Below are positions 1 through 64,000 of a stretch of DNA of 64,000 nt, in pieces. The stretch is taken from assembly GCA_963718615.1 (NCBI GenBank), contig OY970368.1, positions 256,001 through 320,000 on the forward strand. Reading direction: 5' to 3'. The notes under the pieces are model-generated. The model did not search any database. It saw nothing but the letters and a program-made list of their open reading frames with translations, and was not told the origin of the DNA. The stretch is from an uncultured cyanobacterium (GTDB lineage: Bacteria > Cyanobacteriota > Cyanobacteriia > PCC-9006 > JAAUQQ01). Each line of letters begins with the position of its first letter. Positions within the stretch are counted from its first letter, which is position 1. A program made the position numbers and the translations under genes.

Positions 1-57
1 TGTCCTATTAGATTGACCCCTTTGCAATCCAAGACCAACCCTTATCGGCTAAGCGCC

Positions 58-999
58 ATGTACCTTGATGCCCAGCAGTTTTGTGAACCGAGCCTAGAAG
101 ATGCGATCGATCGCCATCCGCTTGTGGTTCGCCCCGATATTCCGTTGGGGGAGGTGGTGGTGCAAATGGGTCAGTGTCGAGTATTACCGCCTGAAACACA
201 CCACTGCGGTTCGAGCTGCGCGATCGTTCTCGATGGCGAATCTGTGGTTGGCATTTTGACGGAGCGGGATGTGGTGAGGTTTGTGTCTCTTCAGTTGCCT
301 AGCTGCGATCTGCCCGTGAGCGAATTTATGGCCAGTCCGGTGGTGACATTGCCGGAAAAAGATTTTCGGGAAGTTTTTTCAGCGCTTTTTCTCTTCCGTC
401 GTTACAAAATTCGCCATCTCGTACTTGTCGATGAAGAACAGCGATTGCGGGGGGTGGTTTCCCAAGACAGTATGCGCCACGCCATTCGACCGGCGAATCT
501 GCTAAAAATGCGGCGGGTATCTGATGTAATGACAACGCCTGTGGTCCATGCCTTTGAATCTGCCTCGGTGCTGAGTTTGGCTCAGCAGATGACTAAGCAC
601 CGGGTGAGCTGTGTGGTCATTATCGAGGAAGATCCAGAGTTTGACCTGCGTCAGATCGGTTTGATTCCCGTGGGCATTGTGACGGAGCGAGATATTGTGC
701 AGTTTCAGGCCCTGCGCTTGGATTTGGCTCAAACCCCGGCCCGAGCGGTCATGAGTACGCCGCTGTTTTTACTCAGCCCCAAGGATTCGCTGCTCATGGC
801 CTATGAAGAGATGCAGCGGCGTTGGGTTCGGCGACTCGTGGTGTCCTGGGATTGGGGCAAGGGGCTAGGTATCGTGACGCAGACCAGTCTGCTACGTATT
901 TTTGACCCCATGGAAATGCATAGTGTGATCGATACGTTGCAACAAACGGTGAATGAGCTCCAGGCGGAGTTGCAAGCGCTAAAACAGCACCATGGCTAG
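58..999 (+). CDS. CBS domain protein (two CBS pairs) with short C-terminal coiled coil
   Basis: Repeated CBS motifs (VVGILTERDVVR, VSEFMASPVVTL, PVGIVTERDIVQ, GIVTQTSLL); ATG at 58 preferred over TTG at 13. Confidence 0.85.
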   Translation: MYLDAQQFCEPSLEDAIDRHPLVVRPDIPLGEVVVQMGQCRVLPPETHHCGSSCAIVLDGESVVGILTERDVVRFVSLQLPSCDLPVSEFMASPVVTLPEKDFREVFSALFLFRRYKIRHLVLVDEEQRLRGVVSQDSMRHAIRPANLLKMRRVSDVMTTPVVHAFESASVLSLAQQMTKHRVSCVVIIEEDPEFDLRQIGLIPVGIVTERDIVQFQALRLDLAQTPARAVMSTPLFLLSPKDSLLMAYEEMQRRWVRRLVVSWDWGKGLGIVTQTSLLRIFDPMEMHSVIDTLQQTVNELQAELQALKQHHG

Positions 1000-1400
1000 G
1001 GTTTGGCTCTTCGCGAGTCGTTATTTATCTGGGCTAATTGCTGAAGTTTGATGAAGCCTAGAAGTTGTTTTAAGCTGCGTTGATCCCGCATATATGCAGA
1101 CTTAGCGCAGGTTGGGTTTGAAGAAAAATAGAAGTGTGCGAGGGAGAGATGCGATCGCTCCCCTATCATTCTGCGCAAAACCACAGTCACTTTAGACAGC
1201 AATTAACTAGAAGTAGAAACGTATAAAGAACAACAAAAACTGTTTTTACTTTTGGAACCAGCTTTGGGCGGTGGCTATGATGCATGCAGTTGGGTCAAGC
1301 GCTTCTTGACAAGAACCCAACTCCAACATAGTCAGCCAGATTGCATCTTTATCATTTCACTTGCAGTTCTTCTAATCATTACTTCAAAGCTTCTCACCTC

Positions 1401-2183
1401 ATGACTAAGATCACTCGTCTTTTAGGTATTTTTGTACTTCTGTCGATTACTTCCTTTGCAAATGTAGCTAAAGCTGGCGATCAGAAGCCTTCCGAAAGTA
1501 GCTCTAAGAACCAGTCTGTAACCGAAGTCGAGAAGTCTAGTCAAGACAAGACCGAGCAGGAAAAGGCTAAGCAGGAAAAGGAAAAAGCGGAAAACGAGAA
1601 AGCTGATAAAGAAAAGGCTGACAAGGAAAAGGCCGAAAAAGAGAAGGCTGACAAGGAAAAGGCCGAAAAAGAGAAGGCTGACAAGGAAAAGGCCGAAAAA
1701 GAGAAGGCTGAGCAGGAAAAGGAAAAGGCCGAAAAAGAGAAGGAAAAGGCCGAAAAAGAGAAGGAAAAGGCTGATAAAGAAAAAGCTGACAAGGAAAAGG
1801 CTGATAAGGAAAAGGCCGACAAAGAAAAGGCTGAGCAGGAAAAGGAAAAGGCTGATAAAGAGAAGGTTGACAAAGAAAAGGCTGAGCAGGAAAAAGAGCA
1901 CTCCCAGGAGAAAGAATCTGAGCATAAAGAGGAGGGCGATCGCGAAGGCCATGATGAGCACCACGGCAGCTACAACATAGGAGATATGGATGACCACGAT
2001 TCGTCTCAAGAACATAGCGATCGCCACGAAGATGAATCTGATAAATCTGGCTCGCCTGAAGTGAAATCAGCCAACCCAAATGTAGGTTCAACCAATAACT
2101 CCGTATCCGTCCCGGAACCCAGCCTACTGCTTGGTCTAGGGGTTGCAGCCCTCGGCGCGAAGCGTGCCCGCAAGCGTCAGTAA
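1401..2183 (+). CDS. PEP-CTERM sorted surface protein with Glu/Lys-rich (KEKAD/KEKAE) repeat stalk
   Basis: Signal peptide MTKITRLLGIFVLLSITSFANVAKA; KEKA[D/E] repeats; C-terminal VPEPSLLLGLGVAALGAKRARKRQ. Confidence 0.85.
   Translation: MTKITRLLGIFVLLSITSFANVAKAGDQKPSESSSKNQSVTEVEKSSQDKTEQEKAKQEKEKAENEKADKEKADKEKAEKEKADKEKAEKEKADKEKAEKEKAEQEKEKAEKEKEKAEKEKEKADKEKADKEKADKEKADKEKAEQEKEKADKEKVDKEKAEQEKEHSQEKESEHKEEGDREGHDEHHGSYNIGDMDDHDSSQEHSDRHEDESDKSGSPEVKSANPNVGSTNNSVSVPEPSLLLGLGVAALGAKRARKRQ
1545..1900 (+). repeat. Coding tandem repeat, mostly 15-bp units (gaaaaggctgacaag-like)
   Basis: Directly visible repeats encoding KEKAD/KEKAE. Confidence 0.9.
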
Positions 2184-2238
2184 GGTGAATTACACTGAAT
2201 CTGCTCAGCAGTTCAAACTAATAATTAAGTAAACTTAC

Positions 2239-2279
2239 ATGATCCTGGTAGTGATTTTCTGCCAGGGTCATTCCTTTTT
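2239..2279 (+). terminator. Probable intrinsic terminator
   Basis: Hairpin atgatcctggtag...ctgccagggtcat followed by a T-rich tail, downstream of the PEP-CTERM gene. Confidence 0.55.
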
Positions 2280-2284
2280 AGAAG

Positions 2285-2513
2285 TTGACAAATGTCGAAC
2301 AGCCTCCTGTTGTTGGTCAGCCTCCAGTGGAAGAACCCTCGACTCCTGATATCCCTTCTGTTGGTATAAACACTCCCGAGGTTTCTAGCTCCTACGAGGC
2401 ACCGCCCGAAGAGCCAACTGTAAAAAAAAGTGCCGGAACCCAGTCTGTTGCTTGGTTTAGGTATCGTAACGCTTGGGGGTCGAGTGCTGCGTAAGCGCCG
2501 CCAAGATGCTTAA
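2285..2513 (+). pseudogene. 5'-truncated PEP-CTERM gene remnant (Pro/Glu linker plus sorting signal), frameshifted
   Basis: Removing one A from A8 (2422-2429) gives ...EEPTVKKVPEPSLLLGLGIVTLGGRVLRKRRQDA*; no signal peptide upstream. Confidence 0.7.
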
Positions 2514-2580
2514 GCCTAACCGGGCATTTGCCCAGAGAAGCACAAGACTGAGACGACGTTCAGCCATGGAATAGCCTTGA

Positions 2581-2617
2581 AGCCCCGGTCATCTCTTCAT
2601 GGAGAGCCGGGGTTTTC
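2581..2617 (+). terminator. Probable intrinsic terminator
   Basis: agccccgg...ccggggtttt hairpin. Confidence 0.55.
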
Positions 2618-2762
2618 CTATGGATGGTTCTGTGAATCGTGGGATCAACAAGGTTTAGGAAAGAGCCTGCTGAGGGGTGAGAGCGTGCCCTGGTGTACTC
2701 TTTTTTTGCGCCCTTTTCGCGGTAGGATCGGCGAGTTACAACATTTGTGAACCAGTTGAACC

Positions 2763-3152
2763 ATGGCTGAGCGACCTATTAAACGATCTGAACGCGCTGA
2801 GCGTGGTGAGGGAGAGGAGCGCAAGGAGGAGCGGCGCGAGGAGCGTCGGGATAGCGGCGGCAAGAGCGGCGGCAAGGGCCGTGGCAAGGGCGGACGGGGG
2901 AGAGGTGAGGGCGATCGCGAAGAGCAAAAGCAGCCTGTGAATCCGGCGCTAGTACGGGGTCCCAAGCCTGGTTCGAAGAAAAAGGAAGCGCCTAAGCCAG
3001 AAGTGGCGGAAGCGGTGAGCGACGCAACCGCTGAGACAACGGAGGTTCCTACCGAAGAAACTTCCACCGAAGCAACTTCCACCGAAGCAACTCCCGCAGA
3101 AGAAACTTCCACTGATGAAACTCCCGCAGAGGAAACTCCGGCTGACGCCTAG
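2763..3152 (+). CDS. Cyanobacterial-type hypothetical low-complexity protein
   Basis: MAERPIKRSER start, VNPALVRGPKP motif, acidic E/T/A tail with 15-bp repeats. Confidence 0.7.
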   Translation: MAERPIKRSERAERGEGEERKEERREERRDSGGKSGGKGRGKGGRGRGEGDREEQKQPVNPALVRGPKPGSKKKEAPKPEVAEAVSDATAETTEVPTEETSTEATSTEATPAEETSTDETPAEETPADA

Positions 3153-3336
3153 GGGAGCGGTGCGTTGAGCATGGTGAGTGGATTATATTGATGATTTGGG
3201 GCGATCGCTAACGGTTTGGCGATCGCCCTAATTTGATTGCAGTACCCAAAATACCCAGAGAATTTTGGCAAAATGGACGGATGGGTTCCGTGATTCTCGG
3301 GATCTAGGAATAGTTTCCCGTTCTGGATTGACGCCC

Positions 3337-6300
3337 ATGGCCCGCAAAAGCCTCCAGGATCTGATTCGTCAACGGCAGCGATCGACCTTTGTGGGTCGGG
3401 AGGCGCAGCTTGAGTTGTTTCGAGAAACGGTGCGCAATCCACGGGTTGAGCTGGATGGGACGCGCTATTTTGACCACCTGATTTTTAATATTTGGGGTCA
3501 GGGCGGTGTGGGTAAATCGACGCTGATGGGGCAGTTTCAGCAGATTGCCCAGGGTTCTGGGTTGGGGGGCGCTGATTTTGTCAGGGTGTCGATGGATGAG
3601 GGGATTAAGGCGCTGCCGGAGATGCTGGGGCGGTTTGCGGATCAGCTCGCGCAGCAGGGGCTGCCGCTGCCCAAGTTTGCGGAGCGGTACAAAACCTATC
3701 GGGAAAAGCGGGAGGAAGTGGAAACGGATCCGGAGGCTCCCCAGGGGTTTGCGGCGTTTTTGGGTCGGACGGTGACGCGGACGGGGTTGCGATTGGCGAA
3801 GCAGGTGCCGTTGGGCGGGGATGCGTTGGCGGAGCTGGTGGACGATAAGGCGTTGGTGGACCAGGGGGGCGAGTGGGCAACCTATCTGTCGCGCAAGCTG
3901 AAGAATAAGGACGAGGTGATTCTGCTGCGGGAGTCGGAGCGGGTGTTGACGCAACTGTTTCTAAAGGACTTGGAGGCGGTGGCGGCGAAGCGGGATATTT
4001 TGTTCTGTTTGGATACCTATGAGGAGACGGGTGAGTTTTTGGATAGCTGGCTGCGGGCGCTGCTGACGGAGGAGCAGTATGGGGCGGTGCCAACTAATGT
4101 GGTGATGGTGATTGCGGGGCGGGCGGAGCTGGACCGAAACCATTGGGCGGAGTTGGGCGATTTGATTGTGCGGTTGCCGCTGGAGCCGTTTACGGAGGAG
4201 GAAGCTCAGGGCTTTTTGGCGCGGAAGGGGATTGTCGATGAGCGGGTGGTTGAGGTGATTCTGGAGATTTCGGGGCGGTTGCCGTTGTTGATGGCGACGT
4301 TGGCGGAGGAGTCGCCGGAGGATGCAGGGTCAGTGGGGGATGCGAGTGGGACGGCGGTGGAGCGGTTTCTCAAGTGGGTGGATGATCCGGTGCAGCGGCA
4401 ATTGGCGTTGGATGGGGCGTTGCCTCGGCGGCTCGATCGGGATGTGGTGGCTTGTTTAGTGGGAGAAGATCGGGCGGAGGAGCTGTTTGCTTGGTTGAAG
4501 GGGCGGGCGTTTGTGCAGGAGAAGTCCGATGGTTGGCGGTATCACGAGGTGGTGCGCAGCCAGATGTTGCGGTATGTGCGCAAGCAGTCGGAGCGGGATT
4601 GGAAGGCGCGGCAGGGGAAGTTGGCGGCGTATTTTGGGGAGTTGCGGCGGGGTTGGAGCTTTCTGAGGATGAGGCTTGGAAGGATGAGCAGTGGCAGGGG
4701 TTGCGGCTGGAAGAGTTGTATCACCAGCTTTGTTCCGTGGGGAATTTGGGGTTGAGTGAGGCGATTAATGGCTTTTTGCGGGCGCTGAAGGCGAAGCGGG
4801 GATTTGCGGAGCGGTGGGCGGGGGTGATGGGGGAGGTGGGGAAATGTTGTGAGGCGGGGCGGGTTTTGGAGTGGGGGGAGCGGTTGCGGCGGGATGGGTT
4901 AACGGCTTATGAGGAAGATCGGTATAGGGAAGCGATCGCGATGTTTTCTGCGGTTTTGGGGCGGCAGGAATTGCAGGAGGGGATGCGGGCGGTTGCTTTG
5001 GCTTGGCGGGGGGAAAGTTATCGTTTGGATTCGCAGTATGAGGCTGCGCTGAAGGATTTGAATCGTGCGATTGAGCTGGATTCGGAATATAAATGGGCGA
5101 TCGCCTCACGAGGCTTCACTTACCGATTGATGGAACGCTGCGAAGAAGCCATCACTGACTTTAGCCGTGCGATTGAACTGGATTCGGAATATAAATGGGC
5201 GATATTCCAACGCGGCTACACTTACCAATTGATGGAACGCTACGAAGAGGCCATCACTGACTGCAGCCGTGCGATTGAGCTGGATTCGGAATATAAAAGG
5301 GCGATCTTCCTACGCGGCTATACTTACCAATTGATGGAATGCTACGAAGAGGCTATCACTGACTACAGCCGTGCGATTGAGTTGGATTCGGAAGATCAAC
5401 TTACAATTGCTTTTCGTGGCGGAACTTACCGATTGATGGAACGCTACGAAGAGGCCATTGCTGACTTCAACCGTGCTATTGAGCTGGATTTGGAAGATGA
5501 CTGGGCGATCGCCCAACGCGGCGAAGCTTACCGATTAATGGAGCGCTACGAAGATGCTATTTCTGATTTTGATTTTGTACTAAAAATTGATCCTCAAAAT
5601 ACCGACTGCCTGAATGAAAGAGGTTTAGCTCATCAAGCAATTAAAAATTATGAAAGGGCTGTAGAAAACTTCAACCTTTGCATAGGCATTGATTCAAACT
5701 ATAAATGGGCTTTCAGAAATCGCGGATACACTTACCGATTAATAGAGCGCTATGAAGAGGCCATAACTGACTTTAGCCGTGCCATTGAGCTGGATTCGGA
5801 ATATCAAGAGGCGATCGCCCAACGCGGCGAGACTTACCGATTGATGAAGTGCTACGAAGATGCTATTTCTGATTTTGATTTTGTACTAAAAATTGATCCT
5901 CAAAACACCGACTGCCTGAATAAAAGAGGTTTAGCTCATCAAGCAATTAAAAATTATGAAAGGGCTGTAGAAAACTTCGACCTTTGCATAGGCATCGATT
6001 CAAAATATAAATGGGCTTTCAGAAATCGTGGCGACACTTACCAATTGATGAAACGCTACGAAGAAGCCATCACTGACTACAGCCGTGCCATTGAGTTGGA
6101 TTTGGAATATCAATGGGCGATCGCCTCTCGCGGCAAAACTTACCAATTGATGGAACGCTATGAAGATGCCCTTACCGACTTTAGCCGTGCCATTAAGCTG
6201 AATTCGGAAGATAAAGGGGTGATCTTCCAACGTGGCCTCACTTACCAATTAATGGAACGCTACGGAGATGCAATCTCTGACTTCAGCCGTGCCATTAAAC

Positions 6301-7181
6301 TGGATTCAGAATATGAGTGGGCAATCTTTCTACGCGGCCAAACTTACCAATCAGTGGAACGCTACGAAGATGCCATTACTGACTTCAGTCGTGCTATTAA
6401 ACTGAATTCGGAATATAAAGGGGCGATCGCCCAACGCGGCAAAACTTACCAATTGATGGAACGTTACGAAGAAGCCATCACTGACTTTAGCCGTGCGATT
6501 GAGCTGGATTCGGGATATAAATGGGCGATCGCCCAACGCGGCAAAACTTACCAATTGATGGAACGTTACGAAGAAGCCATCACTGACTTCAACCGTGCGA
6601 TTGAGCTGGATTCGGAATATAAATGGGCGATCGCCCTACGCGGCGAAACTTGCCGATTGATGAAACGCTATCCAGAAGCCCTAACCGACTTCACCCGCGC
6701 CACTGAAATCGACCCCGAATACCGCTGGGCCATCCAACACCAAGCCGAACTCCACCTCCTCACCCACCACCCCCAAACCGCCCTCCCCAGCATCAACCGC
6801 GCCCTCGAACTCGACCCCGAATCCGACTGGTTCCACTACATCCGCGCCCTCACCCACCTCACTCTCAAAAACCCCACCGCCGCCCAAACCGACCTCACCC
6901 AAGCCATCCACCTCTGCCAACAAGAATTCAACCAAAACAAAGCCGACTGGCACGACAAATTCAACCTCCCCCTCTATCACCTCGTCGCCCAAAACCCCCA
7001 ACAAGCCAAAACCCTCTACCAAACCGCCCTCAACCAAAACCCACCCCTCGAAAAAATCAAAGAAGCCATCCGCGACCTCCAAGACCTCCTCACCATCCGA
7101 CCCAACACCCCTCACGCCCCAGCCTTCCTCAACGCCCTGGAAAAAGAGTTGCAAAAGAGACAACAGCCTAACCCCTATTGA
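3337..7181 (+). CDS. STAND/AAA_16-like ATPase fused to a long TPR array (one frameshift near 4645)
   Basis: FVGRE motif, Walker A GQGGVGKS, Walker B FCLDTYE, GRLPLL; the frame switches near 4640-4652 (adding one G restores ELRAGLELSEDEAWK) into the TPR ORF 4452..7181. Confidence 0.8.
5010..6740 (+). repeat. 102-bp TPR-coding tandem repeat array, including a near-identical 306-bp three-unit duplication
   Basis: Units RGxTYxLMERYEEAITDFSRAIELDSEYKWAIA; HIP1 sites at 5097, 5505, 5811, 6117, 6423, 6525 and 6627 are spaced by multiples of 102. Confidence 0.9.
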
Positions 7182-7281
7182 CCCCTAAAAAATCTGGCCA
7201 GATCCACAAGCCGACCCCCCAAAGCCGCCAAAAATAGCCGGTGTCTCCCCACCTCTCGAACATCCATGATCCTTTGTAAAA

Positions 7282-7355
7282 CGGGACTGGCGCGACTCGA
7301 ACGCGCGACCTAGCGCTTAGGAGGCGCTCGCTCTATCCAGCTGAGCTACAGCCCC
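7282..7355 (-). tRNA. trnR: tRNA-Arg(CCT)
   Basis: Reverse complement GGGGCTGTAGCTCAGCTGGATAGAGCGAGCGCCTCCTAAGCGCTAGGTCGCGCGTTCGAGTCGCGCCAGTCCCG; anticodon CCT. Confidence 0.95.
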
Positions 7356-7528
7356 AAGAGATAAAAGTTGTTACCCATTATAAAAACCCGATCCAGACTT
7401 CACATCGGCCAAACCCCTGATGAATCAGATTAAGCCTTAGATCTCAACCCGCAAATCCCCCTTTTTTGTAGGTTTTTTTGTGGGCAGTTCTAGGCAAAGT
7501 CCTGGGGATCCGCATCCAACCCGCCCCG

Positions 7529-8107
7529 CTAAAATCGCGTCCTGGTGCGATCGCTCCCTTCCCACAGCGCCCCCTGAAGCTGACTCCACCGAAAATCCGC
7601 CTCTCTAAGATGGCTCTCCCGAAAATCCGCCTCCACACCATAGATCTGCGTTAAATGGGCCTCAACCAAATGCGCCCGCCTCAACTTCGCTCGATACAGC
7701 CAAGCCCCAATCAAATCCGCCTGGGTCAGCGTGGCATCCGTTAGATCCGCATCACAGAGATGGGCTTCCCGCAGATTGGCATTGCCTAGATTGGCCCGCA
7801 GGAGCTGAGCCCGGTTGAGAATTGCCCCTCGCAAATTGGCATCCCAGAGATTGGCCCCAATCAAATTGGTATCGCTCAGGTCTGCCCCTTGCAAATTGGC
7901 TTGGCGGAGATCCGCGCCGGTTAGGACGGCACCCCGCAGTTGGGCTTCCTGGAGATTGGCTCCTGCAAGATTGGTCCCCACGAGCGATCGCGCTGGATCC
8001 AACGCCAACCCCATCAACTCCGGCTGCACCAGAGGAAAATCCCGCCGCCAAGCGGTCCACTGAGCGAGCCCCTGGTTGAGTAAGGCCACATGCCGGGGAT
8101 TTGCCAT
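7529..8107 (-). CDS. Pentapeptide repeat protein
   Basis: A[N/D]L-type pentapeptide repeats after a typical N-terminus (GLAQWTAWRR). Confidence 0.9.
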   Translation of the reverse strand: MANPRHVALLNQGLAQWTAWRRDFPLVQPELMGLALDPARSLVGTNLAGANLQEAQLRGAVLTGADLRQANLQGADLSDTNLIGANLWDANLRGAILNRAQLLRANLGNANLREAHLCDADLTDATLTQADLIGAWLYRAKLRRAHLVEAHLTQIYGVEADFRESHLREADFRWSQLQGALWEGSDRTRTRF

Positions 8108-8110
8108 GGC

Positions 8111-8749
8111 CTACTCCTTGCTGAGGTGCAATTCAGGGCGACCGGGAAGACTTTCGATCGCAGCGGTCACCGCCGAAGCTGCTGCCAAAATCTCCCGCTC
8201 GGGTCCCCCCAGATACAGTCGCCCAAAACTGCCCACGGAGGTGACATGCAAAATATTGATACTGGCAGCCTTTTCCGCTTCGTTGGCGGCGAGGGAGGCA
8301 TAGGCCGCAGGCTGAACCTCAAAGACAAAGAGGGTTTGTCCCGCCGTAATCATCATGCCGCGACAACTGCGGTTGATCAGTTGGGCATGGTGGGGGTCGA
8401 TATTGCGAATAATCTGGTTCGAGACGACGCGAGGCTTGAGGCTGTCTTGGCGACTGACACCGAGCTTGCTGAGGATAGCCTCCCCGGCGGCGCGGACTTC
8501 TCCTTGGTTGCTGGCGTGGATTTCCATTAAGCCATACAACCGCTCCACAAACAGCACGCCGGGGCGCACCACAGCGGCTTTCATCGCCACATCCATCAGC
8601 CGGTTGACCTCTAGACCCGGAGAAACCTCGATCCACAGGGACGCATCACCGGGCAAGGGCAAAAAACCCAGGGACACCGTTCCGACAAAGGCCGCATGTT
8701 GGGACTGGAGGTTGTCAATATAAACGTAGCTACGCAGTTCGATACCCAA
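8111..8749 (-). CDS. ccmP: Carboxysome tandem-BMC shell protein CcmP
   Basis: [24 protein letters not shown]...[10 protein letters not shown]...ANEAEKAA...[10 protein letters not shown]; TTG start at 8749. Confidence 0.85.
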
Positions 8750-8922
8750 AACAAGTCTCTCAAGAACGGCTCTAGGGGCGGCCAGGAATAGCCAGTGGGA
8801 GGCAATCTGTGGGATCACACATGGGATCACAGGGACTGCGATCGCACCGGCTTTCTATTGTTGCAGATTTGTGGGGCAGATCTTGAATATGCTGGTGTTG
8901 TGCCCTTACCAACCCTTGCATC

Positions 8923-9792
8923 ATGTGGGATGAAATCGCTCGCCAGATTAGCCAGGTTACGGCCCGTCCGTTTGCGCTGTGCGATCGCCAGTCCGTCGGG
9001 GGCGGCTGCATTAACCAGGGCTATCGGATCGAGGGGGAGGGGGGCGATCGCTACTTCGTCAAACTCAACCAGGCCAGCCAAATCGCCATGTTCGAGGCCG
9101 AGGCCCTAGGGCTCAAGCAAATGGCAGCGGCCCAGGCCATGCGGGTGCCGCGACCGATTTGTCTTGGTACGGCGGGCGGCTCTGGTTATCTGGTGCTGGA
9201 ATGGTTGGAGCTGGGGGGACGGGGGCAAACGGGTTGGGCAGAAATGGGGCGGCAGTTGGCGCGGCTGCATCGGTTGGCGAGGAGCGATCGCGGCTTCGGT
9301 TGGCAGCGCAACAATACCATCGGCTCAACCCCCCAGATCAACGACTGGACCCCAGACTGGGCCGAGTTTTGGGCCGAGCATCGCCTGGGCTATCAACTGC
9401 GGCTGGCTCAGCGCCAGGGGGGGCGGTTTGCCGGGAGCGATGACCTCCTGGCCCGGATTCCCGCCTTGCTGGCAGGCCACCATCCAGAACCTTCCCTGGT
9501 CCATGGCGATCTGTGGTCGGGCAATGCAGCCGTGATGGCGGATGGGACGCCGGTGATTTTTGATCCGGCGGTTTATTATGGCGATCGCGAAGTCGATCTG
9601 GCCATGACCGAACTCTTTGGCGGTTTCCCCGCCGCGTTTTACCAAGGCTACGAAGAAATCTGGCCCCTGCCATCAGGCTACGACCAGAGAAAAACTTTAT
9701 ACAACCTCTACCACATCCTCAATCACTTCAATCTCTTTGGGGGCGGCTACGGCTCCCAAGCCCAGCGGATGATGGAACAGTTGCTGCGATAA
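8923..9792 (+). CDS. Fructosamine kinase family protein
   Basis: VGGGCIN, FEAEALGL, PSLVHGDLWSGN, DPAVYYGDREVDLAM. Confidence 0.92.
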   Translation: MWDEIARQISQVTARPFALCDRQSVGGGCINQGYRIEGEGGDRYFVKLNQASQIAMFEAEALGLKQMAAAQAMRVPRPICLGTAGGSGYLVLEWLELGGRGQTGWAEMGRQLARLHRLARSDRGFGWQRNNTIGSTPQINDWTPDWAEFWAEHRLGYQLRLAQRQGGRFAGSDDLLARIPALLAGHHPEPSLVHGDLWSGNAAVMADGTPVIFDPAVYYGDREVDLAMTELFGGFPAAFYQGYEEIWPLPSGYDQRKTLYNLYHILNHFNLFGGGYGSQAQRMMEQLLR

Positions 9793-10086
9793 TTCCGTCT
9801 TCTCCCCTAGGAACGAGTTGTAGAGAATGCTTGAGTGGCTCTTATGCCGCCGGAATTATCGAAATTTTGTCGAGCTTCGCAAAAACTTTATCCGGAATCT
9901 GCTGATCTCTTTTCCTCGGAAGGGAATACATACGACTAGTAGAACATGTTTTCACTTTGACTGATGACCTCAGTAAATTTTCTGATGAGAACTTTCTCGT
10001 GAGAACCTTCTGATCAAACTTTTTTGGGGTATCGATCGCAACCTTTTACACCGCCATTTACACCACTGATTCAGCAGCCCTCAGCC

Positions 10087-10719
10087 ATGCAATTTACCCT
10101 TGCACAGCAGCGTGTGGCGTTTCTCACCGCTGCCTTTTTGGGGTCTTCCCAAATCACCTCTGCCGTTGCCAATCCTGCCTTTGAACAACAGGAGGTTAAT
10201 CCAGAAAATTTTGTTCTGATGGCCACGCCTTACAACAGTGGCAGTGCCCATCAGCTGACGATCGTGGAACAGCAGCAGCCCAGTCGAGCCTGTTGGAGCG
10301 AGACCGCAGCCAACCCCCATGAGGATAACGAGACCCCTGTTATCATCAATCCGCTGCTCCTCGGCTTTAATTTCAGCGGCATCTGTGGTCGCAGTACCGA
10401 TAGCAATGGCTACTCGATTCGGGTCGGTGGCGAAGACCTGAACTGGCGCTACACCGTGAAGGTCCTGGAATATAACGGTGAACTGATGCTGGTCGGTGTC
10501 CCTACGGATAATCCGGCTGAGGCCAAACTCTTGATTGCCCGTAGTCAGGGTTCTGCCCAAGACTTTTCTAAGCTTGTTTTGGAACCGGGGTGGCGGTTGA
10601 CCAAGCGGGTGTATAACGGCAAAACCCTCGGGCATCTGTATTTAACCCACGATAGTTCCCTTGCGGGTCTGGCAGCACAGGAGGTTCTGGCAGAGCGCCA
10701 ACCCGTTACGGTTCCATAA
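10087..10719 (+). CDS. DUF3747 family secreted protein
   Basis: Signal peptide; FEQQEV, CWSE, PLLLGFNFSGICGRSTDSNGYSIR, WRLTKRVYNGKTLGHLYL. Confidence 0.8.
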   Translation: MQFTLAQQRVAFLTAAFLGSSQITSAVANPAFEQQEVNPENFVLMATPYNSGSAHQLTIVEQQQPSRACWSETAANPHEDNETPVIINPLLLGFNFSGICGRSTDSNGYSIRVGGEDLNWRYTVKVLEYNGELMLVGVPTDNPAEAKLLIARSQGSAQDFSKLVLEPGWRLTKRVYNGKTLGHLYLTHDSSLAGLAAQEVLAERQPVTVP

Positions 10720-11605
10720 AGTCGGTGGGGTCAAGGCCCTGTTGTTGCAATTGGGCGAGAAGTCGAGCCAAGCGTTCCTCGGCGGCATCCGCTCGCTGGG
10801 CTTCACTGTTGGCGCGCTGGGCTTCTAGATTGGCGCGCTGGGCCTGGGCTTCGGCTTCGGTCGGAATCCAATCGCCTTGGGCATTTTGCCAACGCAGCCA
10901 GGGCCGCGTGACGCCCTTGTATTCTCCTTCCCAGAGGCCAAGACCAATCTCAAGATCGGCCAGCCAAATGCGAGGGTTCTCCTCTGCTAGCGGCTGTTCG
11001 CGATACTGGCCTGCCTGCAACTGAAAGAAGTGCAACTGATTGGTATAGCGGCTGTAGACAATGTAGTAGGGAACTTGAAGAATGTCTTCGTAGACTTTCC
11101 ATTTGGCAGGAGGACGGCGACGGGGTTGGGCTAAAAAGTCATCAATCTCAGCGGTCTCAGCGGCTGCCGGATCGATGTCGTCCGTGGTGCGGTAATAGGG
11201 GCCGAGATCTTGCTTTTCTGTCCCCGGCGAGAGTAATTCAACAATAATGCTGGGGGCAACGCCTTCGTCCCAAACCACATAGCTGAGGCGCATATCTATC
11301 CCGCTGTAGAGATAGGGCGTACCCAAGGCCACAAACCAGTCTGGGCGTTTGTGCCAGAGGGGATGGTCAGGGTCGTAGTAAAGATTAATGTCCGTGCCAG
11401 GAAAACGCTCTTGAAAGCCGTATTGCGTCAGTTGAAGCGTGGCACTGAGCAATTCGGGTTGAAGATCATGGTAAACGTCGGGCAAGCCAGGCTCCTGAGG
11501 AAATTCGCTGGGCAAATCATACATCGTCAGGTGTTGGCCCGCAGCCTGAGAAGAGGAGACTTGGGCCTCAGGCTGCTTACTAGATGCAGACAGACGAGAT
11601 TGCAT
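10706..11605 (-). CDS. Uma2 family (DUF820) PD-(D/E)XK endonuclease-like protein
   Basis: MYDLPSE..EPGLPD, RPDWF, SYVVWDEG, VELLSPGT, C-terminal AQRA coiled coil. Confidence 0.88.
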   Translation of the reverse strand: MQSRLSASSKQPEAQVSSSQAAGQHLTMYDLPSEFPQEPGLPDVYHDLQPELLSATLQLTQYGFQERFPGTDINLYYDPDHPLWHKRPDWFVALGTPYLYSGIDMRLSYVVWDEGVAPSIIVELLSPGTEKQDLGPYYRTTDDIDPAAAETAEIDDFLAQPRRRPPAKWKVYEDILQVPYYIVYSRYTNQLHFFQLQAGQYREQPLAEENPRIWLADLEIGLGLWEGEYKGVTRPWLRWQNAQGDWIPTEAEAQAQRANLEAQRANSEAQRADAAEERLARLLAQLQQQGLDPTDFMEP

Positions 11606-11686
11606 AGGTTTACAGGAAGCGATATTTGAATTATAGGGCGATCGCCCAACCCCCCGCTCTACCCCAAAACCCCTACCCCAAAACCC

Positions 11687-12454
11687 CTACCGCAAAACAT
11701 TCGCAGCATTAATCCGACTCAAAAACATCTGCAACCGCTCACTCTGCGGCTCCAGCATCACCTGCCGCGCTGGCCCAGATTCTTCGATTTGCCCTTGGTT
11801 GAGGAAAAACACCCGACTGGCGACTTCCTGGGCGAACTGCATTTCGTGGGTCACCACCACCATGGTCATGCCTTCCTCTGCCAACTGACGCATGACCAAC
11901 AGCACTTCGCCGACCAGCTCCGGATCTAGAGCGCTGGTGGGTTCATCGAACAGCATGATTTGGGGCTGCATGCAGAGGGAGCGGGCGATCGCCACCCGCT
12001 GTTTTTGTCCGCCCGACAACTGATCGGGATAGGCCGTTGCCTTTTCCCCTAGCCCCACCTTATGCAAGTACAGCCGAGCCGTCTCTTCGCTTTCCCGCTT
12101 CGATTGGCCCAGGACTTTGCGGGGGGCTAGGGTCAGGTTTTCCAAGACCGACAAATGGGGGAACAAGTTGAACTGCTGAAATACCATCCCCACCCGCTGG
12201 TGGAGATAGCGCAGGGATTTTGCGGGCAGCTGAGGCGCGGAAAGGTCGATGCCATCGACGGTGAGCTGTCCGCCGTTAATTTTCTCTAGACGATTAAAAC
12301 AGCGCAGCAAGGTGCTTTTGCCACAACCCGACGACCCGATCACCGCGATGACCTCACCGGGATAGATGGCCTCCGTGACGCCGCGCAGGACGCGGATTGT
12401 CCCAAACCGTTTTTCAAGCTGGTGAAAGGCGATCGCGGGCGCAGATGGGTTCAT
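11687..12454 (-). CDS. Polar amino-acid ABC transporter ATP-binding protein (GlnQ/BgtA-like)
   Basis: GSSGCGKS, FQQFNLFPH, LSGGQKQRVAIAR, FDEPTSALDPE, VTHEM. Confidence 0.93.
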   Translation of the reverse strand: MNPSAPAIAFHQLEKRFGTIRVLRGVTEAIYPGEVIAVIGSSGCGKSTLLRCFNRLEKINGGQLTVDGIDLSAPQLPAKSLRYLHQRVGMVFQQFNLFPHLSVLENLTLAPRKVLGQSKRESEETARLYLHKVGLGEKATAYPDQLSGGQKQRVAIARSLCMQPQIMLFDEPTSALDPELVGEVLLVMRQLAEEGMTMVVVTHEMQFAQEVASRVFFLNQGQIEESGPARQVMLEPQSERLQMFLSRINAANVLR

Positions 12455-12736
12455 GGGAGATGGAGAACCGGCGAGAAAGGACGAAGGCTAAGTCAAAGAC
12501 TCAGTCAAAGACTCAGTCAAAGGCTAAGTCAGACGAGGCGCAATCAAAAGGAATTTATCAAAACCTATCAATTTTCCCCATCCCGGTGAGTAACTCAGAT
12601 TTGCAGGCTATCATAGCGTGACCTTTGCAAATGGCCTCAAAAAACACAAACTTTTTAAGGCTTTGTGCGTAAAATCTGAGACTTGCCTGCATAAGCCAAT
12701 CTTGTAAGCCCACTGAGTAAGCCCACTGAAAAACCG

Positions 12737-13561
12737 ATGATTAGAATCTCTCGTTCCCGTCTGCTGCGACAGTTTTCTTTAGGACTTTGTGGTGTAATTC
12801 TTGTAACTGCGATCGCCGCCTGTAGTGGAACGGGAGGAAATTCTACGGGCGCTGCTGGCGCTGGGGATAATGTTTTGACAGTGGGAAGCGATGCGGCCTA
12901 TCCGCCCTTTGAAAGTCAGTCGGCATCGGGAGATTTTGAGGGATTTGATATTGATTTGTTTCGGGCCATTGGAGAAGCCAGCGGCTTAGAAATTGAGTTT
13001 CAAAATATGACGTTTGATGGTCTAATTCCCGCCCTGCAATCCAGTACGATTGATGCAGCGGTTAGCGCCATGACAATTACGCCGGAACGGGCAAAAACCG
13101 TTGATTTTTCTAGGCCCTACTTTAAGGCGGGATTGGCGATCGCCGTTCAAGATGCTGACGAGTCGGTCAAATCCTTAGCGGATCTCAAGGGCAAGAAAAT
13201 CGCCGTTCAAATTGGCACAACTGGAGCCGATAAAGCCGCAGAAATTGAAGGGGCAAAGATCTCAACCTTTGAAACGGCTCCATTGGCCTTGCAGGAGTTG
13301 TCTAACAAAAACGTTGATGCGGTGATTAATGATTTACCCGTGACGCTTGATGCAATTAATACAGGCAATGTCAAAGGGCTCAAAGTTGTCGGTGAGTTAT
13401 TGACTGAAGAGTACTACGGTATTGCTACCCCCAAAGGCTCCGCTAATTTAGAAAAAATCAACGCGGGACTCAACACCATTATTGAGAATGGTACGTATGC
13501 CACGATTTATCAAAAGTGGTTTGGAAAGGAGCCGGAGCCCTTGCCGGAGCAGGCGCTTTAG
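12737..13561 (+). CDS. Basic amino-acid ABC transporter substrate-binding lipoprotein
   Basis: Lipobox IAAC; AYPPFE, GFDIDL, TITPERAKTVDFSRPYF, VQIGTTG. Confidence 0.92.
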   Translation: MIRISRSRLLRQFSLGLCGVILVTAIAACSGTGGNSTGAAGAGDNVLTVGSDAAYPPFESQSASGDFEGFDIDLFRAIGEASGLEIEFQNMTFDGLIPALQSSTIDAAVSAMTITPERAKTVDFSRPYFKAGLAIAVQDADESVKSLADLKGKKIAVQIGTTGADKAAEIEGAKISTFETAPLALQELSNKNVDAVINDLPVTLDAINTGNVKGLKVVGELLTEEYYGIATPKGSANLEKINAGLNTIIENGTYATIYQKWFGKEPEPLPEQAL

Positions 13562-13622
13562 GCAAGCTCGGCAGACATGAAGATTGAGCACGCGTTATAC
13601 ATGAGGGGGAAGGGCGATCGCC

Positions 13623-14339
13623 ATGGCGGATTCGATTCAGGTCATTCTTGAGGCATTGCCACGTCTCCTCCTAGGGGCCAAAGTCACCCTTCAGCTCACA
13701 GCCGCCTCCGTGACGCTGGGGATGATTTTGGGATCTTTGTTGGGGATTGCGCGGCTCTCTCGGGTTGCAGGGATTAGCTGGGCAGCGCGAATTTATATCG
13801 ACTTCTTTCGCGGTACGCCCCTTCTGGTTCAGCTCTTTATGATCTATTTTGGGGTTCCGGCATTGGTCCAAAGTGCGGGGCTGAGTTTCTCCTTCAATCG
13901 TTGGACTGCAGCCATTTTGGCGCTGACCCTCAACAGCGCGGCCTATCTGGCCGAGATTGTCCGGGCGGGCATCCAATCCATTGAAGTGGGACAGCGGGAA
14001 GCTTCAGAAAGTCTCGGGTTGAGTCCGCCCCAAGCGATGCTCTATGTCATTTTTCCCCAGGCTTTGCGCCGGATGATTCCCCCCTTGGGTAATGAGTTTA
14101 TTGCCATGCTCAAGGACACGAGCTTGGTCGCGGTGATTGGCTTTGAAGAACTGTTTCAGCAGGGGCGGCTGATTGTGGCCAAGAACTATCGTGCCTTTGA
14201 AATTTATGTGGCAGTGGCATTGGTTTATCTAACGCTCACGGTCCTGTCTTCTTTGCTCTTCAGTCAACTGGAACGCTGGATGAATCCTGCCACAAAATCC
14301 AATTCTGCACCGAGCCTGCCCGTCGCCACCGATCCCTAG
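13623..14339 (+). CDS. Amino-acid ABC transporter permease (His/Glu/Gln/Arg family)
   Basis: FRGTPLLVQL, AYLAEIVRAGIQSI, PQALRRMIPPLGNEFI, KDTSL. Confidence 0.93.
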   Translation: MADSIQVILEALPRLLLGAKVTLQLTAASVTLGMILGSLLGIARLSRVAGISWAARIYIDFFRGTPLLVQLFMIYFGVPALVQSAGLSFSFNRWTAAILALTLNSAAYLAEIVRAGIQSIEVGQREASESLGLSPPQAMLYVIFPQALRRMIPPLGNEFIAMLKDTSLVAVIGFEELFQQGRLIVAKNYRAFEIYVAVALVYLTLTVLSSLLFSQLERWMNPATKSNSAPSLPVATDP

Positions 14340-14549
14340 CCCCCCCTAGCAGAGGATCCAATGATCTCTGTTCTCCCCATTGGTGACGTTTCGCGCGAGA
14401 ATGGGAGCAATGGATATCCGGAACGACCGGTCTCTAGAGCCTCCTCAACGCTGACTTCGCCGTTTGCGCTAGGGTGTAGATCGAGCGTTATCCCCTCACC
14501 GGTGAGTCCACCTGTGTTTTTGTGATGCGTATTTTTTGATTCATCCACC

Positions 14550-15818
14550 ATGCTTAATTTGGACACTAGTTTTGATCTCACCCAGGATGACTATGCCCGC
14601 TACTCGCGGCATCTGATCCTGCCGGAAGTCGGCGTTGAGGGACAAAAGCGCTTAAAAGCGGCGAGCGTTTTATGCATTGGCACGGGCGGCTTGGGTTCGC
14701 CACTGCTACTCTATTTGGCCGCCGCAGGCGTGGGTCGTCTGGGAATCGTGGATTTTGATGTGGTTGACCCTTCCAATCTCCAGCGTCAGGTGATCCACGG
14801 CACCTCCTGGGTCGGCAAACCCAAAATCGAGTCGGCCAAAAACCGCATTCAGGAAATCAATCCCTTTTGCCAGGTTGATCTCTACGAAACCGCCGTAACT
14901 TCAGAAAACGCCCTGGAGATTCTCGAACCCTACGACATCATCGTGGATGGCACCGACAATTTCCCGACGCGGTACTTGGTAAACGATGCCTGTGTGCTGC
15001 TTGGAAAACCCAACGTCTATGGCTCGATTTTCCGCTTTGAAGGCCAAGCGACGGTGTTCAATTCCCAAGGGGGTTGGAAACGCCCAGACGGCTGGCACGA
15101 CCTGAGCAAGGCAGAAAAAGCCGAACTCCGCCACAGGAACAAAGACTGGTTCTACGACGAAACCCTGCCAGGACCCAACTACCGCGACCTCTATCCCGAC
15201 CCGCCACCGCCGGGGATGGTACCTTCCTGTGCCGAGGGCGGCGTGCTGGGAATTTTGCCGGGAATTATTGGCGTGATCCAGGCAACGGAAACCATCAAGC
15301 TAATTCTAGGGAAAGGCCAAACCCTCAGCGGTCGGCTCATGCTCTACAACTCCTTAGACATGAAGTTCCGGGAGCTCAAGCTTCAGCCCAATCCCGATCG
15401 CCCCGTGATCGAAACCCTGATTGATTATCAAGAATTCTGTGGAATTCCCCAGGCTCAAGCTGCTGAAGAGGCAGCCAAAACCATGATCCCTGAAATGACT
15501 GTGACGGAGTTGAAGACACTACTGGATAGCGGTGCTGATGACTTTGTGCTGCTTGATGTGCGCAATCCCCATGAATATGAAATTGCTCAAATTCCAGGGT
15601 CGGTCTTGGTGCCCTTGCCAGATATTGAAAATGGTAATGGAGTTGCTCAGGTCAAGGAGGTGCTCCAGGGTAAACGGCTAGTGGCTCACTGCAAGATGGG
15701 CGGGCGATCGGCCAAGGCGCTGGCAATTCTAAAGGAAAACGGCATTGAAGGCACCAATGTTAAAGGTGGCATCACGGCCTGGAGCCAGGAAGTGGATTCT
15801 TCAGTCCCGACCTACTAA
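14550..15818 (+). CDS. moeB: Molybdopterin-synthase adenylyltransferase MoeB/MoeZ (ThiF + rhodanese)
   Basis: RYSRHLILPEVG, GTGGLGSP, SNLQRQ, DGTDNFPTRY, PSCAEGGVLG; rhodanese HCKMGGRS. Confidence 0.93.
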   Translation: MLNLDTSFDLTQDDYARYSRHLILPEVGVEGQKRLKAASVLCIGTGGLGSPLLLYLAAAGVGRLGIVDFDVVDPSNLQRQVIHGTSWVGKPKIESAKNRIQEINPFCQVDLYETAVTSENALEILEPYDIIVDGTDNFPTRYLVNDACVLLGKPNVYGSIFRFEGQATVFNSQGGWKRPDGWHDLSKAEKAELRHRNKDWFYDETLPGPNYRDLYPDPPPPGMVPSCAEGGVLGILPGIIGVIQATETIKLILGKGQTLSGRLMLYNSLDMKFRELKLQPNPDRPVIETLIDYQEFCGIPQAQAAEEAAKTMIPEMTVTELKTLLDSGADDFVLLDVRNPHEYEIAQIPGSVLVPLPDIENGNGVAQVKEVLQGKRLVAHCKMGGRSAKALAILKENGIEGTNVKGGITAWSQEVDSSVPTY

Positions 15819-15820
15819 AC

Positions 15821-18520
15821 TCACACTTGATCGAGCCTAGCGCTTAAACGGGTCCTCAACTGCTTACCCAAGGTTTGAACCAAGGGCTCGTCCAAAATGC
15901 CATTGTGAGTTCCAGCAATTTCCAAGACTTCGATTTCGCCTTGCACGATATCATCCCAGCCCAAGAGCGGCATCATCGCCTTTGTGTGTTTATCGATGCG
16001 TTCCGTGGCTTTGATCAAAACCATCGAGAGGTTTTCGGGCTGGGGATCATAGACGAGTTGCATTTGCCAGCGATCGCTCGCCATCAAATGATAGGCCTGC
16101 CACTGAGAAAGCGGTAATCCCAGTTTGAGGAAAAGTTTTGCACTTAGCGTTCGCACATATTCACGGGTACCGATATAGCGATCCCAAAGCTTTTCTTGGA
16201 TATAACTCAAGCCTTGCTGCTTTAACTTTTCCCTGTGGCTCTGTGCCCGATTTTGCGTGGGCAAAATCCGATAACCTCGGCTTAAAAGACTATCCATAAC
16301 AGCGAGAAATGCGACGTCATATCCTCGTTGTCGGAGTCGAGCAGCCACTTCATAGGCTAACATTCCCCCAAACGAAAACCCAGCTAAATAATAGGGACCA
16401 GCGGGATAAATCCTCAAGATCTCCTCAACATAACAATGAGCCAGGGCTTCAACACTGTTCGGCAAGCGCTGATTGCCAATCATCTGCTCGACACCGCCGT
16501 AGATGGGTTGTTCAGGCAATAAATAGGGCGTTAGGGATCGATAAATATGGGCCCCGGACAGTAAAAATAGCGGCGGCAGTTGTCGCACAGGATCGCCCGG
16601 TTGCATAAGGTTTAGATTGACAAAACTCTCGGACGTTCTTGTTGGCTCACAAATTAATAGGGCAATTTGCTCAATGGTTGCGGCATCAAAGAGGCTCGGT
16701 AAAGGAATTGATTTTTGGAATTCTCGACTGATGCGATCGCACAATATCGCCACCTGCAAGGAATGCCCACCGAGATCGAAAAAGCGATCGCAAACCCCAA
16801 AATCAGATCGGTGCAAAATGGCTTGCCAAATTTCAAACAGCCGCTGCTCTACTACGTTTCTGGGTGGAATCGCGGGGTCTTCAGGCAGTAAAAGCGCAAC
16901 ATCGGACGCAGGCAGCGCCTGACGATCAATTTTGCCATTGGGATTGAGGGGTAGACAATCCAATTGTACAAAAATAGCCGGTATCATTTCCAGCGGAAGC
17001 TGCTGACGCAAAAACTCCCGCAGTTTGCTACCGCTAATCGGATGATTGATGGCATCGCGACAAATCAGATAGGCTACGAGCTGACGATCTCCGGCCCTAT
17101 CCTCAGATGCTGTAACAACGGCCTGCCGAATGCTAGGATAGCGGTTGAGAACGGCTTCAATTTCACCCAGTTCAATGCGAATACCACGAATTTTAACCTG
17201 ATAGTCTACTCGACCGATAAACTCCAGATTGCCATCAGCCCAGCGGCGGGCGCGATCGCCCGTTTTATAAAACCGCTGACCCTCCAGCGTGATAAATTTC
17301 TCCTGGGTGAGCTCGGGATTTTGGTCATACCCCCGTGCGACTCCCGCGCCACCAATGTAAATCTCTCCGATTTCTCCCACTTCTGCTGGCTGTTGGGCTT
17401 CGTCATATAAACCCAGGGTCACGCGATCGAAGGGCTGGCCCACCCAACGTTTTTCAAAGGGGCGATCGCGAGGAACGGCGTAGGTCAATGCTAGCGCTGA
17501 GACTTCGCTACAGCCATAGAGCACGCGAATTTGAGCACCCCGAAACACCAGTTTCATTTCTTCGACCAAATCTGCAGGAATTAAGTCTCCTCCCAGAAAC
17601 ACCTGACGAATTCCTAAAAACAGGTTGGGGTCAATGGAATTCGCTTGAATCCAGTTGAGGATTTGGCGCATCAGGCTGGGGACTGTGTGCAGGAGCGTCA
17701 CCATTTTCAGTCGCTCGACCAAATTGGGAATATCCAGAACTTGCTCACGGCTAAAAAGCACCGCTGTGCCACCGCTCAGCAGGGGACTCAGCAATTCAAA
17801 AAACGAAATGCTAAAGGAAAATCTGGCTAAACAGGGAAAAACGTCTTGGGCATTAAATTGAAATTTAGCTTGGGTCGTGAGTAGGTAATTGAGTAAATTT
17901 TGATGTTCAACAATGACACCTTTGGGGCGACCTGTCGTCCCAGACGTATAGATTAAGTAGGCTGCTTGCTTGGGCTCAATAGAAATGTTCAAATTATGGA
18001 TGTCAAAGTGAGCCCAAAGAGGGTCATCTCGGTCTAAGCAAAGCGTCAGCCCTTGATAAATAGGTAAGGTTTGAAGAACAGTTTCCTGAGTTAACAAAAC
18101 TGAGAGTTGAGACTGACTCAGCAAATCGTTAATTCGATGGGGAGGATAGCTCGGGTCAATCGGAACATACGTTCCCCCGGATTTCAAAATTGCCAGTAGA
18201 CCCATCATCAGTTCCAAACGGGGATGAACGCATAAGCCCACTCTGACTTCGGATTTCACGCCCGATTGCCGCAAGAACCGTGCCAATTGATTGGCTTGGG
18301 CATTGAGCGCTTCATAGGTCAGGGACTGATCATCCCATCGGACTGCGATCGCGTCTGGTGATCGTGTAACCTGTCCTTCAAAATACTTGAGAACGGATAG
18401 AGCCGATGTAGGCTGAGTTGCTGAGTGAATGCTTTGGGGTTGCTGGGATGAGAGTTCCCATTGAGTTGTCAATGTTCTCTGATCAAGTATTTCTTGTTCT
18501 AAGACTTCTCTCTCAAACAT
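15821..18520 (-). CDS. Stand-alone NRPS-like enzyme, A-PCP-TE
   Basis: A-domain cores LTYEALN, LKSGGTYVPID, YTSGTTGRPKG, GEIYIGGAGVARGY, YKTGD, RIELGEIE, PNGKIDR; PCP FFDLGGHSL; TE GFSFGG; no C domain. Confidence 0.9.
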   Translation of the reverse strand: MFEREVLEQEILDQRTLTTQWELSSQQPQSIHSATQPTSALSVLKYFEGQVTRSPDAIAVRWDDQSLTYEALNAQANQLARFLRQSGVKSEVRVGLCVHPRLELMMGLLAILKSGGTYVPIDPSYPPHRINDLLSQSQLSVLLTQETVLQTLPIYQGLTLCLDRDDPLWAHFDIHNLNISIEPKQAAYLIYTSGTTGRPKGVIVEHQNLLNYLLTTQAKFQFNAQDVFPCLARFSFSISFFELLSPLLSGGTAVLFSREQVLDIPNLVERLKMVTLLHTVPSLMRQILNWIQANSIDPNLFLGIRQVFLGGDLIPADLVEEMKLVFRGAQIRVLYGCSEVSALALTYAVPRDRPFEKRWVGQPFDRVTLGLYDEAQQPAEVGEIGEIYIGGAGVARGYDQNPELTQEKFITLEGQRFYKTGDRARRWADGNLEFIGRVDYQVKIRGIRIELGEIEAVLNRYPSIRQAVVTASEDRAGDRQLVAYLICRDAINHPISGSKLREFLRQQLPLEMIPAIFVQLDCLPLNPNGKIDRQALPASDVALLLPEDPAIPPRNVVEQRLFEIWQAILHRSDFGVCDRFFDLGGHSLQVAILCDRISREFQKSIPLPSLFDAATIEQIALLICEPTRTSESFVNLNLMQPGDPVRQLPPLFLLSGAHIYRSLTPYLLPEQPIYGGVEQMIGNQRLPNSVEALAHCYVEEILRIYPAGPYYLAGFSFGGMLAYEVAARLRQRGYDVAFLAVMDSLLSRGYRILPTQNRAQSHREKLKQQGLSYIQEKLWDRYIGTREYVRTLSAKLFLKLGLPLSQWQAYHLMASDRWQMQLVYDPQPENLSMVLIKATERIDKHTKAMMPLLGWDDIVQGEIEVLEIAGTHNGILDEPLVQTLGKQLRTRLSARLDQV

Positions 18521-18602
18521 AATTACAATTCTCCTGACTCATCAATTACACCTGACTCAATACTCAAATCAATAGTCTTAGGGCATAGGTCCGGCATAGC
18601 GT

Positions 18603-19808
18603 TTAGGGTGCGGTCTGAACTGCATTAAGGGAGTTGCTATGCAGTGCAATGGGAACCGCTGTTTTTAGAGAAGTCGGCAAAATTTTAGAGGGCGTACGTT
18701 TGTCCTGCTCATCCGCCACGGCTTGAAATAGGGCTTTAAAGTTACCTTCGCCATAACTTTGGGCACCATGACGCTGAATCACCTCTAGAAAAAAGGTCGG
18801 ACGATCCTGTACAACCGTAGTAAAGGCTTGTAAAAGATATCCCTGCTCATTGCGATCGGCCAGAATTTTGAACTGCTTTAATTGTTCTAAATCCTCATTT
18901 AAAAGACCCACGCGATCGCCCAAAGTATCGTAGTAAGAATCGGGAATTTGCAGAAACTCAACCCCCCGCTCCTGCATAACCCGAATCGTCTGGACAACGT
19001 CCTGGGAATGCAACGCGAGATGCTGGACACCAGGGCCACGATGGAATTTGAGAAACTCATTGAGCTGAGACTTTTGGAGGGCCGAAACGGGTTCAACCAA
19101 CGTGAGCTTAAACGTACCGGTTCGATTTTGTAAAGCCTTGGAATTCAAACCGCCGGACTCTGCATGGAGGGTAATTTGATAAAACTCTTCAAGACCCAGA
19201 ATTTGCTGATAAAAATGCACCCACTGCGGTAGGGTTCCCGCCTCTAAACAGATGGCAAGATGGTCAATGTAATTGATGCCAAGGGGCCGTTGCGATCGCC
19301 GATGCTTAATGGTTTTATATCCCGGAAACCACAGCGCTTTATCCGGACTAGACCGTTGAATAAAGCTATGAACCGTATCGCCATAGGCCGCGATCGCCGC
19401 CTTGATTAACCACTGCCCTGATTCGTCCTCATAGCGGACAGGCTCAAGCACAGGCTGAGCACCAGCTTCAACAGCATTTTGGAAGGCAATCACTGCATCA
19501 TTGACTCGAAAGCCAATTTCTTTGACGCTGTCGCCATGGGTGGCAGTGTGATAGGCAACCGGACTATCCGCCTGGGAAGCCCCAGTCAGCAGCAGATTGA
19601 CCTCACCCTGTTGGACCCAAAAGGACAGGCGATCGCTGATTCCTGTTTCGACTCCGGCGGTTGCCAGGAGCTGAAATCCGAGCGCAGAACAATAGAAGTG
19701 AGAAGCCTGAAAGGCACTACCCACATAGAATTCCACATATTCAATTGTCTCAATTTCAAAGGGCAACCGCGAGACAGATACCTGTCCCTTCTGAGAAGAT
19801 GGATCCAT
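18603..19808 (-). CDS. hppD: 4-hydroxyphenylpyruvate dioxygenase / hydroxymandelate synthase family enzyme
   Basis: HGDSVKEIGF, IAAYGDTVHSFI, IDHLA, GPGVQHLAL, FFLEVIQR, GEGNFKALF (His-His-Glu iron triad). Confidence 0.88.
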   Translation of the reverse strand: MDPSSQKGQVSVSRLPFEIETIEYVEFYVGSAFQASHFYCSALGFQLLATAGVETGISDRLSFWVQQGEVNLLLTGASQADSPVAYHTATHGDSVKEIGFRVNDAVIAFQNAVEAGAQPVLEPVRYEDESGQWLIKAAIAAYGDTVHSFIQRSSPDKALWFPGYKTIKHRRSQRPLGINYIDHLAICLEAGTLPQWVHFYQQILGLEEFYQITLHAESGGLNSKALQNRTGTFKLTLVEPVSALQKSQLNEFLKFHRGPGVQHLALHSQDVVQTIRVMQERGVEFLQIPDSYYDTLGDRVGLLNEDLEQLKQFKILADRNEQGYLLQAFTTVVQDRPTFFLEVIQRHGAQSYGEGNFKALFQAVADEQDKRTPSKILPTSLKTAVPIALHSNSLNAVQTAP

Positions 19809-20282
19809 TGGAGATGTGCAAGATATTGAAAGATCTCAAATGCTCATCCGTTTGCCAAGTCAGGGATATTCACAAATATGTCAGATCAAATTGCCGAGCT
19901 AGGGATATTCATAAACAGGGTTTTCAGCAAAACGCTTTTAACAACACTTCTGCTGTTATGCGGACCTCGTTGGTGATAAAATCTACGCTATCCTCCGGAG
20001 ACTTTTAAAGGAGTTTACACAAACTTCATGAATTAAGCTTGGATTATAAAGGAGAGAGAATTTTCCGTACTTCATCCTCAAAACAAGATGTATCCGTATT
20101 CACGAAAATCAGACTTCTGCGGTCTGCGATACAAAACGGGAATATCTAATCATCAATAGTTTTGGCCTAAACCATAGCCTTAAGATACAAAATCAGATAG
20201 CTGAAGACCAACAAAGCCTTCCCCTATTTCATCAAGCAATAATCTATTTCATCAATCAACAATTTGCGTTAGCAGCAACGAC

Positions 20283-20325
20283 AAAGCCCCCTATTGAACT
20301 TTTTTTGCTCAGTTTTAGGGGGCTT
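20283..20325 (-). terminator. Terminator-like hairpin downstream of map
   Basis: aaagccccct...agggggcttt inverted repeat. Confidence 0.5.
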
Positions 20326-20364
20326 TGGAGCATACTTTGGAGCATACATTGGGCCAATGGGCAC

Positions 20365-21192
20365 CTATACCTTGGAGCGATCGGTCAGAATCTCATACCC
20401 ATCATCCGTCACTAACACCGTATGTTCCCACTGGGCCGAGAGGGCGCGATCGAGCGTCACCACCGTCCACTTATCCCGCAGGGTTTTGGTGTGTTTGGAG
20501 CCTGCATTGAGAATCGGCTCGATCGCCAACGTCATCCCCGCCCGCAGCTTCACATTGGGCATATCCCGCGTCCGGTAGTTAAACACCGAGGGTTCCTCAT
20601 GGAGATTGCGACCTACCCCGTGCCCCGTGTAATCTTCCACAACGCTGAAACCATGGGCTTTGACGTGGTCTTCCACGGCTCCAGCAATATCGAGTAAATA
20701 ATTGCCCGCCTTGACCTGCTCAATGCCTTTAAACAGGGATTCCTCAGCCACCCGAATTAAATCTGCCGCTTCTGGGGTGACCTCACCGACTGCGATCGTA
20801 ATGCAGGAATCTCCATGGAAGCCTTGGTAATAAGCACCGGTATCGACCTTGAGCACATCCCCGGCTCGGATCACCTTGCGCTTGTTGGGAATTCCATGGA
20901 CCACTTCATCGTTAATACTGGAGCAAATCGAGCAGGGGAAGCCTTGGTAACCTTTGAAGCTGGGGGTGGCACCCATGCCGCGAATGCGCTTCTCGGCATA
21001 GGCGTCCAGATCCGCCGTGGTCATGCCCGGTTCCACCATTAAGGAAATTTCCTTCAACACCGTCGCCACGATTTTCGATGCTTCTCGCATGATCTCGATT
21101 TCGCGCTTGGATTTAATTTCCACACCGCGCCGTTGGCGCTGCGCTTGTTGCCCTTTGTTGGGCTGAGCTAAAAGACTACCGAAAATATTCAT
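20365..21192 (-). CDS. map: Type I methionine aminopeptidase
   Basis: [43 protein letters not shown]. Confidence 0.95.
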
Positions 21193-21273
21193 GGCGATCG
21201 CGCAGGGCAAGAAAGATGAGGAGCAAGTTAACAATCCGTATCCTAGGCTAACAGAATCTTGAAGCCCCTGGGT

Positions 21274-21759
21274 TTAGCTCCCTTGGATCGTCAGGGTTCC
21301 CACCATACCCGCTTCCGTATGGCCCGGAACCACACAGCGCAGCCCATAGCTCCCAGACCGCACTGGCACAAAGACCCAATCGGCATAGGCCCCTGCTCGC
21401 ACCTCGATTTCATGAATTGCGCCTTTAACCTCGACGCCTCCCGTATCCACCTTTTGACTCCAGATTCCATCCGCAAAATCCTTGGCCGTGAAGTAATGCT
21501 TGCTAGGACTCGAATTCACCAGATGCAGCTGATACCGTTTGCCCGCTTCAAAGGTCAGGGTGTCGGGGAAAAAGCGGAGGGCTCCTGCTTCATTCCCAAG
21601 CTTCATTTCTACGGGGATGAGGGGTTGCTTGGCTAGGTTTTGAGGAGCCGCAAAGGCCTCGGCCCTCGCCCCTAAACCCTCTCCAGCGAGGAATCCCAGC
21701 CATAGAAGACAAATCATCGCCATCAGCAAACGGAGCAGACGGTGCAACCAGGGGTTCAT
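21274..21759 (-). CDS. Secreted cupredoxin (plastocyanin/azurin-like) copper-binding protein
   Basis: Signal peptide; F.PD.L.FEAG, KHYF, CVVPGHTEAGM copper-ligand motif. Confidence 0.85.
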   Translation of the reverse strand: MNPWLHRLLRLLMAMICLLWLGFLAGEGLGARAEAFAAPQNLAKQPLIPVEMKLGNEAGALRFFPDTLTFEAGKRYQLHLVNSSPSKHYFTAKDFADGIWSQKVDTGGVEVKGAIHEIEVRAGAYADWVFVPVRSGSYGLRCVVPGHTEAGMVGTLTIQGS

Positions 21760-21856
21760 CTTAGATACCTCTTAAATACCTTGATTTGCAATAAAAGCTA
21801 GACGCCAGGCAGAAAGGTCGATATGATGGAAAATCGTGAGTTTTTGGCACGGAGTC

Positions 21857-22219
21857 ATGAACGCCCAGGCAATTCTTCGCTCCATTGAATCGGAGCACAT
21901 CAAGTCAGACCTCCCCGACATCTATGTCGGCGATACCGTGCGCGTGGGCGTCCGGATTCGCGAGGGAGAAAAGGAACGAGTCCAGCCCTACGAAGGTATT
22001 GTCATTGCCATGCGCAATGGCGGTATCAGCGAAACGATTACAGTCCGCAAGATTTTCCAAGGCATTGGCGTAGAGCGCGTGTTTCTACTCCATTCTCCCT
22101 TAATTGAGAGCATCAAAATCATTCGTCGCGGTAAAGTGCGTCGGGCGAAATTGTATTATCTACGCGATCGCGTGGGTAAAGCCACCCGCGTCAAGCAGCG
22201 TTTCGATCGCAGCCTCTAG
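21857..22219 (+). CDS. rplS: 50S ribosomal protein L19
   Basis: [32 protein letters not shown]. Confidence 0.97.
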
Positions 22220-22392
22220 GTTTATGCCTATGGGCGATCGCGATCGCGACGAAAGGGTGCCTTGCTCTGGCACCATTCCGTGTCATAATGGCGAAGAGCG
22301 AATTTTGACCAGAATTCTGTTGCTCCATTAGCCTCCACCCCTAATGCGGCTCGAAACAGGTTATCCTGAGATTGAATTCGATCTTCTCCCTT

Positions 22393-22465
22393 GCGTCCTT
22401 AGTTCAGTTGGTAGAACGTCGGTCTCCAAAACCGGATGTCGGGGGTTCAAGTCCTCCAGGGCGCG
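22393..22465 (+). tRNA. trnW: tRNA-Trp(CCA)
   Basis: GCGTCCTTAGTTCAGTTGGTAGAACG...CTCCAAA...GTTCAAGTCC...AGGGCGCG. Confidence 0.95.
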
Positions 22466-22522
22466 TTGTGACAGGGGCAAAGGCAACTCAAAACAGTTGA
22501 CACAAAAAGTTGAAACAACGTG

Positions 22523-22551
22523 TTGACAAATGAGTTTCTCCTCTGCACAAT
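22523..22551 (+). promoter_or_regulatory. Candidate sigma70-type promoter for trnD
   Basis: TTGACA - 17 nt - CACAAT upstream of tRNA-Asp. Confidence 0.45.
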
Positions 22552-22615
22552 GGTAAAGCTGGTAAATGCAAAGGCCAGCGACCACATGCCGAAAGGTAGT
22601 GCCGAAAGGCAGTCT

Positions 22616-22689
22616 GGGACTGTAGTTCAACCGGTTAGAGCACCGCCCTGTCACGGCGGAAGTTGCGGGTTCGAATCCCGTCAGTCCCG
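22616..22689 (+). tRNA. trnD: tRNA-Asp(GTC)
   Basis: GGGACTGTAGTTCAACCGGTTAGAGCACCGCCCTGTCACGGCGG...GTTCGAATCCCGTCAGTCCCG. Confidence 0.96.
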
Positions 22690-22720
22690 TTAATCAGACC
22701 GATAGAAACCCGATAAATCT

Positions 22721-22755
22721 AAAGGGCGAAACGAGTTAATCCGTTTCGCTTTTTA
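22721..22755 (+). terminator. Intrinsic terminator after trnD
   Basis: gcgaaacg...cgtttcgc hairpin followed by a T run. Confidence 0.65.
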
Positions 22756-22836
22756 CTGTGTAGGATGAATCCCTGGTCCCTGTATGGGTCCCTTATTCTC
22801 CATTCGTTACTCCCTTATCCTTTACACCCTTTCACC

Positions 22837-24288
22837 ATGTCTGTCCGCGTTCGCATCGCCCCCAGCCCCACCGGCAACCTACACATCGGCACCGCTCGTA
22901 CTGCGGTCTTCAACTGGCTGTTCGCGCGGAACCAGGGAGGCACGTTTATTCTGCGCATCGAAGATACAGACCAGGAGCGATCGCGCCCGGAATACACGGA
23001 AAATATCATGACCGGCCTCCAATGGCTGGGGCTGGACTGGGATGAGGGTCCGTTCTACCAAACCCAGCGCCTAGACCTCTATGGTGAGGCGATTAAAATT
23101 CTGCTGGATAAAGGCTTGGCTTACCCCTGCTATTGCAGCGAGCAGGAGCTAGAGGCTATGCGCGAAGGTCAAAAGGCCCGCAAGGAAGCGCCTCGCTATG
23201 ACAATCGTCACCGGAATTTGACCCCAGAGCAACAGGCCGCGTTTGAAGCGGAAGGTCGGGAGCCAGTGATTCGGTTCAAAATCGAGGACGATCGCGTCAT
23301 TCAGTGGGACGACATGGTTCGGGGCACCGTTACCTGGAAGGGCAGCGACCTAGGGGGCGATATGGTGATTGCCCGTCGGGCTCCCGCTGGCACCATTGGC
23401 CAACCGCTCTACAACTTTGTCGTGGTCGTGGATGATGCGGATATGGCGATTACCCATGTAATTCGTGGCGAGGACCACATTGCCAACACCGGCAAGCAAA
23501 TTTTGCTCTACGAAGCCCTGGGCAAGCCTGTGCCCCAGTTCGCCCACACGCCGCTGATCCTGAATTCAGAAGGCCGCAAGCTGTCCAAGCGCGATGGTGT
23601 CACCTCCGTCGCCGACTTCCAGGCTATGGGCTATAGCGCCGAGGCCCTGGCCAACTACATGGGGCTGCTGGGCTGGTCGCCGCCGGAACCCATGACTGAG
23701 CGGTTTACCCTAGCAGAAGCCGCCCAAGCCTTTAGCTTCGATCGCGTCAATAAGGCCGGAGCCAAGTTCGACTGGGATAAGCTCAACTGGCTCAACAGCC
23801 AAGTCCTCCACGCCATTCCGCCGGAAACGCTGGTGGATCAGCTTTTGCCCCTGTGGCAGGCAGCGGGGTATGCGTTCGATGGAGAGGGCGATCGCCCCTG
23901 GCTCACGGAACTGGCTACTCTGATCGGTCCCAGCCTAGTCAAGCTCAACGACGCCGTCGAACAGGTCAGTCTGATCGCCACTGAAACCGTCGAGATTCAA
24001 CCCGATGCAGCAGCATTGCTCCAGCAGGACACCGGCGCTGGAATCGTCCAGGGCTTTCTTGCAGGGCTGGCTGACGCCGCTGCATTCACACCGGATACGG
24101 CCAAAGCCCTGATTGACCAAGTGACCAAAGCCCAAGGGGTCAAAAAAGGCGTGACCATGCGGACGCTACGGGCGGCGCTCACCGGGGCACTCCAAGGGCC
24201 AGACCTGATGCAGGCTTGGATGCTGCTCAATCAGAAAGGCTGGGACAAAACCCGCCTAGAGAAGGCGCTTACCGCTGCCCAAGGTTAG
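22837..24288 (+). CDS. gltX: Glutamate--tRNA ligase
   Basis: [33 protein letters not shown]. Confidence 0.96.
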
Positions 24289-24325
24289 GATATCCAGGAA
24301 TTCTCAAAGGAGTGAGGTCAAAACC

Positions 24326-24844
24326 ATGAGGCGGCATCGGATTCAAACCTGGGTGGGACAGATCGGCTTGGCCCTTGGCTCCTGGGGCGTTGCATTCGGG
24401 CTGGCGATCGCCCCCAACCCGGCCCCAGGACTAGCCCAAATCGCCACGGCTCCCCCCATGTTCACGGACCTGAGCCTCAGTCCTCGGTTTATTCCCGATC
24501 CGACCCGATTGCGCGGTCTCAGCGGGGGCGAGGTGTATACGGAGGCGATCGCCGGTCGCCTCCAAACGGAAACTGGCTCCTGCGTCGGCTTCGTCAACGA
24601 AAAGCCCGACCACGAACTCGTCCTCACCGACTTTTTCAACTACCTCAATGTCCAGGTGCTCAGCCCCGGCGATACCGTCCTGCTGGTGCGAGGAGCTGGA
24701 GGAACCTGGTGTAGTGACGAGCGCACCGAGGCTGGTCCCGGCATTGCGGGCCAATGGCTCCCCGGTCGTTACCAGATCTGGGTGGGCTCCATCGAAAACG
24801 GTCAGTATGTCCCCTATCAGCTTCAGTTCAGCGAAACCCGTTAG
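24326..24844 (+). CDS. Secreted hypothetical protein (PPC-like beta-sandwich)
   Basis: Signal peptide; G.SGG, C.GF...PDH, DTVLLVRG, WC.D, GRYQIWVG. Confidence 0.7.
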   Translation: MRRHRIQTWVGQIGLALGSWGVAFGLAIAPNPAPGLAQIATAPPMFTDLSLSPRFIPDPTRLRGLSGGEVYTEAIAGRLQTETGSCVGFVNEKPDHELVLTDFFNYLNVQVLSPGDTVLLVRGAGGTWCSDERTEAGPGIAGQWLPGRYQIWVGSIENGQYVPYQLQFSETR

Positions 24845-25004
24845 GGGGGTCTATAATCGAGCGAAAATCTTGCAAACTATCCGGAAGACCGCCTATAGTC
24901 TCCGCAAGATGGGCCAAGGTCGTAATGAATTGAACATAAATCGAACAGTACCCTGAGCCTTTGCGTCGATCTCGCTTACCGTTTACCTCCCCCTCGTTTC
25001 CCCT

Positions 25005-26966
25005 ATGCGATCGCCAGCTTTGGGCACCACCACCCTCACCATGCCCGCCGCTTCTGCGAATCCCTGCTCTCGCTTGGGGGATTACTTGAGGACGGCCTGG
25101 GAAAACCGAGGAGAATTGGCCTTGACCCTAGACTGTGCTCCTCGCGGCGAGGATTTGGTGGTGCTGGTGGAACACCCACTAACGGTACAACCCCATGTGG
25201 TGAATACCTTTGCGGCGATTCAGCAGATTTTGGAGACCGCCCCGCTAGAGCTCTGGCAAGACTGGCTCGGCAGCGTTTTGCCTGTAGCGTCTCTGACGGT
25301 GCATTATTTCATGCGGGTTTTGCAGCAGCCCCAGTATTACGCGGACCAGCGGGAAACGCTTGCGCTTCCTGCGGTAGCCCCTGAATCCTTAAACCCATCA
25401 ACCCCCTTAAAACTAAGCACCACCAGCTCGGCGTTGGCCAAGATCGAGCCATCCCTGGAGGTGGATGAAGAGGAGGAAGTCCTCCTGGACCCTGAAATTG
25501 CCGCTGCCTTTATGCCTGAGGTCGTGTGGCAACCGGGACCGCCGCCGCCCCATCCCTTGGATGCAGAGCTAGCCCTAGAAGATGCTGATTTTGCCTTTGG
25601 CCCGAGCCAAGAACTGGAGGCAGCTTATCTGGAGGAAGACGAAGAAGATCCAGAGGATTTGCCGGAGCGGGACCCCCTGGTGATTCCTCGCTCGGTTTGG
25701 GTCGCGGGATTGGGTCTTTGTCTCCTGGCCTTTGTGGGGAGTTTTTACATTACCTCGCGGCCCTGCTGGTTGCGAAACTGTACGCCGCTGACGCTGGCTG
25801 TCCAGACTGGACAAGAGGCCAACAGCAAAATTCAGGTGGCCAGCACCTGGCAGGATCTTGAACAGGCTAAAGGGGAATTGGACCTGGCCCTCAAACACCT
25901 GCGGGAGGTGCCAGGCTGGTCCTCCTATGGGGAACAGGCCCAGGGACTGCGGACGGGGTATCGCAAGCTATTGCAGTCGCTAACGCCGGTTCAAGACGCC
26001 CTCAAGCAAGCAGAAACCGCCCAGCAAAAAAGTCAGGGGAATCCGCTTGCGGAAAAACAATGGCGGGAGGTCTTGGCCCATTGGGAAGCGGCGATCGCCC
26101 AGCTCAAAGGCGTGTCTCCCCAAAGCCCGCTCTATGCCCTGGCTCAGGATAAGTTGGCCCAGTACGAAGCCCAACGCATTACGGTGCAAACTCGGCTGGA
26201 GAATGAAGCCAGTGGCCAGCAGCTCCTGGACGAAGCCCGCAAGTTTGCCAGCGCTGCGCCGACGCTCAAGGATGATCTGAGCCAGCTAGAATTTTTGCGC
26301 CAAACCCAGAGCGCTCTGCAAGATGCCATGTTTACGCTGCGGAAAATACCTAAGGGAACAACGGCCTATCAGGAAGCGGTGCGGTTGCTATCGCGCTACG
26401 AGGCGGAGCTGTCGATGAATGCAGGGCAGCAGTCGAAGGAAGAATTTATCGTCAATCGCTATCAGGAAGCGCTCTCCCGCGCGGAGTCTGCCAAGGTGGC
26501 TGAATCCCAGGACCGCTGGGCCGACGCAACCGAGGCTTGGCAGCAGGCGCTAGCCAGTCTGCAACAGATTCCCTCGGCTTCGGCCTACTTTGCCCAAGCC
26601 CAGGAGCTCATTTCCAAATACGACTATGCCCTCAGCCAAGCCGAGCAAAAAGCCAATCAGGCAGCGGCATTGGATGATGTCAAGCGCAAAGTCGATAGCA
26701 TTTGTGCGGGCACGCCCCAGGTCTGTACCTACGACATTTCTCCGCAATTGATTTCGGTGCAGCTCACGCTGGAGTACGAGCGAGCGGTGTTGACCGCTGG
26801 CACCCTTGGGGATGACCAAAGTCGATTAGGAGCGCTCAACCACGTTAAGGCGCTGGAAAACTCCCTCGAACAGGCCAGCAACGCCGCCCAAATTCCCCTG
26901 GAACTTTATGACCCTGATGGGGTTTTGGTGGGGGTGCATCAGCCTCGGAGTGATGGCTCGATCTGA
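25005..26966 (+). CDS. Membrane-anchored helical-repeat hypothetical protein
   Basis: 653-aa ORF; acidic linker, one TM helix followed by RPCWLRNC, TPR-like helices (W..AI..L..IP..S..Y..AQ). Confidence 0.75.
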   Translation: MRSPALGTTTLTMPAASANPCSRLGDYLRTAWENRGELALTLDCAPRGEDLVVLVEHPLTVQPHVVNTFAAIQQILETAPLELWQDWLGSVLPVASLTVHYFMRVLQQPQYYADQRETLALPAVAPESLNPSTPLKLSTTSSALAKIEPSLEVDEEEEVLLDPEIAAAFMPEVVWQPGPPPPHPLDAELALEDADFAFGPSQELEAAYLEEDEEDPEDLPERDPLVIPRSVWVAGLGLCLLAFVGSFYITSRPCWLRNCTPLTLAVQTGQEANSKIQVASTWQDLEQAKGELDLALKHLREVPGWSSYGEQAQGLRTGYRKLLQSLTPVQDALKQAETAQQKSQGNPLAEKQWREVLAHWEAAIAQLKGVSPQSPLYALAQDKLAQYEAQRITVQTRLENEASGQQLLDEARKFASAAPTLKDDLSQLEFLRQTQSALQDAMFTLRKIPKGTTAYQEAVRLLSRYEAELSMNAGQQSKEEFIVNRYQEALSRAESAKVAESQDRWADATEAWQQALASLQQIPSASAYFAQAQELISKYDYALSQAEQKANQAAALDDVKRKVDSICAGTPQVCTYDISPQLISVQLTLEYERAVLTAGTLGDDQSRLGALNHVKALENSLEQASNAAQIPLELYDPDGVLVGVHQPRSDGSI

Positions 26967-27985
26967 TGGGCGGATCAACCAGGGGTCGCTCGACGGACTG
27001 GGGACCTCTCCAGGCACGGCTGCACCAGCGGCTGCGTAGGACGACATCTGCTGCCATCGGCTCCCCGGCCCTACTTTCTCCGGGTCAGGCGCTTCTGGTT
27101 GCGGTCTCCGGCGGTCAAGATTCCCTTTGCTTGGCCCGGTTGCTCCTGGATCTTCAGCCCCACTGGCGTTGGCGATTGGCGATCGCCCACTGCAACCACC
27201 GCTGGCGCACCGACGCCGACGCCAACGCGGCCCATGTGGCCCATCTCGCCGAAGTTTGGCAACTCCCCTATTTTGAAAGAATTGCCGTAGACCCCCCTGG
27301 CAGTGAAGCCGCCGCTCGAACTTGGCGGTATCAAGTGTTGGGTGAATTAGCCCAGTCCGAAGGTTTTGAGGCTGTGGTGACCGGACATACGGCGAGCGAT
27401 CGCGCTGAGACCCTTCTCCATAACCTCATCCGGGGCAGTGGGGCCGATGGCCTGGGGTCGCTTCCCTGGCAGCGGCCCTTGGCACCGGGAATTCGCCTGG
27501 TACGACCGCTCCTGGACCTGACTCGCCAGGAGACTGCGGCCTTTTGTCAGGCGGCCAACCTGCCCGTCTGGGAAGATTCCACCAACCAGGCCTTGCAATA
27601 CCGCCGCAATCGTTTGCGCCTAGCGGTGTTGCCCTATTTGCGAAAGCACTTTAATCCTCGGGTCGACGAGCACCTAGCCCAAACCGCTGAGCTCCTCCAG
27701 GCAGATGTCGCCTATTTAGAACAGCAGGCCACGCAGCTGCGACAGGAAACCGAGACCGAGCAAGGGCTTAACCGCCGCCTTCTAGCCCAGGCTCCTTTAG
27801 CGCTCCAGCGGCGGGTGGTGCGGCAGGTGTTGGGGCAGCATTTGGGGCGATCGCCCAACTATGCCCAAATCGAAAAGGTCGTGGCGTTGCTTACGGCTCC
27901 CAACCACAGTCAAACCGACCCGTTTCCAGGGGGAGCGATCGCCGTTGTCCAGGGAGATTGGGTGGTTTTCCAATCGAAACGATAA
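26966..27985 (+). CDS. tilS: tRNA(Ile)-lysidine synthase
   Basis: AVSGGQDS, HCNHRWR, SEAAAR..RY, TGHTASDRAET, VRPLL, D.TN...YRRNRLR. Confidence 0.94.
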   Translation: MGGSTRGRSTDWGPLQARLHQRLRRTTSAAIGSPALLSPGQALLVAVSGGQDSLCLARLLLDLQPHWRWRLAIAHCNHRWRTDADANAAHVAHLAEVWQLPYFERIAVDPPGSEAAARTWRYQVLGELAQSEGFEAVVTGHTASDRAETLLHNLIRGSGADGLGSLPWQRPLAPGIRLVRPLLDLTRQETAAFCQAANLPVWEDSTNQALQYRRNRLRLAVLPYLRKHFNPRVDEHLAQTAELLQADVAYLEQQATQLRQETETEQGLNRRLLAQAPLALQRRVVRQVLGQHLGRSPNYAQIEKVVALLTAPNHSQTDPFPGGAIAVVQGDWVVFQSKR

Positions 27986-28000
27986 CCCCCAGGATGGACG

Positions 28001-28999
28001 TTAGGCCATTTCTTGGACGAAGGGAAAGGCGATCGCCTGGGCTTGACGACGCTGGCGCAAGCGCTCAACTAGGGGCCGTTGCCAAGGCTGGGGGAGCAGG
28101 CTCAATCCTAAACCGGCGATCGCCTTCCACCAGCAATCCTGTCGCCCCTGCCAAATCAGTTGACGACCGAGGGGGCGATCGCCCTGTTCGACCAATCTAA
28201 ACCCCAGGCTGAGCCAAGTCTGGGCCAGTCGCGCCCGCCGCAGTTGCTCCAGGGAGCGCTGGGGAAAGCGAAAACTGTCCAGATAGGTGGCCTTATCCTT
28301 GAGATATTGCAACCGGCGTTGTAGTCCTGTTTGAGATTTATGAAACCGATATTCCATCAGTCTGGCGCTGAGGAAATAGGCCCGCTTATGGGCCAGGGCT
28401 AACCGGACTAACAGCTCGTTATCGCCACAGTGCCGCAGATCTGCCCGCAGATAGTCCGCTTCGACCAAAACCTGACGCCGAAACAGGGAGGCACCCAGTT
28501 GCAAACTCTGATAGACAAATGTTTCCGTCAGCACATCCCCTAATGGACCATCGTTGAGGCGGGTGCGGCCCCAACGTTCAGCATTCTCCTCGGTCACTGC
28601 CAAGTCCCGGCGACCCGCTGCATCAATCACCCAATGTCCGGTCGAAACCCAGTCGATTTCGGGATGGGCTTCCAGAATCGTCACGGTGCGTTCGAGGCAA
28701 TCGGGAACCAGGCGATCGTCATCATGAAGCTGCATAAAATACTCGCCCTGGGCCATCGCAAATCCGGCTCGCAGGGTGGGGCTAGGACCCAGCGTCGTCT
28801 GCTGGCGCAGGATACGGATGCGAGGGTCCGTCTGGGTTGCCAGAAATTCAGCCGTGCCATCGTCAGAGCCGTCATCGCAGATAATCAGTTCAAAATCGGC
28901 CAATGTTTGATTGAGAACGCTGGCGATCGCCTGGCTCAAATAGGGTTTGCGATTAAAGGTTGGAATACAAATACTTACTTTAGGACGAGCCTGGGCCAT
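28001..28999 (-). CDS. Glycosyltransferase family 2
   Basis: VSICIPTFNR, SVLNQT, ICDDGSDDGT, LHDDD. Confidence 0.9.
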   Translation of the reverse strand: MAQARPKVSICIPTFNRKPYLSQAIASVLNQTLADFELIICDDGSDDGTAEFLATQTDPRIRILRQQTTLGPSPTLRAGFAMAQGEYFMQLHDDDRLVPDCLERTVTILEAHPEIDWVSTGHWVIDAAGRRDLAVTEENAERWGRTRLNDGPLGDVLTETFVYQSLQLGASLFRRQVLVEADYLRADLRHCGDNELLVRLALAHKRAYFLSARLMEYRFHKSQTGLQRRLQYLKDKATYLDSFRFPQRSLEQLRRARLAQTWLSLGFRLVEQGDRPLGRQLIWQGRQDCWWKAIAGLGLSLLPQPWQRPLVERLRQRRQAQAIAFPFVQEMA

Positions 29000-29163
29000 G
29001 GTTTTGGAGTGCCTTACAAGAGCAATCGGATTGTTTGACTCAGATTGCCCTAGGGAAATCCCTAGGTGAAGGACCCAGGCCACTGCTGCTCAAGAGTTTA
29101 AGCAAGGCTGCGATACCGCCAAAAGGTCATAAAGGCTCGGGAATTGGGCGATCGCGGCTTGTT

Positions 29164-29385
29164 TTAGAACAGACCCACCCCATGGCGATAAATGACGGGT
29201 AATTCTGTCCCCGTAGCTTCTTCCAGCAGATGAATACTCAAGGGTTGAATTTTGTAGGCCGAGCGAATTTGCCCTCGGTAGTCGGGCAAGGCACCACAGT
29301 CCCGTGGATTATCACAGCGGGTCCGCACGGGAAACAGGACGGCAAAGAGTAAAAAGGCGATCGCGGTATAGCGAGACAGAAACAT
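29164..29385 (-). CDS. Small hypothetical exported protein (two Cys)
   Basis: 73 aa from ATG 29385; hydrophobic N-terminus, then RTRCDNPRDCGALPD. Confidence 0.4.
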   Translation of the reverse strand: MFLSRYTAIAFLLFAVLFPVRTRCDNPRDCGALPDYRGQIRSAYKIQPLSIHLLEEATGTELPVIYRHGVGLF

Positions 29386-29703
29386 CTCAGAAATCCTCGC
29401 GGGAAGTATATGCAGCCTAGCAACCCTTGGCTCCAGACGCCAAGTCGGTCTTAGCATTGTTCTTCGCTATAGCTGTCTAGAATTAGCTAGGATTGGCGCT
29501 TGTTAACGCTTCAGTGACCCATGCAGTCACCGATAAGTTACCGATAAGTCACATAGAGCCCTGATGGATTTCTCATTTTTTTGCTTTTCTTGCAAATTAT
29601 TGCTGAATTTGGGCATTATCGAAAATGCCTTGGAAAAGCTGATACACATTGCCATCACACGATTGCCATCACACAGATGTCTATGACACAGGGAGATCAA
29701 CAC

Positions 29704-30732
29704 ATGGGGACAGGGACAACTCATCGGCCATATCCGAGTTTTTCCGTTGTCTTAGAAACTGAAAATTTAGCCCAGGCGGATTTGGCGGGGCTGAGCCAGT
29801 CACTGGCCTGTTTGACAGCGCAGGAGCCCTCGCCCCAACAGGCCCAGGAAGTTTTGCTCATTGACAGTGGTGATACGCCTGCTGAATTGCTAGAGCAACT
29901 TTGTCGGCATTATCCCTGGCTTCAAGTCTTACCGGTGCCAACTGGTGTGAATTATTACCAGGCAAAAATGCTTGGAGCGGAGGCTGCCACGGGAGATATC
30001 GTGGTCTATTACGACTCGGATTGCCTCTATGAGCCCCATTGGCTTGGAACGATGTTGGAGAGCTTTGGGCAAGATCCAGAGGTTCAGGTTGTGGCTGGGG
30101 AAACGCGCACGCGGGGAATGGGGCTCTATGGGACGGCGATGGCGATCGCCTATATTTTCCCTCAATATTCAGGTCAGACCACGCTCCAGTCCAGCGATCA
30201 GTATTTCCTCAACAATGTGGCCTTTCGTCGGGAGTTTCTGCTGGCCCACCCCATTCCTACGGATCTGCCGCTGTATCGGGGCAATTGTGTTGTCCATGCA
30301 CGACAGCTCATCACCCAGGGCTATCCGATTTGGCGACAGCCCCAGGCCCGCGCCACCCATGCCCCCCCGAATGGGTTGACTCACTTTTTCTGGCGATTTC
30401 TGTTGATTGGCTACGACTATTATTGGCAAAAGCGTTTGCTGGATCGGTTGGTGCGTCCACTGCGGACCGAGGCTTCAACCGGACCTGCAAGGGCTTCTGT
30501 TCAAAACCAGGAATCGGCGAGTCCCACGGAAGGTTGGGCGGAGAAGTGGGGGATTTTTCGCGATCGCCTCCAAAAGCTGATCGCCACCGACTGGCGACAT
30601 GCCATTTTCCTGCCGCTTTCGATCCCGGTGATCCTGGTGTCGGCACTGCTGATTTCCTTTGGCTATTGGATCACGGCTCGGCGACCCAGTTATTTAGTGG
30701 ATTTGTATGAGAAGTGGGCGATCGAGACTTGA
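29704..30732 (+). CDS. Glycosyltransferase family 2 (GT-A fold)
   Basis: FSVVLETEN, EVLLIDSG, GDIVVYYDSDC; C-terminal TM helix; GGAG before ATG 29704. Confidence 0.85.
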   Translation: MGTGTTHRPYPSFSVVLETENLAQADLAGLSQSLACLTAQEPSPQQAQEVLLIDSGDTPAELLEQLCRHYPWLQVLPVPTGVNYYQAKMLGAEAATGDIVVYYDSDCLYEPHWLGTMLESFGQDPEVQVVAGETRTRGMGLYGTAMAIAYIFPQYSGQTTLQSSDQYFLNNVAFRREFLLAHPIPTDLPLYRGNCVVHARQLITQGYPIWRQPQARATHAPPNGLTHFFWRFLLIGYDYYWQKRLLDRLVRPLRTEASTGPARASVQNQESASPTEGWAEKWGIFRDRLQKLIATDWRHAIFLPLSIPVILVSALLISFGYWITARRPSYLVDLYEKWAIET

Positions 30733-30853
30733 GGGAAAATTGATAAAAGCAAGCACTGCTCCCGCGCGAGGTCTGCGGCTTGGTAGCCAATGCCGAGATT
30801 GCCTGCATGCAGGAGGGTATCGAAGCCTCGAAGAATCATGAGTTGCTGATACT

Positions 30854-31285
30854 TCAAGACTTCAGTAAGGCAAGGCTGGCTGCAACCTCTTTCGCTTTCT
30901 CTTCAATCACGGCGATCAGCTCTTCTGGAGTACGGGTGTCTTCCTCGACTTTTTTGTTGGGGTTGACAGCTTTGAGATCGTAGTTTTTGGCTTCGATTGC
31001 GTCGCGGGTGACGGTCCAGGCGCGATCGCTATCAGCGCGGGTGGGCAGGAGTTTGAAGAAGTCGGCGAAATGGTCGAGGGTGAGGGGACTTTTTTTGGCG
31101 ACTTTGAGATCGGAGAGGTCGTAATACCAAATGCGCTCGGTGGATTTGCCTTTGGTGAAGAAAACGAGGTTAGTTTTTACGCCAGCACCGGCGCTGGTGA
31201 AGACGCCACCGGGGAGGCTGACGATGCACCACACATCGGCTTCGTCGAGGAGCTTGCGTTTGGTTTGGACAAAGGCTTTTTCATT
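30854..31285 (-). pseudogene. hsdM: Type I R-M methyltransferase HsdM, C-terminal remnant
   Basis: EKAFVQTKRKLLDE..VWCIVSLPGGVF..AGAGVKTNLVFF, IWYYDL, YDLKAVNP; N-terminal part absent. Confidence 0.8.
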
Positions 31286-31607
31286 GGGTGGCGTTGGGGG
31301 TGGCTCTCCAAATGACTTTGACTTTGCGGACGATGCCCCATTCTCCTTCGTCTTTGCGTTCTGCTTCGGCGCTGGTTACTTGGACGAGGTGGGTGACGAG
31401 GGTGTGTTCGCTAGCGGGAGGGTTTTGGACGAGGAGAATTAGGTCGCCTTGGTTTGCTTTGGCTGCATTGGTTTCGCTGCCTTTTGTATTTGACCAGTTG
31501 AGTTCGACTTCTTTGCCGGTTTGCCAGGTGTCTTGTTCGTAGGCCCAGCAATTAGGGTCGTCAATATTTTTGATGAATTTGAGTTTGTTGAGTGTCAGGA
31601 GGGGCAT
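31281..31607 (-). CDS. Hypothetical protein in the R-M locus, probably 3'-truncated by a deletion into hsdM
   Basis: ATG start; GDLILLVQ...VTHLV motif; its stop is supplied by the hsdM fragment junction. Confidence 0.55.
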   Translation of the reverse strand: MPLLTLNKLKFIKNIDDPNCWAYEQDTWQTGKEVELNWSNTKGSETNAAKANQGDLILLVQNPPASEHTLVTHLVQVTSAEAERKDEGEWGIVRKVKVIWRATPNATQ

Positions 31608-31636
31608 GGTTTTTATTGTTGTATTTGGATACTAGA

Positions 31637-31970
31637 TCAAAGTTCGCCGTTGAAGGCTTGCCGGAGCAGGGCGGCGGGGAGTTGGTTGATGGTGTCGAGT
31701 TGGGATTGGAGGAATTGTTGCAAGCCTTGTAGAAATTTCATTTTACTTCCCAATAATTCAACTATTTCTCTCTGCCTGCTTACAGGCGGAAGCAACACCA
31801 TAATTGATGATAAATTGGCTTGATTGATCTTGTATATCCCAGCGGCAGTTCTTGACTTAGATTCGATATCACAACGAATTAGTGGTGAATCCCATATACA
31901 CTGCAAGTAACTCGGTATTATTATTTCTGGGTTAACCACAACCTCAATCAGAAGATCAGGATATAAGATC
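31637..31970 (-). pseudogene. hsdS: Type I R-M specificity subunit HsdS, C-terminal remnant
   Basis: YPDLLI, AGIYKINQ..L....LLPPVSRQREIV...QLPAALLRQAFNGEL; the TRD part is AT-rich. Confidence 0.8.
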
Positions 31971-32002
31971 GCCCCAAGCCAACGGCTCATTCTACGCCAT
32001 CC

Positions 32003-32385
32003 CTAAGCCGCAAACTGACCCACCTCCATCTCGCCTGCATCCGCCAGCCGCTTCACCAAGTTGACCGCAATGAAGGTTTTCCCCGCCCCCGTCGCCAGCG
32101 TCAGCAAAACCCGCGCCGCTTCGCCTTGGGTGTGGCACCGACCAATTTTCTCAAACGCCGCTCGAATCGCCGCATCTTGGTAATAGCGCCGCTGAGATTC
32201 TCCCCCGGCATAGGGCGTTAGCAGCGGCTTTGCTGCATCGGACTCCAGGCTAAAGCCGATGTGAGCTTCGTAGCGCGATCGCAGCTCTGCTGGCGATGGA
32301 AAATCAGTTAGAGACTTGGCTGGGCTCGTCAGCCCCGTGGTGCGGTCAAACGCCACAAACAAATGACCGTTGGTGCTGAAAATAC
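32003..32385 (-). pseudogene. hsdR: Type I R-M restriction subunit HsdR, internal N-proximal remnant
   Basis: STNGHLFVAFDR, RYYQDAAIRA, Walker A LATGAGKT; truncated at both ends. Confidence 0.8.
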
Positions 32386-32602
32386 AGTCTTTCCCTGACT
32401 TCTTTGAATGGGGGCTTGAACAATCCTCTGAGCTTCCACTCCCTCGACAGTCTCATAAATCACAACAGGCTGAGCCTAAGCTGCTCCTCGTTTTCCCGGC
32501 TTAAGTTACTACCCAAATTATTTTCAGAATCAATTACCCGAAATTCAGGCTCCTGCGACACAGCAAGGGTTGTCAATCGAGAAGTCATTCAGCACCAATT
32601 AA

Positions 32603-32825
32603 CTGGAGTTTAGACAAATCAAAAGAGCGATCGCGGTGACCCGAAATCGCTCAATGAGGGATTCTGAGAAAGAACCAGCCACCTCAGAACCCCATGAGAA
32701 TGTTTTCCAACTTGAGCAAATTTCGCAAGCAAGCCTACGAACTGCTAAGCAATGGTCGCGATAGTCTGTACAACCTGATGGATGCGGTACTGGCCAGCGG
32801 GAGCCTATCTAGCTTCGTGGAATAG
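32603..32825 (+). mobile_element. Left end and N-terminal fragment of a cyanobacterial IS701-like (NF041680-type) transposase
   Basis: ORF 32694..32825 FRKQAYELLSNGRDSLYNLMDAVL; end sequence CTGGAGTTTAGACAAAT also occurs inverted at 52474. Confidence 0.6.
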
Positions 32826-32841
32826 TAGTAATAACTATTTC

Positions 32842-35733
32842 CTAGCTGCCATAGGCCTCCATCGGCAAACAGGAACAGACCAGATTGCGATCGCCAAAGG
32901 CATTATCAATCCGACTCACCACCGGCCAAAACTTATGCTCCCGCGTCCAAGGCGCAGGATAGGCCGCCTGCTCCCGCCCGTAGGGACGATCCCAAGCATC
33001 GGACAGCAAAATTTCCGCCGTATGGGGCGCATGCTTCAGCGGGTTATCGGCTGGATCCATCTGACCCAACTCGATCGCCTCAATTTCCCGTCGAATCGCA
33101 ATCATCGCCTCGCAGAACCGATCCAGTTCCTCCTTCGATTCACTTTCCGTCGGCTCCACCATCACCGTTCCCGCCACGGGCCAGGACACCGTCGGTGCAT
33201 GGAACCCAAAATCCATCAGCCGCTTGGCAATGTCTTCCACTTCAATCCCAGCAGACCGCTTCACCGGGCGTAGGTCAAGGATACATTCGTGGGCCACCCA
33301 ACCGCCCTTACCCCGATAGAGCACCGGATAGAACGGCTCTAGGCGACGGGCAATATAGTTGGCATTGAGAATCGCCACCTGGGTGGCCTGGGTTAAGCCT
33401 TCGCCGCCCATCATTTTGATGTACATCCAAGAGATCGGCAGAATGCTGGCACTGCCCCAAGGCGCAGCGGAAACGGCACCGATGCGATCTTCTCCTTCGA
33501 GGGAGACGACGGAATGACCCGGTAGAAAGGGCTTGAGATGCTTGGCGACCCCAATCGGGCCAACACCGGGACCGCCGCCCCCGTGGGGAATACAGAAGGT
33601 TTTATGCAAGTTGAGGTGACAGACATCCGCCCCAAAATCACCGGGACGGCAGATTCCCACCTGGGCATTCATATTGGCTCCGTCCATGTAGACCTGGCCA
33701 CCATTTTCGTGGACGATCGCGCAAATCTCCCGAATTTCCGCCTCAAACACCCCATGGGTCGAGGGATAGGTCACCATGAGCGCCGCCAGATGAGTTGCAT
33801 GCTCTACTGCCTTAGCCTTCAGATCCGCCACGTCGATATTGCCCTGGTCATCGCAAGCGACGGGAACCACTTTCATACCTGCCATGACGGCGCTGGCAGG
33901 GTTGGTGCCGTGGGCGGAGGTGGGGATGAGACAGAGATTGCGGTGGCGATCGCCCCGTTGCTCATGGAACTGACGAATCACCAACAACCCGGCATATTCC
34001 CCCTGGGACCCGGCATTGGGCTGGAGCGACACCCCAGCAAATCCGGTGATTTCTGCCAGCATGGATTCCAGTTGCTCACACAAGATTCGATAGCCTTGGG
34101 TTTGACTGGCCGGGGCAAAGGGATGAATCCGACCAAACTCCGGCCAGGTCACGGGAATCATTTCCGCCGTGGCGTTGAGCTTCATCGTGCAGGACCCCAA
34201 GGGAATCATCGACGTGGTCAGCGACAGATCCTTGGCCTGGAGCCGGTGCAGATAGCGCAGCAACTCCGACTCGGAATGGTAGCGGTTAAAGACCGGGTGA
34301 AGCAAATAGGGGCTAGTGCGGCGAAACTCTGGAGCAACATCGATGCTAACTTCATCCAGCAGGGCTTCGAGCTTGAATCCGAGGGGTTCACCCTGGGCAA
34401 AGATCTTTAGGAGTCGCTGGACTTCTTCAAACGTGGTGACTTCATCGAGGCTGACGCCGAGGGTCTCGGGGTTGAGCCGCCGCAGGTTAATGCCATGTTC
34501 CGTAGCGAGGTCAAAGATTGCCTGGGCATTGGGGGTGGGAATGGCCAGGGTGTCGAAGGCGCGATCGCCATCCACCGCAAAACCAATTTCCTGCAAGCCC
34601 CGAGCCAGGAGGGTCGTCATCTGACGGATGCGCTGGGCGATCGCCCGAATTCCCTCGGGGCCGTGATACACCGCATACATCGACGCCATCACCGCCAAAA
34701 GCACCTGGGCCGTGCAGATATTGCTCGTGGCCTTGTCCCGGCGAATGTGCTGTTCACGGGTTTGCAACGCTAGACGCAGAGCGGGTTTGCCGTTGGCATC
34801 CTGGGAGACACCGACGATCCGACCGGGCATCTGACGCTTGTATTCATCCTTGGTGGCAAAATAGGCTGCGTGGGGACCGCCAAATCCCAGGGGTACGCCA
34901 AACCGCTGGGTATTGCCGACGGCAATGTCTGCGCCAAATTCTCCCGGTGGCTTGAGCAGTGTCAGGCTCATCAGGTCGGCGGCGACGGTGACCAGGGCCT
35001 TAGCGGCGTGGGCCTTTTCAATAAAATCGCTGTAATCATAAATCGTGCCGTCGGTGGCGGGATATTGCAGCAAAGCCCCGAAGATCGGCGTGGCAAAGTC
35101 AAAGGCTGTGTGGTTGCCGACGATTACCTCGATCCCGAGGGGAATGGCCCGCGTTTGGACAACTTCAATCGTCTGGGGATGGCAGGCTTCCGAGACAAAA
35201 AAAACATTGGCTTTCCTAGCTTTGCTGTAGCTCAGAGCCATGGCCTCTGCCGCTGCGGTGCCTTCGTCGAGCAACGAGGCATTGGCAATTTCGAGTCCGG
35301 TCAAATCCGTAATCAGCGTCTGAAAATTCAGCAGTGCTTCCAGCCGACCCTGGGCAATTTCCGCCTGATAGGGAGTGTAGGCGGTGTACCAGCCGGGATT
35401 TTCGAGGATATTGCGCTGGATTACCGGGGGGGTGATGCAGTCGCTGTAGCCCATGCCGATGTAGGAACGGCAGACGAGGTTTTGGTCGGCGATCGCCCGC
35501 AATTGTTCCAGCGCCAAGGTTTCACTCACGCCTGCTGGCAAATTCAGGGGAGTTTCTAACCGAATCGTTGGGGGCACGGTCTGGCCAATCAGCGTCTCCA
35601 GTGTCTCCACCCCTAGACTGTCGAGCATGGCCTGAATGGCGTTGGCGTCAGGTCCAATATGGCGTTGAACAAAGCTAGAAGGTTCCATTACGGTGGCGGC
35701 AAGACGAATAGCGGATGCAGATACAGAAGTCAT
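32842..35733 (-). CDS. gcvP: Glycine dehydrogenase (decarboxylating), P protein
   Basis: [60 protein letters not shown]; start codon uncertain. Confidence 0.96.
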
Positions 35734-35919
35734 AGAGATTAGAGTAAGGGCGCTGGCGCGAGGTAAATGTTTTGTAGAGGTCTTGCTGGGTGAAATGGGT
35801 AGGCGATCGCTGAACATTTCGCAAGCTTACTCAACATTTTGCGACAGTCTTGGTCATCTTGCTGTATAGATTTTGTGATTTTCCTCTATCCAAATCAATG
35901 GTAATGATAGAGATCTGCG

Positions 35920-35995
35920 ATGTCGTGCAGCGGTATACAACCTTGAACTCCCACCGATCACCTTTGTATTGTCCGTCTCAGGGTCTGCGTTATGC
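35920..35995 (-). repeat. Degenerate attC-like site downstream of the GNAT gene
   Basis: GCATAAC inverse-core-like motif followed by imperfect dyad sequence; distal GTTRRRY lost. Confidence 0.4.
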
Positions 35996-36018
35996 TGAGA
36001 TCGCTAACAACATTTGAC

Positions 36019-36522
36019 TCAAGACCTCAACTTATCTGTGTTGTCAAAACATTGAACCGTGCCTGTCCAATCTTTGTCCTCTATCACGGTCTCAGTATAG
36101 TTTTTCCCTGTGTAAGCTGCGATAACACTTCGCCAGAACTGTTGCGCAACAGGATTGGTATGAATTTGATGGATCTCCCAACGACCATGAAATAAGTCAA
36201 AAATGTGAAAAGCAACTTGGCGACCGATCCCCTGTTTACGGTACTTCCGTAATATAAAAAACTCTGCTACTGAGTATTGGCTATCTGGAAGATACGTGTA
36301 TTGATTCACCAACACAAAACCAGCGAGCTTACTATTCGCTCTTACCAGAAACGGATAGCGATCGGCTTCAACCCAGTAGTAATCCAGATACAGATAGCCA
36401 AAGTAGCCATGCTCGTTGAGATCGGTGTTCTCAAACTCTGAGAAGTCATACTGATAAAGCTCCATCATTTGCTGAATGGTTGACTTGTCTGTGATTAGAG
36501 CGGGTAAGACTTCAACATCCAT
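36019..36522 (-). CDS. GNAT family N-acetyltransferase
   Basis: ELYQYDFSEF, AEFFILRKYRKQGIG, N..AQQFW. Confidence 0.88.
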   Translation of the reverse strand: MDVEVLPALITDKSTIQQMMELYQYDFSEFENTDLNEHGYFGYLYLDYYWVEADRYPFLVRANSKLAGFVLVNQYTYLPDSQYSVAEFFILRKYRKQGIGRQVAFHIFDLFHGRWEIHQIHTNPVAQQFWRSVIAAYTGKNYTETVIEDKDWTGTVQCFDNTDKLRS

Positions 36523-36630
36523 GATGAACAATCAATTGACACTTTTGGATTCACCGACATCTTCACAGTTACTCGATTTTAGCTGCCAACAATGCACTGC
36601 TATCTATCGCCACCAACTGCCAACAATGCA

Positions 36631-36764
36631 GCCCAATAATTGCTTTTTTACGCACGATGCCTAATAACTCCCTCCTCCCGGTATTATCAAGCGCCAACAT
36701 CATATAATCCCCAGTCACAGCCAGTTATCCAGACAGTCATACTGGATAACACGCCCGGTTGGGT
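36631..36764 (-). repeat. attC-like element (134 bp), homologous to 39334-39420
   Basis: Bounded by ACCCAAC...ATTGGGC on the minus strand; internal hairpin gttatccag...ctggataac; about 80 bp align by eye with 39331-39420. Confidence 0.55.
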
Positions 36765-36799
36765 ATTAAGTAGATAGACACAATCAAATTTGAGAGTAT

Positions 36800-36828
36800 G
36801 TAGGTTGCGGTTAGGAACGAAACCCAAC
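36800..36828 (+). repeat. GTAG-type REP-like palindrome
   Basis: GTAGGTTGCGGTTAGGAACGAAACCCAAC: GTAG tetramer followed by an imperfect palindrome. Confidence 0.5.
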
Positions 36829-36950
36829 GCTCGTCAAGGCTGAGTGGCTTTTGTTGTATGGGTTGGTCGATGGCAAGGGTCATAGGGCAAATTAGCCCAA
36901 TCAATGCCTTCAGTTTACCAGCTCGAATATGTGACGTCTGAAGCCTTTTG

Positions 36951-37200
36951 TTATGCATTATTGCTTTCAGATTTTTCGCTGAAGTCCCAGAATGGTCTGA
37001 TCTCAATACCCCCTTTAGCTCTAGCACAGGAGGTATTGGTGACAAGTTGAACTACCTGAGCAATATCGTTTGCTTCGATGATTGAAAAACCAGCGAGAGG
37101 CAATTTGGGCTTAGTAAATAACTCGTTCTCAGGAGTCAGATTGCCGTTCCAATTCGTAAATGTTACCCTCCTAGCTTCGACCCCCCAAATTTCGAGTCGG
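36951..37200 (-). pseudogene. YciI/DGPF-like protein, 5'-truncated
   Basis: NWNG...LPLAGFSIIEA...CARAKGGIEIRP; the stop TAA lies within GCATAAC. Confidence 0.6.
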
Positions 37201-37437
37201 GTCATTGTGGTCAGGTCAGAAGTCACATCTGCGTTTGAGGGGAGGGACTTTCACCCTGATCAAGAGGGCAATTCAGCTTTTTAGAGGGCTTTATGTTTAG
37301 AAACCAAGCTGGCAGAGTTATTTACGGGCTCTCACCGTTATTTGTCTGCAACAAATTGCACTCCCTATACCAATTGGACTCCTATCAATTATTTATAGAC
37401 TAAATACACCAACAAGCTCTATCCTTGATTCTTAGAT

Positions 37438-38043
37438 TTACCAAGTAGGTTCGAAATTAACTATTGCATTTACCGCCCTATTCAAACTTCGAGAGTGAGT
37501 TTTTGCAATTTCAGCATTCCAGCTTTGGTTGACAAATTGAATAAGTTGACCATTGTAGTCTTTCCCTATTTTTGCAGTACTATTTTTAGTGGGCACAATT
37601 GCATCACGCAAATAACGTTTTCTTGACTTTTTAGTTAAATCAAGCAGCAGTTGCTTGGGATCAGGCACTGAATCTACATCATCAGGGATCAAGCCTACTG
37701 AAATTCCAAGGAACTCTGCAAATGCTTCACGATGTGCCAAGAGCCAAGCCTCTACTTCTACCACTGCTACTCTAAAAATCAAATTGGGGTGTTTTGGAGA
37801 AGATAACCATTCTCCAAGTAAAGCTAGTGGACATTCATTCTTATCTAAATCTGTTAGAACTAAATAGGGGGAACCTTTTGCAGCATGATTTATTCCGGGA
37901 AGAATTTTCTTGAGATAACCATAACCTCGGCGCTTTAAGCAAGTTCCAATAGAGAATGGACGCTGAGACTGCTTGAGTATTTCCCTCAAGACTGCCTCGC
38001 TTAAATCATCCTCAACTGCTAGGTTAATTGGAATATCTGTCAT
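37438..38043 (-). CDS. Toprim-like DUF4276-type protein
   Basis: AVEDDLSE, VLTDLD, EVEAWLLA, DPK, SRSL motifs; ATGA overlap with the upstream ATPase. Confidence 0.75.
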   Translation of the reverse strand: MTDIPINLAVEDDLSEAVLREILKQSQRPFSIGTCLKRRGYGYLKKILPGINHAAKGSPYLVLTDLDKNECPLALLGEWLSSPKHPNLIFRVAVVEVEAWLLAHREAFAEFLGISVGLIPDDVDSVPDPKQLLLDLTKKSRKRYLRDAIVPTKNSTAKIGKDYNGQLIQFVNQSWNAEIAKTHSRSLNRAVNAIVNFEPTW

Positions 38044-39188
38044 CTGAGTAAGCTCAGTTGGTCAACCTGTGCAGGTGTTGCACAAGGTAAAGCTGCGTCA
38101 GCAACAGTAAGTCCTCCATCAAGAAGGCTGCTAATCTCTTGAATTGAAGAAGCTAATTCAACTTTCGTACCTTCAGCAGTCGGTGTCATCAGTAAAACTT
38201 CCTCACCTCCAATACCTGCATCAGATAGCAGGTCAGCGCTATGGGTACTTAGCATAACTTGTCGTTTTTTTGCCTTCTGTAAACGATAAATTAGAGAAGG
38301 TAGTTTAGCAGTAATTCCAGCATTTAAAGATAATTCAGGTTCTTCAAGAAGCAGTAAAGAATCACTTTCAAGAAGTGACCATAATAAACCAATTAAACGT
38401 AATGTCCCATCTGAAAACTGATCTTCTCGCTGTTTACCGGCTCCAGGTCGCCAATGCTCATAGACTGCTTCTAAATGAGGAATTCCCATTTCATCTTTAA
38501 TATCAGTCAATTGTTTTAATTGAGGAACTGCGATTCTTAAGGCATTTTCAATCTTTTTTAGACGAGAGCGGCGAGTTTTTTCTGGAGTCTTAACAACGCG
38601 CTCCAAAAAGTTCCTACCAAAGGGGTCTTCTTGAAGTCCTGGTCCACTGAAGGCTTCAGGATACCGTAATAGTTGAGGTACTAAATGGAGATACAGGATG
38701 GATTCAAGAAATTTTGGAATTTCTCTAAATTCTGCATTGGCATTAATTTGTTCCAAGTATGTTTGAGTTAAACGTAGGCTGTCTTGTTCATCTTCAGGGT
38801 CTGGACGGTTTATTAACTGTTCGCCATTTTTCCAAACTCTTTCATAAGAGAGAACGGGTTCATTTTGCCCCCCTTTTCTTTGCTTAATTCCAATACTATA
38901 TCTCCAGGTAGGTTCTACTAATTCATTTTCTGATAGATGCACTTCTATTTCAACGTCAGGATATCGTCTTGCATACAGACACCTGATTTTGGATAACCCA
39001 CCTCGGTCTCTTACAGCCTTCTGTAATCCACCTCCATCCTTGGCCAGATCTCGCAAGAATCTTAGAGTATCAAGAAAATTTGACTTGCCAGAGGCATTGG
39101 GGCCAACGAGAAAAACACGATCTCTCAAATGGACATCCACTGACCGAAAGTTTCTCCAGTTCTTCAAGCCTATGTGAGAAATAATCAT
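38040..39188 (-). CDS. AAA_21/ABC-type ATPase (OLD/PARIS-like)
   Basis: LKNWRNF, Walker A GPNASGKS, signature FSDGTLR, Walker B LLLLEEPE, H-loop STHS; low GC. Confidence 0.88.
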   Translation of the reverse strand: MIISHIGLKNWRNFRSVDVHLRDRVFLVGPNASGKSNFLDTLRFLRDLAKDGGGLQKAVRDRGGLSKIRCLYARRYPDVEIEVHLSENELVEPTWRYSIGIKQRKGGQNEPVLSYERVWKNGEQLINRPDPEDEQDSLRLTQTYLEQINANAEFREIPKFLESILYLHLVPQLLRYPEAFSGPGLQEDPFGRNFLERVVKTPEKTRRSRLKKIENALRIAVPQLKQLTDIKDEMGIPHLEAVYEHWRPGAGKQREDQFSDGTLRLIGLLWSLLESDSLLLLEEPELSLNAGITAKLPSLIYRLQKAKKRQVMLSTHSADLLSDAGIGGEEVLLMTPTAEGTKVELASSIQEISSLLDGGLTVADAALPCATPAQVDQLSLLR

Positions 39189-39333
39189 CACTTAACAACA
39201 AACGCCTATTGAACTTTTTGATATTTTAATGATATCTTTTCTAGCCCTGTCTTAGCATTGAAAAACGTCAACCAATTTATCTGGCTGAACAAGAGGTTGA
39301 TGATAAATGCCTTAACCGGGAACTAAAAAAGCA

Positions 39334-39420
39334 GCGCAACAATTATTATTTTTTACGAACGACGCCTGATACTCCCCTTCTCCAGGTATCCTCAAGCTCC
39401 AATGCCCAATGCCCTATAAT
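39334..39420 (-). repeat. Partial attC-like element, homologue of 36631-36764
   Basis: GTTGCGC core-like motif on the minus strand; shared ttttttacg.acga.gcct.ata.ctcc...ggtat..tcaagc.ccaa block. Confidence 0.5.
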
Positions 39421-39583
39421 CTTATTATCTTCGCATGGCTTCCGGGTAACATCCTTGTGGCAGATATTACTAGATATGTCTCAGTGTAATCACTCCTTTT
39501 GAGCCAGTGTATAAAATTACAAAATCTTCACTACTAAGTTAAGAAAACTAGATATTTTATTCTCTGCTCCCATACAACCCCAC

Positions 39584-39653
39584 CCACCCAATCTTCTCCA
39601 CCGAAACAGCTATGCCATCCGCACGGTCCAAGGGCACTATCCAAGAGCTGCTC
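39584..39653 (+). pseudogene. Tiny relic of a tyrosine recombinase box II, integron-integrase-like
   Basis: ccacccaatcttctccaccgaaacagctatgccatccgcacggtccaag...ccaagagctgctc resembles ATHLLxNGYDIRTVQELL; reads NSYAIRTVQ and TIQELL in adjacent frames. Confidence 0.45.
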
Positions 39654-39821
39654 CAGTATCTCCGACTATATCCGTTAGAGTTGGAGGAGAGTGTCAACTT
39701 TGACAATCCCAAGAAAAACACCGAGCGCCTCATCGAAGTTGGAGAACAAAACCCCAATTTCCTGACAAACACCCGGTGTTTAAAACGGTATTCAGATATC
39801 TCAGACCTCTAGGAACTGGAC

Positions 39822-41383
39822 CTAGAGCGAATCAACCGAAGAGAGAGGAGAAGTTGCAACTTTGGCCAATCCAGCCTCAGTAATACTCGCGCTTAGGATC
39901 GGGGTTTTTTGGACGGATTCGGTGGCGATCGCAAACAGCGGATTCGACAAAACCCCAGCCAACGTCGTCGCAATTACCGTGAGCACCAAACCCACCTGCA
40001 ACGGACGCAATCCCGGTAAATCCCAAGAAATTCTAGGATAGTTTTTCACCGCATCAGACATCTCGTGGGGCTCTTTCACCACCATCATCTTCACCACACG
40101 AATGTAGTAGTAAATGGAGATCACACTCGTGAGCAACCCAATCAGCACCAACGTGTAAAGACCCGCTTGCCAGCCCGCCCAGAAGAGATAGAGCTTTCCA
40201 AAGAACCCCGCTAGCGGCGGAATGCCACCCAGGGAAAGTAGGCAAAGACTCAGGCCCAGCGTAATCAGCGGATCCTTCTGGTAAAGCCCTGCATACTCGC
40301 TAATTTGGTCCGTGCCAGTGCGCAAGGAAAATAGAATGATGCAGGCAAACCCGCCCAGGTTCATAAACAGGTAAATGAACAGATAGAAGAGCATACTGGC
40401 GTAGCCCGTCTCAGTTCCGGCGATTAAGCCAATCATGACAAACCCGGCTTGGCCAATCGACGAATAGGCCAGGAGGCGCTTCATACTGGTTTGAGCCAGG
40501 GCGACGATATTGCCCAGGATCATGCTGAGAATCGCCAGTGCCGTAAAGACAAAATGCCATTCTTCGCTCAGCAGCGGAAAAACCGTGACCAACAACCGAG
40601 TCGCCAGGGCAAACCCTGCGGCTTTCGATCCCACAGACAAAAACGCGACTACCGGCGTCGGAGAACCTTCATAGACATCCGGCGTCCACTGGTGGAAGGG
40701 AACCGCCGAAATCTTGAACGCGACCCCCGCGACCACAAAGACCAGGGCAATGACCAAACCGAGGGACTGATTGCTCATCGCCAAATGTTCGGCGATCGCC
40801 CCCAGTTGAGTCTCCCCCCCGACAACCCGTATAGCAACGAAACGCCATACAAAAACAGCGCCGAACTGGATGCCCCAATCAACAAATACTTAAGCGCGGC
40901 CTCGTTGGAGCGGGAGTCCCGCTTCATATAGCCCGTCAACAGGTACGACGAAATACTCAACGTTTCCAGGGAAACAAAAATCATCACCAGCTCATTCGCC
41001 CCGGAGAGGAACATGCCCCCCACGGTTGCCGTGAGCAGGATCGTGATAAATTCCCCTAGCGATGTTCCCGCCTGCTCCACATAGCGGACCGAGATCAGGA
41101 TCGTGATCATCGCCGAGAGCACCACGATCGCCCGGAAAATTAAACTCAAGGCATCGCTGCTAAAGCTGCCGAGGAAGGCGATCGCCTCCGTACTCTCCCA
41201 CTGAGTCGCCAAGGCCACCAAGGCCCCCGACAACCCAACAATACTGAGGGCCGGTGTGACACGGTTAGACCTGCGGCCCTGGATGAGATCCACCACCAAC
41301 ACCATCAGCAGGGTGATGATGACAATGCCCTCGGGCAGGATCACCCCAGCATTGAGCTGGGAGGCAAGATTGGCTACGTCCAT
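39822..41383 (-). CDS. ndhB: NAD(P)H-quinone oxidoreductase subunit 2 (NdhB); apparent 1-nt frameshift at 40814-40820
   Basis: [53 protein letters not shown]; G7 to G8 restores LYGLSGGETQL. Confidence 0.93.
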
Positions 41384-41821
41384 AAAATTCTTTGAGAACA
41401 GTCCCCTTTGGTAACCCAGAGTGAATTCTAACCTTTCATCCCTGCATCCCTCAAAGTCTTCCGGGGGATTAAAATTCCGAAATATAGACTCCCTGTAAGG
41501 CTCAACCTCAAAAAAACTTCCGCATTTTCTCGGGGGGAAGTCTTCCGCTTTCCTGTCTACTTTGGGAAATACTTGTGGGCTGCTCTTCCCCAAGGCCCGG
41601 AACGATTGGCTATAAGAGAGAAGAGGGGCATCTCCCGATTGTGCTTTAGCCTAGAGAAAGTCGGCTGCCGTTCTGGCGACTTCGTTAAGTTTTCCCGCTC
41701 CAAGAATCGCCTTAAGGGAAAACTTGGCTTAAGGTGCAATAAAGACTCTTACAGTTTGAGCCCTCCTCGGAAGGCCAAAACTGTTCCCCTAACCGTTACT
41801 CGATCGCCTTCAAAGACATTC

Positions 41822-44665
41822 ATGCCTAAGCTGGTCATTGTCGAATCCCCCACCAAAGCCCGCACGATTCGCAACTATTTGCCCGCCGATTACCGCGTCG
41901 AGGCATCCATGGGGCATGTCCGGGATCTCCCTCAATCGGCCAGTGATATCCCGGAAGAGATCAAGGCCGAGAAAGAATGGGCGACGCTCGGCGTCAATGT
42001 GGACGAAAACTTTCAGCCGCTCTACATTGTCCCGAAAAACAAACAAAAGATTGTCAAAGAGCTCAAGGCAGCGCTGAAGGATGCCGATGAGCTGCTCCTG
42101 GCCACTGACGAAGACCGCGAAGGGGAAAGTATTAGTTGGCACCTGCTGGAGCTGCTTAAGCCCAAGGTGCCGACCAAGCGCATGGTGTTTCACGAGATCA
42201 CCGAAGAGGCGATTCGGGCCTCGCTGGAAAACTGCCGCGATATTAACCAAGAGCTGGTCCATGCCCAGGAAACCCGCCGGGTGCTCGATCGCCTTGTGGG
42301 CTATACGGTTTCTCCCCTGCTCTGGAAAAAAATTGCCCGAGGGCTCTCCGCAGGCCGGGTACAGTCCGTGTCTGTGCGGATGCTGGTTCAGCGGGAGCGA
42401 GAGCGTCGGGCCTTCCGCAAGGGCTCCTATTGGGATTTGAAGGCACTGCTGGCCGGGGCGGATGATGCCAGCAAGGTATTCGATGCCAAGCTGGTCACCG
42501 TGGATGGTCGGCGGGTGGCCACGGGTAGTGATTTTGATGAGAGTACGGGGCGCATTGCCGAAGGACGCAATGTGGTGCTGTTGAGTGAGGCAGAGGCTCG
42601 GGGGTTGTGCGATCGCCTCACCCACAAGCCCTGGACCGTCGCCAGCCTCGAAGAACGCCCCACCACCCGCAAACCCTCACCGCCATTCACCACCTCCACC
42701 CTCCAGCAGGAAGCCAACCGCAAACTGCGGCTCTCCGCCCGCGACACCATGCGCGTCGCTCAGGGGCTCTACGAACGGGGCTACATCACCTACATGCGGA
42801 CGGACTCCGTGCACCTTTCCCAGCAGGCCATCACCGCCGCGCGGGACTGCGTCGAGCACAAGTACGGAGCCCAATACCTCAGCCCCCAGCCCCGCCAATA
42901 CACCACCAAAAGTAAAAACGCCCAGGAGGCCCACGAAGCCATCCGTCCCGCCGGTAGCAGCTTCCGCACCCCCCAGGAGACGGGGCTCTCAGGACAGGAT
43001 TTGGCCCTGTATGACTTGATCTGGAAACGTACCGTTGCCTGTCAGATGGCCGATGCTCGCCAGACGATGATCACGGTCCAACTCGAAGTCGAGAACGCAG
43101 GCTTCCGGGCCAGTGGTAAACGCATCGATTTTCCCGGTTTCTTCCGGGCCTACGTCGAAGGCTCCGATGATCCCGAGGCAGCCCTGGAAGACCAAGAGGT
43201 GTTGTTGCCTGCGCTCAAGGTTGGGGATCACCCCAATTGTCAGGAATTGAATGCCATTGGCCACGAAACCCAGCCCCCGGCGCGCTACACCGAAGCTTCG
43301 CTGGTGAAGGGTTTAGAAAAAGAAGGCATTGGCCGCCCCAGTACCTATGCGTCGATTATTGGGACGATTATCGATCGCAAATACGCCCAACTGAATAACA
43401 ACGCCCTGATTCCAACCTTCACGGCTTTTGCTGTCACCGAACTGCTCGAAAAACATTTTCCGGACTTGGTGGACTACAAATTTACCGCCCGGATGGAGCA
43501 GGCCCTCGACGATATTTCCATGGGGGAACAGGATTGGTTGCCCTATCTCGATCAGTTCTATCGAGGCGAACAGGGACTGGCCCAGCAGGTCAAAACCCGC
43601 GAAGACCAGATTGATCCCACGGAAGCCCGGACGATTGATCTGGCAGACCTGGATGTTAAAGTCCGAATTGGCCGCTTCGGAGCCTATCTGGAGCGCGAGG
43701 CCGAGGGCGAGGGCGATTCGGTCAAGGCCTCGATCCCCAACGATGTCACCCCGGCGGATCTCGATGACGAACAGGTTGAGAAACTGCTCCGGCAAAAAAT
43801 CGAAGGTCCGGACAAAGTCGGGATGCACCCCGAAAGCGGCGAACCAATCTATATCTTGATTGGCAGCTATGGTCCCTATGTCCAGCTTGGCGATGCCACA
43901 GATGAGAACCCCAAACCCAAGCGAGCTTCGCTGCCTAAGGGCGTCACAACCGATGACATCACCCTAGATCTGGCGGTGGGTCTTTTGGCCCTGCCTCGAT
44001 TACTGGGGATCCATCCCGAAACGGGCAACAAAATTCAAGCCAGCCTTGGCCGCTTTGGTCCCTATGTGGTTCACAAAAAAGGGGGAGAAGAGGGCAAGGA
44101 TGATTACCGTTCGCTGAAAGCGGATGATGATGTCCTGACCGTTGAGCTCGATCGCGCCCTAGAACTGTTTGCCCAGCCCAAGCGCGGTCGCGGTGCTCGC
44201 AAAGCCAAGGAACCCCTGCGCACCCTCGGCAACCATCCGGATGATAACGAGCCCATTGCTATTTTTGATGGCCCCTACGGTCCCTATGTCAAACATGGCA
44301 AGGTCAATGCCTCGCTGCCGGAAGGGGCTACCGTCGAAGAGCTGCCCCTGGAAAAAGCCCTAGAATTGCTCGAAGCGAAAGCCGGAACGAAAAAGGGCAA
44401 GAAAACCGCAGCGAAGAAAACCGCAGCGAAGAAAACCGCAGCCAAGAAATCTACAGCCAAAAAGTCTACAGCTAAGAAATCGACGGAAAAGACGGAATCC
44501 CAGCCCACGGAAAAGCAAGCCACGGCTAAAAAATCCACAAAATCTCCGAAGGCTCCCAAAGCCGTTGGCACTAAAACCGCTGCGACGAAGAAGTCGACGG
44601 GGACGAAAAAGACCACCACAAAATCAACGAGCAAATCCACTGCGGCCAAAACGGATGTGGACTAA
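41822..44665 (+). CDS. topA: DNA topoisomerase I with Lys-rich C-terminal tail
   Basis: [53 protein letters not shown]; GRFGPYV repeats; KKTAA repeats. Confidence 0.96.
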
Positions 44666-44753
44666 CGGCACTCCAACAGACCCCCAGTAACACTCAAAAG
44701 TAAAACCCAGAAGTAAAACAGAATACCTACTAACCCCCATCACCCCTGGGTAT

Positions 44754-45848
44754 ATGGCACAGAAAAATGACACCGCTGCTTTAGCCTTAGCCTTTGTGGT
44801 CACCGTAGGTTTAATCGGCGGAGGATTGTGGTTTTTGTTCGGGCGTTTCGGGTCTCTGCCCAAGGGGGCGATCGCCCCCACTTCCCCCTCCGCTACCAGC
44901 ACTGCTAACAACACCGCTAACAACACCGCTAACAACTCCCCCAACAATCAGGGCCAACCCGATCCCAGCAGTGGCGGCGCAGCAGGGTTTGCAGCGGTCT
45001 CCAACATCCCTACAGGCTTATTTAATTACGGCGGCAGTACCTCCTGGGCTCCGGTGCGACTGGGGGTCGATCCGGCGATTCAGGCTGCGCGCCCCGAGTT
45101 TCGCTTGCGTTATGTCAATCCGGCGGGCGGCTCAGCGGGGTCCAGCACGGGGATTCAAATGCTGCTGCGGGGAGAATTGGCCTTTGCCCAGTCCTCGCGA
45201 CCGATGGAAACAGGGGAATACCAAACGGGACAGCAGCAAGGAACCCCCCTGAAGCAAGTGGCTGTGGCGTTGGATGGCGTGGCCGCTGCGGTCAACCCGA
45301 CGCTCCCGGTCCCTGGGGTAACGGTTGACCAACTGACGCAGATTTATACCGGTCAAATTAGCAACTGGCAAGCGGTTGGCGGACCGGCGCTGCCGATCCA
45401 GCCCCTGATGCGGCCTGTGGATTCGGGGGGGACTTCAGACATGGTCCTTCGGGGACAAGCGCCGGGAGCCAATGTCAAACTTGTCTCCAACACAACCCAG
45501 GCACTGCGCGAACTCAGCAAGACCCCCGGCGCAATTTACTTTGCCTCAGCACCGGAAGTCGTCCCTCAATGCACCATCAAGCCACTGCCCCTGGGCCTGC
45601 AACCGGGCAGTTTTGTCTCGCCCTATCAAGACCCCTATGTACCGCCCGAGCAATGCCCCGGTCGCCGCAATCAACTCAATGCCGCTGCCTTTCAAACCAG
45701 TACCTATCCGCTCACCCGCAATCTTTTTGTGGTGACGAAGCAAAACAGTGGCGTTGAGACTCAGGCGGGAGAAGCCTATGCTCAGCTTTTGTTGTCCGAT
45801 GAGGGGCAGGCGCTGCTAGAGAAGGCGGGGTTTGTCAGGATTCGCTAG
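44754..45848 (+). CDS. PstS-like periplasmic binding protein with N-terminal membrane anchor
   Basis: NYGGSTSW, GSSTGI, AQSSRP, VALDG, SGGT, YPLTRNLFVV. Confidence 0.82.
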   Translation: MAQKNDTAALALAFVVTVGLIGGGLWFLFGRFGSLPKGAIAPTSPSATSTANNTANNTANNSPNNQGQPDPSSGGAAGFAAVSNIPTGLFNYGGSTSWAPVRLGVDPAIQAARPEFRLRYVNPAGGSAGSSTGIQMLLRGELAFAQSSRPMETGEYQTGQQQGTPLKQVAVALDGVAAAVNPTLPVPGVTVDQLTQIYTGQISNWQAVGGPALPIQPLMRPVDSGGTSDMVLRGQAPGANVKLVSNTTQALRELSKTPGAIYFASAPEVVPQCTIKPLPLGLQPGSFVSPYQDPYVPPEQCPGRRNQLNAAAFQTSTYPLTRNLFVVTKQNSGVETQAGEAYAQLLLSDEGQALLEKAGFVRIR

Positions 45849-46117
45849 GACCACTTGGGCTTTAGATCCGCATTCTGTGCTTTGGATTACATCCGAGGGG
45901 CGATCGCACTGGGGCAGGATCGACGGAAATACGTTATCTCTGAAGAACTCGTTTTTCTTTATAAAACGGCATTTTTAGCCCATGCTGTTGCAGAACCGGT
46001 TTTTAGGTGAACTCTAAAGGCAGGTTTTGAGGTGCAAAGTGTTTTTTATAAAGCGCTTTTGCACAAGGTTTTGGTGTTGTGAGCGATCGCGCAATTCAAT
46101 TGAGGTGAGGAGTATCT

Positions 46118-47131
46118 ATGGCTATTCATTGGCTGCAAGCGCTAGAAGTGGGCAAGTACCTGGTCACCCAGCGGCTCAAGGGCAACAAGCAGTTTCCCCT
46201 TGTCCTGATGTTGGAGCCCTTGTTTCGCTGCAACTTGGCTTGTACGGGCTGCGGTAAGATCCAGCACCCCACGGAAATTCTCAAACAGAATCTGAGCCCG
46301 GAAGATTGCTTCCGGGCAGTGGAAGAATGCGGTGCCCCTGTGGTCTCGATTCCAGGCGGTGAGCCGCTGCTCCATCCCCAGATCCAGGAAATTGTTGAGG
46401 GCTTGGTGGCTCGCAAAAAGTTTGTCTATCTCTGCACAAATGGCCTTTTGCTAGAGAAAAGCCTCGACAAGTTTAAGCCTTCGCCCTATTTTTCCTTCAG
46501 TGTCCATTTGGATGGCCTGCGGGAGCACCACGATAAATGCGTGGATCGGGATGGCGTGTTTGATAAAGCCGTCGCTGCGATTAAAGCGGCCAAGGCGCGA
46601 GGCTTCCGGGTCACCACGAACACAACGGTTTTTGAAGGAACGGATCCGCAGGAGATTCAAGCGTTCTTTGATTTTCTGGCGACGTTGGGCGTAGACGGCA
46701 TGATGATCTCACCGGGCTATGGCTACGAATGGGCTCCGGATCAAGACAGCTTTTTGCAAAAGGAAAAAACCAAGGCGCTCTTTCGGGAAATCCTCGCGCC
46801 CTACAAGGCCGGTCAGAAAAAGTGGGTGTTTAACCACAGTCCTCTTTTTCTCGACTTTCTCATGGGTGAAAAGGATTACGAATGCACGCCCTGGGGCAGT
46901 CCAAGCTACAGCGTTTTAGGCTGGCAAAAACCCTGTTATTTACTCAATGAAGGCCATTACAAAACCTTCCAGGAGTTGCTTGATCATACGGACTGGAGTC
47001 AGTATGGCCAAAAGAGCGGCAATCCGAAATGTGCGGACTGTATGGTCCATTGTGGCTATGAGCCGACTGCGGCGTTGGATTCGATGGAACCGAGTAATGT
47101 GGGGCGATCGCTCGCTTCTCTGTTTGGCTAG
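46118..47131 (+). CDS. hpnH: Adenosyl-hopene transferase HpnH (radical SAM)
   Basis: [51 protein letters not shown]. Confidence 0.95.
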
Positions 47132-47156
47132 GTTGACAACCGTTTCAGAATTCATG

Positions 47157-47190
47157 AAGCCGGAACGGAGCAATCGTTCCGGCTTTTCTC
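47157..47190 (+). terminator. Intrinsic terminator after hpnH
   Basis: aagccggaacg...cgttccggctttt. Confidence 0.7.
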
Positions 47191-47191
47191 A

Positions 47192-47440
47192 TTAGCCGAT
47201 TTGAGTGATGTTGAGGTTGTAGCCCGTTGAACCCGTCACCAGACGGACGCGGGCAAAATAGTTGCCTGCTGCCAACTGACGAGTAAAGGTTTCCGGCAAG
47301 AGCAGCGGATTGGTGGAAGAGTAGAGCACCGTCGTGCCATCTGCCGCCAGGATATCTAGATCAGCATTACCCGTCGCCACTGACAGATTAAACAATAGGC
47401 TGGTGGTCCGGTTCAAAGTGAATTTGTAAGTTGCTGTCAA
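47192..47440 (-). pseudogene. C-terminal PPC (pre-peptidase C) domain remnant, truncated by IS982
   Basis: YKFTL...GNADLDIL...SSTN...E.F...LAAGNYFARV; abuts the IS end. Confidence 0.6.
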
Positions 47441-47444
47441 GTTA

Positions 47445-47565
47445 ACGTCAGTTCCGGTTAAGACTCGGCCGATGGAAGCGCGAAATCAAGGTTGAGAGCC
47501 GGTTGCTTGGGCTGATGGCAGTAGGCAATCAAGCCGCGTAGCAGGGTTGACCGAGAAATTGATGA
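47445..47565 (-). mobile_element. IS982-family right-end remnant
   Basis: Minus strand GLIAYCHQPKQPALNL...TAA followed by terminal CCGGAACTGACGT. Confidence 0.7.
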
Positions 47566-47721
47566 GGTGGTTTTGCCGTTTGGGGTCTGGACTGGGAAGC
47601 TGGCACATCTACAAGTCCTCTCTTGTCTCAGTATTTTCCGGTAAGCCGGAGTTTGCCTTGTAAAAAGAAAAGAGCGACTGTCGCACTTTGATTCATCTTA
47701 GCCTTGTAGTACTAATATTCT

Positions 47722-48264
47722 ATGTTTGATAACGATTTTTATGAACTCAAGAAAGCTCTAGAGTCGGTTACTCTTGAGGTGACACATCTTAAAAATGAAT
47801 TACACAAAAAAGACCTAGAGATAGAGAAGCTTAAAGAATCTGACGAGAATAAATTGCGAACAAGAGTGGGAGAGCAAGACAAAATAATTGAGGAATTGAG
47901 AGAGAATCTCAAAAAAGCTCAAGTAGGTTTATCGGGAGCAAGGGCAGATAACCAAGCTCTGCAAGATAGGATAGCTGGATTAATAAGAGGAACATCTGAC
48001 TTGGAGACACAGGTTAAATCTCTCCGAGATGCGAATGTAGAGCAAGATTTGAAAAATAGAGAGCTGCAATTAGAGCTAAAGCAATCTTTACTAAAAACAT
48101 CTCGCTCAAATGCAGATTTTCAGGATCTGCATGATCGCATAGCAGGACTGGTCAAAGAAAATACAAATCTAAAAAGGGAGGCTATTGCAAAGCAAATGGT
48201 TTCAAAAACATTTAACGGTGTTAAGGGATTGGTTGATCAACTAAAGCCAAAAGTAGAAGACTAG
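47722..48264 (+). CDS. Coiled-coil hypothetical protein
   Basis: 180-aa low-GC ORF with heptad pattern; internal repeat LQDRIAGLI/LHDRIAGLV. Confidence 0.7.
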   Translation: MFDNDFYELKKALESVTLEVTHLKNELHKKDLEIEKLKESDENKLRTRVGEQDKIIEELRENLKKAQVGLSGARADNQALQDRIAGLIRGTSDLETQVKSLRDANVEQDLKNRELQLELKQSLLKTSRSNADFQDLHDRIAGLVKENTNLKREAIAKQMVSKTFNGVKGLVDQLKPKVED

Positions 48265-48381
48265 CGTATCTGATTTAGGTCAGATCAAATCTCAAGGTTC
48301 AGTCGCTTTTAGCCTTCTGACACATCCTTCTAATATAGGGGCAATCAGCATAGAAGCTTCTTAAGTTAGTTTCAGTTCAAG

Positions 48382-48768
48382 ATGCATATGTTTAATCTTT
48401 ATAGCGAGGCTGTTCAGCTAGAACGCTCAATTAGAGAGATAAAGTCATCTCAAAATTCTTTGAATTGGCAGTATGAGCAAGCCAAGAAAGAGAAGAAAAA
48501 GTGGGAAAATCGGGTTGAATTAGCTGAGCAGCATTTAAAGCTTGACCTGGCTGATGCAGCTCTTTCTGAGTGCAAAAAAAGAGCAAGTTTGATTGAATTA
48601 CTTGAGCTGCGTATGAAAAGTAGAGAGAAAGCCATGGATACTGCTATGCAACGTCTAGAGTCAGTAGAGCTAAAAATTTATGAGGGTTTGTCTAGAAGAT
48701 TTGCTCATAAAATTTTTGCTGTTGACGAAGAGTTAGCTCTTTTGAAGAAACAAATTGATAATCTCTAG
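48382..48768 (+). CDS. Short PspA/IM30-like coiled-coil protein
   Basis: KWENRVELA....KLDLADAAL and terminal VDEELALLKKQIDNL resemble PspA/Vipp1 motifs. Confidence 0.6.
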   Translation: MHMFNLYSEAVQLERSIREIKSSQNSLNWQYEQAKKEKKKWENRVELAEQHLKLDLADAALSECKKRASLIELLELRMKSREKAMDTAMQRLESVELKIYEGLSRRFAHKIFAVDEELALLKKQIDNL

Positions 48769-48921
48769 GGGGAGAGTCATGCCGAGATATATGTAAAAAG
48801 TTCAAGTAGATTCCAGGATGTCTACTAGGGGTATGGCAACGACCCTTACGAAGAGAAGAAGGCTCTAAAAGTTATTTTGTGGTTGTTTCAGAGGCCAGGA
48901 AGGCCTATAGGAGTTACGTAA

Positions 48922-49326
48922 ATGGCTTATGTTCATGAAATAAAATTTTTTCTAAAAGATGATGAATTGTATGTAGCTCTATTTGACAATCCACCACCTT
49001 TGATAAAGGAATTCTGGATCAAAAACGTAATAGCAGAGGAGTTGGGAGTTTCTGAGCTTCCTCAACACTTGCAGCTAGATAAAAAATATAAAGTAGAAGC
49101 GCTTGGAATTAGGCCATTTCATGCGACTAAGCCTGAATTTAAGTTCATGAATGAACTGGCGAAAACAGCTTGGAAAATTGTGGCAAGCCCACAATCTATC
49201 ACCAACAACTTCAATGGTCCAATGTCGGGTTTCATCGGTAGTCAGTTCACAGGCAATGCGAAGGCTGATGAGAACAACTTTACTCAGACCAACCAACCCC
49301 CCACAGAAAGTGGGCCACAAGTTTAG
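48922..49326 (+). CDS. Hypothetical protein (possibly N-terminally decayed)
   Basis: 134-aa low-GC ORF with an N/G-rich tail (TNNFNGPMSGF). Confidence 0.5.
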   Translation: MAYVHEIKFFLKDDELYVALFDNPPPLIKEFWIKNVIAEELGVSELPQHLQLDKKYKVEALGIRPFHATKPEFKFMNELAKTAWKIVASPQSITNNFNGPMSGFIGSQFTGNAKADENNFTQTNQPPTESGPQV

Positions 49327-49619
49327 ACGTATTCCTGTGGCTGACTTCAAATCTAAGTGCGCCCTCCCTATTCTGTAACCCTTTTTGGGATCCCCTACTT
49401 GGCTGGGGTCTTTTGTTGCTCAAAATTCAATCCCATCAAAGCTTTTAGGCTTAGCGACAAAAACATAGGCTGACAACCGTTAGCTCAGCTTCAACGTCTC
49501 GGGTAGCACACGCATTGACCTGTCCATTCGCCAAAATCACGGGTTTCATGAACCGAATACCAAGCCCCCGAATCCCTCGAACCCCAACAAACCACCCTCA
49601 CAAGCATCCCCGAAGCCGC

Positions 49620-50293
49620 ACCTGTTACTTCGCCGAACTCCAAAAAGCCGGGTAAACTCACCTACCGCCCCGCCGTCAAAACCTGCACCGCCGTCCGACT
49701 GAACGCGGGAAATGTGGGAGACACGATCGCCTCATCCCCCATAAAATCCCTAAACACATAGGCCCCAGCCACCAAAGTACCAACTTTCACCACCGCAAAA
49801 TCGGGGTCAATAATCCAATATTCACGAATACCCCGCTCCGCATATTCCAGAGTCTTTTCTTGGTAGTCGCGGTCATGGGACCGCTTATCCGTCTTACTAT
49901 TAGACACCACTTCCACAACCAACATCGGTGGAGCAAATCCCGCACGCAGTAACTTGCCATCATCAAAAATTGCCGCATCAGACTCAGGCGTATGAATCAT
50001 CAAATCCGGTTGTCGAGCCGTTGCCTTCGTGGAACTGACTCCAACCTGATGCCCAATCACGATGTGTTCTTCCGGCACACCCAATCGTGCAAAGGCAAAC
50101 GCCAACATCATCGCAATCCTGGGATTCAGCGGATTTTCTGCCCCCATCTCGACTAATACCCCATCCACCAGTTCGTAGCGGGTATCCGTGCCATCGTCAT
50201 AGGCTAGATACTCCTCAAGCGTCATGCCTTTGGTAGAGGCGATCGCTATGGGATGGCTCTCTAATTCTTTCACCTAGGTAGTTCTATTGTATT
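49620..50293. repeat. Direct repeat copy A (MmeI tail + Uma2), 2110 bp from copy B
   Basis: tacttcgccgaactccaaaaagccgggtaaac at 49626 and 51736; near-identical Uma2 bodies. Confidence 0.9.
49662..50273 (-). CDS. Uma2 family endonuclease-like protein, copy A
   Basis: [51 protein letters not shown]. Confidence 0.88.
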
Positions 50294-50668
50294 AGACCTC
50301 TTACACGAATAGCCGGAGAGAGAGTTTGGGCTTGAAGAGTAATAAAGCGACCTTGCGATCGCCATGCACTACAGCCAACTCAAAACCCTCAAACCTGTCG
50401 AATTTCGTCGTTACAGCGGAATCAGGCCAGAGACGTTTGAACGTCTTGCCAATGACTTACGCCCGCATCTGCCGAAAGCGGGTCAGCGGAGTGGGCAACC
50501 GGGTTTCACAGTAGAAGACCAGTTGCGCATCACCCTGGAGTACTGGCGAGAGTCCCGTACACAGTTCCACATCGCCGCAAGCAGTTCGGCTTACGCTTCA
50601 ACCTGATTGCTTCCCTATACAACGTGGAACTCGATCAGAGTGCCGTTTAGGATTCATGCAAGAGGTCT
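50294..50668 (+). mobile_element. Internally deleted IS5-family (ISL2/IS702-like) element
   Basis: IRs AGACCTCTTACACGAAT / ATTCATGCAAGAGGTCT; ATT on both flanks; transposase N-terminus (EDQLRITLEYWRE) joined to C-terminus (FGLRFNLIASLYNVEL). Confidence 0.85.
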
Positions 50669-50941
50669 ATTACTTTTGAATCCGCAGATCTGAATCCTTG
50701 CGAAGAAACAACTTGATAATCTCTAAGATTTCATGCTGAGATACGTGTAAAAAAGTGCCGGTAGATTCTGAAGTCTTTGCAGGCCTATGGCCCCGACGTT
50801 ACAGAAAATGGGCCACAAACCACCTTCGACTCTTGACAGGCGAACTGATTGCCGGAGTTTGGGAAATATAAACCTACGGTCCAGATATGACGACATAATG
50901 AGTAGCCAGACTGCGGACTCTCCAGTCAGGAAAACACTTCT

Positions 50942-51418
50942 ATGAAAGATCCTATTCGCCTACTGTATCTTCTACTCACCCGAGGACTTCTACTCTCTTC
51001 CATACTGTTTGTCTTAACACTATGGGGAGTGCTAGATCCCCTTTGGGCTCATCTAGATAAAGAAGATCTTAAACGTAATGCCGTTTCCTGGGCTAGCGAT
51101 GTCATTGCACTGGATATTCCTAGGAATACTGTGATGATAGAGGGGGATACGTCTATCACCAGTATGCAAGGAGATGGACATCGAGAAGTTATCCTTCAAA
51201 TTACTCCCAATGACGCACAAGACTTTCTCACTCAAATTCAGCAGGCTCCCGAGTGGAAAATTGATCCTTCAACTTGTCTAACTGATGACAACAATGATTG
51301 TATCAACCACAGTAAAGCCTGCTATCGCTTAGACAAGAAACTCGGACATGATGGGCAAGCTGATGCTACGTTCTGCCCCGGCACAGGCAAGTTAGAGCTT
51401 TACGTGACTTGGACTTAG
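50942..51418 (+). CDS. Hypothetical membrane-anchored or exported protein with 4 Cys
   Basis: N-terminal TM helix; low GC; 158 aa. Confidence 0.65.
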   Translation: MKDPIRLLYLLLTRGLLLSSILFVLTLWGVLDPLWAHLDKEDLKRNAVSWASDVIALDIPRNTVMIEGDTSITSMQGDGHREVILQITPNDAQDFLTQIQQAPEWKIDPSTCLTDDNNDCINHSKACYRLDKKLGHDGQADATFCPGTGKLELYVTWT

Positions 51419-51424
51419 GTAGGT

Positions 51425-51765
51425 GTGTCACTCAGCCATATTTTTGAACAATTATTTTTGAACAATAATGTTATTCCTGACAATAAACTAATCGTTATTG
51501 CGCTTGAAGATACTTATCACCTTGGTATACTTTCTAGTACAATCCATGTGACATGGGCTCTATCGGTTATCGGTTGGTGGGCAACTTGGCCCTACACCTG
51601 TATATCCAAAATCCAGTTGCTTCGATCCCTTCCCCTTCCCTGATTCTACCGAACCCCAAAATCCAAACCACCCTCGAAGCCCTCGAAACCCTCGGCCTCG
51701 TTGCAAAACACCTCGAAAACGGCCACATCACCTGGTACTTCGCCGAACTCCAAAAAGCCGGGTAA
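51425..51765 (+). pseudogene. Remnant of an MmeI-like type IIG/IIL R-M enzyme C-terminus
   Basis: IPDNKLIVIALEDTYHLGILSSTIHVTWAL, then in shifted frames KSSCFDPFPFP and LEALETLGLV...WYFAELQKAG*. Confidence 0.7.
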
Positions 51766-52402
51766 ACCCACCTATCGCCCCGCCGTCAAAACCTGCACCG
51801 CCGTCCGACTGAACGCGGGAAATGTGGGAGACACGATCGCCTCATCCCCCATAAAATCCCTAAACACATAGGCCCCAGCCACCAAAGTACCAACTTTCAC
51901 CACCGCAAAATCGGGGTCAATAATCCAATATTCACGAATACTCCGCTCCGCATATTCCAGAGTCTTTTCTTGGTAGTCGCGGTCATGGGATCGCTTATCC
52001 GTCTTACTATTAGACACCACTTCCACAACCAACATCGGTGGAGCAAATCCCGCACGCAGTAACTTGCCATCATCAAAAATTGCCGCATCAGACTCAGCCG
52101 TATGAATCATCAAATCCGGTTGTCGAGCCGTTGCCTTCGTGGAACTGACTCCAACCTGATGCCCAATCACGATGTGTTCTTCCGGCACACTCAATCGTGC
52201 AAAGGCAAACGCCAACATCATCGCAATCCTGGGATTCAGCGGATTTTCTGCCCCCATCTCAACTAATACCCCATCCACCAGTTCGTAGCGGGTATCCGTG
52301 CCATCGTCATAGGCCAGATACTCCTCAATCGTCATGGGTTTAGTGGAGGCGATCGCCATGGAGTAGCTCCCGAATCTTTCACCCAGGTTATCCCATTGTA
52401 TT
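51730..52402. repeat. Direct repeat copy B (MmeI tail + Uma2)
   Basis: Matches 49620-50293. Confidence 0.9.
51772..52359 (-). CDS. Uma2 family endonuclease-like protein, copy B
   Basis: Differs from copy A at a few residues (e.g. RLSVP/RLGVP, TAES/TPES, ERSI/ERGI). Confidence 0.88.
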
Positions 52403-52447
52403 GCGCAGTGGTTTCAGATTATCGATCTCCAGGTCTAGACCACCACC

Positions 52448-52474
52448 CGCTCTTTTGATTTGTCTAAATTCCAG
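52448..52474 (-). mobile_element. Isolated IS end matching 32603-32629
   Basis: Reverse complement ctggaatttagacaaatcaaaagagcg vs ctggagtttagacaaatcaaaagagcg. Confidence 0.6.
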
Positions 52475-52517
52475 TTGTACGATAGAGGGATAAACCGTGT
52501 CTTAAAAACCAGCCACC

Positions 52518-53540
52518 ATGGATTTTGTGGGTATGAACCTCGTCGGCCTCGAAAATATCCTCGACAATGTCTCCTTCGCGATTCTGTTCGCCACGCTCCT
52601 GGTGTACTGGGTGGGTGCGGCTTTTCCGAAACTGCCCTGGCTCAGTGGTTTGGGGACAGCGGGGATGGCGATCGCCAATCTCACCATCGCTGCCCTCCTC
52701 GCCTGTCGCTGGATCGAAGCGGGCTATTTTCCCATCAGCAATCTCTACGAATCGCTATTTTTCCTCGCCTGGGGCATTACAACCATGCATCTTGTTGCCG
52801 AATGGATGAGCAAGAGCCGATTGGTCGGGGTTGTTACCGCTCCTGTGGCCATGGCGATTACAGCCTTTGCGGCGCTGACGCTCCCGGCGGATATGCGGGT
52901 AGCGGAGCCTTTAGTGCCAGCGCTGAAATCCAACTGGCTGATGATGCATGTCAGTGTCATGATGCTGAGCTATGCGACGCTGATGGTGGGGGCTTTGTTG
53001 GCGATCGCCTTCCTCATCGTCACCCGAGGTCAAGAAATCGAGCTGAGAGGCAGTTCCGTGGGAACCGGCGCATTTCGCAAGGGCGGTGTGGTGGTGCCCG
53101 ATCGGTCCGAGCAAATGACATCTGCCTTGGCTGCTGATGCTGAGCCTGCTGTTACCGGAGGCGTCGCAGTTCTACCTGCCCCGCCCCAAGTGGTTCAGCC
53201 AACGCTAACCCTGCAACGCCTAACCCTAGCTGACACGCTGGACAATATCAGCTACCGGATTATTGGTTTGGGATTTCCGCTGTTGACCATCGGCATTATC
53301 GCCGGAGCCGTCTGGGCGAACGAAGCCTGGGGATCTTACTGGAGCTGGGACCCGAAGGAAACCTGGGCACTGATTACTTGGCTGGTGTTTGCAGCCTATT
53401 TGCATTCTCGGATTACGAAGGGCTGGCAGGGGCGCAGACCGGCGCTACTGGCTTCGGCAGGCTTGGCCATCATTTGGGTTTGCTATCTCGGTGTAAACCT
53501 GCTGGGTAAGGGGTTGCACAGTTACGGATGGTTTTTATAA
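52518..53540 (+). CDS. ccsA: Cytochrome c biogenesis protein CcsA/CcsB
   Basis: [52 protein letters not shown]. Confidence 0.95.
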
Positions 53541-53582
53541 CGAACGGTCTTGATCAAGGCCAATTTGGGTAGGGGCTAAATC

Positions 53583-54230
53583 ATGCTCACGTCATCGTCG
53601 CTGCAAACTCCATTTTTAGGGCGTTGCGATCGCGTTCTCCTGCACAACATTAGCTGGGACCAGTTCGAGCACCTGCTCACCGACCTGGGCCAACCTCGTT
53701 CAGCCCGCTTGGCCTACGATGACGGAAGCCTGGAAATTATGACGCCCTTACCGGAGCACGAGTATTACAAAGAAATCTGGGGAGATGTCATCAAAGATAT
53801 TGCCGAGGTGCTTGACCAGGACTATGCCTGCTACGGGTCTGCGACCTGGCGCAAACGCGCGCAGCGAGCCGGTTTAGAACCGGATAATTGCTTTTACTTT
53901 GAGCATGAAGCAGTCGTGCGGGGTCAACTCGAAATTGATCTGGATGCAGCTCCCCCCCCGGACTTGGCCTTAGAGATTGACCTGACGAGCAAATCCTTGG
54001 GTCGATTACCAATCTATGCAAAGTTGGGCGTCCCGGAAATTTGGTGCTACGACAACGGTTTGTTGCTGATTCGGGTGTTGCAAAACGGGGCTTACCAAAC
54101 CGTTGAGCATAGCCTTACCTTTCCAAATCTGCCCCTTGCCGAACTGCCTGCGTTGATTGCTCAACACCGGGCCGGGGGCAACCGCGCCATCCGCAAAGCC
54201 GTTCGGGCCTGGGTGCGACAAGCCGGTTGA
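53583..54230 (+). CDS. Uma2 family endonuclease-like protein
   Basis: LHNISW..FE, RLAYDDG.LEIMTP.PEHE, EPDNCFY, PPPDLALEID, YAKLGVPEIW. Confidence 0.9.
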   Translation: MLTSSSLQTPFLGRCDRVLLHNISWDQFEHLLTDLGQPRSARLAYDDGSLEIMTPLPEHEYYKEIWGDVIKDIAEVLDQDYACYGSATWRKRAQRAGLEPDNCFYFEHEAVVRGQLEIDLDAAPPPDLALEIDLTSKSLGRLPIYAKLGVPEIWCYDNGLLLIRVLQNGAYQTVEHSLTFPNLPLAELPALIAQHRAGGNRAIRKAVRAWVRQAG

Positions 54231-54283
54231 ACTGCTGTTGGCTTGAGTTTGTACTTATAGAGCCGGGTTACAGAGGATCAGGG

Positions 54284-55018
54284 TTAATAGGGGTTGACCT
54301 GCAGCCGTCCCCAACAGTGCAAGCGCTCCGACGTCAGTGTCAGCCCTTCCAGACAAACCTCCTCGCCCAGTTCCAAGGCCGGAATCACTAACGAATTGAG
54401 TTCAGCCATTAAGCCCTGGGGGGGAGCCTGAAGCCAGTGGAGCGATCGCACCCCCAATCGTCGACCCCCTTCGAGCTGCAGCTTAGCCTGGAGCAACAAC
54501 GGCTGCGGTTTGGCATGGTCCTCAAGCCAAAGCCCTTGGAGCTGAATTCCTTCCGGAACAAGCCCAAAATTGGGCTGTTCAATCCGTCCTGTCGGAACTT
54601 CCAGACTGCCGCCATCGCCCGCTGCCCCCACCAACAGCAGCGCCAGGGCCTGCAACCAGTCCTGAATCAAAGGCAATAACAGGGGCGACGAGAGCGACGC
54701 ATTCAAATCTTCTACCCGTAGACCCACCTTCGCTTGTACCGGGATCGGCTCCAGCAATTGCAGCGGCTGGCCCCGTAGGACCTGCCCCAAATTGACCCGA
54801 ATCATCCCCCCCGCAAGCTCAAGCTCACTGAGATGGAGCCCCTGGTAAACCGCCTGGGTCGCGCTAACCCGCAAGCCTGGAATCTGGCCCGAGAGAATTT
54901 GGCGATCGCCCCCTTCAATGTCCACCTCTAGGGTTTCGATGGATTCCACCTGCGATCGCAGCCACAACCGCAACGCAGGGCTGAGGACGGTACGAATTAT
55001 TTTGCTTTGACGTTCCAT
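54284..55018 (-). CDS. DUF2993 (LmeA-like) protein
   Basis: LSPALRLWLRSQVE, GGDRQILSG.IP, AVYQGL, LRGQPLQLLEPI. Confidence 0.8.
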   Translation of the reverse strand: MERQSKIIRTVLSPALRLWLRSQVESIETLEVDIEGGDRQILSGQIPGLRVSATQAVYQGLHLSELELAGGMIRVNLGQVLRGQPLQLLEPIPVQAKVGLRVEDLNASLSSPLLLPLIQDWLQALALLLVGAAGDGGSLEVPTGRIEQPNFGLVPEGIQLQGLWLEDHAKPQPLLLQAKLQLEGGRRLGVRSLHWLQAPPQGLMAELNSLVIPALELGEEVCLEGLTLTSERLHCWGRLQVNPY

Positions 55019-55332
55019 GGATCCAAACAAAAGGGTAAACCGGGGCAATCAGGATAGGACGGGCCAAGCTGCACGCCACGCCTAAGCCTATCTCAATTTT
55101 CAAATATCTTAAAACCCTGACAAGCCTGATCCCAGGATCCCCTTAAATGTCATGAAATCTTGATATTAAGATCTGTAAAAGCTTCTGCTTTCGTGAAAGC
55201 CCCTTTAAAACTTGTTTTTAGGGCTTGCGTCCTTTTGGCAAACTCGTCATTATGGGGATCAACTGTGATCCCCATATCAACTTCGGGATCAGTTTCAACA
55301 GTTTTGCTCAAAGGCTCTGAGGACTTTAAGTC

Positions 55333-56682
55333 GTGGTTAATGAACGTCCCCCTTTAGAAGAAATGACGCTGCGGCAATTGCGTCGGGTGGCGAGCGAGTA
55401 TCAAGTCTCTCGCTATAGCCGTCTCCGCAAGTCGGAGTTGCTGCAAGCCATCAAAGATGCCCAGCAAGCTCAAGACGTCGTGGCCGCACCTGTGGCGGCG
55501 ACCGCTGGCATACCAGGTTCGATCAAACCCGAGGAGGAACAAGAAACGGTGGAAGCAACCAAATTCGATGTGGGTCAGGGGCAGCCCGATGAAGTGTTTT
55601 TGGCAGATGTCGATGCCGATTTGCCTGAGCTGCCCGATGGCTATGGTCAGAGCCGCATCATGATTTTGCCGCGCGATCCCCAGTGGTCCTATGTGTACTG
55701 GGACGTGCCCAATGAGCATAAGGATGAGATGCGTCATCAGGGGGGTAACCAATTGGCGCTACGGCTGTACGATGTCACCAATATTGATATCAATGTCCGG
55801 GCACCCCACAGTATGCAGGAGTACCCCTGCGACGAGATGGCACGGGAGTGGTATTTGCCGATTCCGGTGAGCGATCGCTCCTACATCGTGGAGTTGGGCT
55901 ACCGTGCCATGGATGGCCGCTGGTTGACGTTGGTGCGATCGCCTCGGGTTCACATTCCGCCGGTTTATCCTTCGGACTGGGTGGAAGACCACTTTGTGAC
56001 GGTCAGTTGGGACGAAGATCTACGCGGCAAGACCGTCTTCGAATTGGTGCCACCGGGCTCGATTACCGCAACGGAGCAGGACGGAATCTATCAAGAAGTC
56101 TTTGGCATGGCCGAGACGACTGAAGCCATGCGCGTTGCAGGCTCGCTCTACGGCTCGATGCAGCATGTTCCGGGGTCGGGCGTAGAAGTTCCTGGCTCAG
56201 CTCAAATGGTCGTTCCGGGATCGGGCCAAATGGTACCGGGTTCGGCGCAGATGATCGAGAGCATCAGCTCCTTTGTCTTCCCCTCGGGAGTGGGTATGTG
56301 GGCGGCTCCGCTGCCCGGCGAATCGGCATTGTTCCCAACCAATTTCTCGGGTCTCACCATGTCCGGTGCAGGCATCGCGGCATCAATGCCGCCGCTTCGC
56401 AGCCCCCGCAAGTTCTGGCTGATTGCCGATGCGGAGCTGATTGTTTACGGCGCAACGGAGCCCGATGCAACGGTGACGATTGGCGGCAAGCCGATCAAGC
56501 TAAGTCCCGATGGGACGTTCCGCTTCCAGATGTCGTTCCAGGATGGGCTGATCGATTACCCGATTATGGCGGTGGCGGCAGATGGGGAGCAAACCCGTTC
56601 GATTCACATGAAGTTCGAGCGGGAAACCCCGTCCCGGCATACGAATACAAAGGAAGAAGCCCTCGAGGAATGGCTCGCCTAG
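55333..56682 (+). CDS. DUF4912 protein with N-terminal Rho-N-like domain
   Basis: EEMTLRQLRRVAS..YSRLRKSEL, LPRDPQWSYVYW, REWYLPIP, FWLIADAELIVYGATEP. Confidence 0.88.
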   Translation: MVNERPPLEEMTLRQLRRVASEYQVSRYSRLRKSELLQAIKDAQQAQDVVAAPVAATAGIPGSIKPEEEQETVEATKFDVGQGQPDEVFLADVDADLPELPDGYGQSRIMILPRDPQWSYVYWDVPNEHKDEMRHQGGNQLALRLYDVTNIDINVRAPHSMQEYPCDEMAREWYLPIPVSDRSYIVELGYRAMDGRWLTLVRSPRVHIPPVYPSDWVEDHFVTVSWDEDLRGKTVFELVPPGSITATEQDGIYQEVFGMAETTEAMRVAGSLYGSMQHVPGSGVEVPGSAQMVVPGSGQMVPGSAQMIESISSFVFPSGVGMWAAPLPGESALFPTNFSGLTMSGAGIAASMPPLRSPRKFWLIADAELIVYGATEPDATVTIGGKPIKLSPDGTFRFQMSFQDGLIDYPIMAVAADGEQTRSIHMKFERETPSRHTNTKEEALEEWLA

Positions 56683-56717
56683 AAACCGTTTGATTCCTCA
56701 TTCATCCCTAAATTCTG

Positions 56718-56753
56718 AGTCCCTCCAGTCTATGCGTCTGGGGGGATTTTTTT
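56718..56753 (+). terminator. Terminator hairpin between convergent genes
   Basis: tccctccag...ctgggggatttttt. Confidence 0.55.
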
Positions 56754-56761
56754 GTCCCGCA

Positions 56762-58294
56762 TCAGCTCACCTGTCGGTCAATGGTGCGATACTGAATCGC
56801 CTCGGCCACATGGTGCGTTTGCAAAGTTTCAGTCCCTTCCAGATCCGCGATCGTCCGGGCAACCTTCAAAATCCGATCGGTCCCCCGCGCCGACAACCCC
56901 AGCTTACGAATCGCCCCCTCCAAAATCATGCGGGTACTGTCATCAAAACTGCACCAGCGTCGCAAATGGCGGGTTTGCATTTCTGCGTTGCAAGCAATCG
57001 GTTCCCCCTGAAACCGCTGTTGAGCCAAACTACGGGCAGCTTGGACGCGATCGCGCACGCTCTCCGATGCCTCCCCCATCAACTGCGCCTGGGTCATCTC
57101 CTCTGGCTTGAGCCGATTCACCGCCACCTGCAAATCAATCCGATCCATCAGCGGTCCTGAAAGCTTCGCCCAATAGGCTTCTCGCTGACGGGGCGTACAG
57201 GTGCAGGGCTGAATTGTATCGCCAAAATAGCCACAGGCACAGGGATTAGTGCTCGCCACTAAAGTAAACTGCGCAGGAAACGACACCGACTGACGGGTGC
57301 GAGAGATGGTCACACAACCATCCTCTAGGGGCTGGCGCAGATATTCCAACACATCCCGTTTGAACTCTGTGAGTTCGTCCAAGAACAAAATCCCTCGGTG
57401 GGCCAGTGAAACTTCCCCTGGTCGCGGATAGCTGCCGCCGCCCACCAGCGAGGGGCCGGAGGCGGAATGATGGGGACTGCGGAAGGGGCGATCGCACACC
57501 AAACTCCCCCGTTCCTTGAGCAACCCACTCACCGAATAGAGCTGTGTCACCTCCAAGGCTTCCTCAAAACTCAGCGGCGGCAAAATTCCCGGCAATCGCC
57601 GCGCCAACATGGTTTTACCACTCCCCGGTGGACCCACAAACACGAGATTATGGCCTCCCGCTGCTGCAATTTCCAGAGCTCGACGGGCATGGGCTTGACC
57701 TTTGACATCCTTGAGATTGAGCTGAAACCGAGTGGAACGCTGCAGCAAATCCGCGCCCTGGGTCGGGATTGGGGTGGCGTGGTCAGGGTTATTCAAAAAA
57801 TTGCCGACTTCGCTTAAATGCTTAAAACCATAGACCTTGAGTCCGGCCACTAGCGCCGCTTCTTCCGCATTGTCCACCGGAACGACGAGGGCTTTAATGC
57901 CCATGGCTTGGGCAGCAGCGGCAATGGGGAGAACCCCGGCGATCGCCCGCAAGCTGCCATCCAGCGAAAGCTCTCCCAAAAACAAATGGTCATCCAACAG
58001 TACCGGGCTTATCTGCTCCGAAGCTGCCAAGACACCGATGCTAATGGGCAAATCAAAGCTCGGTCCCTCTTTACGCAAATCCGCAGGGGTCAAATTCACA
58101 ACCACCCGCCGCATCGGCACCGCGTAGCCCGAATTTTTCAGGGCAGCCTTGACCCGCTCCCGCGCTTCCTGAACGGCTGAATCCGGTAATCCCACGACGG
58201 TAATGCCGGGCAATCCGCCGGAAACATCCACTTCGACGCCCACTTTCACCGCATCAATTCCAACGAGCGCAGCGCTCCAAATCCTTGCCAGCAT
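56762..58294 (-). CDS. YifB/ComM family Mg-chelatase-like AAA ATPase
   Basis: VGLPDSAVQEARERV, GPPGSGKT, PFRSPHHS, PGEVSLAHRG, LDE, SGPLMDRID, LSARG..RILKVARTIADL. Confidence 0.92.
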   Translation of the reverse strand: MLARIWSAALVGIDAVKVGVEVDVSGGLPGITVVGLPDSAVQEARERVKAALKNSGYAVPMRRVVVNLTPADLRKEGPSFDLPISIGVLAASEQISPVLLDDHLFLGELSLDGSLRAIAGVLPIAAAAQAMGIKALVVPVDNAEEAALVAGLKVYGFKHLSEVGNFLNNPDHATPIPTQGADLLQRSTRFQLNLKDVKGQAHARRALEIAAAGGHNLVFVGPPGSGKTMLARRLPGILPPLSFEEALEVTQLYSVSGLLKERGSLVCDRPFRSPHHSASGPSLVGGGSYPRPGEVSLAHRGILFLDELTEFKRDVLEYLRQPLEDGCVTISRTRQSVSFPAQFTLVASTNPCACGYFGDTIQPCTCTPRQREAYWAKLSGPLMDRIDLQVAVNRLKPEEMTQAQLMGEASESVRDRVQAARSLAQQRFQGEPIACNAEMQTRHLRRWCSFDDSTRMILEGAIRKLGLSARGTDRILKVARTIADLEGTETLQTHHVAEAIQYRTIDRQVS

Positions 58295-59161
58295 ACCGAT
58301 CGCTCCAATCAACCGCCTTCATTAGCGAGACTTGAAAGACGCAATGACTCGGGTTCATGACTCTGATTTAGAGTGCCCAGGGTCTAGAGGGTTGCGACTC
58401 CTGGGAATATCGGATATTCCACCCTCGTCATCTCCGGATTCTTTGGGCATTCTGGAGAGAAAGGAATTGTTCCGTTAATCCCCGACGATCCAGAGGTCTG
58501 CCCCATGACGACTGAAACGCAATCGCTCCAGAATAGCCTCTCTAAAACTGAAGCCCAGCAATTGGCTGCAAGAATCTGGATGCAAAAGTCAAAGCCCCAG
58601 GGGCCGACCTGTGAATGGCCCCGGTGGAAGGGGGGGGATCCGGGCGATCGCTGGCCTACAATAACACTGCAATAAGAAAGTTTATAAACCAAAGAATTAT
58701 TAAAATCTCCGTATCTTACGAGACTTTAGCTGAATGGCTCTCCAGTCATACTCAGCAAGCTTATCCATGCTTAGCTGCTCTAGCCAGCACAACGTTGAGA
58801 TGCAAAATACTTTGTAGATTCAATACTTATTGAGCGTTGATAAGTTTTTTTGGAACAGAAGTTCGGCAGTCAAGGTAGAGTTTCAGAATTATTAAATACA
58901 TAAGGGAAAATACTTGATTCGTCGTTCACTTTAATACTCGATCAAAGGAAGGCGATTATTTTGAATGCCATCCTTTGACCCAAAATTGTACCTAGAAACT
59001 ACATTTTTCAGAAAAGAATGTCATAATCATTGGGGATTACGCCGGGTTTGCACCGGCTGTTTTGAACAACGAAATTATTCAGCGGCACTGTCAAGGGCAC
59101 AGGATTAGAATCCGTTTTTGCTCTCTTGTCCTTGCTGCTCCTATCTCAAACTCTCAAAGAT

Positions 59162-60268
59162 ATGTCTTTGAAGCTTCATCCTTTATCTGGTGGATCGTCT
59201 CGGAATCTGATAAGCCGAGGGCTAGCCTATGGCGTGGACTTAAAATATCTTCCCCGATTTTTATCGACCTTGGGCTTTAGTCTCGCAGGTGCACCCACAA
59301 GGATGGTTCAAAAAGCCAGATTTAATTCTCAGATCCATGCTTTTTCACTGAAAGAAGACCCTGTCTTCATCGTTGGCCATTGGAGAAGTGGTACAACGTA
59401 TCTACATCATTTGATGAGCCAAGATAAGCGTTTTAGTTATGTGTCTTCTTATCAAGCAGCAGTTCCTGAGCTCTTTCTAGCGGATACACCTTCAACTCGT
59501 TCCATTGTTGCAGAAAATTTGCCTCAAAAAAGGCCAATGGATAATATTGAGTTGTCTCTGCAAAAGCCGGAGGAGGAAGAAGTCTTAATGGCAAATACTT
59601 CTCCCTATAGCTTTATTCATACCTTTTCCTTTCCTAAAAAAGCTAGACAGATCTTTAATAACTCTATTTTATTTCAAGATCTTACAGAAAAAGAATTGCG
59701 CTCTTGGAGTGAGGCCTATCTTCGTGCCATCAAAATTGCTTGTATAGGGATGCAGGCAGCTCGTCCTTTACTGAAAAGTCCTGGAAATACCGCACGAATT
59801 AGACTTCTATTAAAACTCTTTCCTAATGCCAAATTTGTTCATATCTACCGAAATCCTTATACTGTTTTTACTTCCACAGTGTATGCCTATCTAAAGCTGA
59901 TGGAAGTCTGGCAATTTCAAGATATTAGCCTAGCAGAGGTTGAAGAAAATGTTCTCTATGCATATGAAAAGGTAATGCAGCGATTCTTTGAAGACAAATC
60001 TTTGATTTTGCCGTCTAACTTAATTGAAATTCGATACGAGTCTTTTGAGCAGGATCAATTAAACACCTTAGAAGAAATTTACGCCCATCTCGGGCTATCT
60101 AATTTCAACGATTGGAAACATCAATTTAAAGAATACATCGATAGTTGTGCTCAATATCAAAAAAATGACTATGCACTGGATGCAGACGTTGTTACCAAAA
60201 TTCGTTCCCGGTGGGGTTTCGCAATTGAGCGATGGAACTATGAACCCCCTCACCTGCAAAATTGCTGA
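59162..60268 (+). CDS. PAPS-dependent sulfotransferase (Sulfotransfer_3 type)
   Basis: PVFIVGHWRSGTTYLH (5'-PSB), RPMDN, PEEEE, LLKSP, FPNAKFVHIYRNPY. Confidence 0.9.
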   Translation: MSLKLHPLSGGSSRNLISRGLAYGVDLKYLPRFLSTLGFSLAGAPTRMVQKARFNSQIHAFSLKEDPVFIVGHWRSGTTYLHHLMSQDKRFSYVSSYQAAVPELFLADTPSTRSIVAENLPQKRPMDNIELSLQKPEEEEVLMANTSPYSFIHTFSFPKKARQIFNNSILFQDLTEKELRSWSEAYLRAIKIACIGMQAARPLLKSPGNTARIRLLLKLFPNAKFVHIYRNPYTVFTSTVYAYLKLMEVWQFQDISLAEVEENVLYAYEKVMQRFFEDKSLILPSNLIEIRYESFEQDQLNTLEEIYAHLGLSNFNDWKHQFKEYIDSCAQYQKNDYALDADVVTKIRSRWGFAIERWNYEPPHLQNC

Positions 60269-60321
60269 GCATAACCGATTGTTCTCTTAAATAGAATTTA
60301 TTCAGACAGGGTTGATTCAAG

Positions 60322-60879
60322 ATGAGCTATTGGAGTTCAGTTTTACTCGCTGCCTTCCTATTAGGAATTACTTCTGCGGTTTGGGCCACCAGGCATTTTT
60401 TTTCTTCCCCACTCAAAAATGGCCCCTGGTTTTATGATCCATTGATTGGTAGTACTGCGGCTAATCCATATTTACGAGCCACCATTGCAAGGGTAGGTCT
60501 GCTTGCACTCAATCAATTCGAAGCACTCTATCTTATTGCCCAGCAAGATAGCGATGGCAATCCGCTCCGTGGTGACGCCAGTTATCGGATTGAGGGACAA
60601 AGTTTGCCCGCACGGTGGTGGAGTATTACAGCCTATGGTCCTGACTGCTTCCTGATCCCCAACGAGCTTGATCGTTATTCCTATAATATGAGCGATGTTC
60701 AATGGAATGCTGACGGGAGTTATGTGATTCATGTTTCTCCTAATCCAAAAGCAGGAAATTGGATTCCGGTGGATAAGGTGAAAAATTTTGATTTAACGCT
60801 TAGGCTCTACAATCCAGCACCGTTTATTTTAGAAAGCTTTAGTAGTCTCCTTTTACCACAAATTATCAGGGAAGGATAA
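60322..60879 (+). CDS. DUF1214 domain protein with N-terminal TM or signal sequence
   Basis: RATIARVGLLAL..EALY, DSDG.PL, RWWSITAY, GNWIP, LTLRLYNP. Confidence 0.82.
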   Translation: MSYWSSVLLAAFLLGITSAVWATRHFFSSPLKNGPWFYDPLIGSTAANPYLRATIARVGLLALNQFEALYLIAQQDSDGNPLRGDASYRIEGQSLPARWWSITAYGPDCFLIPNELDRYSYNMSDVQWNADGSYVIHVSPNPKAGNWIPVDKVKNFDLTLRLYNPAPFILESFSSLLLPQIIREG

Positions 60880-60883
60880 AGGT

Positions 60884-61528
60884 ATGAGTTACTCCTTGGG
60901 CAGTCTAGTTTTTGGAATTCTATTCACGATTGCTTTAGCCAGCATTATTCATTATGGCTTTATTCTGGTTTATCCATACTTAGTCATGTCCGTTGCCATG
61001 CGGAAGGGCGTGAGAATGTTGGGTAAAAATACAATTACCCATGGCACAAGACCAACTTCAGAATTTCGCGATATTGTTCGCCCAAGTCCCGATTTAATTT
61101 ATTCGGGTTGTGTATTTGATTTGTCTACAGGCCCACTTCGCATTCACTCAGTTGTTCCACTGACGTACATGTCGCTTTCTATGTATGCAGATAATACAGA
61201 CAACTTTTTTAGGATTAACGATCTTGAAATCGATGATCCAGAGCTAGATCTAATTTTGATTGGACCGAATGACTCTAAATTAGAAGCACTAAAGGATTTT
61301 GAGGAAAGCTCTACCCTTGTGGTTCAATCCCCTAGTAAGACTGGCATCATGCTTTTCCGTTATTTTTATGGCGATGGAGCCAATGCTCAGACTATTGAGG
61401 CAGTGCGGCAGCAGACAACACTGACCGCTCATAATGTCAGCAATCAAGAGCTGCCTTCTCGGTTACCGTCTGGCATTCTGAGAGGGTCTCGTCTTCCAAT
61501 TCCAACACAGGTCCGGATTCGAAAATAA
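60884..61528 (+). CDS. DUF1254 domain protein with N-terminal TM
   Basis: VRPSPDLIYS.CVFDLS.GPLRI, SLSMYADNTDNFF..ND, SPS..G. Confidence 0.78.
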   Translation: MSYSLGSLVFGILFTIALASIIHYGFILVYPYLVMSVAMRKGVRMLGKNTITHGTRPTSEFRDIVRPSPDLIYSGCVFDLSTGPLRIHSVVPLTYMSLSMYADNTDNFFRINDLEIDDPELDLILIGPNDSKLEALKDFEESSTLVVQSPSKTGIMLFRYFYGDGANAQTIEAVRQQTTLTAHNVSNQELPSRLPSGILRGSRLPIPTQVRIRK

Positions 61529-61635
61529 AGCATTGCACTTCTTCAAGCTTTTCATCTCTTACTTGTATTTCAAACACTCGGTGCCAAAGTTGCGATACTC
61601 TAGTTAGCTGAGATGTTTCGGAAGGACAATTTTGT

Positions 61636-62362
61636 CTGACGGGGCGACAGAAAGAGCAGTAATGCGTTCGGTGTATGGGTTGTAGTGGTCTAAAGTAAAA
61701 AAAGATAGGCCAGTGAGATGAAGCACGGCCTACCCAACAAAAAGATGACCCTATCCTATCAAACTTGCCTGGAAACGCAGATAGGGAAAAAGTCAGCTCT
61801 GCTGGTTTCGCTGCTGGTAGTAGTGCTACAAAGTATTCGCGATGTCCGATTAGAAGTGGTGGCCGAAGCGCTACCGTTTCCGATTCTGTTCGAGAGTCGC
61901 CGAAAAAAATCCAACGACTGCTCTCACAAGAGAAATTTACGGTGAGGGGGCTGTGGTTCGCTTACCTAAAGCAGTGGCTAGAGGAGCATTGCCAAAAGGG
62001 AGAGCGGGTTCACATCGCCATCGACCGCACAAGTTGGGGAACGGTGAATCTGCTGGTAGTGAGCCTGATTTGGAACAAACGTGGGATTCCCTTGTACTGG
62101 GAATTGCTCGACAAGCTGGGAAGTACGAGTTGGGAAGAACAGCGCGATGCCCTCTCCAAAGTCCTTCCCCTGCTGAAGGACCATCGTGTGGTGGTGCTGG
62201 GGGACCGAGAATTCTGTAGTGTCAAGCTGGGTCGATGGCTCAATGAGCAAGAGTGCTACTTCTGTCTACGCCTAAAGTGCAACACCAATATTAGGGAAGC
62301 CCAGCAGGCTTGGCGTGAGCTCGCAGCCTTGGGTCTGACCCCAGGAACGAGTCTCTATCAAG
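61636..62362 (+). mobile_element. IS4-family element (left part), transposase frameshifted and interrupted by IS21
   Basis: End CTGACGGGGCGACAG; ORF from ATG 61745 (LPFPILFESRRKK), A7 run at 61903-61909, then IAIDRTSW, GIPLYW, VLGDREFCSV. Confidence 0.85.
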
Positions 62363-62460
62363 TGTCAAGACATTTGCCTGTCGCGACAATTAGAAGGCGG
62401 GGAGCCCACTGAATTGGCAAAAGGAAATGAGAAGCGGCAATCTCAGGTCAAGACGACAAT

Positions 62461-63309
62461 CTAAGATCGCTTCTGGTGTGTCGATGTTTGGGAGTCAGAT
62501 TCAGAGGATTTTGCCGGGAGTGCCTTCAAGTTCTCAGAGCGCTGGTGAGCGGAGCGTTTACGAAAACTGTCCGCCTTGATTTCGAGAATGACCGCATGGT
62601 GAATGAGGCGGTCAACGGCGGCGACGGTCATCATGGAATCACCAAAGATGGAGTTCCACTCACTGAACGGCTGATTGGCAGTGACCATGATGCTTTTGCG
62701 CTCATAGCGATAGGCAATGAGTTCAAAGAGAACGGAGGTTTCTGCCTCGGATTTTTGGACATAGCCGAGGTCATCAATGATCACGAGGTCAAAGCGGTCG
62801 AGCTTTTTCAGGGCAGGCTGAAGCTGGAGATGAAGCTTTTCTTTTTGGAGATACTGCACCAGGGTGGTGGCACAGAAGAATTTGACGCGCTTGCCCGCTT
62901 CCAGGGCGGCACGAGCGATGCCAGCGGCCAGATGGGTTTTGCCGACCCCAGAAGGTCCGAAGAAGAGACAGTTTTGGGCGTCATCAATCCACTGGGGTTC
63001 AGTGGCGAGTTTTTGAATCGGGAGAGGGTTAACCAGGGGCAGGTGTGTCCAATCGAAATTGGAAACCGTTTTGGCGTTGGGCAGTTGAGCTTCGGTGATG
63101 GCTCTTTGGAGGCGCAAAGCCTTGCGGCGGTCTGTTTCGAGTTGGCACAGGGCCAAGAGAAATTGCGCGTAGGACCAGGTCTCTCGCATGGCTTGCTGCT
63201 CCAAGGTCTCCCAGTGGTTGAGCATATGGGATAAGCGCAGGTGCTTGAGCTGAGCGCTGAGGCTTTGGTAAGGGCTCAGCTCCGGTTGAGACGAGCTCTG
63301 GTTCTGCAT
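62461..63309 (-). CDS. istB: IS21 helper ATPase IstB
   Basis: GPSGVGKTHLA, LVIIDDLGY, LFELIAYRYE, AAVDRLIHH. Confidence 0.93.
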   Translation of the reverse strand: MQNQSSSQPELSPYQSLSAQLKHLRLSHMLNHWETLEQQAMRETWSYAQFLLALCQLETDRRKALRLQRAITEAQLPNAKTVSNFDWTHLPLVNPLPIQKLATEPQWIDDAQNCLFFGPSGVGKTHLAAGIARAALEAGKRVKFFCATTLVQYLQKEKLHLQLQPALKKLDRFDLVIIDDLGYVQKSEAETSVLFELIAYRYERKSIMVTANQPFSEWNSIFGDSMMTVAAVDRLIHHAVILEIKADSFRKRSAHQRSENLKALPAKSSESDSQTSTHQKRS

Positions 63310-64000
63310 CTGGGATGACGCTGCTGTGGGTGAACAGAAGGGCATCGTAGTCGTTGAGGTCATGTTGTTGGACATTCACGGTGGGGAATTCGAGTTTGGT
63401 GAGCAACTGAAAATGGAGTCTGAGCCTTGAGAGGGTGAGGGTTTTGGCCTCAATCTCTGGGAAGAGGTAGTCAGCGACCGCCGCTTCCTTGTTTTGGGTC
63501 GCCGCAATATAGAGGGCTTCGACCATGAGCACGGCGGCAGAATCAAGCTCAAAGCCAGCCTGGAGCTGTTTCCAGAGTTGGTGATAGCGCTCATTGGGCA
63601 GGAGGTCCTCTCGCCAGGTGCTGTGGAGGAAGGCCAAGGGCTTTTTGCGCAACCCTTCGATGACATGGTGATAGTCCACCGAGCGGGCGCGCCGCTTGTC
63701 CTTGTCAGTAGAACGAATCCGTTTCAACCTGAACACTTCATGGCCTTCGAGGTAGCCCATCAGGCGGTTGTGGTGCAGATGCACTTCCAGGGACCGGCCA
63801 ATTAAGCGAGACGGCACGCTGTAGAGCATGCAGCGGATATCAATCGTGCTGTTGCTGCTCACCTTGGCGGTGAGGAGTTCGTAGTCCGCAGCCCGGTATT
63901 TGGGCAACGCCTGGAGATGCGCTTTCTCATGCTCATACTTATCCTGATGCTGGGCATTGAGCTTGGCCACACAGTCATTGAGCAGGTCTTGATAGTCGCT
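63029..64000 (-). CDS. istA: IS21 transposase IstA, C-terminal part (partial)
   Basis: EKAHLQALP, KVSSNSTI....YSVPSRLIG, VDYHHVI..LRKKP.AF. Confidence 0.88.
   Translation of the reverse strand, partial: SDYQDLLNDCVAKLNAQHQDKYEHEKAHLQALPKYRAADYELLTAKVSSNSTIDIRCMLYSVPSRLIGRSLEVHLHHNRLMGYLEGHEVFRLKRIRSTDKDKRRARSVDYHHVIEGLRKKPLAFLHSTWREDLLPNERYHQLWKQLQAGFELDSAAVLMVEALYIAATQNKEAAVADYLFPEIEAKTLTLSRLRLHFQLLTKLEFPTVNVQQHDLNDYDALLFTHSSVIPDAEPELVSTGAEPLPKPQRSAQAPALIPYAQPLGDLGAASHARDLVLRAISLGPVPTRNRPPQGFAPPKSHHRSSTAQRQNGFQFRLDTPAPG

Follow-up and report, generated by a model that had tools for sequence, protein, structure and literature searches.

Features of the locus

The window, that is, the whole stretch of 64,000 nucleotides that was analysed, carries on its plus strand at 3337-7181 a gene made of an ATPase part, a repeat array and a C/A-rich end. 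The N-terminal part (3337-4648, plus strand) starts with the ATG at 3337, within a reading frame open from the TTG at 3265. Judging from its translation, in which the Walker A stretch GQGGVGKST can be read, this part is probably a P-loop (STAND-like) ATPase. The Pfam profile AAA_16 matched it with E=2e-4 and 22.4 bits, which is under the cut-off of 32.6, and searches with the NCBIfam and PADLOC profiles gave zero matches to it. The amino acid identity of the ATPase part to its relatives is 89% in G003, 55% in G015 and 54% in G021.

The original prediction placed a G/T-to-C/A flip inside one gene. The flip is indeed present, but the gene is not a single intact open reading frame, since it is divided between the overlapping frames 3265-4755 and 4452-7181. 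The alignment with G003 places a frame-shifting 1-bp deletion at 4648-4649 of the plus strand: an A after 4648 is present in G003 and absent in this genome (G000), and a contig of X1 and one of X2 also have the extra A. As far as these alignments indicate, the gene would be frameshifted in this genome only, being either a pseudogene here or the product of an assembly error.

The ATPase part is followed at 5051-6679 (plus strand) by a homogenised array of TPR units, the identity of which is certain from the profile match (Pfam TPR_1, E=4e-131). The array has a period of 102 nt by TRF, self-matches of 78-87% and a GC content of 0.41-0.47. Its copy number differs among relatives; a contig of X3 skips 1021, 944 and 103 nt within it, so the array is much shorter in that relative. 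Seven HIP1 sites (GCGATCGC) had been claimed for the array, and seven were counted in 5051-6680; there was also one at 4932, and zero in 6680-7260.

The 3' end of the gene (6680-7181, plus strand) is C/A-saturated, and we call it the M arm; as far as its stop codon it probably codes for TPR-like helices that have diverged. The bias is retained in the non-coding tail at 7182-7280 (C 0.384, A 0.303, G 0.141, T 0.172). Within the tail of this domain lies a minus-strand tRNA-Arg(CCT) gene (7281-7356, ARAGORN), which is kept at 88-95% in six relatives. Beyond it, a pentapeptide-repeat gene (7529-8107, minus strand; Pfam Pentapeptide, E=2.6e-55) converges on the locus. The 3' end of this gene is G/T-rich in its own sense, with third-position keto skews of +0.7 and +0.6 in its last two 40-codon bins, so the plus-strand C/A bias extends into it; the plus-strand GC skew at 7400-7850 is -0.30 and -0.24.

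Size and shape of the flip within the gene

In 300-nt windows, the GC skew was +0.33 at 3350-3649 and climbed to +0.59 at 4700-4999. It was about zero over 5150-6650 and lay between -0.55 and -0.64 at 6650-7250. That is, the skew of the G/T-saturated left arm (K arm, 3400-5050 of the plus strand) mounts toward the array and stops abruptly there, and the array at 5051-6679 itself shows no skew. Values of this size are rare, because among the 40,637 windows of 300 nt in the genome, 13 were above +0.6 and 10 were below -0.6.

The overall composition was G 0.441, T 0.231, C 0.161 and A 0.167 in the K arm, and C 0.463, A 0.299, G 0.116 and T 0.122 in the M arm (6680-7181). The third codon positions were 86-91% G/T at 3400-5050 and 92% C/A at 6680-7178. 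In the K arm they consisted of G 0.66, T 0.20, C 0.087 and A 0.051 at 3400-4645, and of G 0.65 and T 0.26 at 4662-5050; they were near even in the array, and turned to C 0.695, A 0.22, G 0.048 and T 0.036 at 6680-7178. As a control for amino acid composition we used 4-fold degenerate sites, where the left arm had G at 0.756 and 0.737 and the right arm had C at 0.882. By all three measures (GC skew, third positions and 4-fold sites), the predicted flip bracketing the TPR array is real and extreme.

Other loci of the window and the genome as a whole

A similar polarity had been claimed around the target recognition domain of an hsdS gene. The polarity was recovered there, but the locus (30854-32452, minus strand) is not an intact hsdS locus: it appears to be a decayed type I RM remnant, in which a weaker flip has the same plus-strand polarity. 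The remnant consists of fragments only, spread over four short open reading frames and covering positions 126-216 of 807 of the REase_I profile (32003-32359), 344-453 of 571 of Specificity_I (31637-31987) and 405-460 of 635 of MTase_I (30854-31231); no Methylase_S match was found there by Pfam. The GC skew passes from +0.22 to +0.34 at 30900-31800 to -0.23 to -0.25 at 31800-32250, around a centre with a GC content of 0.43-0.48.

Two low-GC islands had been named as weaker cases, and the polarity at their flanks is indeed mild. The island at 36000-39600 (GC 0.40-0.44), which contains a putative HEC-01A/HEC-01B defence-candidate pair (PADLOC, E=8e-161 and E=6e-68), has flank skews in 1-kb windows of +0.11 on the left and -0.19 on the right. 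The island at 47000-52400, with two genes assigned to Uma2/PDC-S03 by profile matches, has +0.18 to +0.20 and -0.21; its plus-strand skew turns from positive to negative inside the island.

The flip within the gene is one instance of a genome-wide pattern. When regions with an absolute GC skew above 0.4 were paired with neighbours within 3 kb, the order G-rich then C-rich occurred 22 times and the reverse order 3 times. Pairs with the former order numbered 27 genome-wide, and in genes holding both kinds of segment (by crude longest-ORF calls) the G/T segment came first in 10 of 10.

We then compared the flanks of loci chosen without reference to skew. Among 29 long-period tandem arrays of at least 300 nt, some of which are two pieces of one gene, the left flank exceeded the right in 27, being G-rich on the left and C-rich on the right (p=7e-8); the flank skew was +0.25 on the left and -0.20 on the right, and it was stronger with longer arrays (Spearman 0.38, p=0.04). 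The flanks of 103 low-GC islands had skews of +0.068 and -0.061, and the predicted polarity was found in 71 versus 32 (p=1.7e-7), so the effect at islands is significant genome-wide. In 1000 random segments the skew was 0 and the predicted polarity occurred in 493. Conversely, 25 of the 27 flip centres consist of a tandem array, a low-GC segment or both, and several centres contain IS1 or TA cargo. Thus, the switch points do fall at variable loci.

The arms are 0.6-2.7 kb long. Just past their inner edges the skew is -0.006 and +0.018, that is, the inner boundary is sharp. On the outside the skew forms a tail, with +0.124 (p=0.0015) and +0.083 (p=0.10) past the edges, which fades to zero by about 2-2.5 kb. 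The arms have GC contents of 0.566 and 0.554 (genome, 0.523), and the GC3 value is 0.69 in K blocks and 0.74 in M blocks against 0.57. At 4-fold sites genome-wide, K blocks have G 0.72, C 0.085 and T 0.13, with a purine fraction of 0.79, and M blocks have the mirror image, with C 0.79. Most of the arms belong to defence or conflict genes (STAND, CHAT, BREX, DISARM, type I RM and CRISPR). PADLOC matches at E<=1e-10 were obtained for 30 of 54 extreme-skew proteins versus 11 of 51 window ORFs, a control that is itself defence-rich; 7 of the 30 are generic TPR matches and 3 of the 11 belong to the RM remnant. Open antisense frames are plentiful in the arms.

Independence of the skew from coding sense

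It had been argued that codon usage or transcription poorly explains a flip of this kind, and the present results bear this out: the bias occurs in non-coding DNA and in opposite-strand neighbours, and it is independent of orientation. Neighbours validated by Pfam are G/T-rich in their own sense when convergent and C/A-rich when divergent, and the plus-strand third-position skews of adjoining gene ends are correlated in each of the four orientation classes (r of about 0.2). An N-terminal CHAT domain (L005, L048) is G/T-rich, and a C-terminal one (L003, L004, L007, L008, L011, L062) is C/A-rich. The bias also reaches local housekeeping neighbours, namely S26 peptidase/SodN and the 5' end of the large subunit of an aconitase-family enzyme. 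Since the pattern is its own reverse complement, the gene strand is irrelevant to it. Since the skew is strongest at 4-fold sites, it survives the control for amino acid composition and is not an effect of that composition.

Translational selection would explain the flip by the reading of codons. That is, the 5' parts would use wobble-read NNG/NNT codons and the 3' parts Watson-Crick-read NNC/NNA codons, which would tune how fast or how strongly costly defence proteins are made. NNC and NNA are directly read codons, and the codon switch is near complete for every amino acid (GAG 0.87 versus GAA 0.87; GAT 0.87 versus GAC 0.79). We find this account scarcely credible, however, because non-coding DNA shares the bias, the codon sense is inverted in opposite-strand neighbours, the first and second codon positions and the amino acid composition are shifted along with the bias, and the frameshifted copy retains it.

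Convergent transcription would make the non-template strand, exposed in bubbles or R-loops, G/T-rich: the 5' arm by sense transcription and the 3' arm by antisense transcription from downstream, with the G-rich DNA reinforcing its own R-loops. Transcription renders the coding strand G/T-rich, and the genes of this genome are overall slightly G/T-rich in sense (third-position keto skew +0.09; GC skew +0.022). In addition, several C/A arms adjoin convergent genes with a G/T excess in the genes' own sense. We nevertheless consider this origin clearly unlikely. At low-GC islands, flank position shifts the skew by about +0.05 and -0.05 regardless of whether the gene in the flank is directed toward the island or away from it. 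The C-rich right flank of 27 of the 29 intragenic arrays would require an antisense promoter behind nearly every one. The skew mounts as the array is approached and tails off on the promoter side, whereas a promoter-anchored signal would do the reverse, and several C/A domains continue through same-strand downstream genes (XisI, PIN and PemK). As weaker evidence, a promoter and terminator scan of 2900-7700 gave no antisense promoter candidate near the 3' end; it yielded one promoter-like site, a smaller number than shuffled sequences gave, and the scan is uninformative.

Our best reading treats the flip as a mutational footprint and not as a coding or expression signal.

Relatives and the direction of substitution

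The gene with both arms is common to other genera at about 90-95% identity. In those genera, the dS values of the arms are 0.14-0.29 and those of housekeeping genes are 0.9-1.9. The skew travels with the gene, and it need not have originated at this site. Both arms matched only themselves when the whole genome was searched by blastn, with no second copy on either strand, so that a giant hairpin or inverted copy of the arms and a recent repeat family are ruled out.

These data raise the question of whether the composition was imported. In such a case the bias would have been acquired elsewhere, for example in replicons with extreme replication skew, and the genes would be mosaics of opposite-strand pieces spread by horizontal transfer. 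The identity far above that of housekeeping genes agrees with this, as does the homology to X3, which stops at the gene borders (3343 and 7163); the homology to G003 begins only at about 3951, and thus the gene is a mosaic. Chance mosaics, however, would produce both orders of the arms, not 22 versus 3 and 27 of 29. Many unrelated families are affected, the sign of the same domain depends on its position, the bias enters the local housekeeping neighbours named above, and the arms are without paralogous DNA in the genome. We therefore judge an imported composition very improbable.

To polarise the substitutions, we compared alleles that are 90-95% identical. The composition is biased, but the differences between G000 and G003 are symmetric (28 versus 35 in the left arm, 15 versus 15 in the right arm), and no excess was seen. 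Among the difference rows listed (40 of 323), 29 sites were polarisable with X1 and X3; 11 changes were toward G/T, 13 toward C/A and 5 within a class, and G000 stands alone against the rest at all 29 of these two-state sites, which leaves the branch unrooted. The symmetry indicates that the skew is old and stationary and that the process is not seen in action here. Because the alleles are compositionally stationary, the direction of mutation cannot be demonstrated from them.

In 30 other cyanobacterial genomes, the third-position keto skew of the best CHAT locus per genome was -0.33 or lower in 5 and between -0.20 and +0.24 in 25. Seven CHAT loci were viewed with longer flanks: in three, the 5' side was mildly G-rich and the CHAT end C-rich, and the remaining four stayed C-rich or close to zero over their whole length. 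In G059, 800 kb taken without selection showed a trend of the same sign, which was not significant: 8 versus 3 pairs at a threshold of 0.3, 2 of 2 arrays, and 16 versus 8 islands (p=0.053).

A proposed explanation of the flips

We suggest, with a rough probability of 0.5, that the strand running 5' to 3' toward a break-prone or stall-prone core becomes single-stranded again and again, and that GC-biased conversion adds to the effect. The prone segments would be of three kinds: long-period tandem arrays (of TPR, WD40 and similar units), AT-rich cargo and, in defence loci, the specificity modules. Each break or fork stall would leave the flanking 1-2.5 kb single-stranded on that strand, either as the 3' tail from 5' to 3' end resection or as the lagging-strand template behind a stalled fork. 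The amino bases A and C would be vulnerable in single-stranded DNA, and the exposed strand would lose A and C and gain G and T. On the plus strand, the left flank would then turn G/T-rich and the right flank C/A-rich. Within the unstable segment, breaks could occur on either side of a given unit, and units would be homogenised or replaced; we propose that the net skew there is zero for this reason and that the inner edges are sharp as a consequence. GC-biased conversion in the same tracts would let G (or C) win over T (or A) and would make the arms GC-rich.

The flip has the look of a lasting scar left by recurrent breaks or stalls. The original prediction was of a strand-asymmetric process acting outward from frequently recombined loci. 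It is partly supported: position, polarity and the one-strand shape agree with it, the differences between alleles show no direction of substitution, and fork stalling is as good a fit as recombination. Its version involving transformation would not be expected to give a flip, because a single imported strand would span both arms. The chemistry of the proposed exposure must also be considered. Deamination of C to T and of A to G alone would make T at least as common as G, but at 4-fold sites G is far ahead of T (0.72 versus 0.13). The purine fraction of 0.79 at these sites needs a pyrimidine-to-purine change or a fixation bias, the latter being what GC-biased conversion may provide. Moreover, we know of no break-associated footprint that approaches this amplitude, and this counts against the break reading.

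Selection might instead maintain the arms as recombinogenic DNA. That is, G/T-rich 3' tails would be favoured by RecA or Chi-like recognition, and the composition would be kept for the repair or exchange of variable defence cores. The would-be 3'-tail strand is the G/T-rich one on both sides, and the arms are located in genes whose cores differ between relatives. According to the available parts of the sources, RecA prefers TGG-repeat, Chi-like sequence (PMC3763553), and RecBCD is described as leaving, on each strand, a gap that extends from the break as far as the nearest Chi, which would fit the unskewed core (PMC6393298). On the other hand, selection per synonymous site would be minute, and a third-position saturation of about 90% over 1-2 kb exceeds what hotspot motifs need. 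The bias also leaks into unrelated neighbours and non-coding DNA and fades with distance, as a by-product would. We regard selected arms as quite improbable.

A broader form of the break-or-stall explanation is possible, though unlikely. The flips would mark, as a general scar legible in one genome, DNA that chronically breaks or stalls forks, and they would be self-reinforcing in this lineage through G/T-rich 3' tails that load RecA better. Defence genes would then carry recombination arms of their own, with which their sensor or specificity cores are exchanged faster between strains and genera.

Strand-composition skew normally serves to locate replication origins and nothing else. If it also records breakage, stalling or recombination, fragile and recombination-prone sites could be mapped at kilobase resolution from one assembled genome. 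The bias is strong enough to alter codon use and amino acid content. If our explanation is true, bacterial immune genes (NLR-like STAND and CHAT proteins, BREX, DISARM, type I RM and CRISPR modules) have their variable cores set in mutationally abnormal surroundings, which would bear on the evolution and decay of these genes. It would also bear on gene finding, because of the many open antisense frames in the arms, and on codon-based inference of expression or foreign origin.

Comparison with known systems

Transcription-associated asymmetry and R-loop-linked GC skew enrich the exposed non-template strand in G and T. The 5' arms described here fit this, but the 3' arms have the opposite sign, being C/A-rich in sense. 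That is, the G/T excess does not follow the sense strand, as seen in the 3' arms, in island flanks of both orientations and in opposite-strand neighbours. GC-biased gene conversion is symmetric between strands, and alone it cannot make one strand G-rich and the other C-rich. The likeness to it lies in the raised GC and GC3 of the presumed tracts; strand symmetry is not found, with G at 0.72 and C at 0.085 in the 4-fold sites of K blocks.

The replication-associated skew, as described in the available part of PMC3269012, shares the signature of G+T versus A+C. There the leading strand is G/T-rich, with a positive-to-negative switch at the terminus, and the present flips are terminus-like. The presumed chemistry, in which one template strand is exposed, is also the same. 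In this genome, however, no replicon-scale skew was seen: 100-kb windows stay at or below 0.054 in magnitude and have no two-domain shape. With no replicon-scale domains and with arms of 0.6-2.7 kb, an origin or terminus switch is ruled out. Unlike replication skew, the domains number in the dozens, are tied to arrays and islands, and have a local GC skew of up to 0.6.

The STAND, CHAT, TPR and WD40 conflict systems of multicellular bacteria (PMC7159879) and the sensors diversified by DGRs (PMC10907252) belong, in the available text of both sources, to the same gene classes that carry most of the flips. A DGR target goes with a near-identical template repeat at another site, from which it differs specifically at adenines, and the arms have no second genomic copy by blastn. 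The words skew, codon usage, strand bias and compositional do not occur in the available text of PMC7159879, and searches of the literature outside subscription journals turned up no account of local flips at arrays or defence genes.

In polarity and scale the flips resemble the single-switch, strand-coordinated mutation clusters that bidirectional 5' to 3' resection leaves at double-strand breaks in yeast, taken here from the available part of PMC6786661. In these clusters, which depend on a break and on long-range resection enzymes, the mutated bases of the top strand are C's to the left of the break and G's to its right. The flips share this polarity, with C lost on the left and G on the right, and they share the kilobase scale with a single switch point, which in yeast is at the break. 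The 5'C-3'G order of this resection-type pattern is found here in 22 versus 3 pairs and in 27 of 29 arrays. The yeast clusters arise in one event in the laboratory with an added cytidine deaminase, whereas the present bias is a fixed and saturated evolutionary composition in a bacterium. Unlike the yeast clusters, it affects both A and C and brings a net increase of G, and the flip surrounds a whole unstable segment and not a point.

Strand-composition flip of the ATPase-TPR gene

The source genome, G000, is a single contig of 6.10 Mb with 52% GC, in which sites of HIP1, a short repeated motif of cyanobacteria, are frequent; the window spans G000:C1:256001-320000. The gene under study encodes a STAND-like P-loop ATPase and a TPR array, and contains a left arm (3400-5050), the array (5051-6679) and a right arm (6680-7181). 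When windows of 300 nt were used, the GC skew was +0.33 at 3350-3649, increased toward the array to +0.59 at 4700-4999, was about 0 over 5150-6650, and was -0.55 to -0.64 at 6650-7250. Throughout the genome, 13 of 40,637 such windows exceeded +0.6 and 10 were below -0.6. Third codon positions were rich in G (0.66) and T (0.20) at 3400-4645, and in C (0.695) and A (0.22) at 6680-7178. The skew and the third-position composition thus bear out the strong flip from G/T to C/A that the original prediction had described around the array. The site count also confirmed the seven HIP1 sites in the array, which arise because the TPR unit repeats the same codons.

The bias of this gene sits at silent sites. 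The left arm had G fractions of 0.756 and 0.737 at 4-fold sites, and the right arm had a C fraction of 0.882; that is, the skew persists when amino-acid composition is controlled, and this composition therefore cannot explain the flip.

The flip had been placed inside one gene, but the open frame is not single, and the frames 3265-4755 and 4452-7181 overlap. After position 4648 the source genome lacks an A (1-bp deletion, 4648-4649) that is present in the ortholog of G003, a relative of another genus in the same family, and in one contig each of the runs X1 and X2. Judged from these sequences, the copy would be a P-loop ATPase-TPR gene with a shifted frame, unless the missing A is an assembly error. 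On the minus strand at 39822-41593, a gene resembling NDH-1 subunit 2 is likewise split into two overlapping ORFs, one with Ndh2_N and positions 1-61 of Proton_antipo_M and the other with positions 76-294. This split reflects a true frameshift or else indel errors of the assembly, and in the latter case the A missing at 4648 may be such an error too.

Just upstream of the gene, at 3196-3231, a HIP1 pair forms a hairpin with a 16-bp stem, which was flagged by a terminator scan. A purine-rich, low-complexity ORF (EERKEERREERRDSGGKSGGKGRGKGG...) lies at 2763-3152 on the plus strand, with a GC skew of +0.3 and an AT skew of +0.4. Pfam and NCBIfam gave no family for it, and related DNA occurs in the genomes G001 and G003 at 73-76% identity.

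History of the gene

Both arms were about 90% identical in nucleotides to those of G003, compared with 65-81% for the housekeeping genes of the window. Against G003, the dS and dN values were 0.14-0.29 and 0.056-0.10 for the arms, and 0.9-1.9 and 0.09-0.18 for three housekeeping genes. Part of the arm identity comes from codon saturation, yet by our estimate too little to account for the excess. The gene has probably been horizontally exchanged. It also occurs, at 92-95% identity, on contigs from three other samples; in one of these (X3) the array is much shorter and homology does not extend past the gene borders. The differences between alleles were symmetric between the G/T and C/A directions, which indicates an old, stationary skew. 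The orthologs of two further relatives (G015 and G021), 54-55% identical, were weakly skewed.

Flips in the whole genome

With windows of 500 nt, the skew exceeded +0.4 in 65 regions and was below -0.4 in 71. Among neighbors at most 3 kb apart, the order of plus then minus occurred 22 times and the reverse 3 times; the reverse cases that were inspected were junctions of two adjoining units. In 11 of 1,534 genes (longest-ORF calls of at least 400 codons), third-position keto skew was higher by more than 1.0 over the first 150 codons than over the last 150, and no gene showed the reverse. The G/T segment came first in all 10 genes possessing both kinds of segment. At 4-fold sites, G/T blocks showed G 0.72, T 0.13, C 0.085 and A 0.065, and C/A blocks mirrored this. 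Amino-acid use and the first two codon positions shifted as well: G, V, R and E were commoner in G/T blocks, and C/A blocks were enriched in T, P, N, H and I. The genome showed neither a replicon-scale skew nor a paralog of the arms. Weaker flips were found in other cyanobacteria.

The bias does not follow coding direction. It continues in the non-coding stretch 7182-7280 (C 0.38, A 0.30), and the 3' end of a convergent pentapeptide gene was G/T-rich in its own sense (+0.7 and +0.6). The Pfam-validated convergent neighbors YhcG, S26 peptidase/SodN and PDDEXK_2 were also G/T-rich in their own sense, and the divergent neighbors Uma2 and CIA30 leaned the opposite way. The plus-strand third-position skews of adjacent gene ends correlated in each of the four orientation classes (r = 0.19-0.21), and the positional effect at low-GC islands was about 0.05 irrespective of the direction of the flanking gene. 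The non-coding, opposite-strand and orientation results therefore rule out codon selection, and weigh against a cause anchored in transcription.

With inner and outer edges defined alike, the skew was -0.006 and +0.018 past the inner edges, and +0.124 (p=0.0015) and +0.083 (p=0.10) past the outer edges. The mean profile reached zero by 2-2.5 kb.

Loci that carry flips

Long-period tandem repeats were present in 14 of 27 flip centers (1.8% of random segments), and a GC content below 0.48 in 16 of 27 (16% of random segments); one or both features occurred in 25. In the converse test, loci were picked without use of skew. Tandem arrays of at least 300 nt (n=29, some being two pieces of one gene) had flank skews of +0.25 on the left and -0.20 on the right, with left exceeding right in 27 (p=7e-8). 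The values for low-GC islands of at least 1 kb (n=103) were +0.068 and -0.061, with left exceeding right in 71 (p=1.7e-7), and those for random segments (n=1000) were about 0 on both sides (493; p=0.38). Longer arrays had stronger flank skew (Spearman 0.38, p=0.04). The expectation that switch points lie at repeat arrays and islands thus held from both directions.

By Pfam and PADLOC, a defense-gene search, the flip loci encode TPR-CHAT, CHAT-NACHT-TPR, caspase-NB-ARC, nSTAND1-WD40, EAD10-NACHT, NB-ARC-TPR and TPR-trypsin proteins, PglX with PglZ (BREX), DrmMI with DrmA (DISARM), type I RM operons (hsdM G/T-rich, hsdR C/A-rich), PrrC, Cas1, Cmr4/Cmr6, AbiEii, Uma2, TPS and FG-GAP/Hint proteins, and a few housekeeping genes adjoining such loci. 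The sign in CHAT depends on its position in the gene, N-terminal domains being G/T-rich and C-terminal ones C/A-rich. The locus L084 (G000:C1:3576000-3594000) is DISARM-like, with two DrmMI (MmeI-like) methylase genes followed by DrmA; each DrmMI is split between its methylase and target-recognition parts by a DUF433-PIN toxin-antitoxin pair, and the skew switches exactly at this insertion.

Insertion sequences were also seen in the centers of L074 (G000:C1:1979451-1996000), L083 (G000:C1:652000-664000) and L142 (G000:C1:2043000-2051000): an IS1 that splits a TPR-CHAT gene, an IS1 between hsdS and hsdR, and a DDE transposase that splits a DUF4915 gene. At L144 (G000:C1:4086000-4097000), an aconitase-family (LeuC-like) housekeeping gene with a strongly C/A-rich 5' end lies on the right border of a low-GC block containing an FtsK-PD-(D/E)XK protein and HigB.

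The same plus-strand polarity claimed around hsdS was present in weaker form (+0.34 to -0.25), but the locus (30854-32452, minus strand) holds the decayed remains of a type I RM system, with REase_I, Specificity_I and MTase_I fragments. Since a flip is its own reverse complement, the same polarity on the other strand follows automatically. A HEC-01B/HEC-01A pair (AAA_21 ATPase and partner; 37438-39191, minus strand), a candidate defense system by PADLOC, lies in an island of GC 0.40. Uma2-family genes (PF05685; PADLOC PDC-S03/PDC-S17) lie at 10706-11605, 49662-50273, 51772-52359 and 53583-54230. They are very numerous across the genome and adjoin many flip loci (L079, L080, L081, L141, L142 and L145), and several are themselves G/T-rich, with a bias growing toward the 3' end.

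Possible mechanism and comparison with known systems

Any one array unit would have breaks sometimes to its right and sometimes to its left, and the units would be homogenized, which may explain why the core is unskewed and why the inner edges are sharp. G was far above T at 4-fold sites, an excess that deamination alone cannot give. The raised GC3 of the arms suggests that GC-biased conversion may be added there.

Besides resection from breaks, the polarity of the flip would fit equally well the lagging-strand templates left behind when forks stall at an obstacle from either direction, as we infer from the classical explanation of replication skew. Strand asymmetry arising from single-strandedness is of a known kind, and flips of this sort around arrays had no published description in the literature searched. 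Single-switch clusters of yeast have the polarity produced when 5'->3' resection proceeds on each side of a break (PMC6786661), and the flips of the present genome have the same polarity as those clusters.
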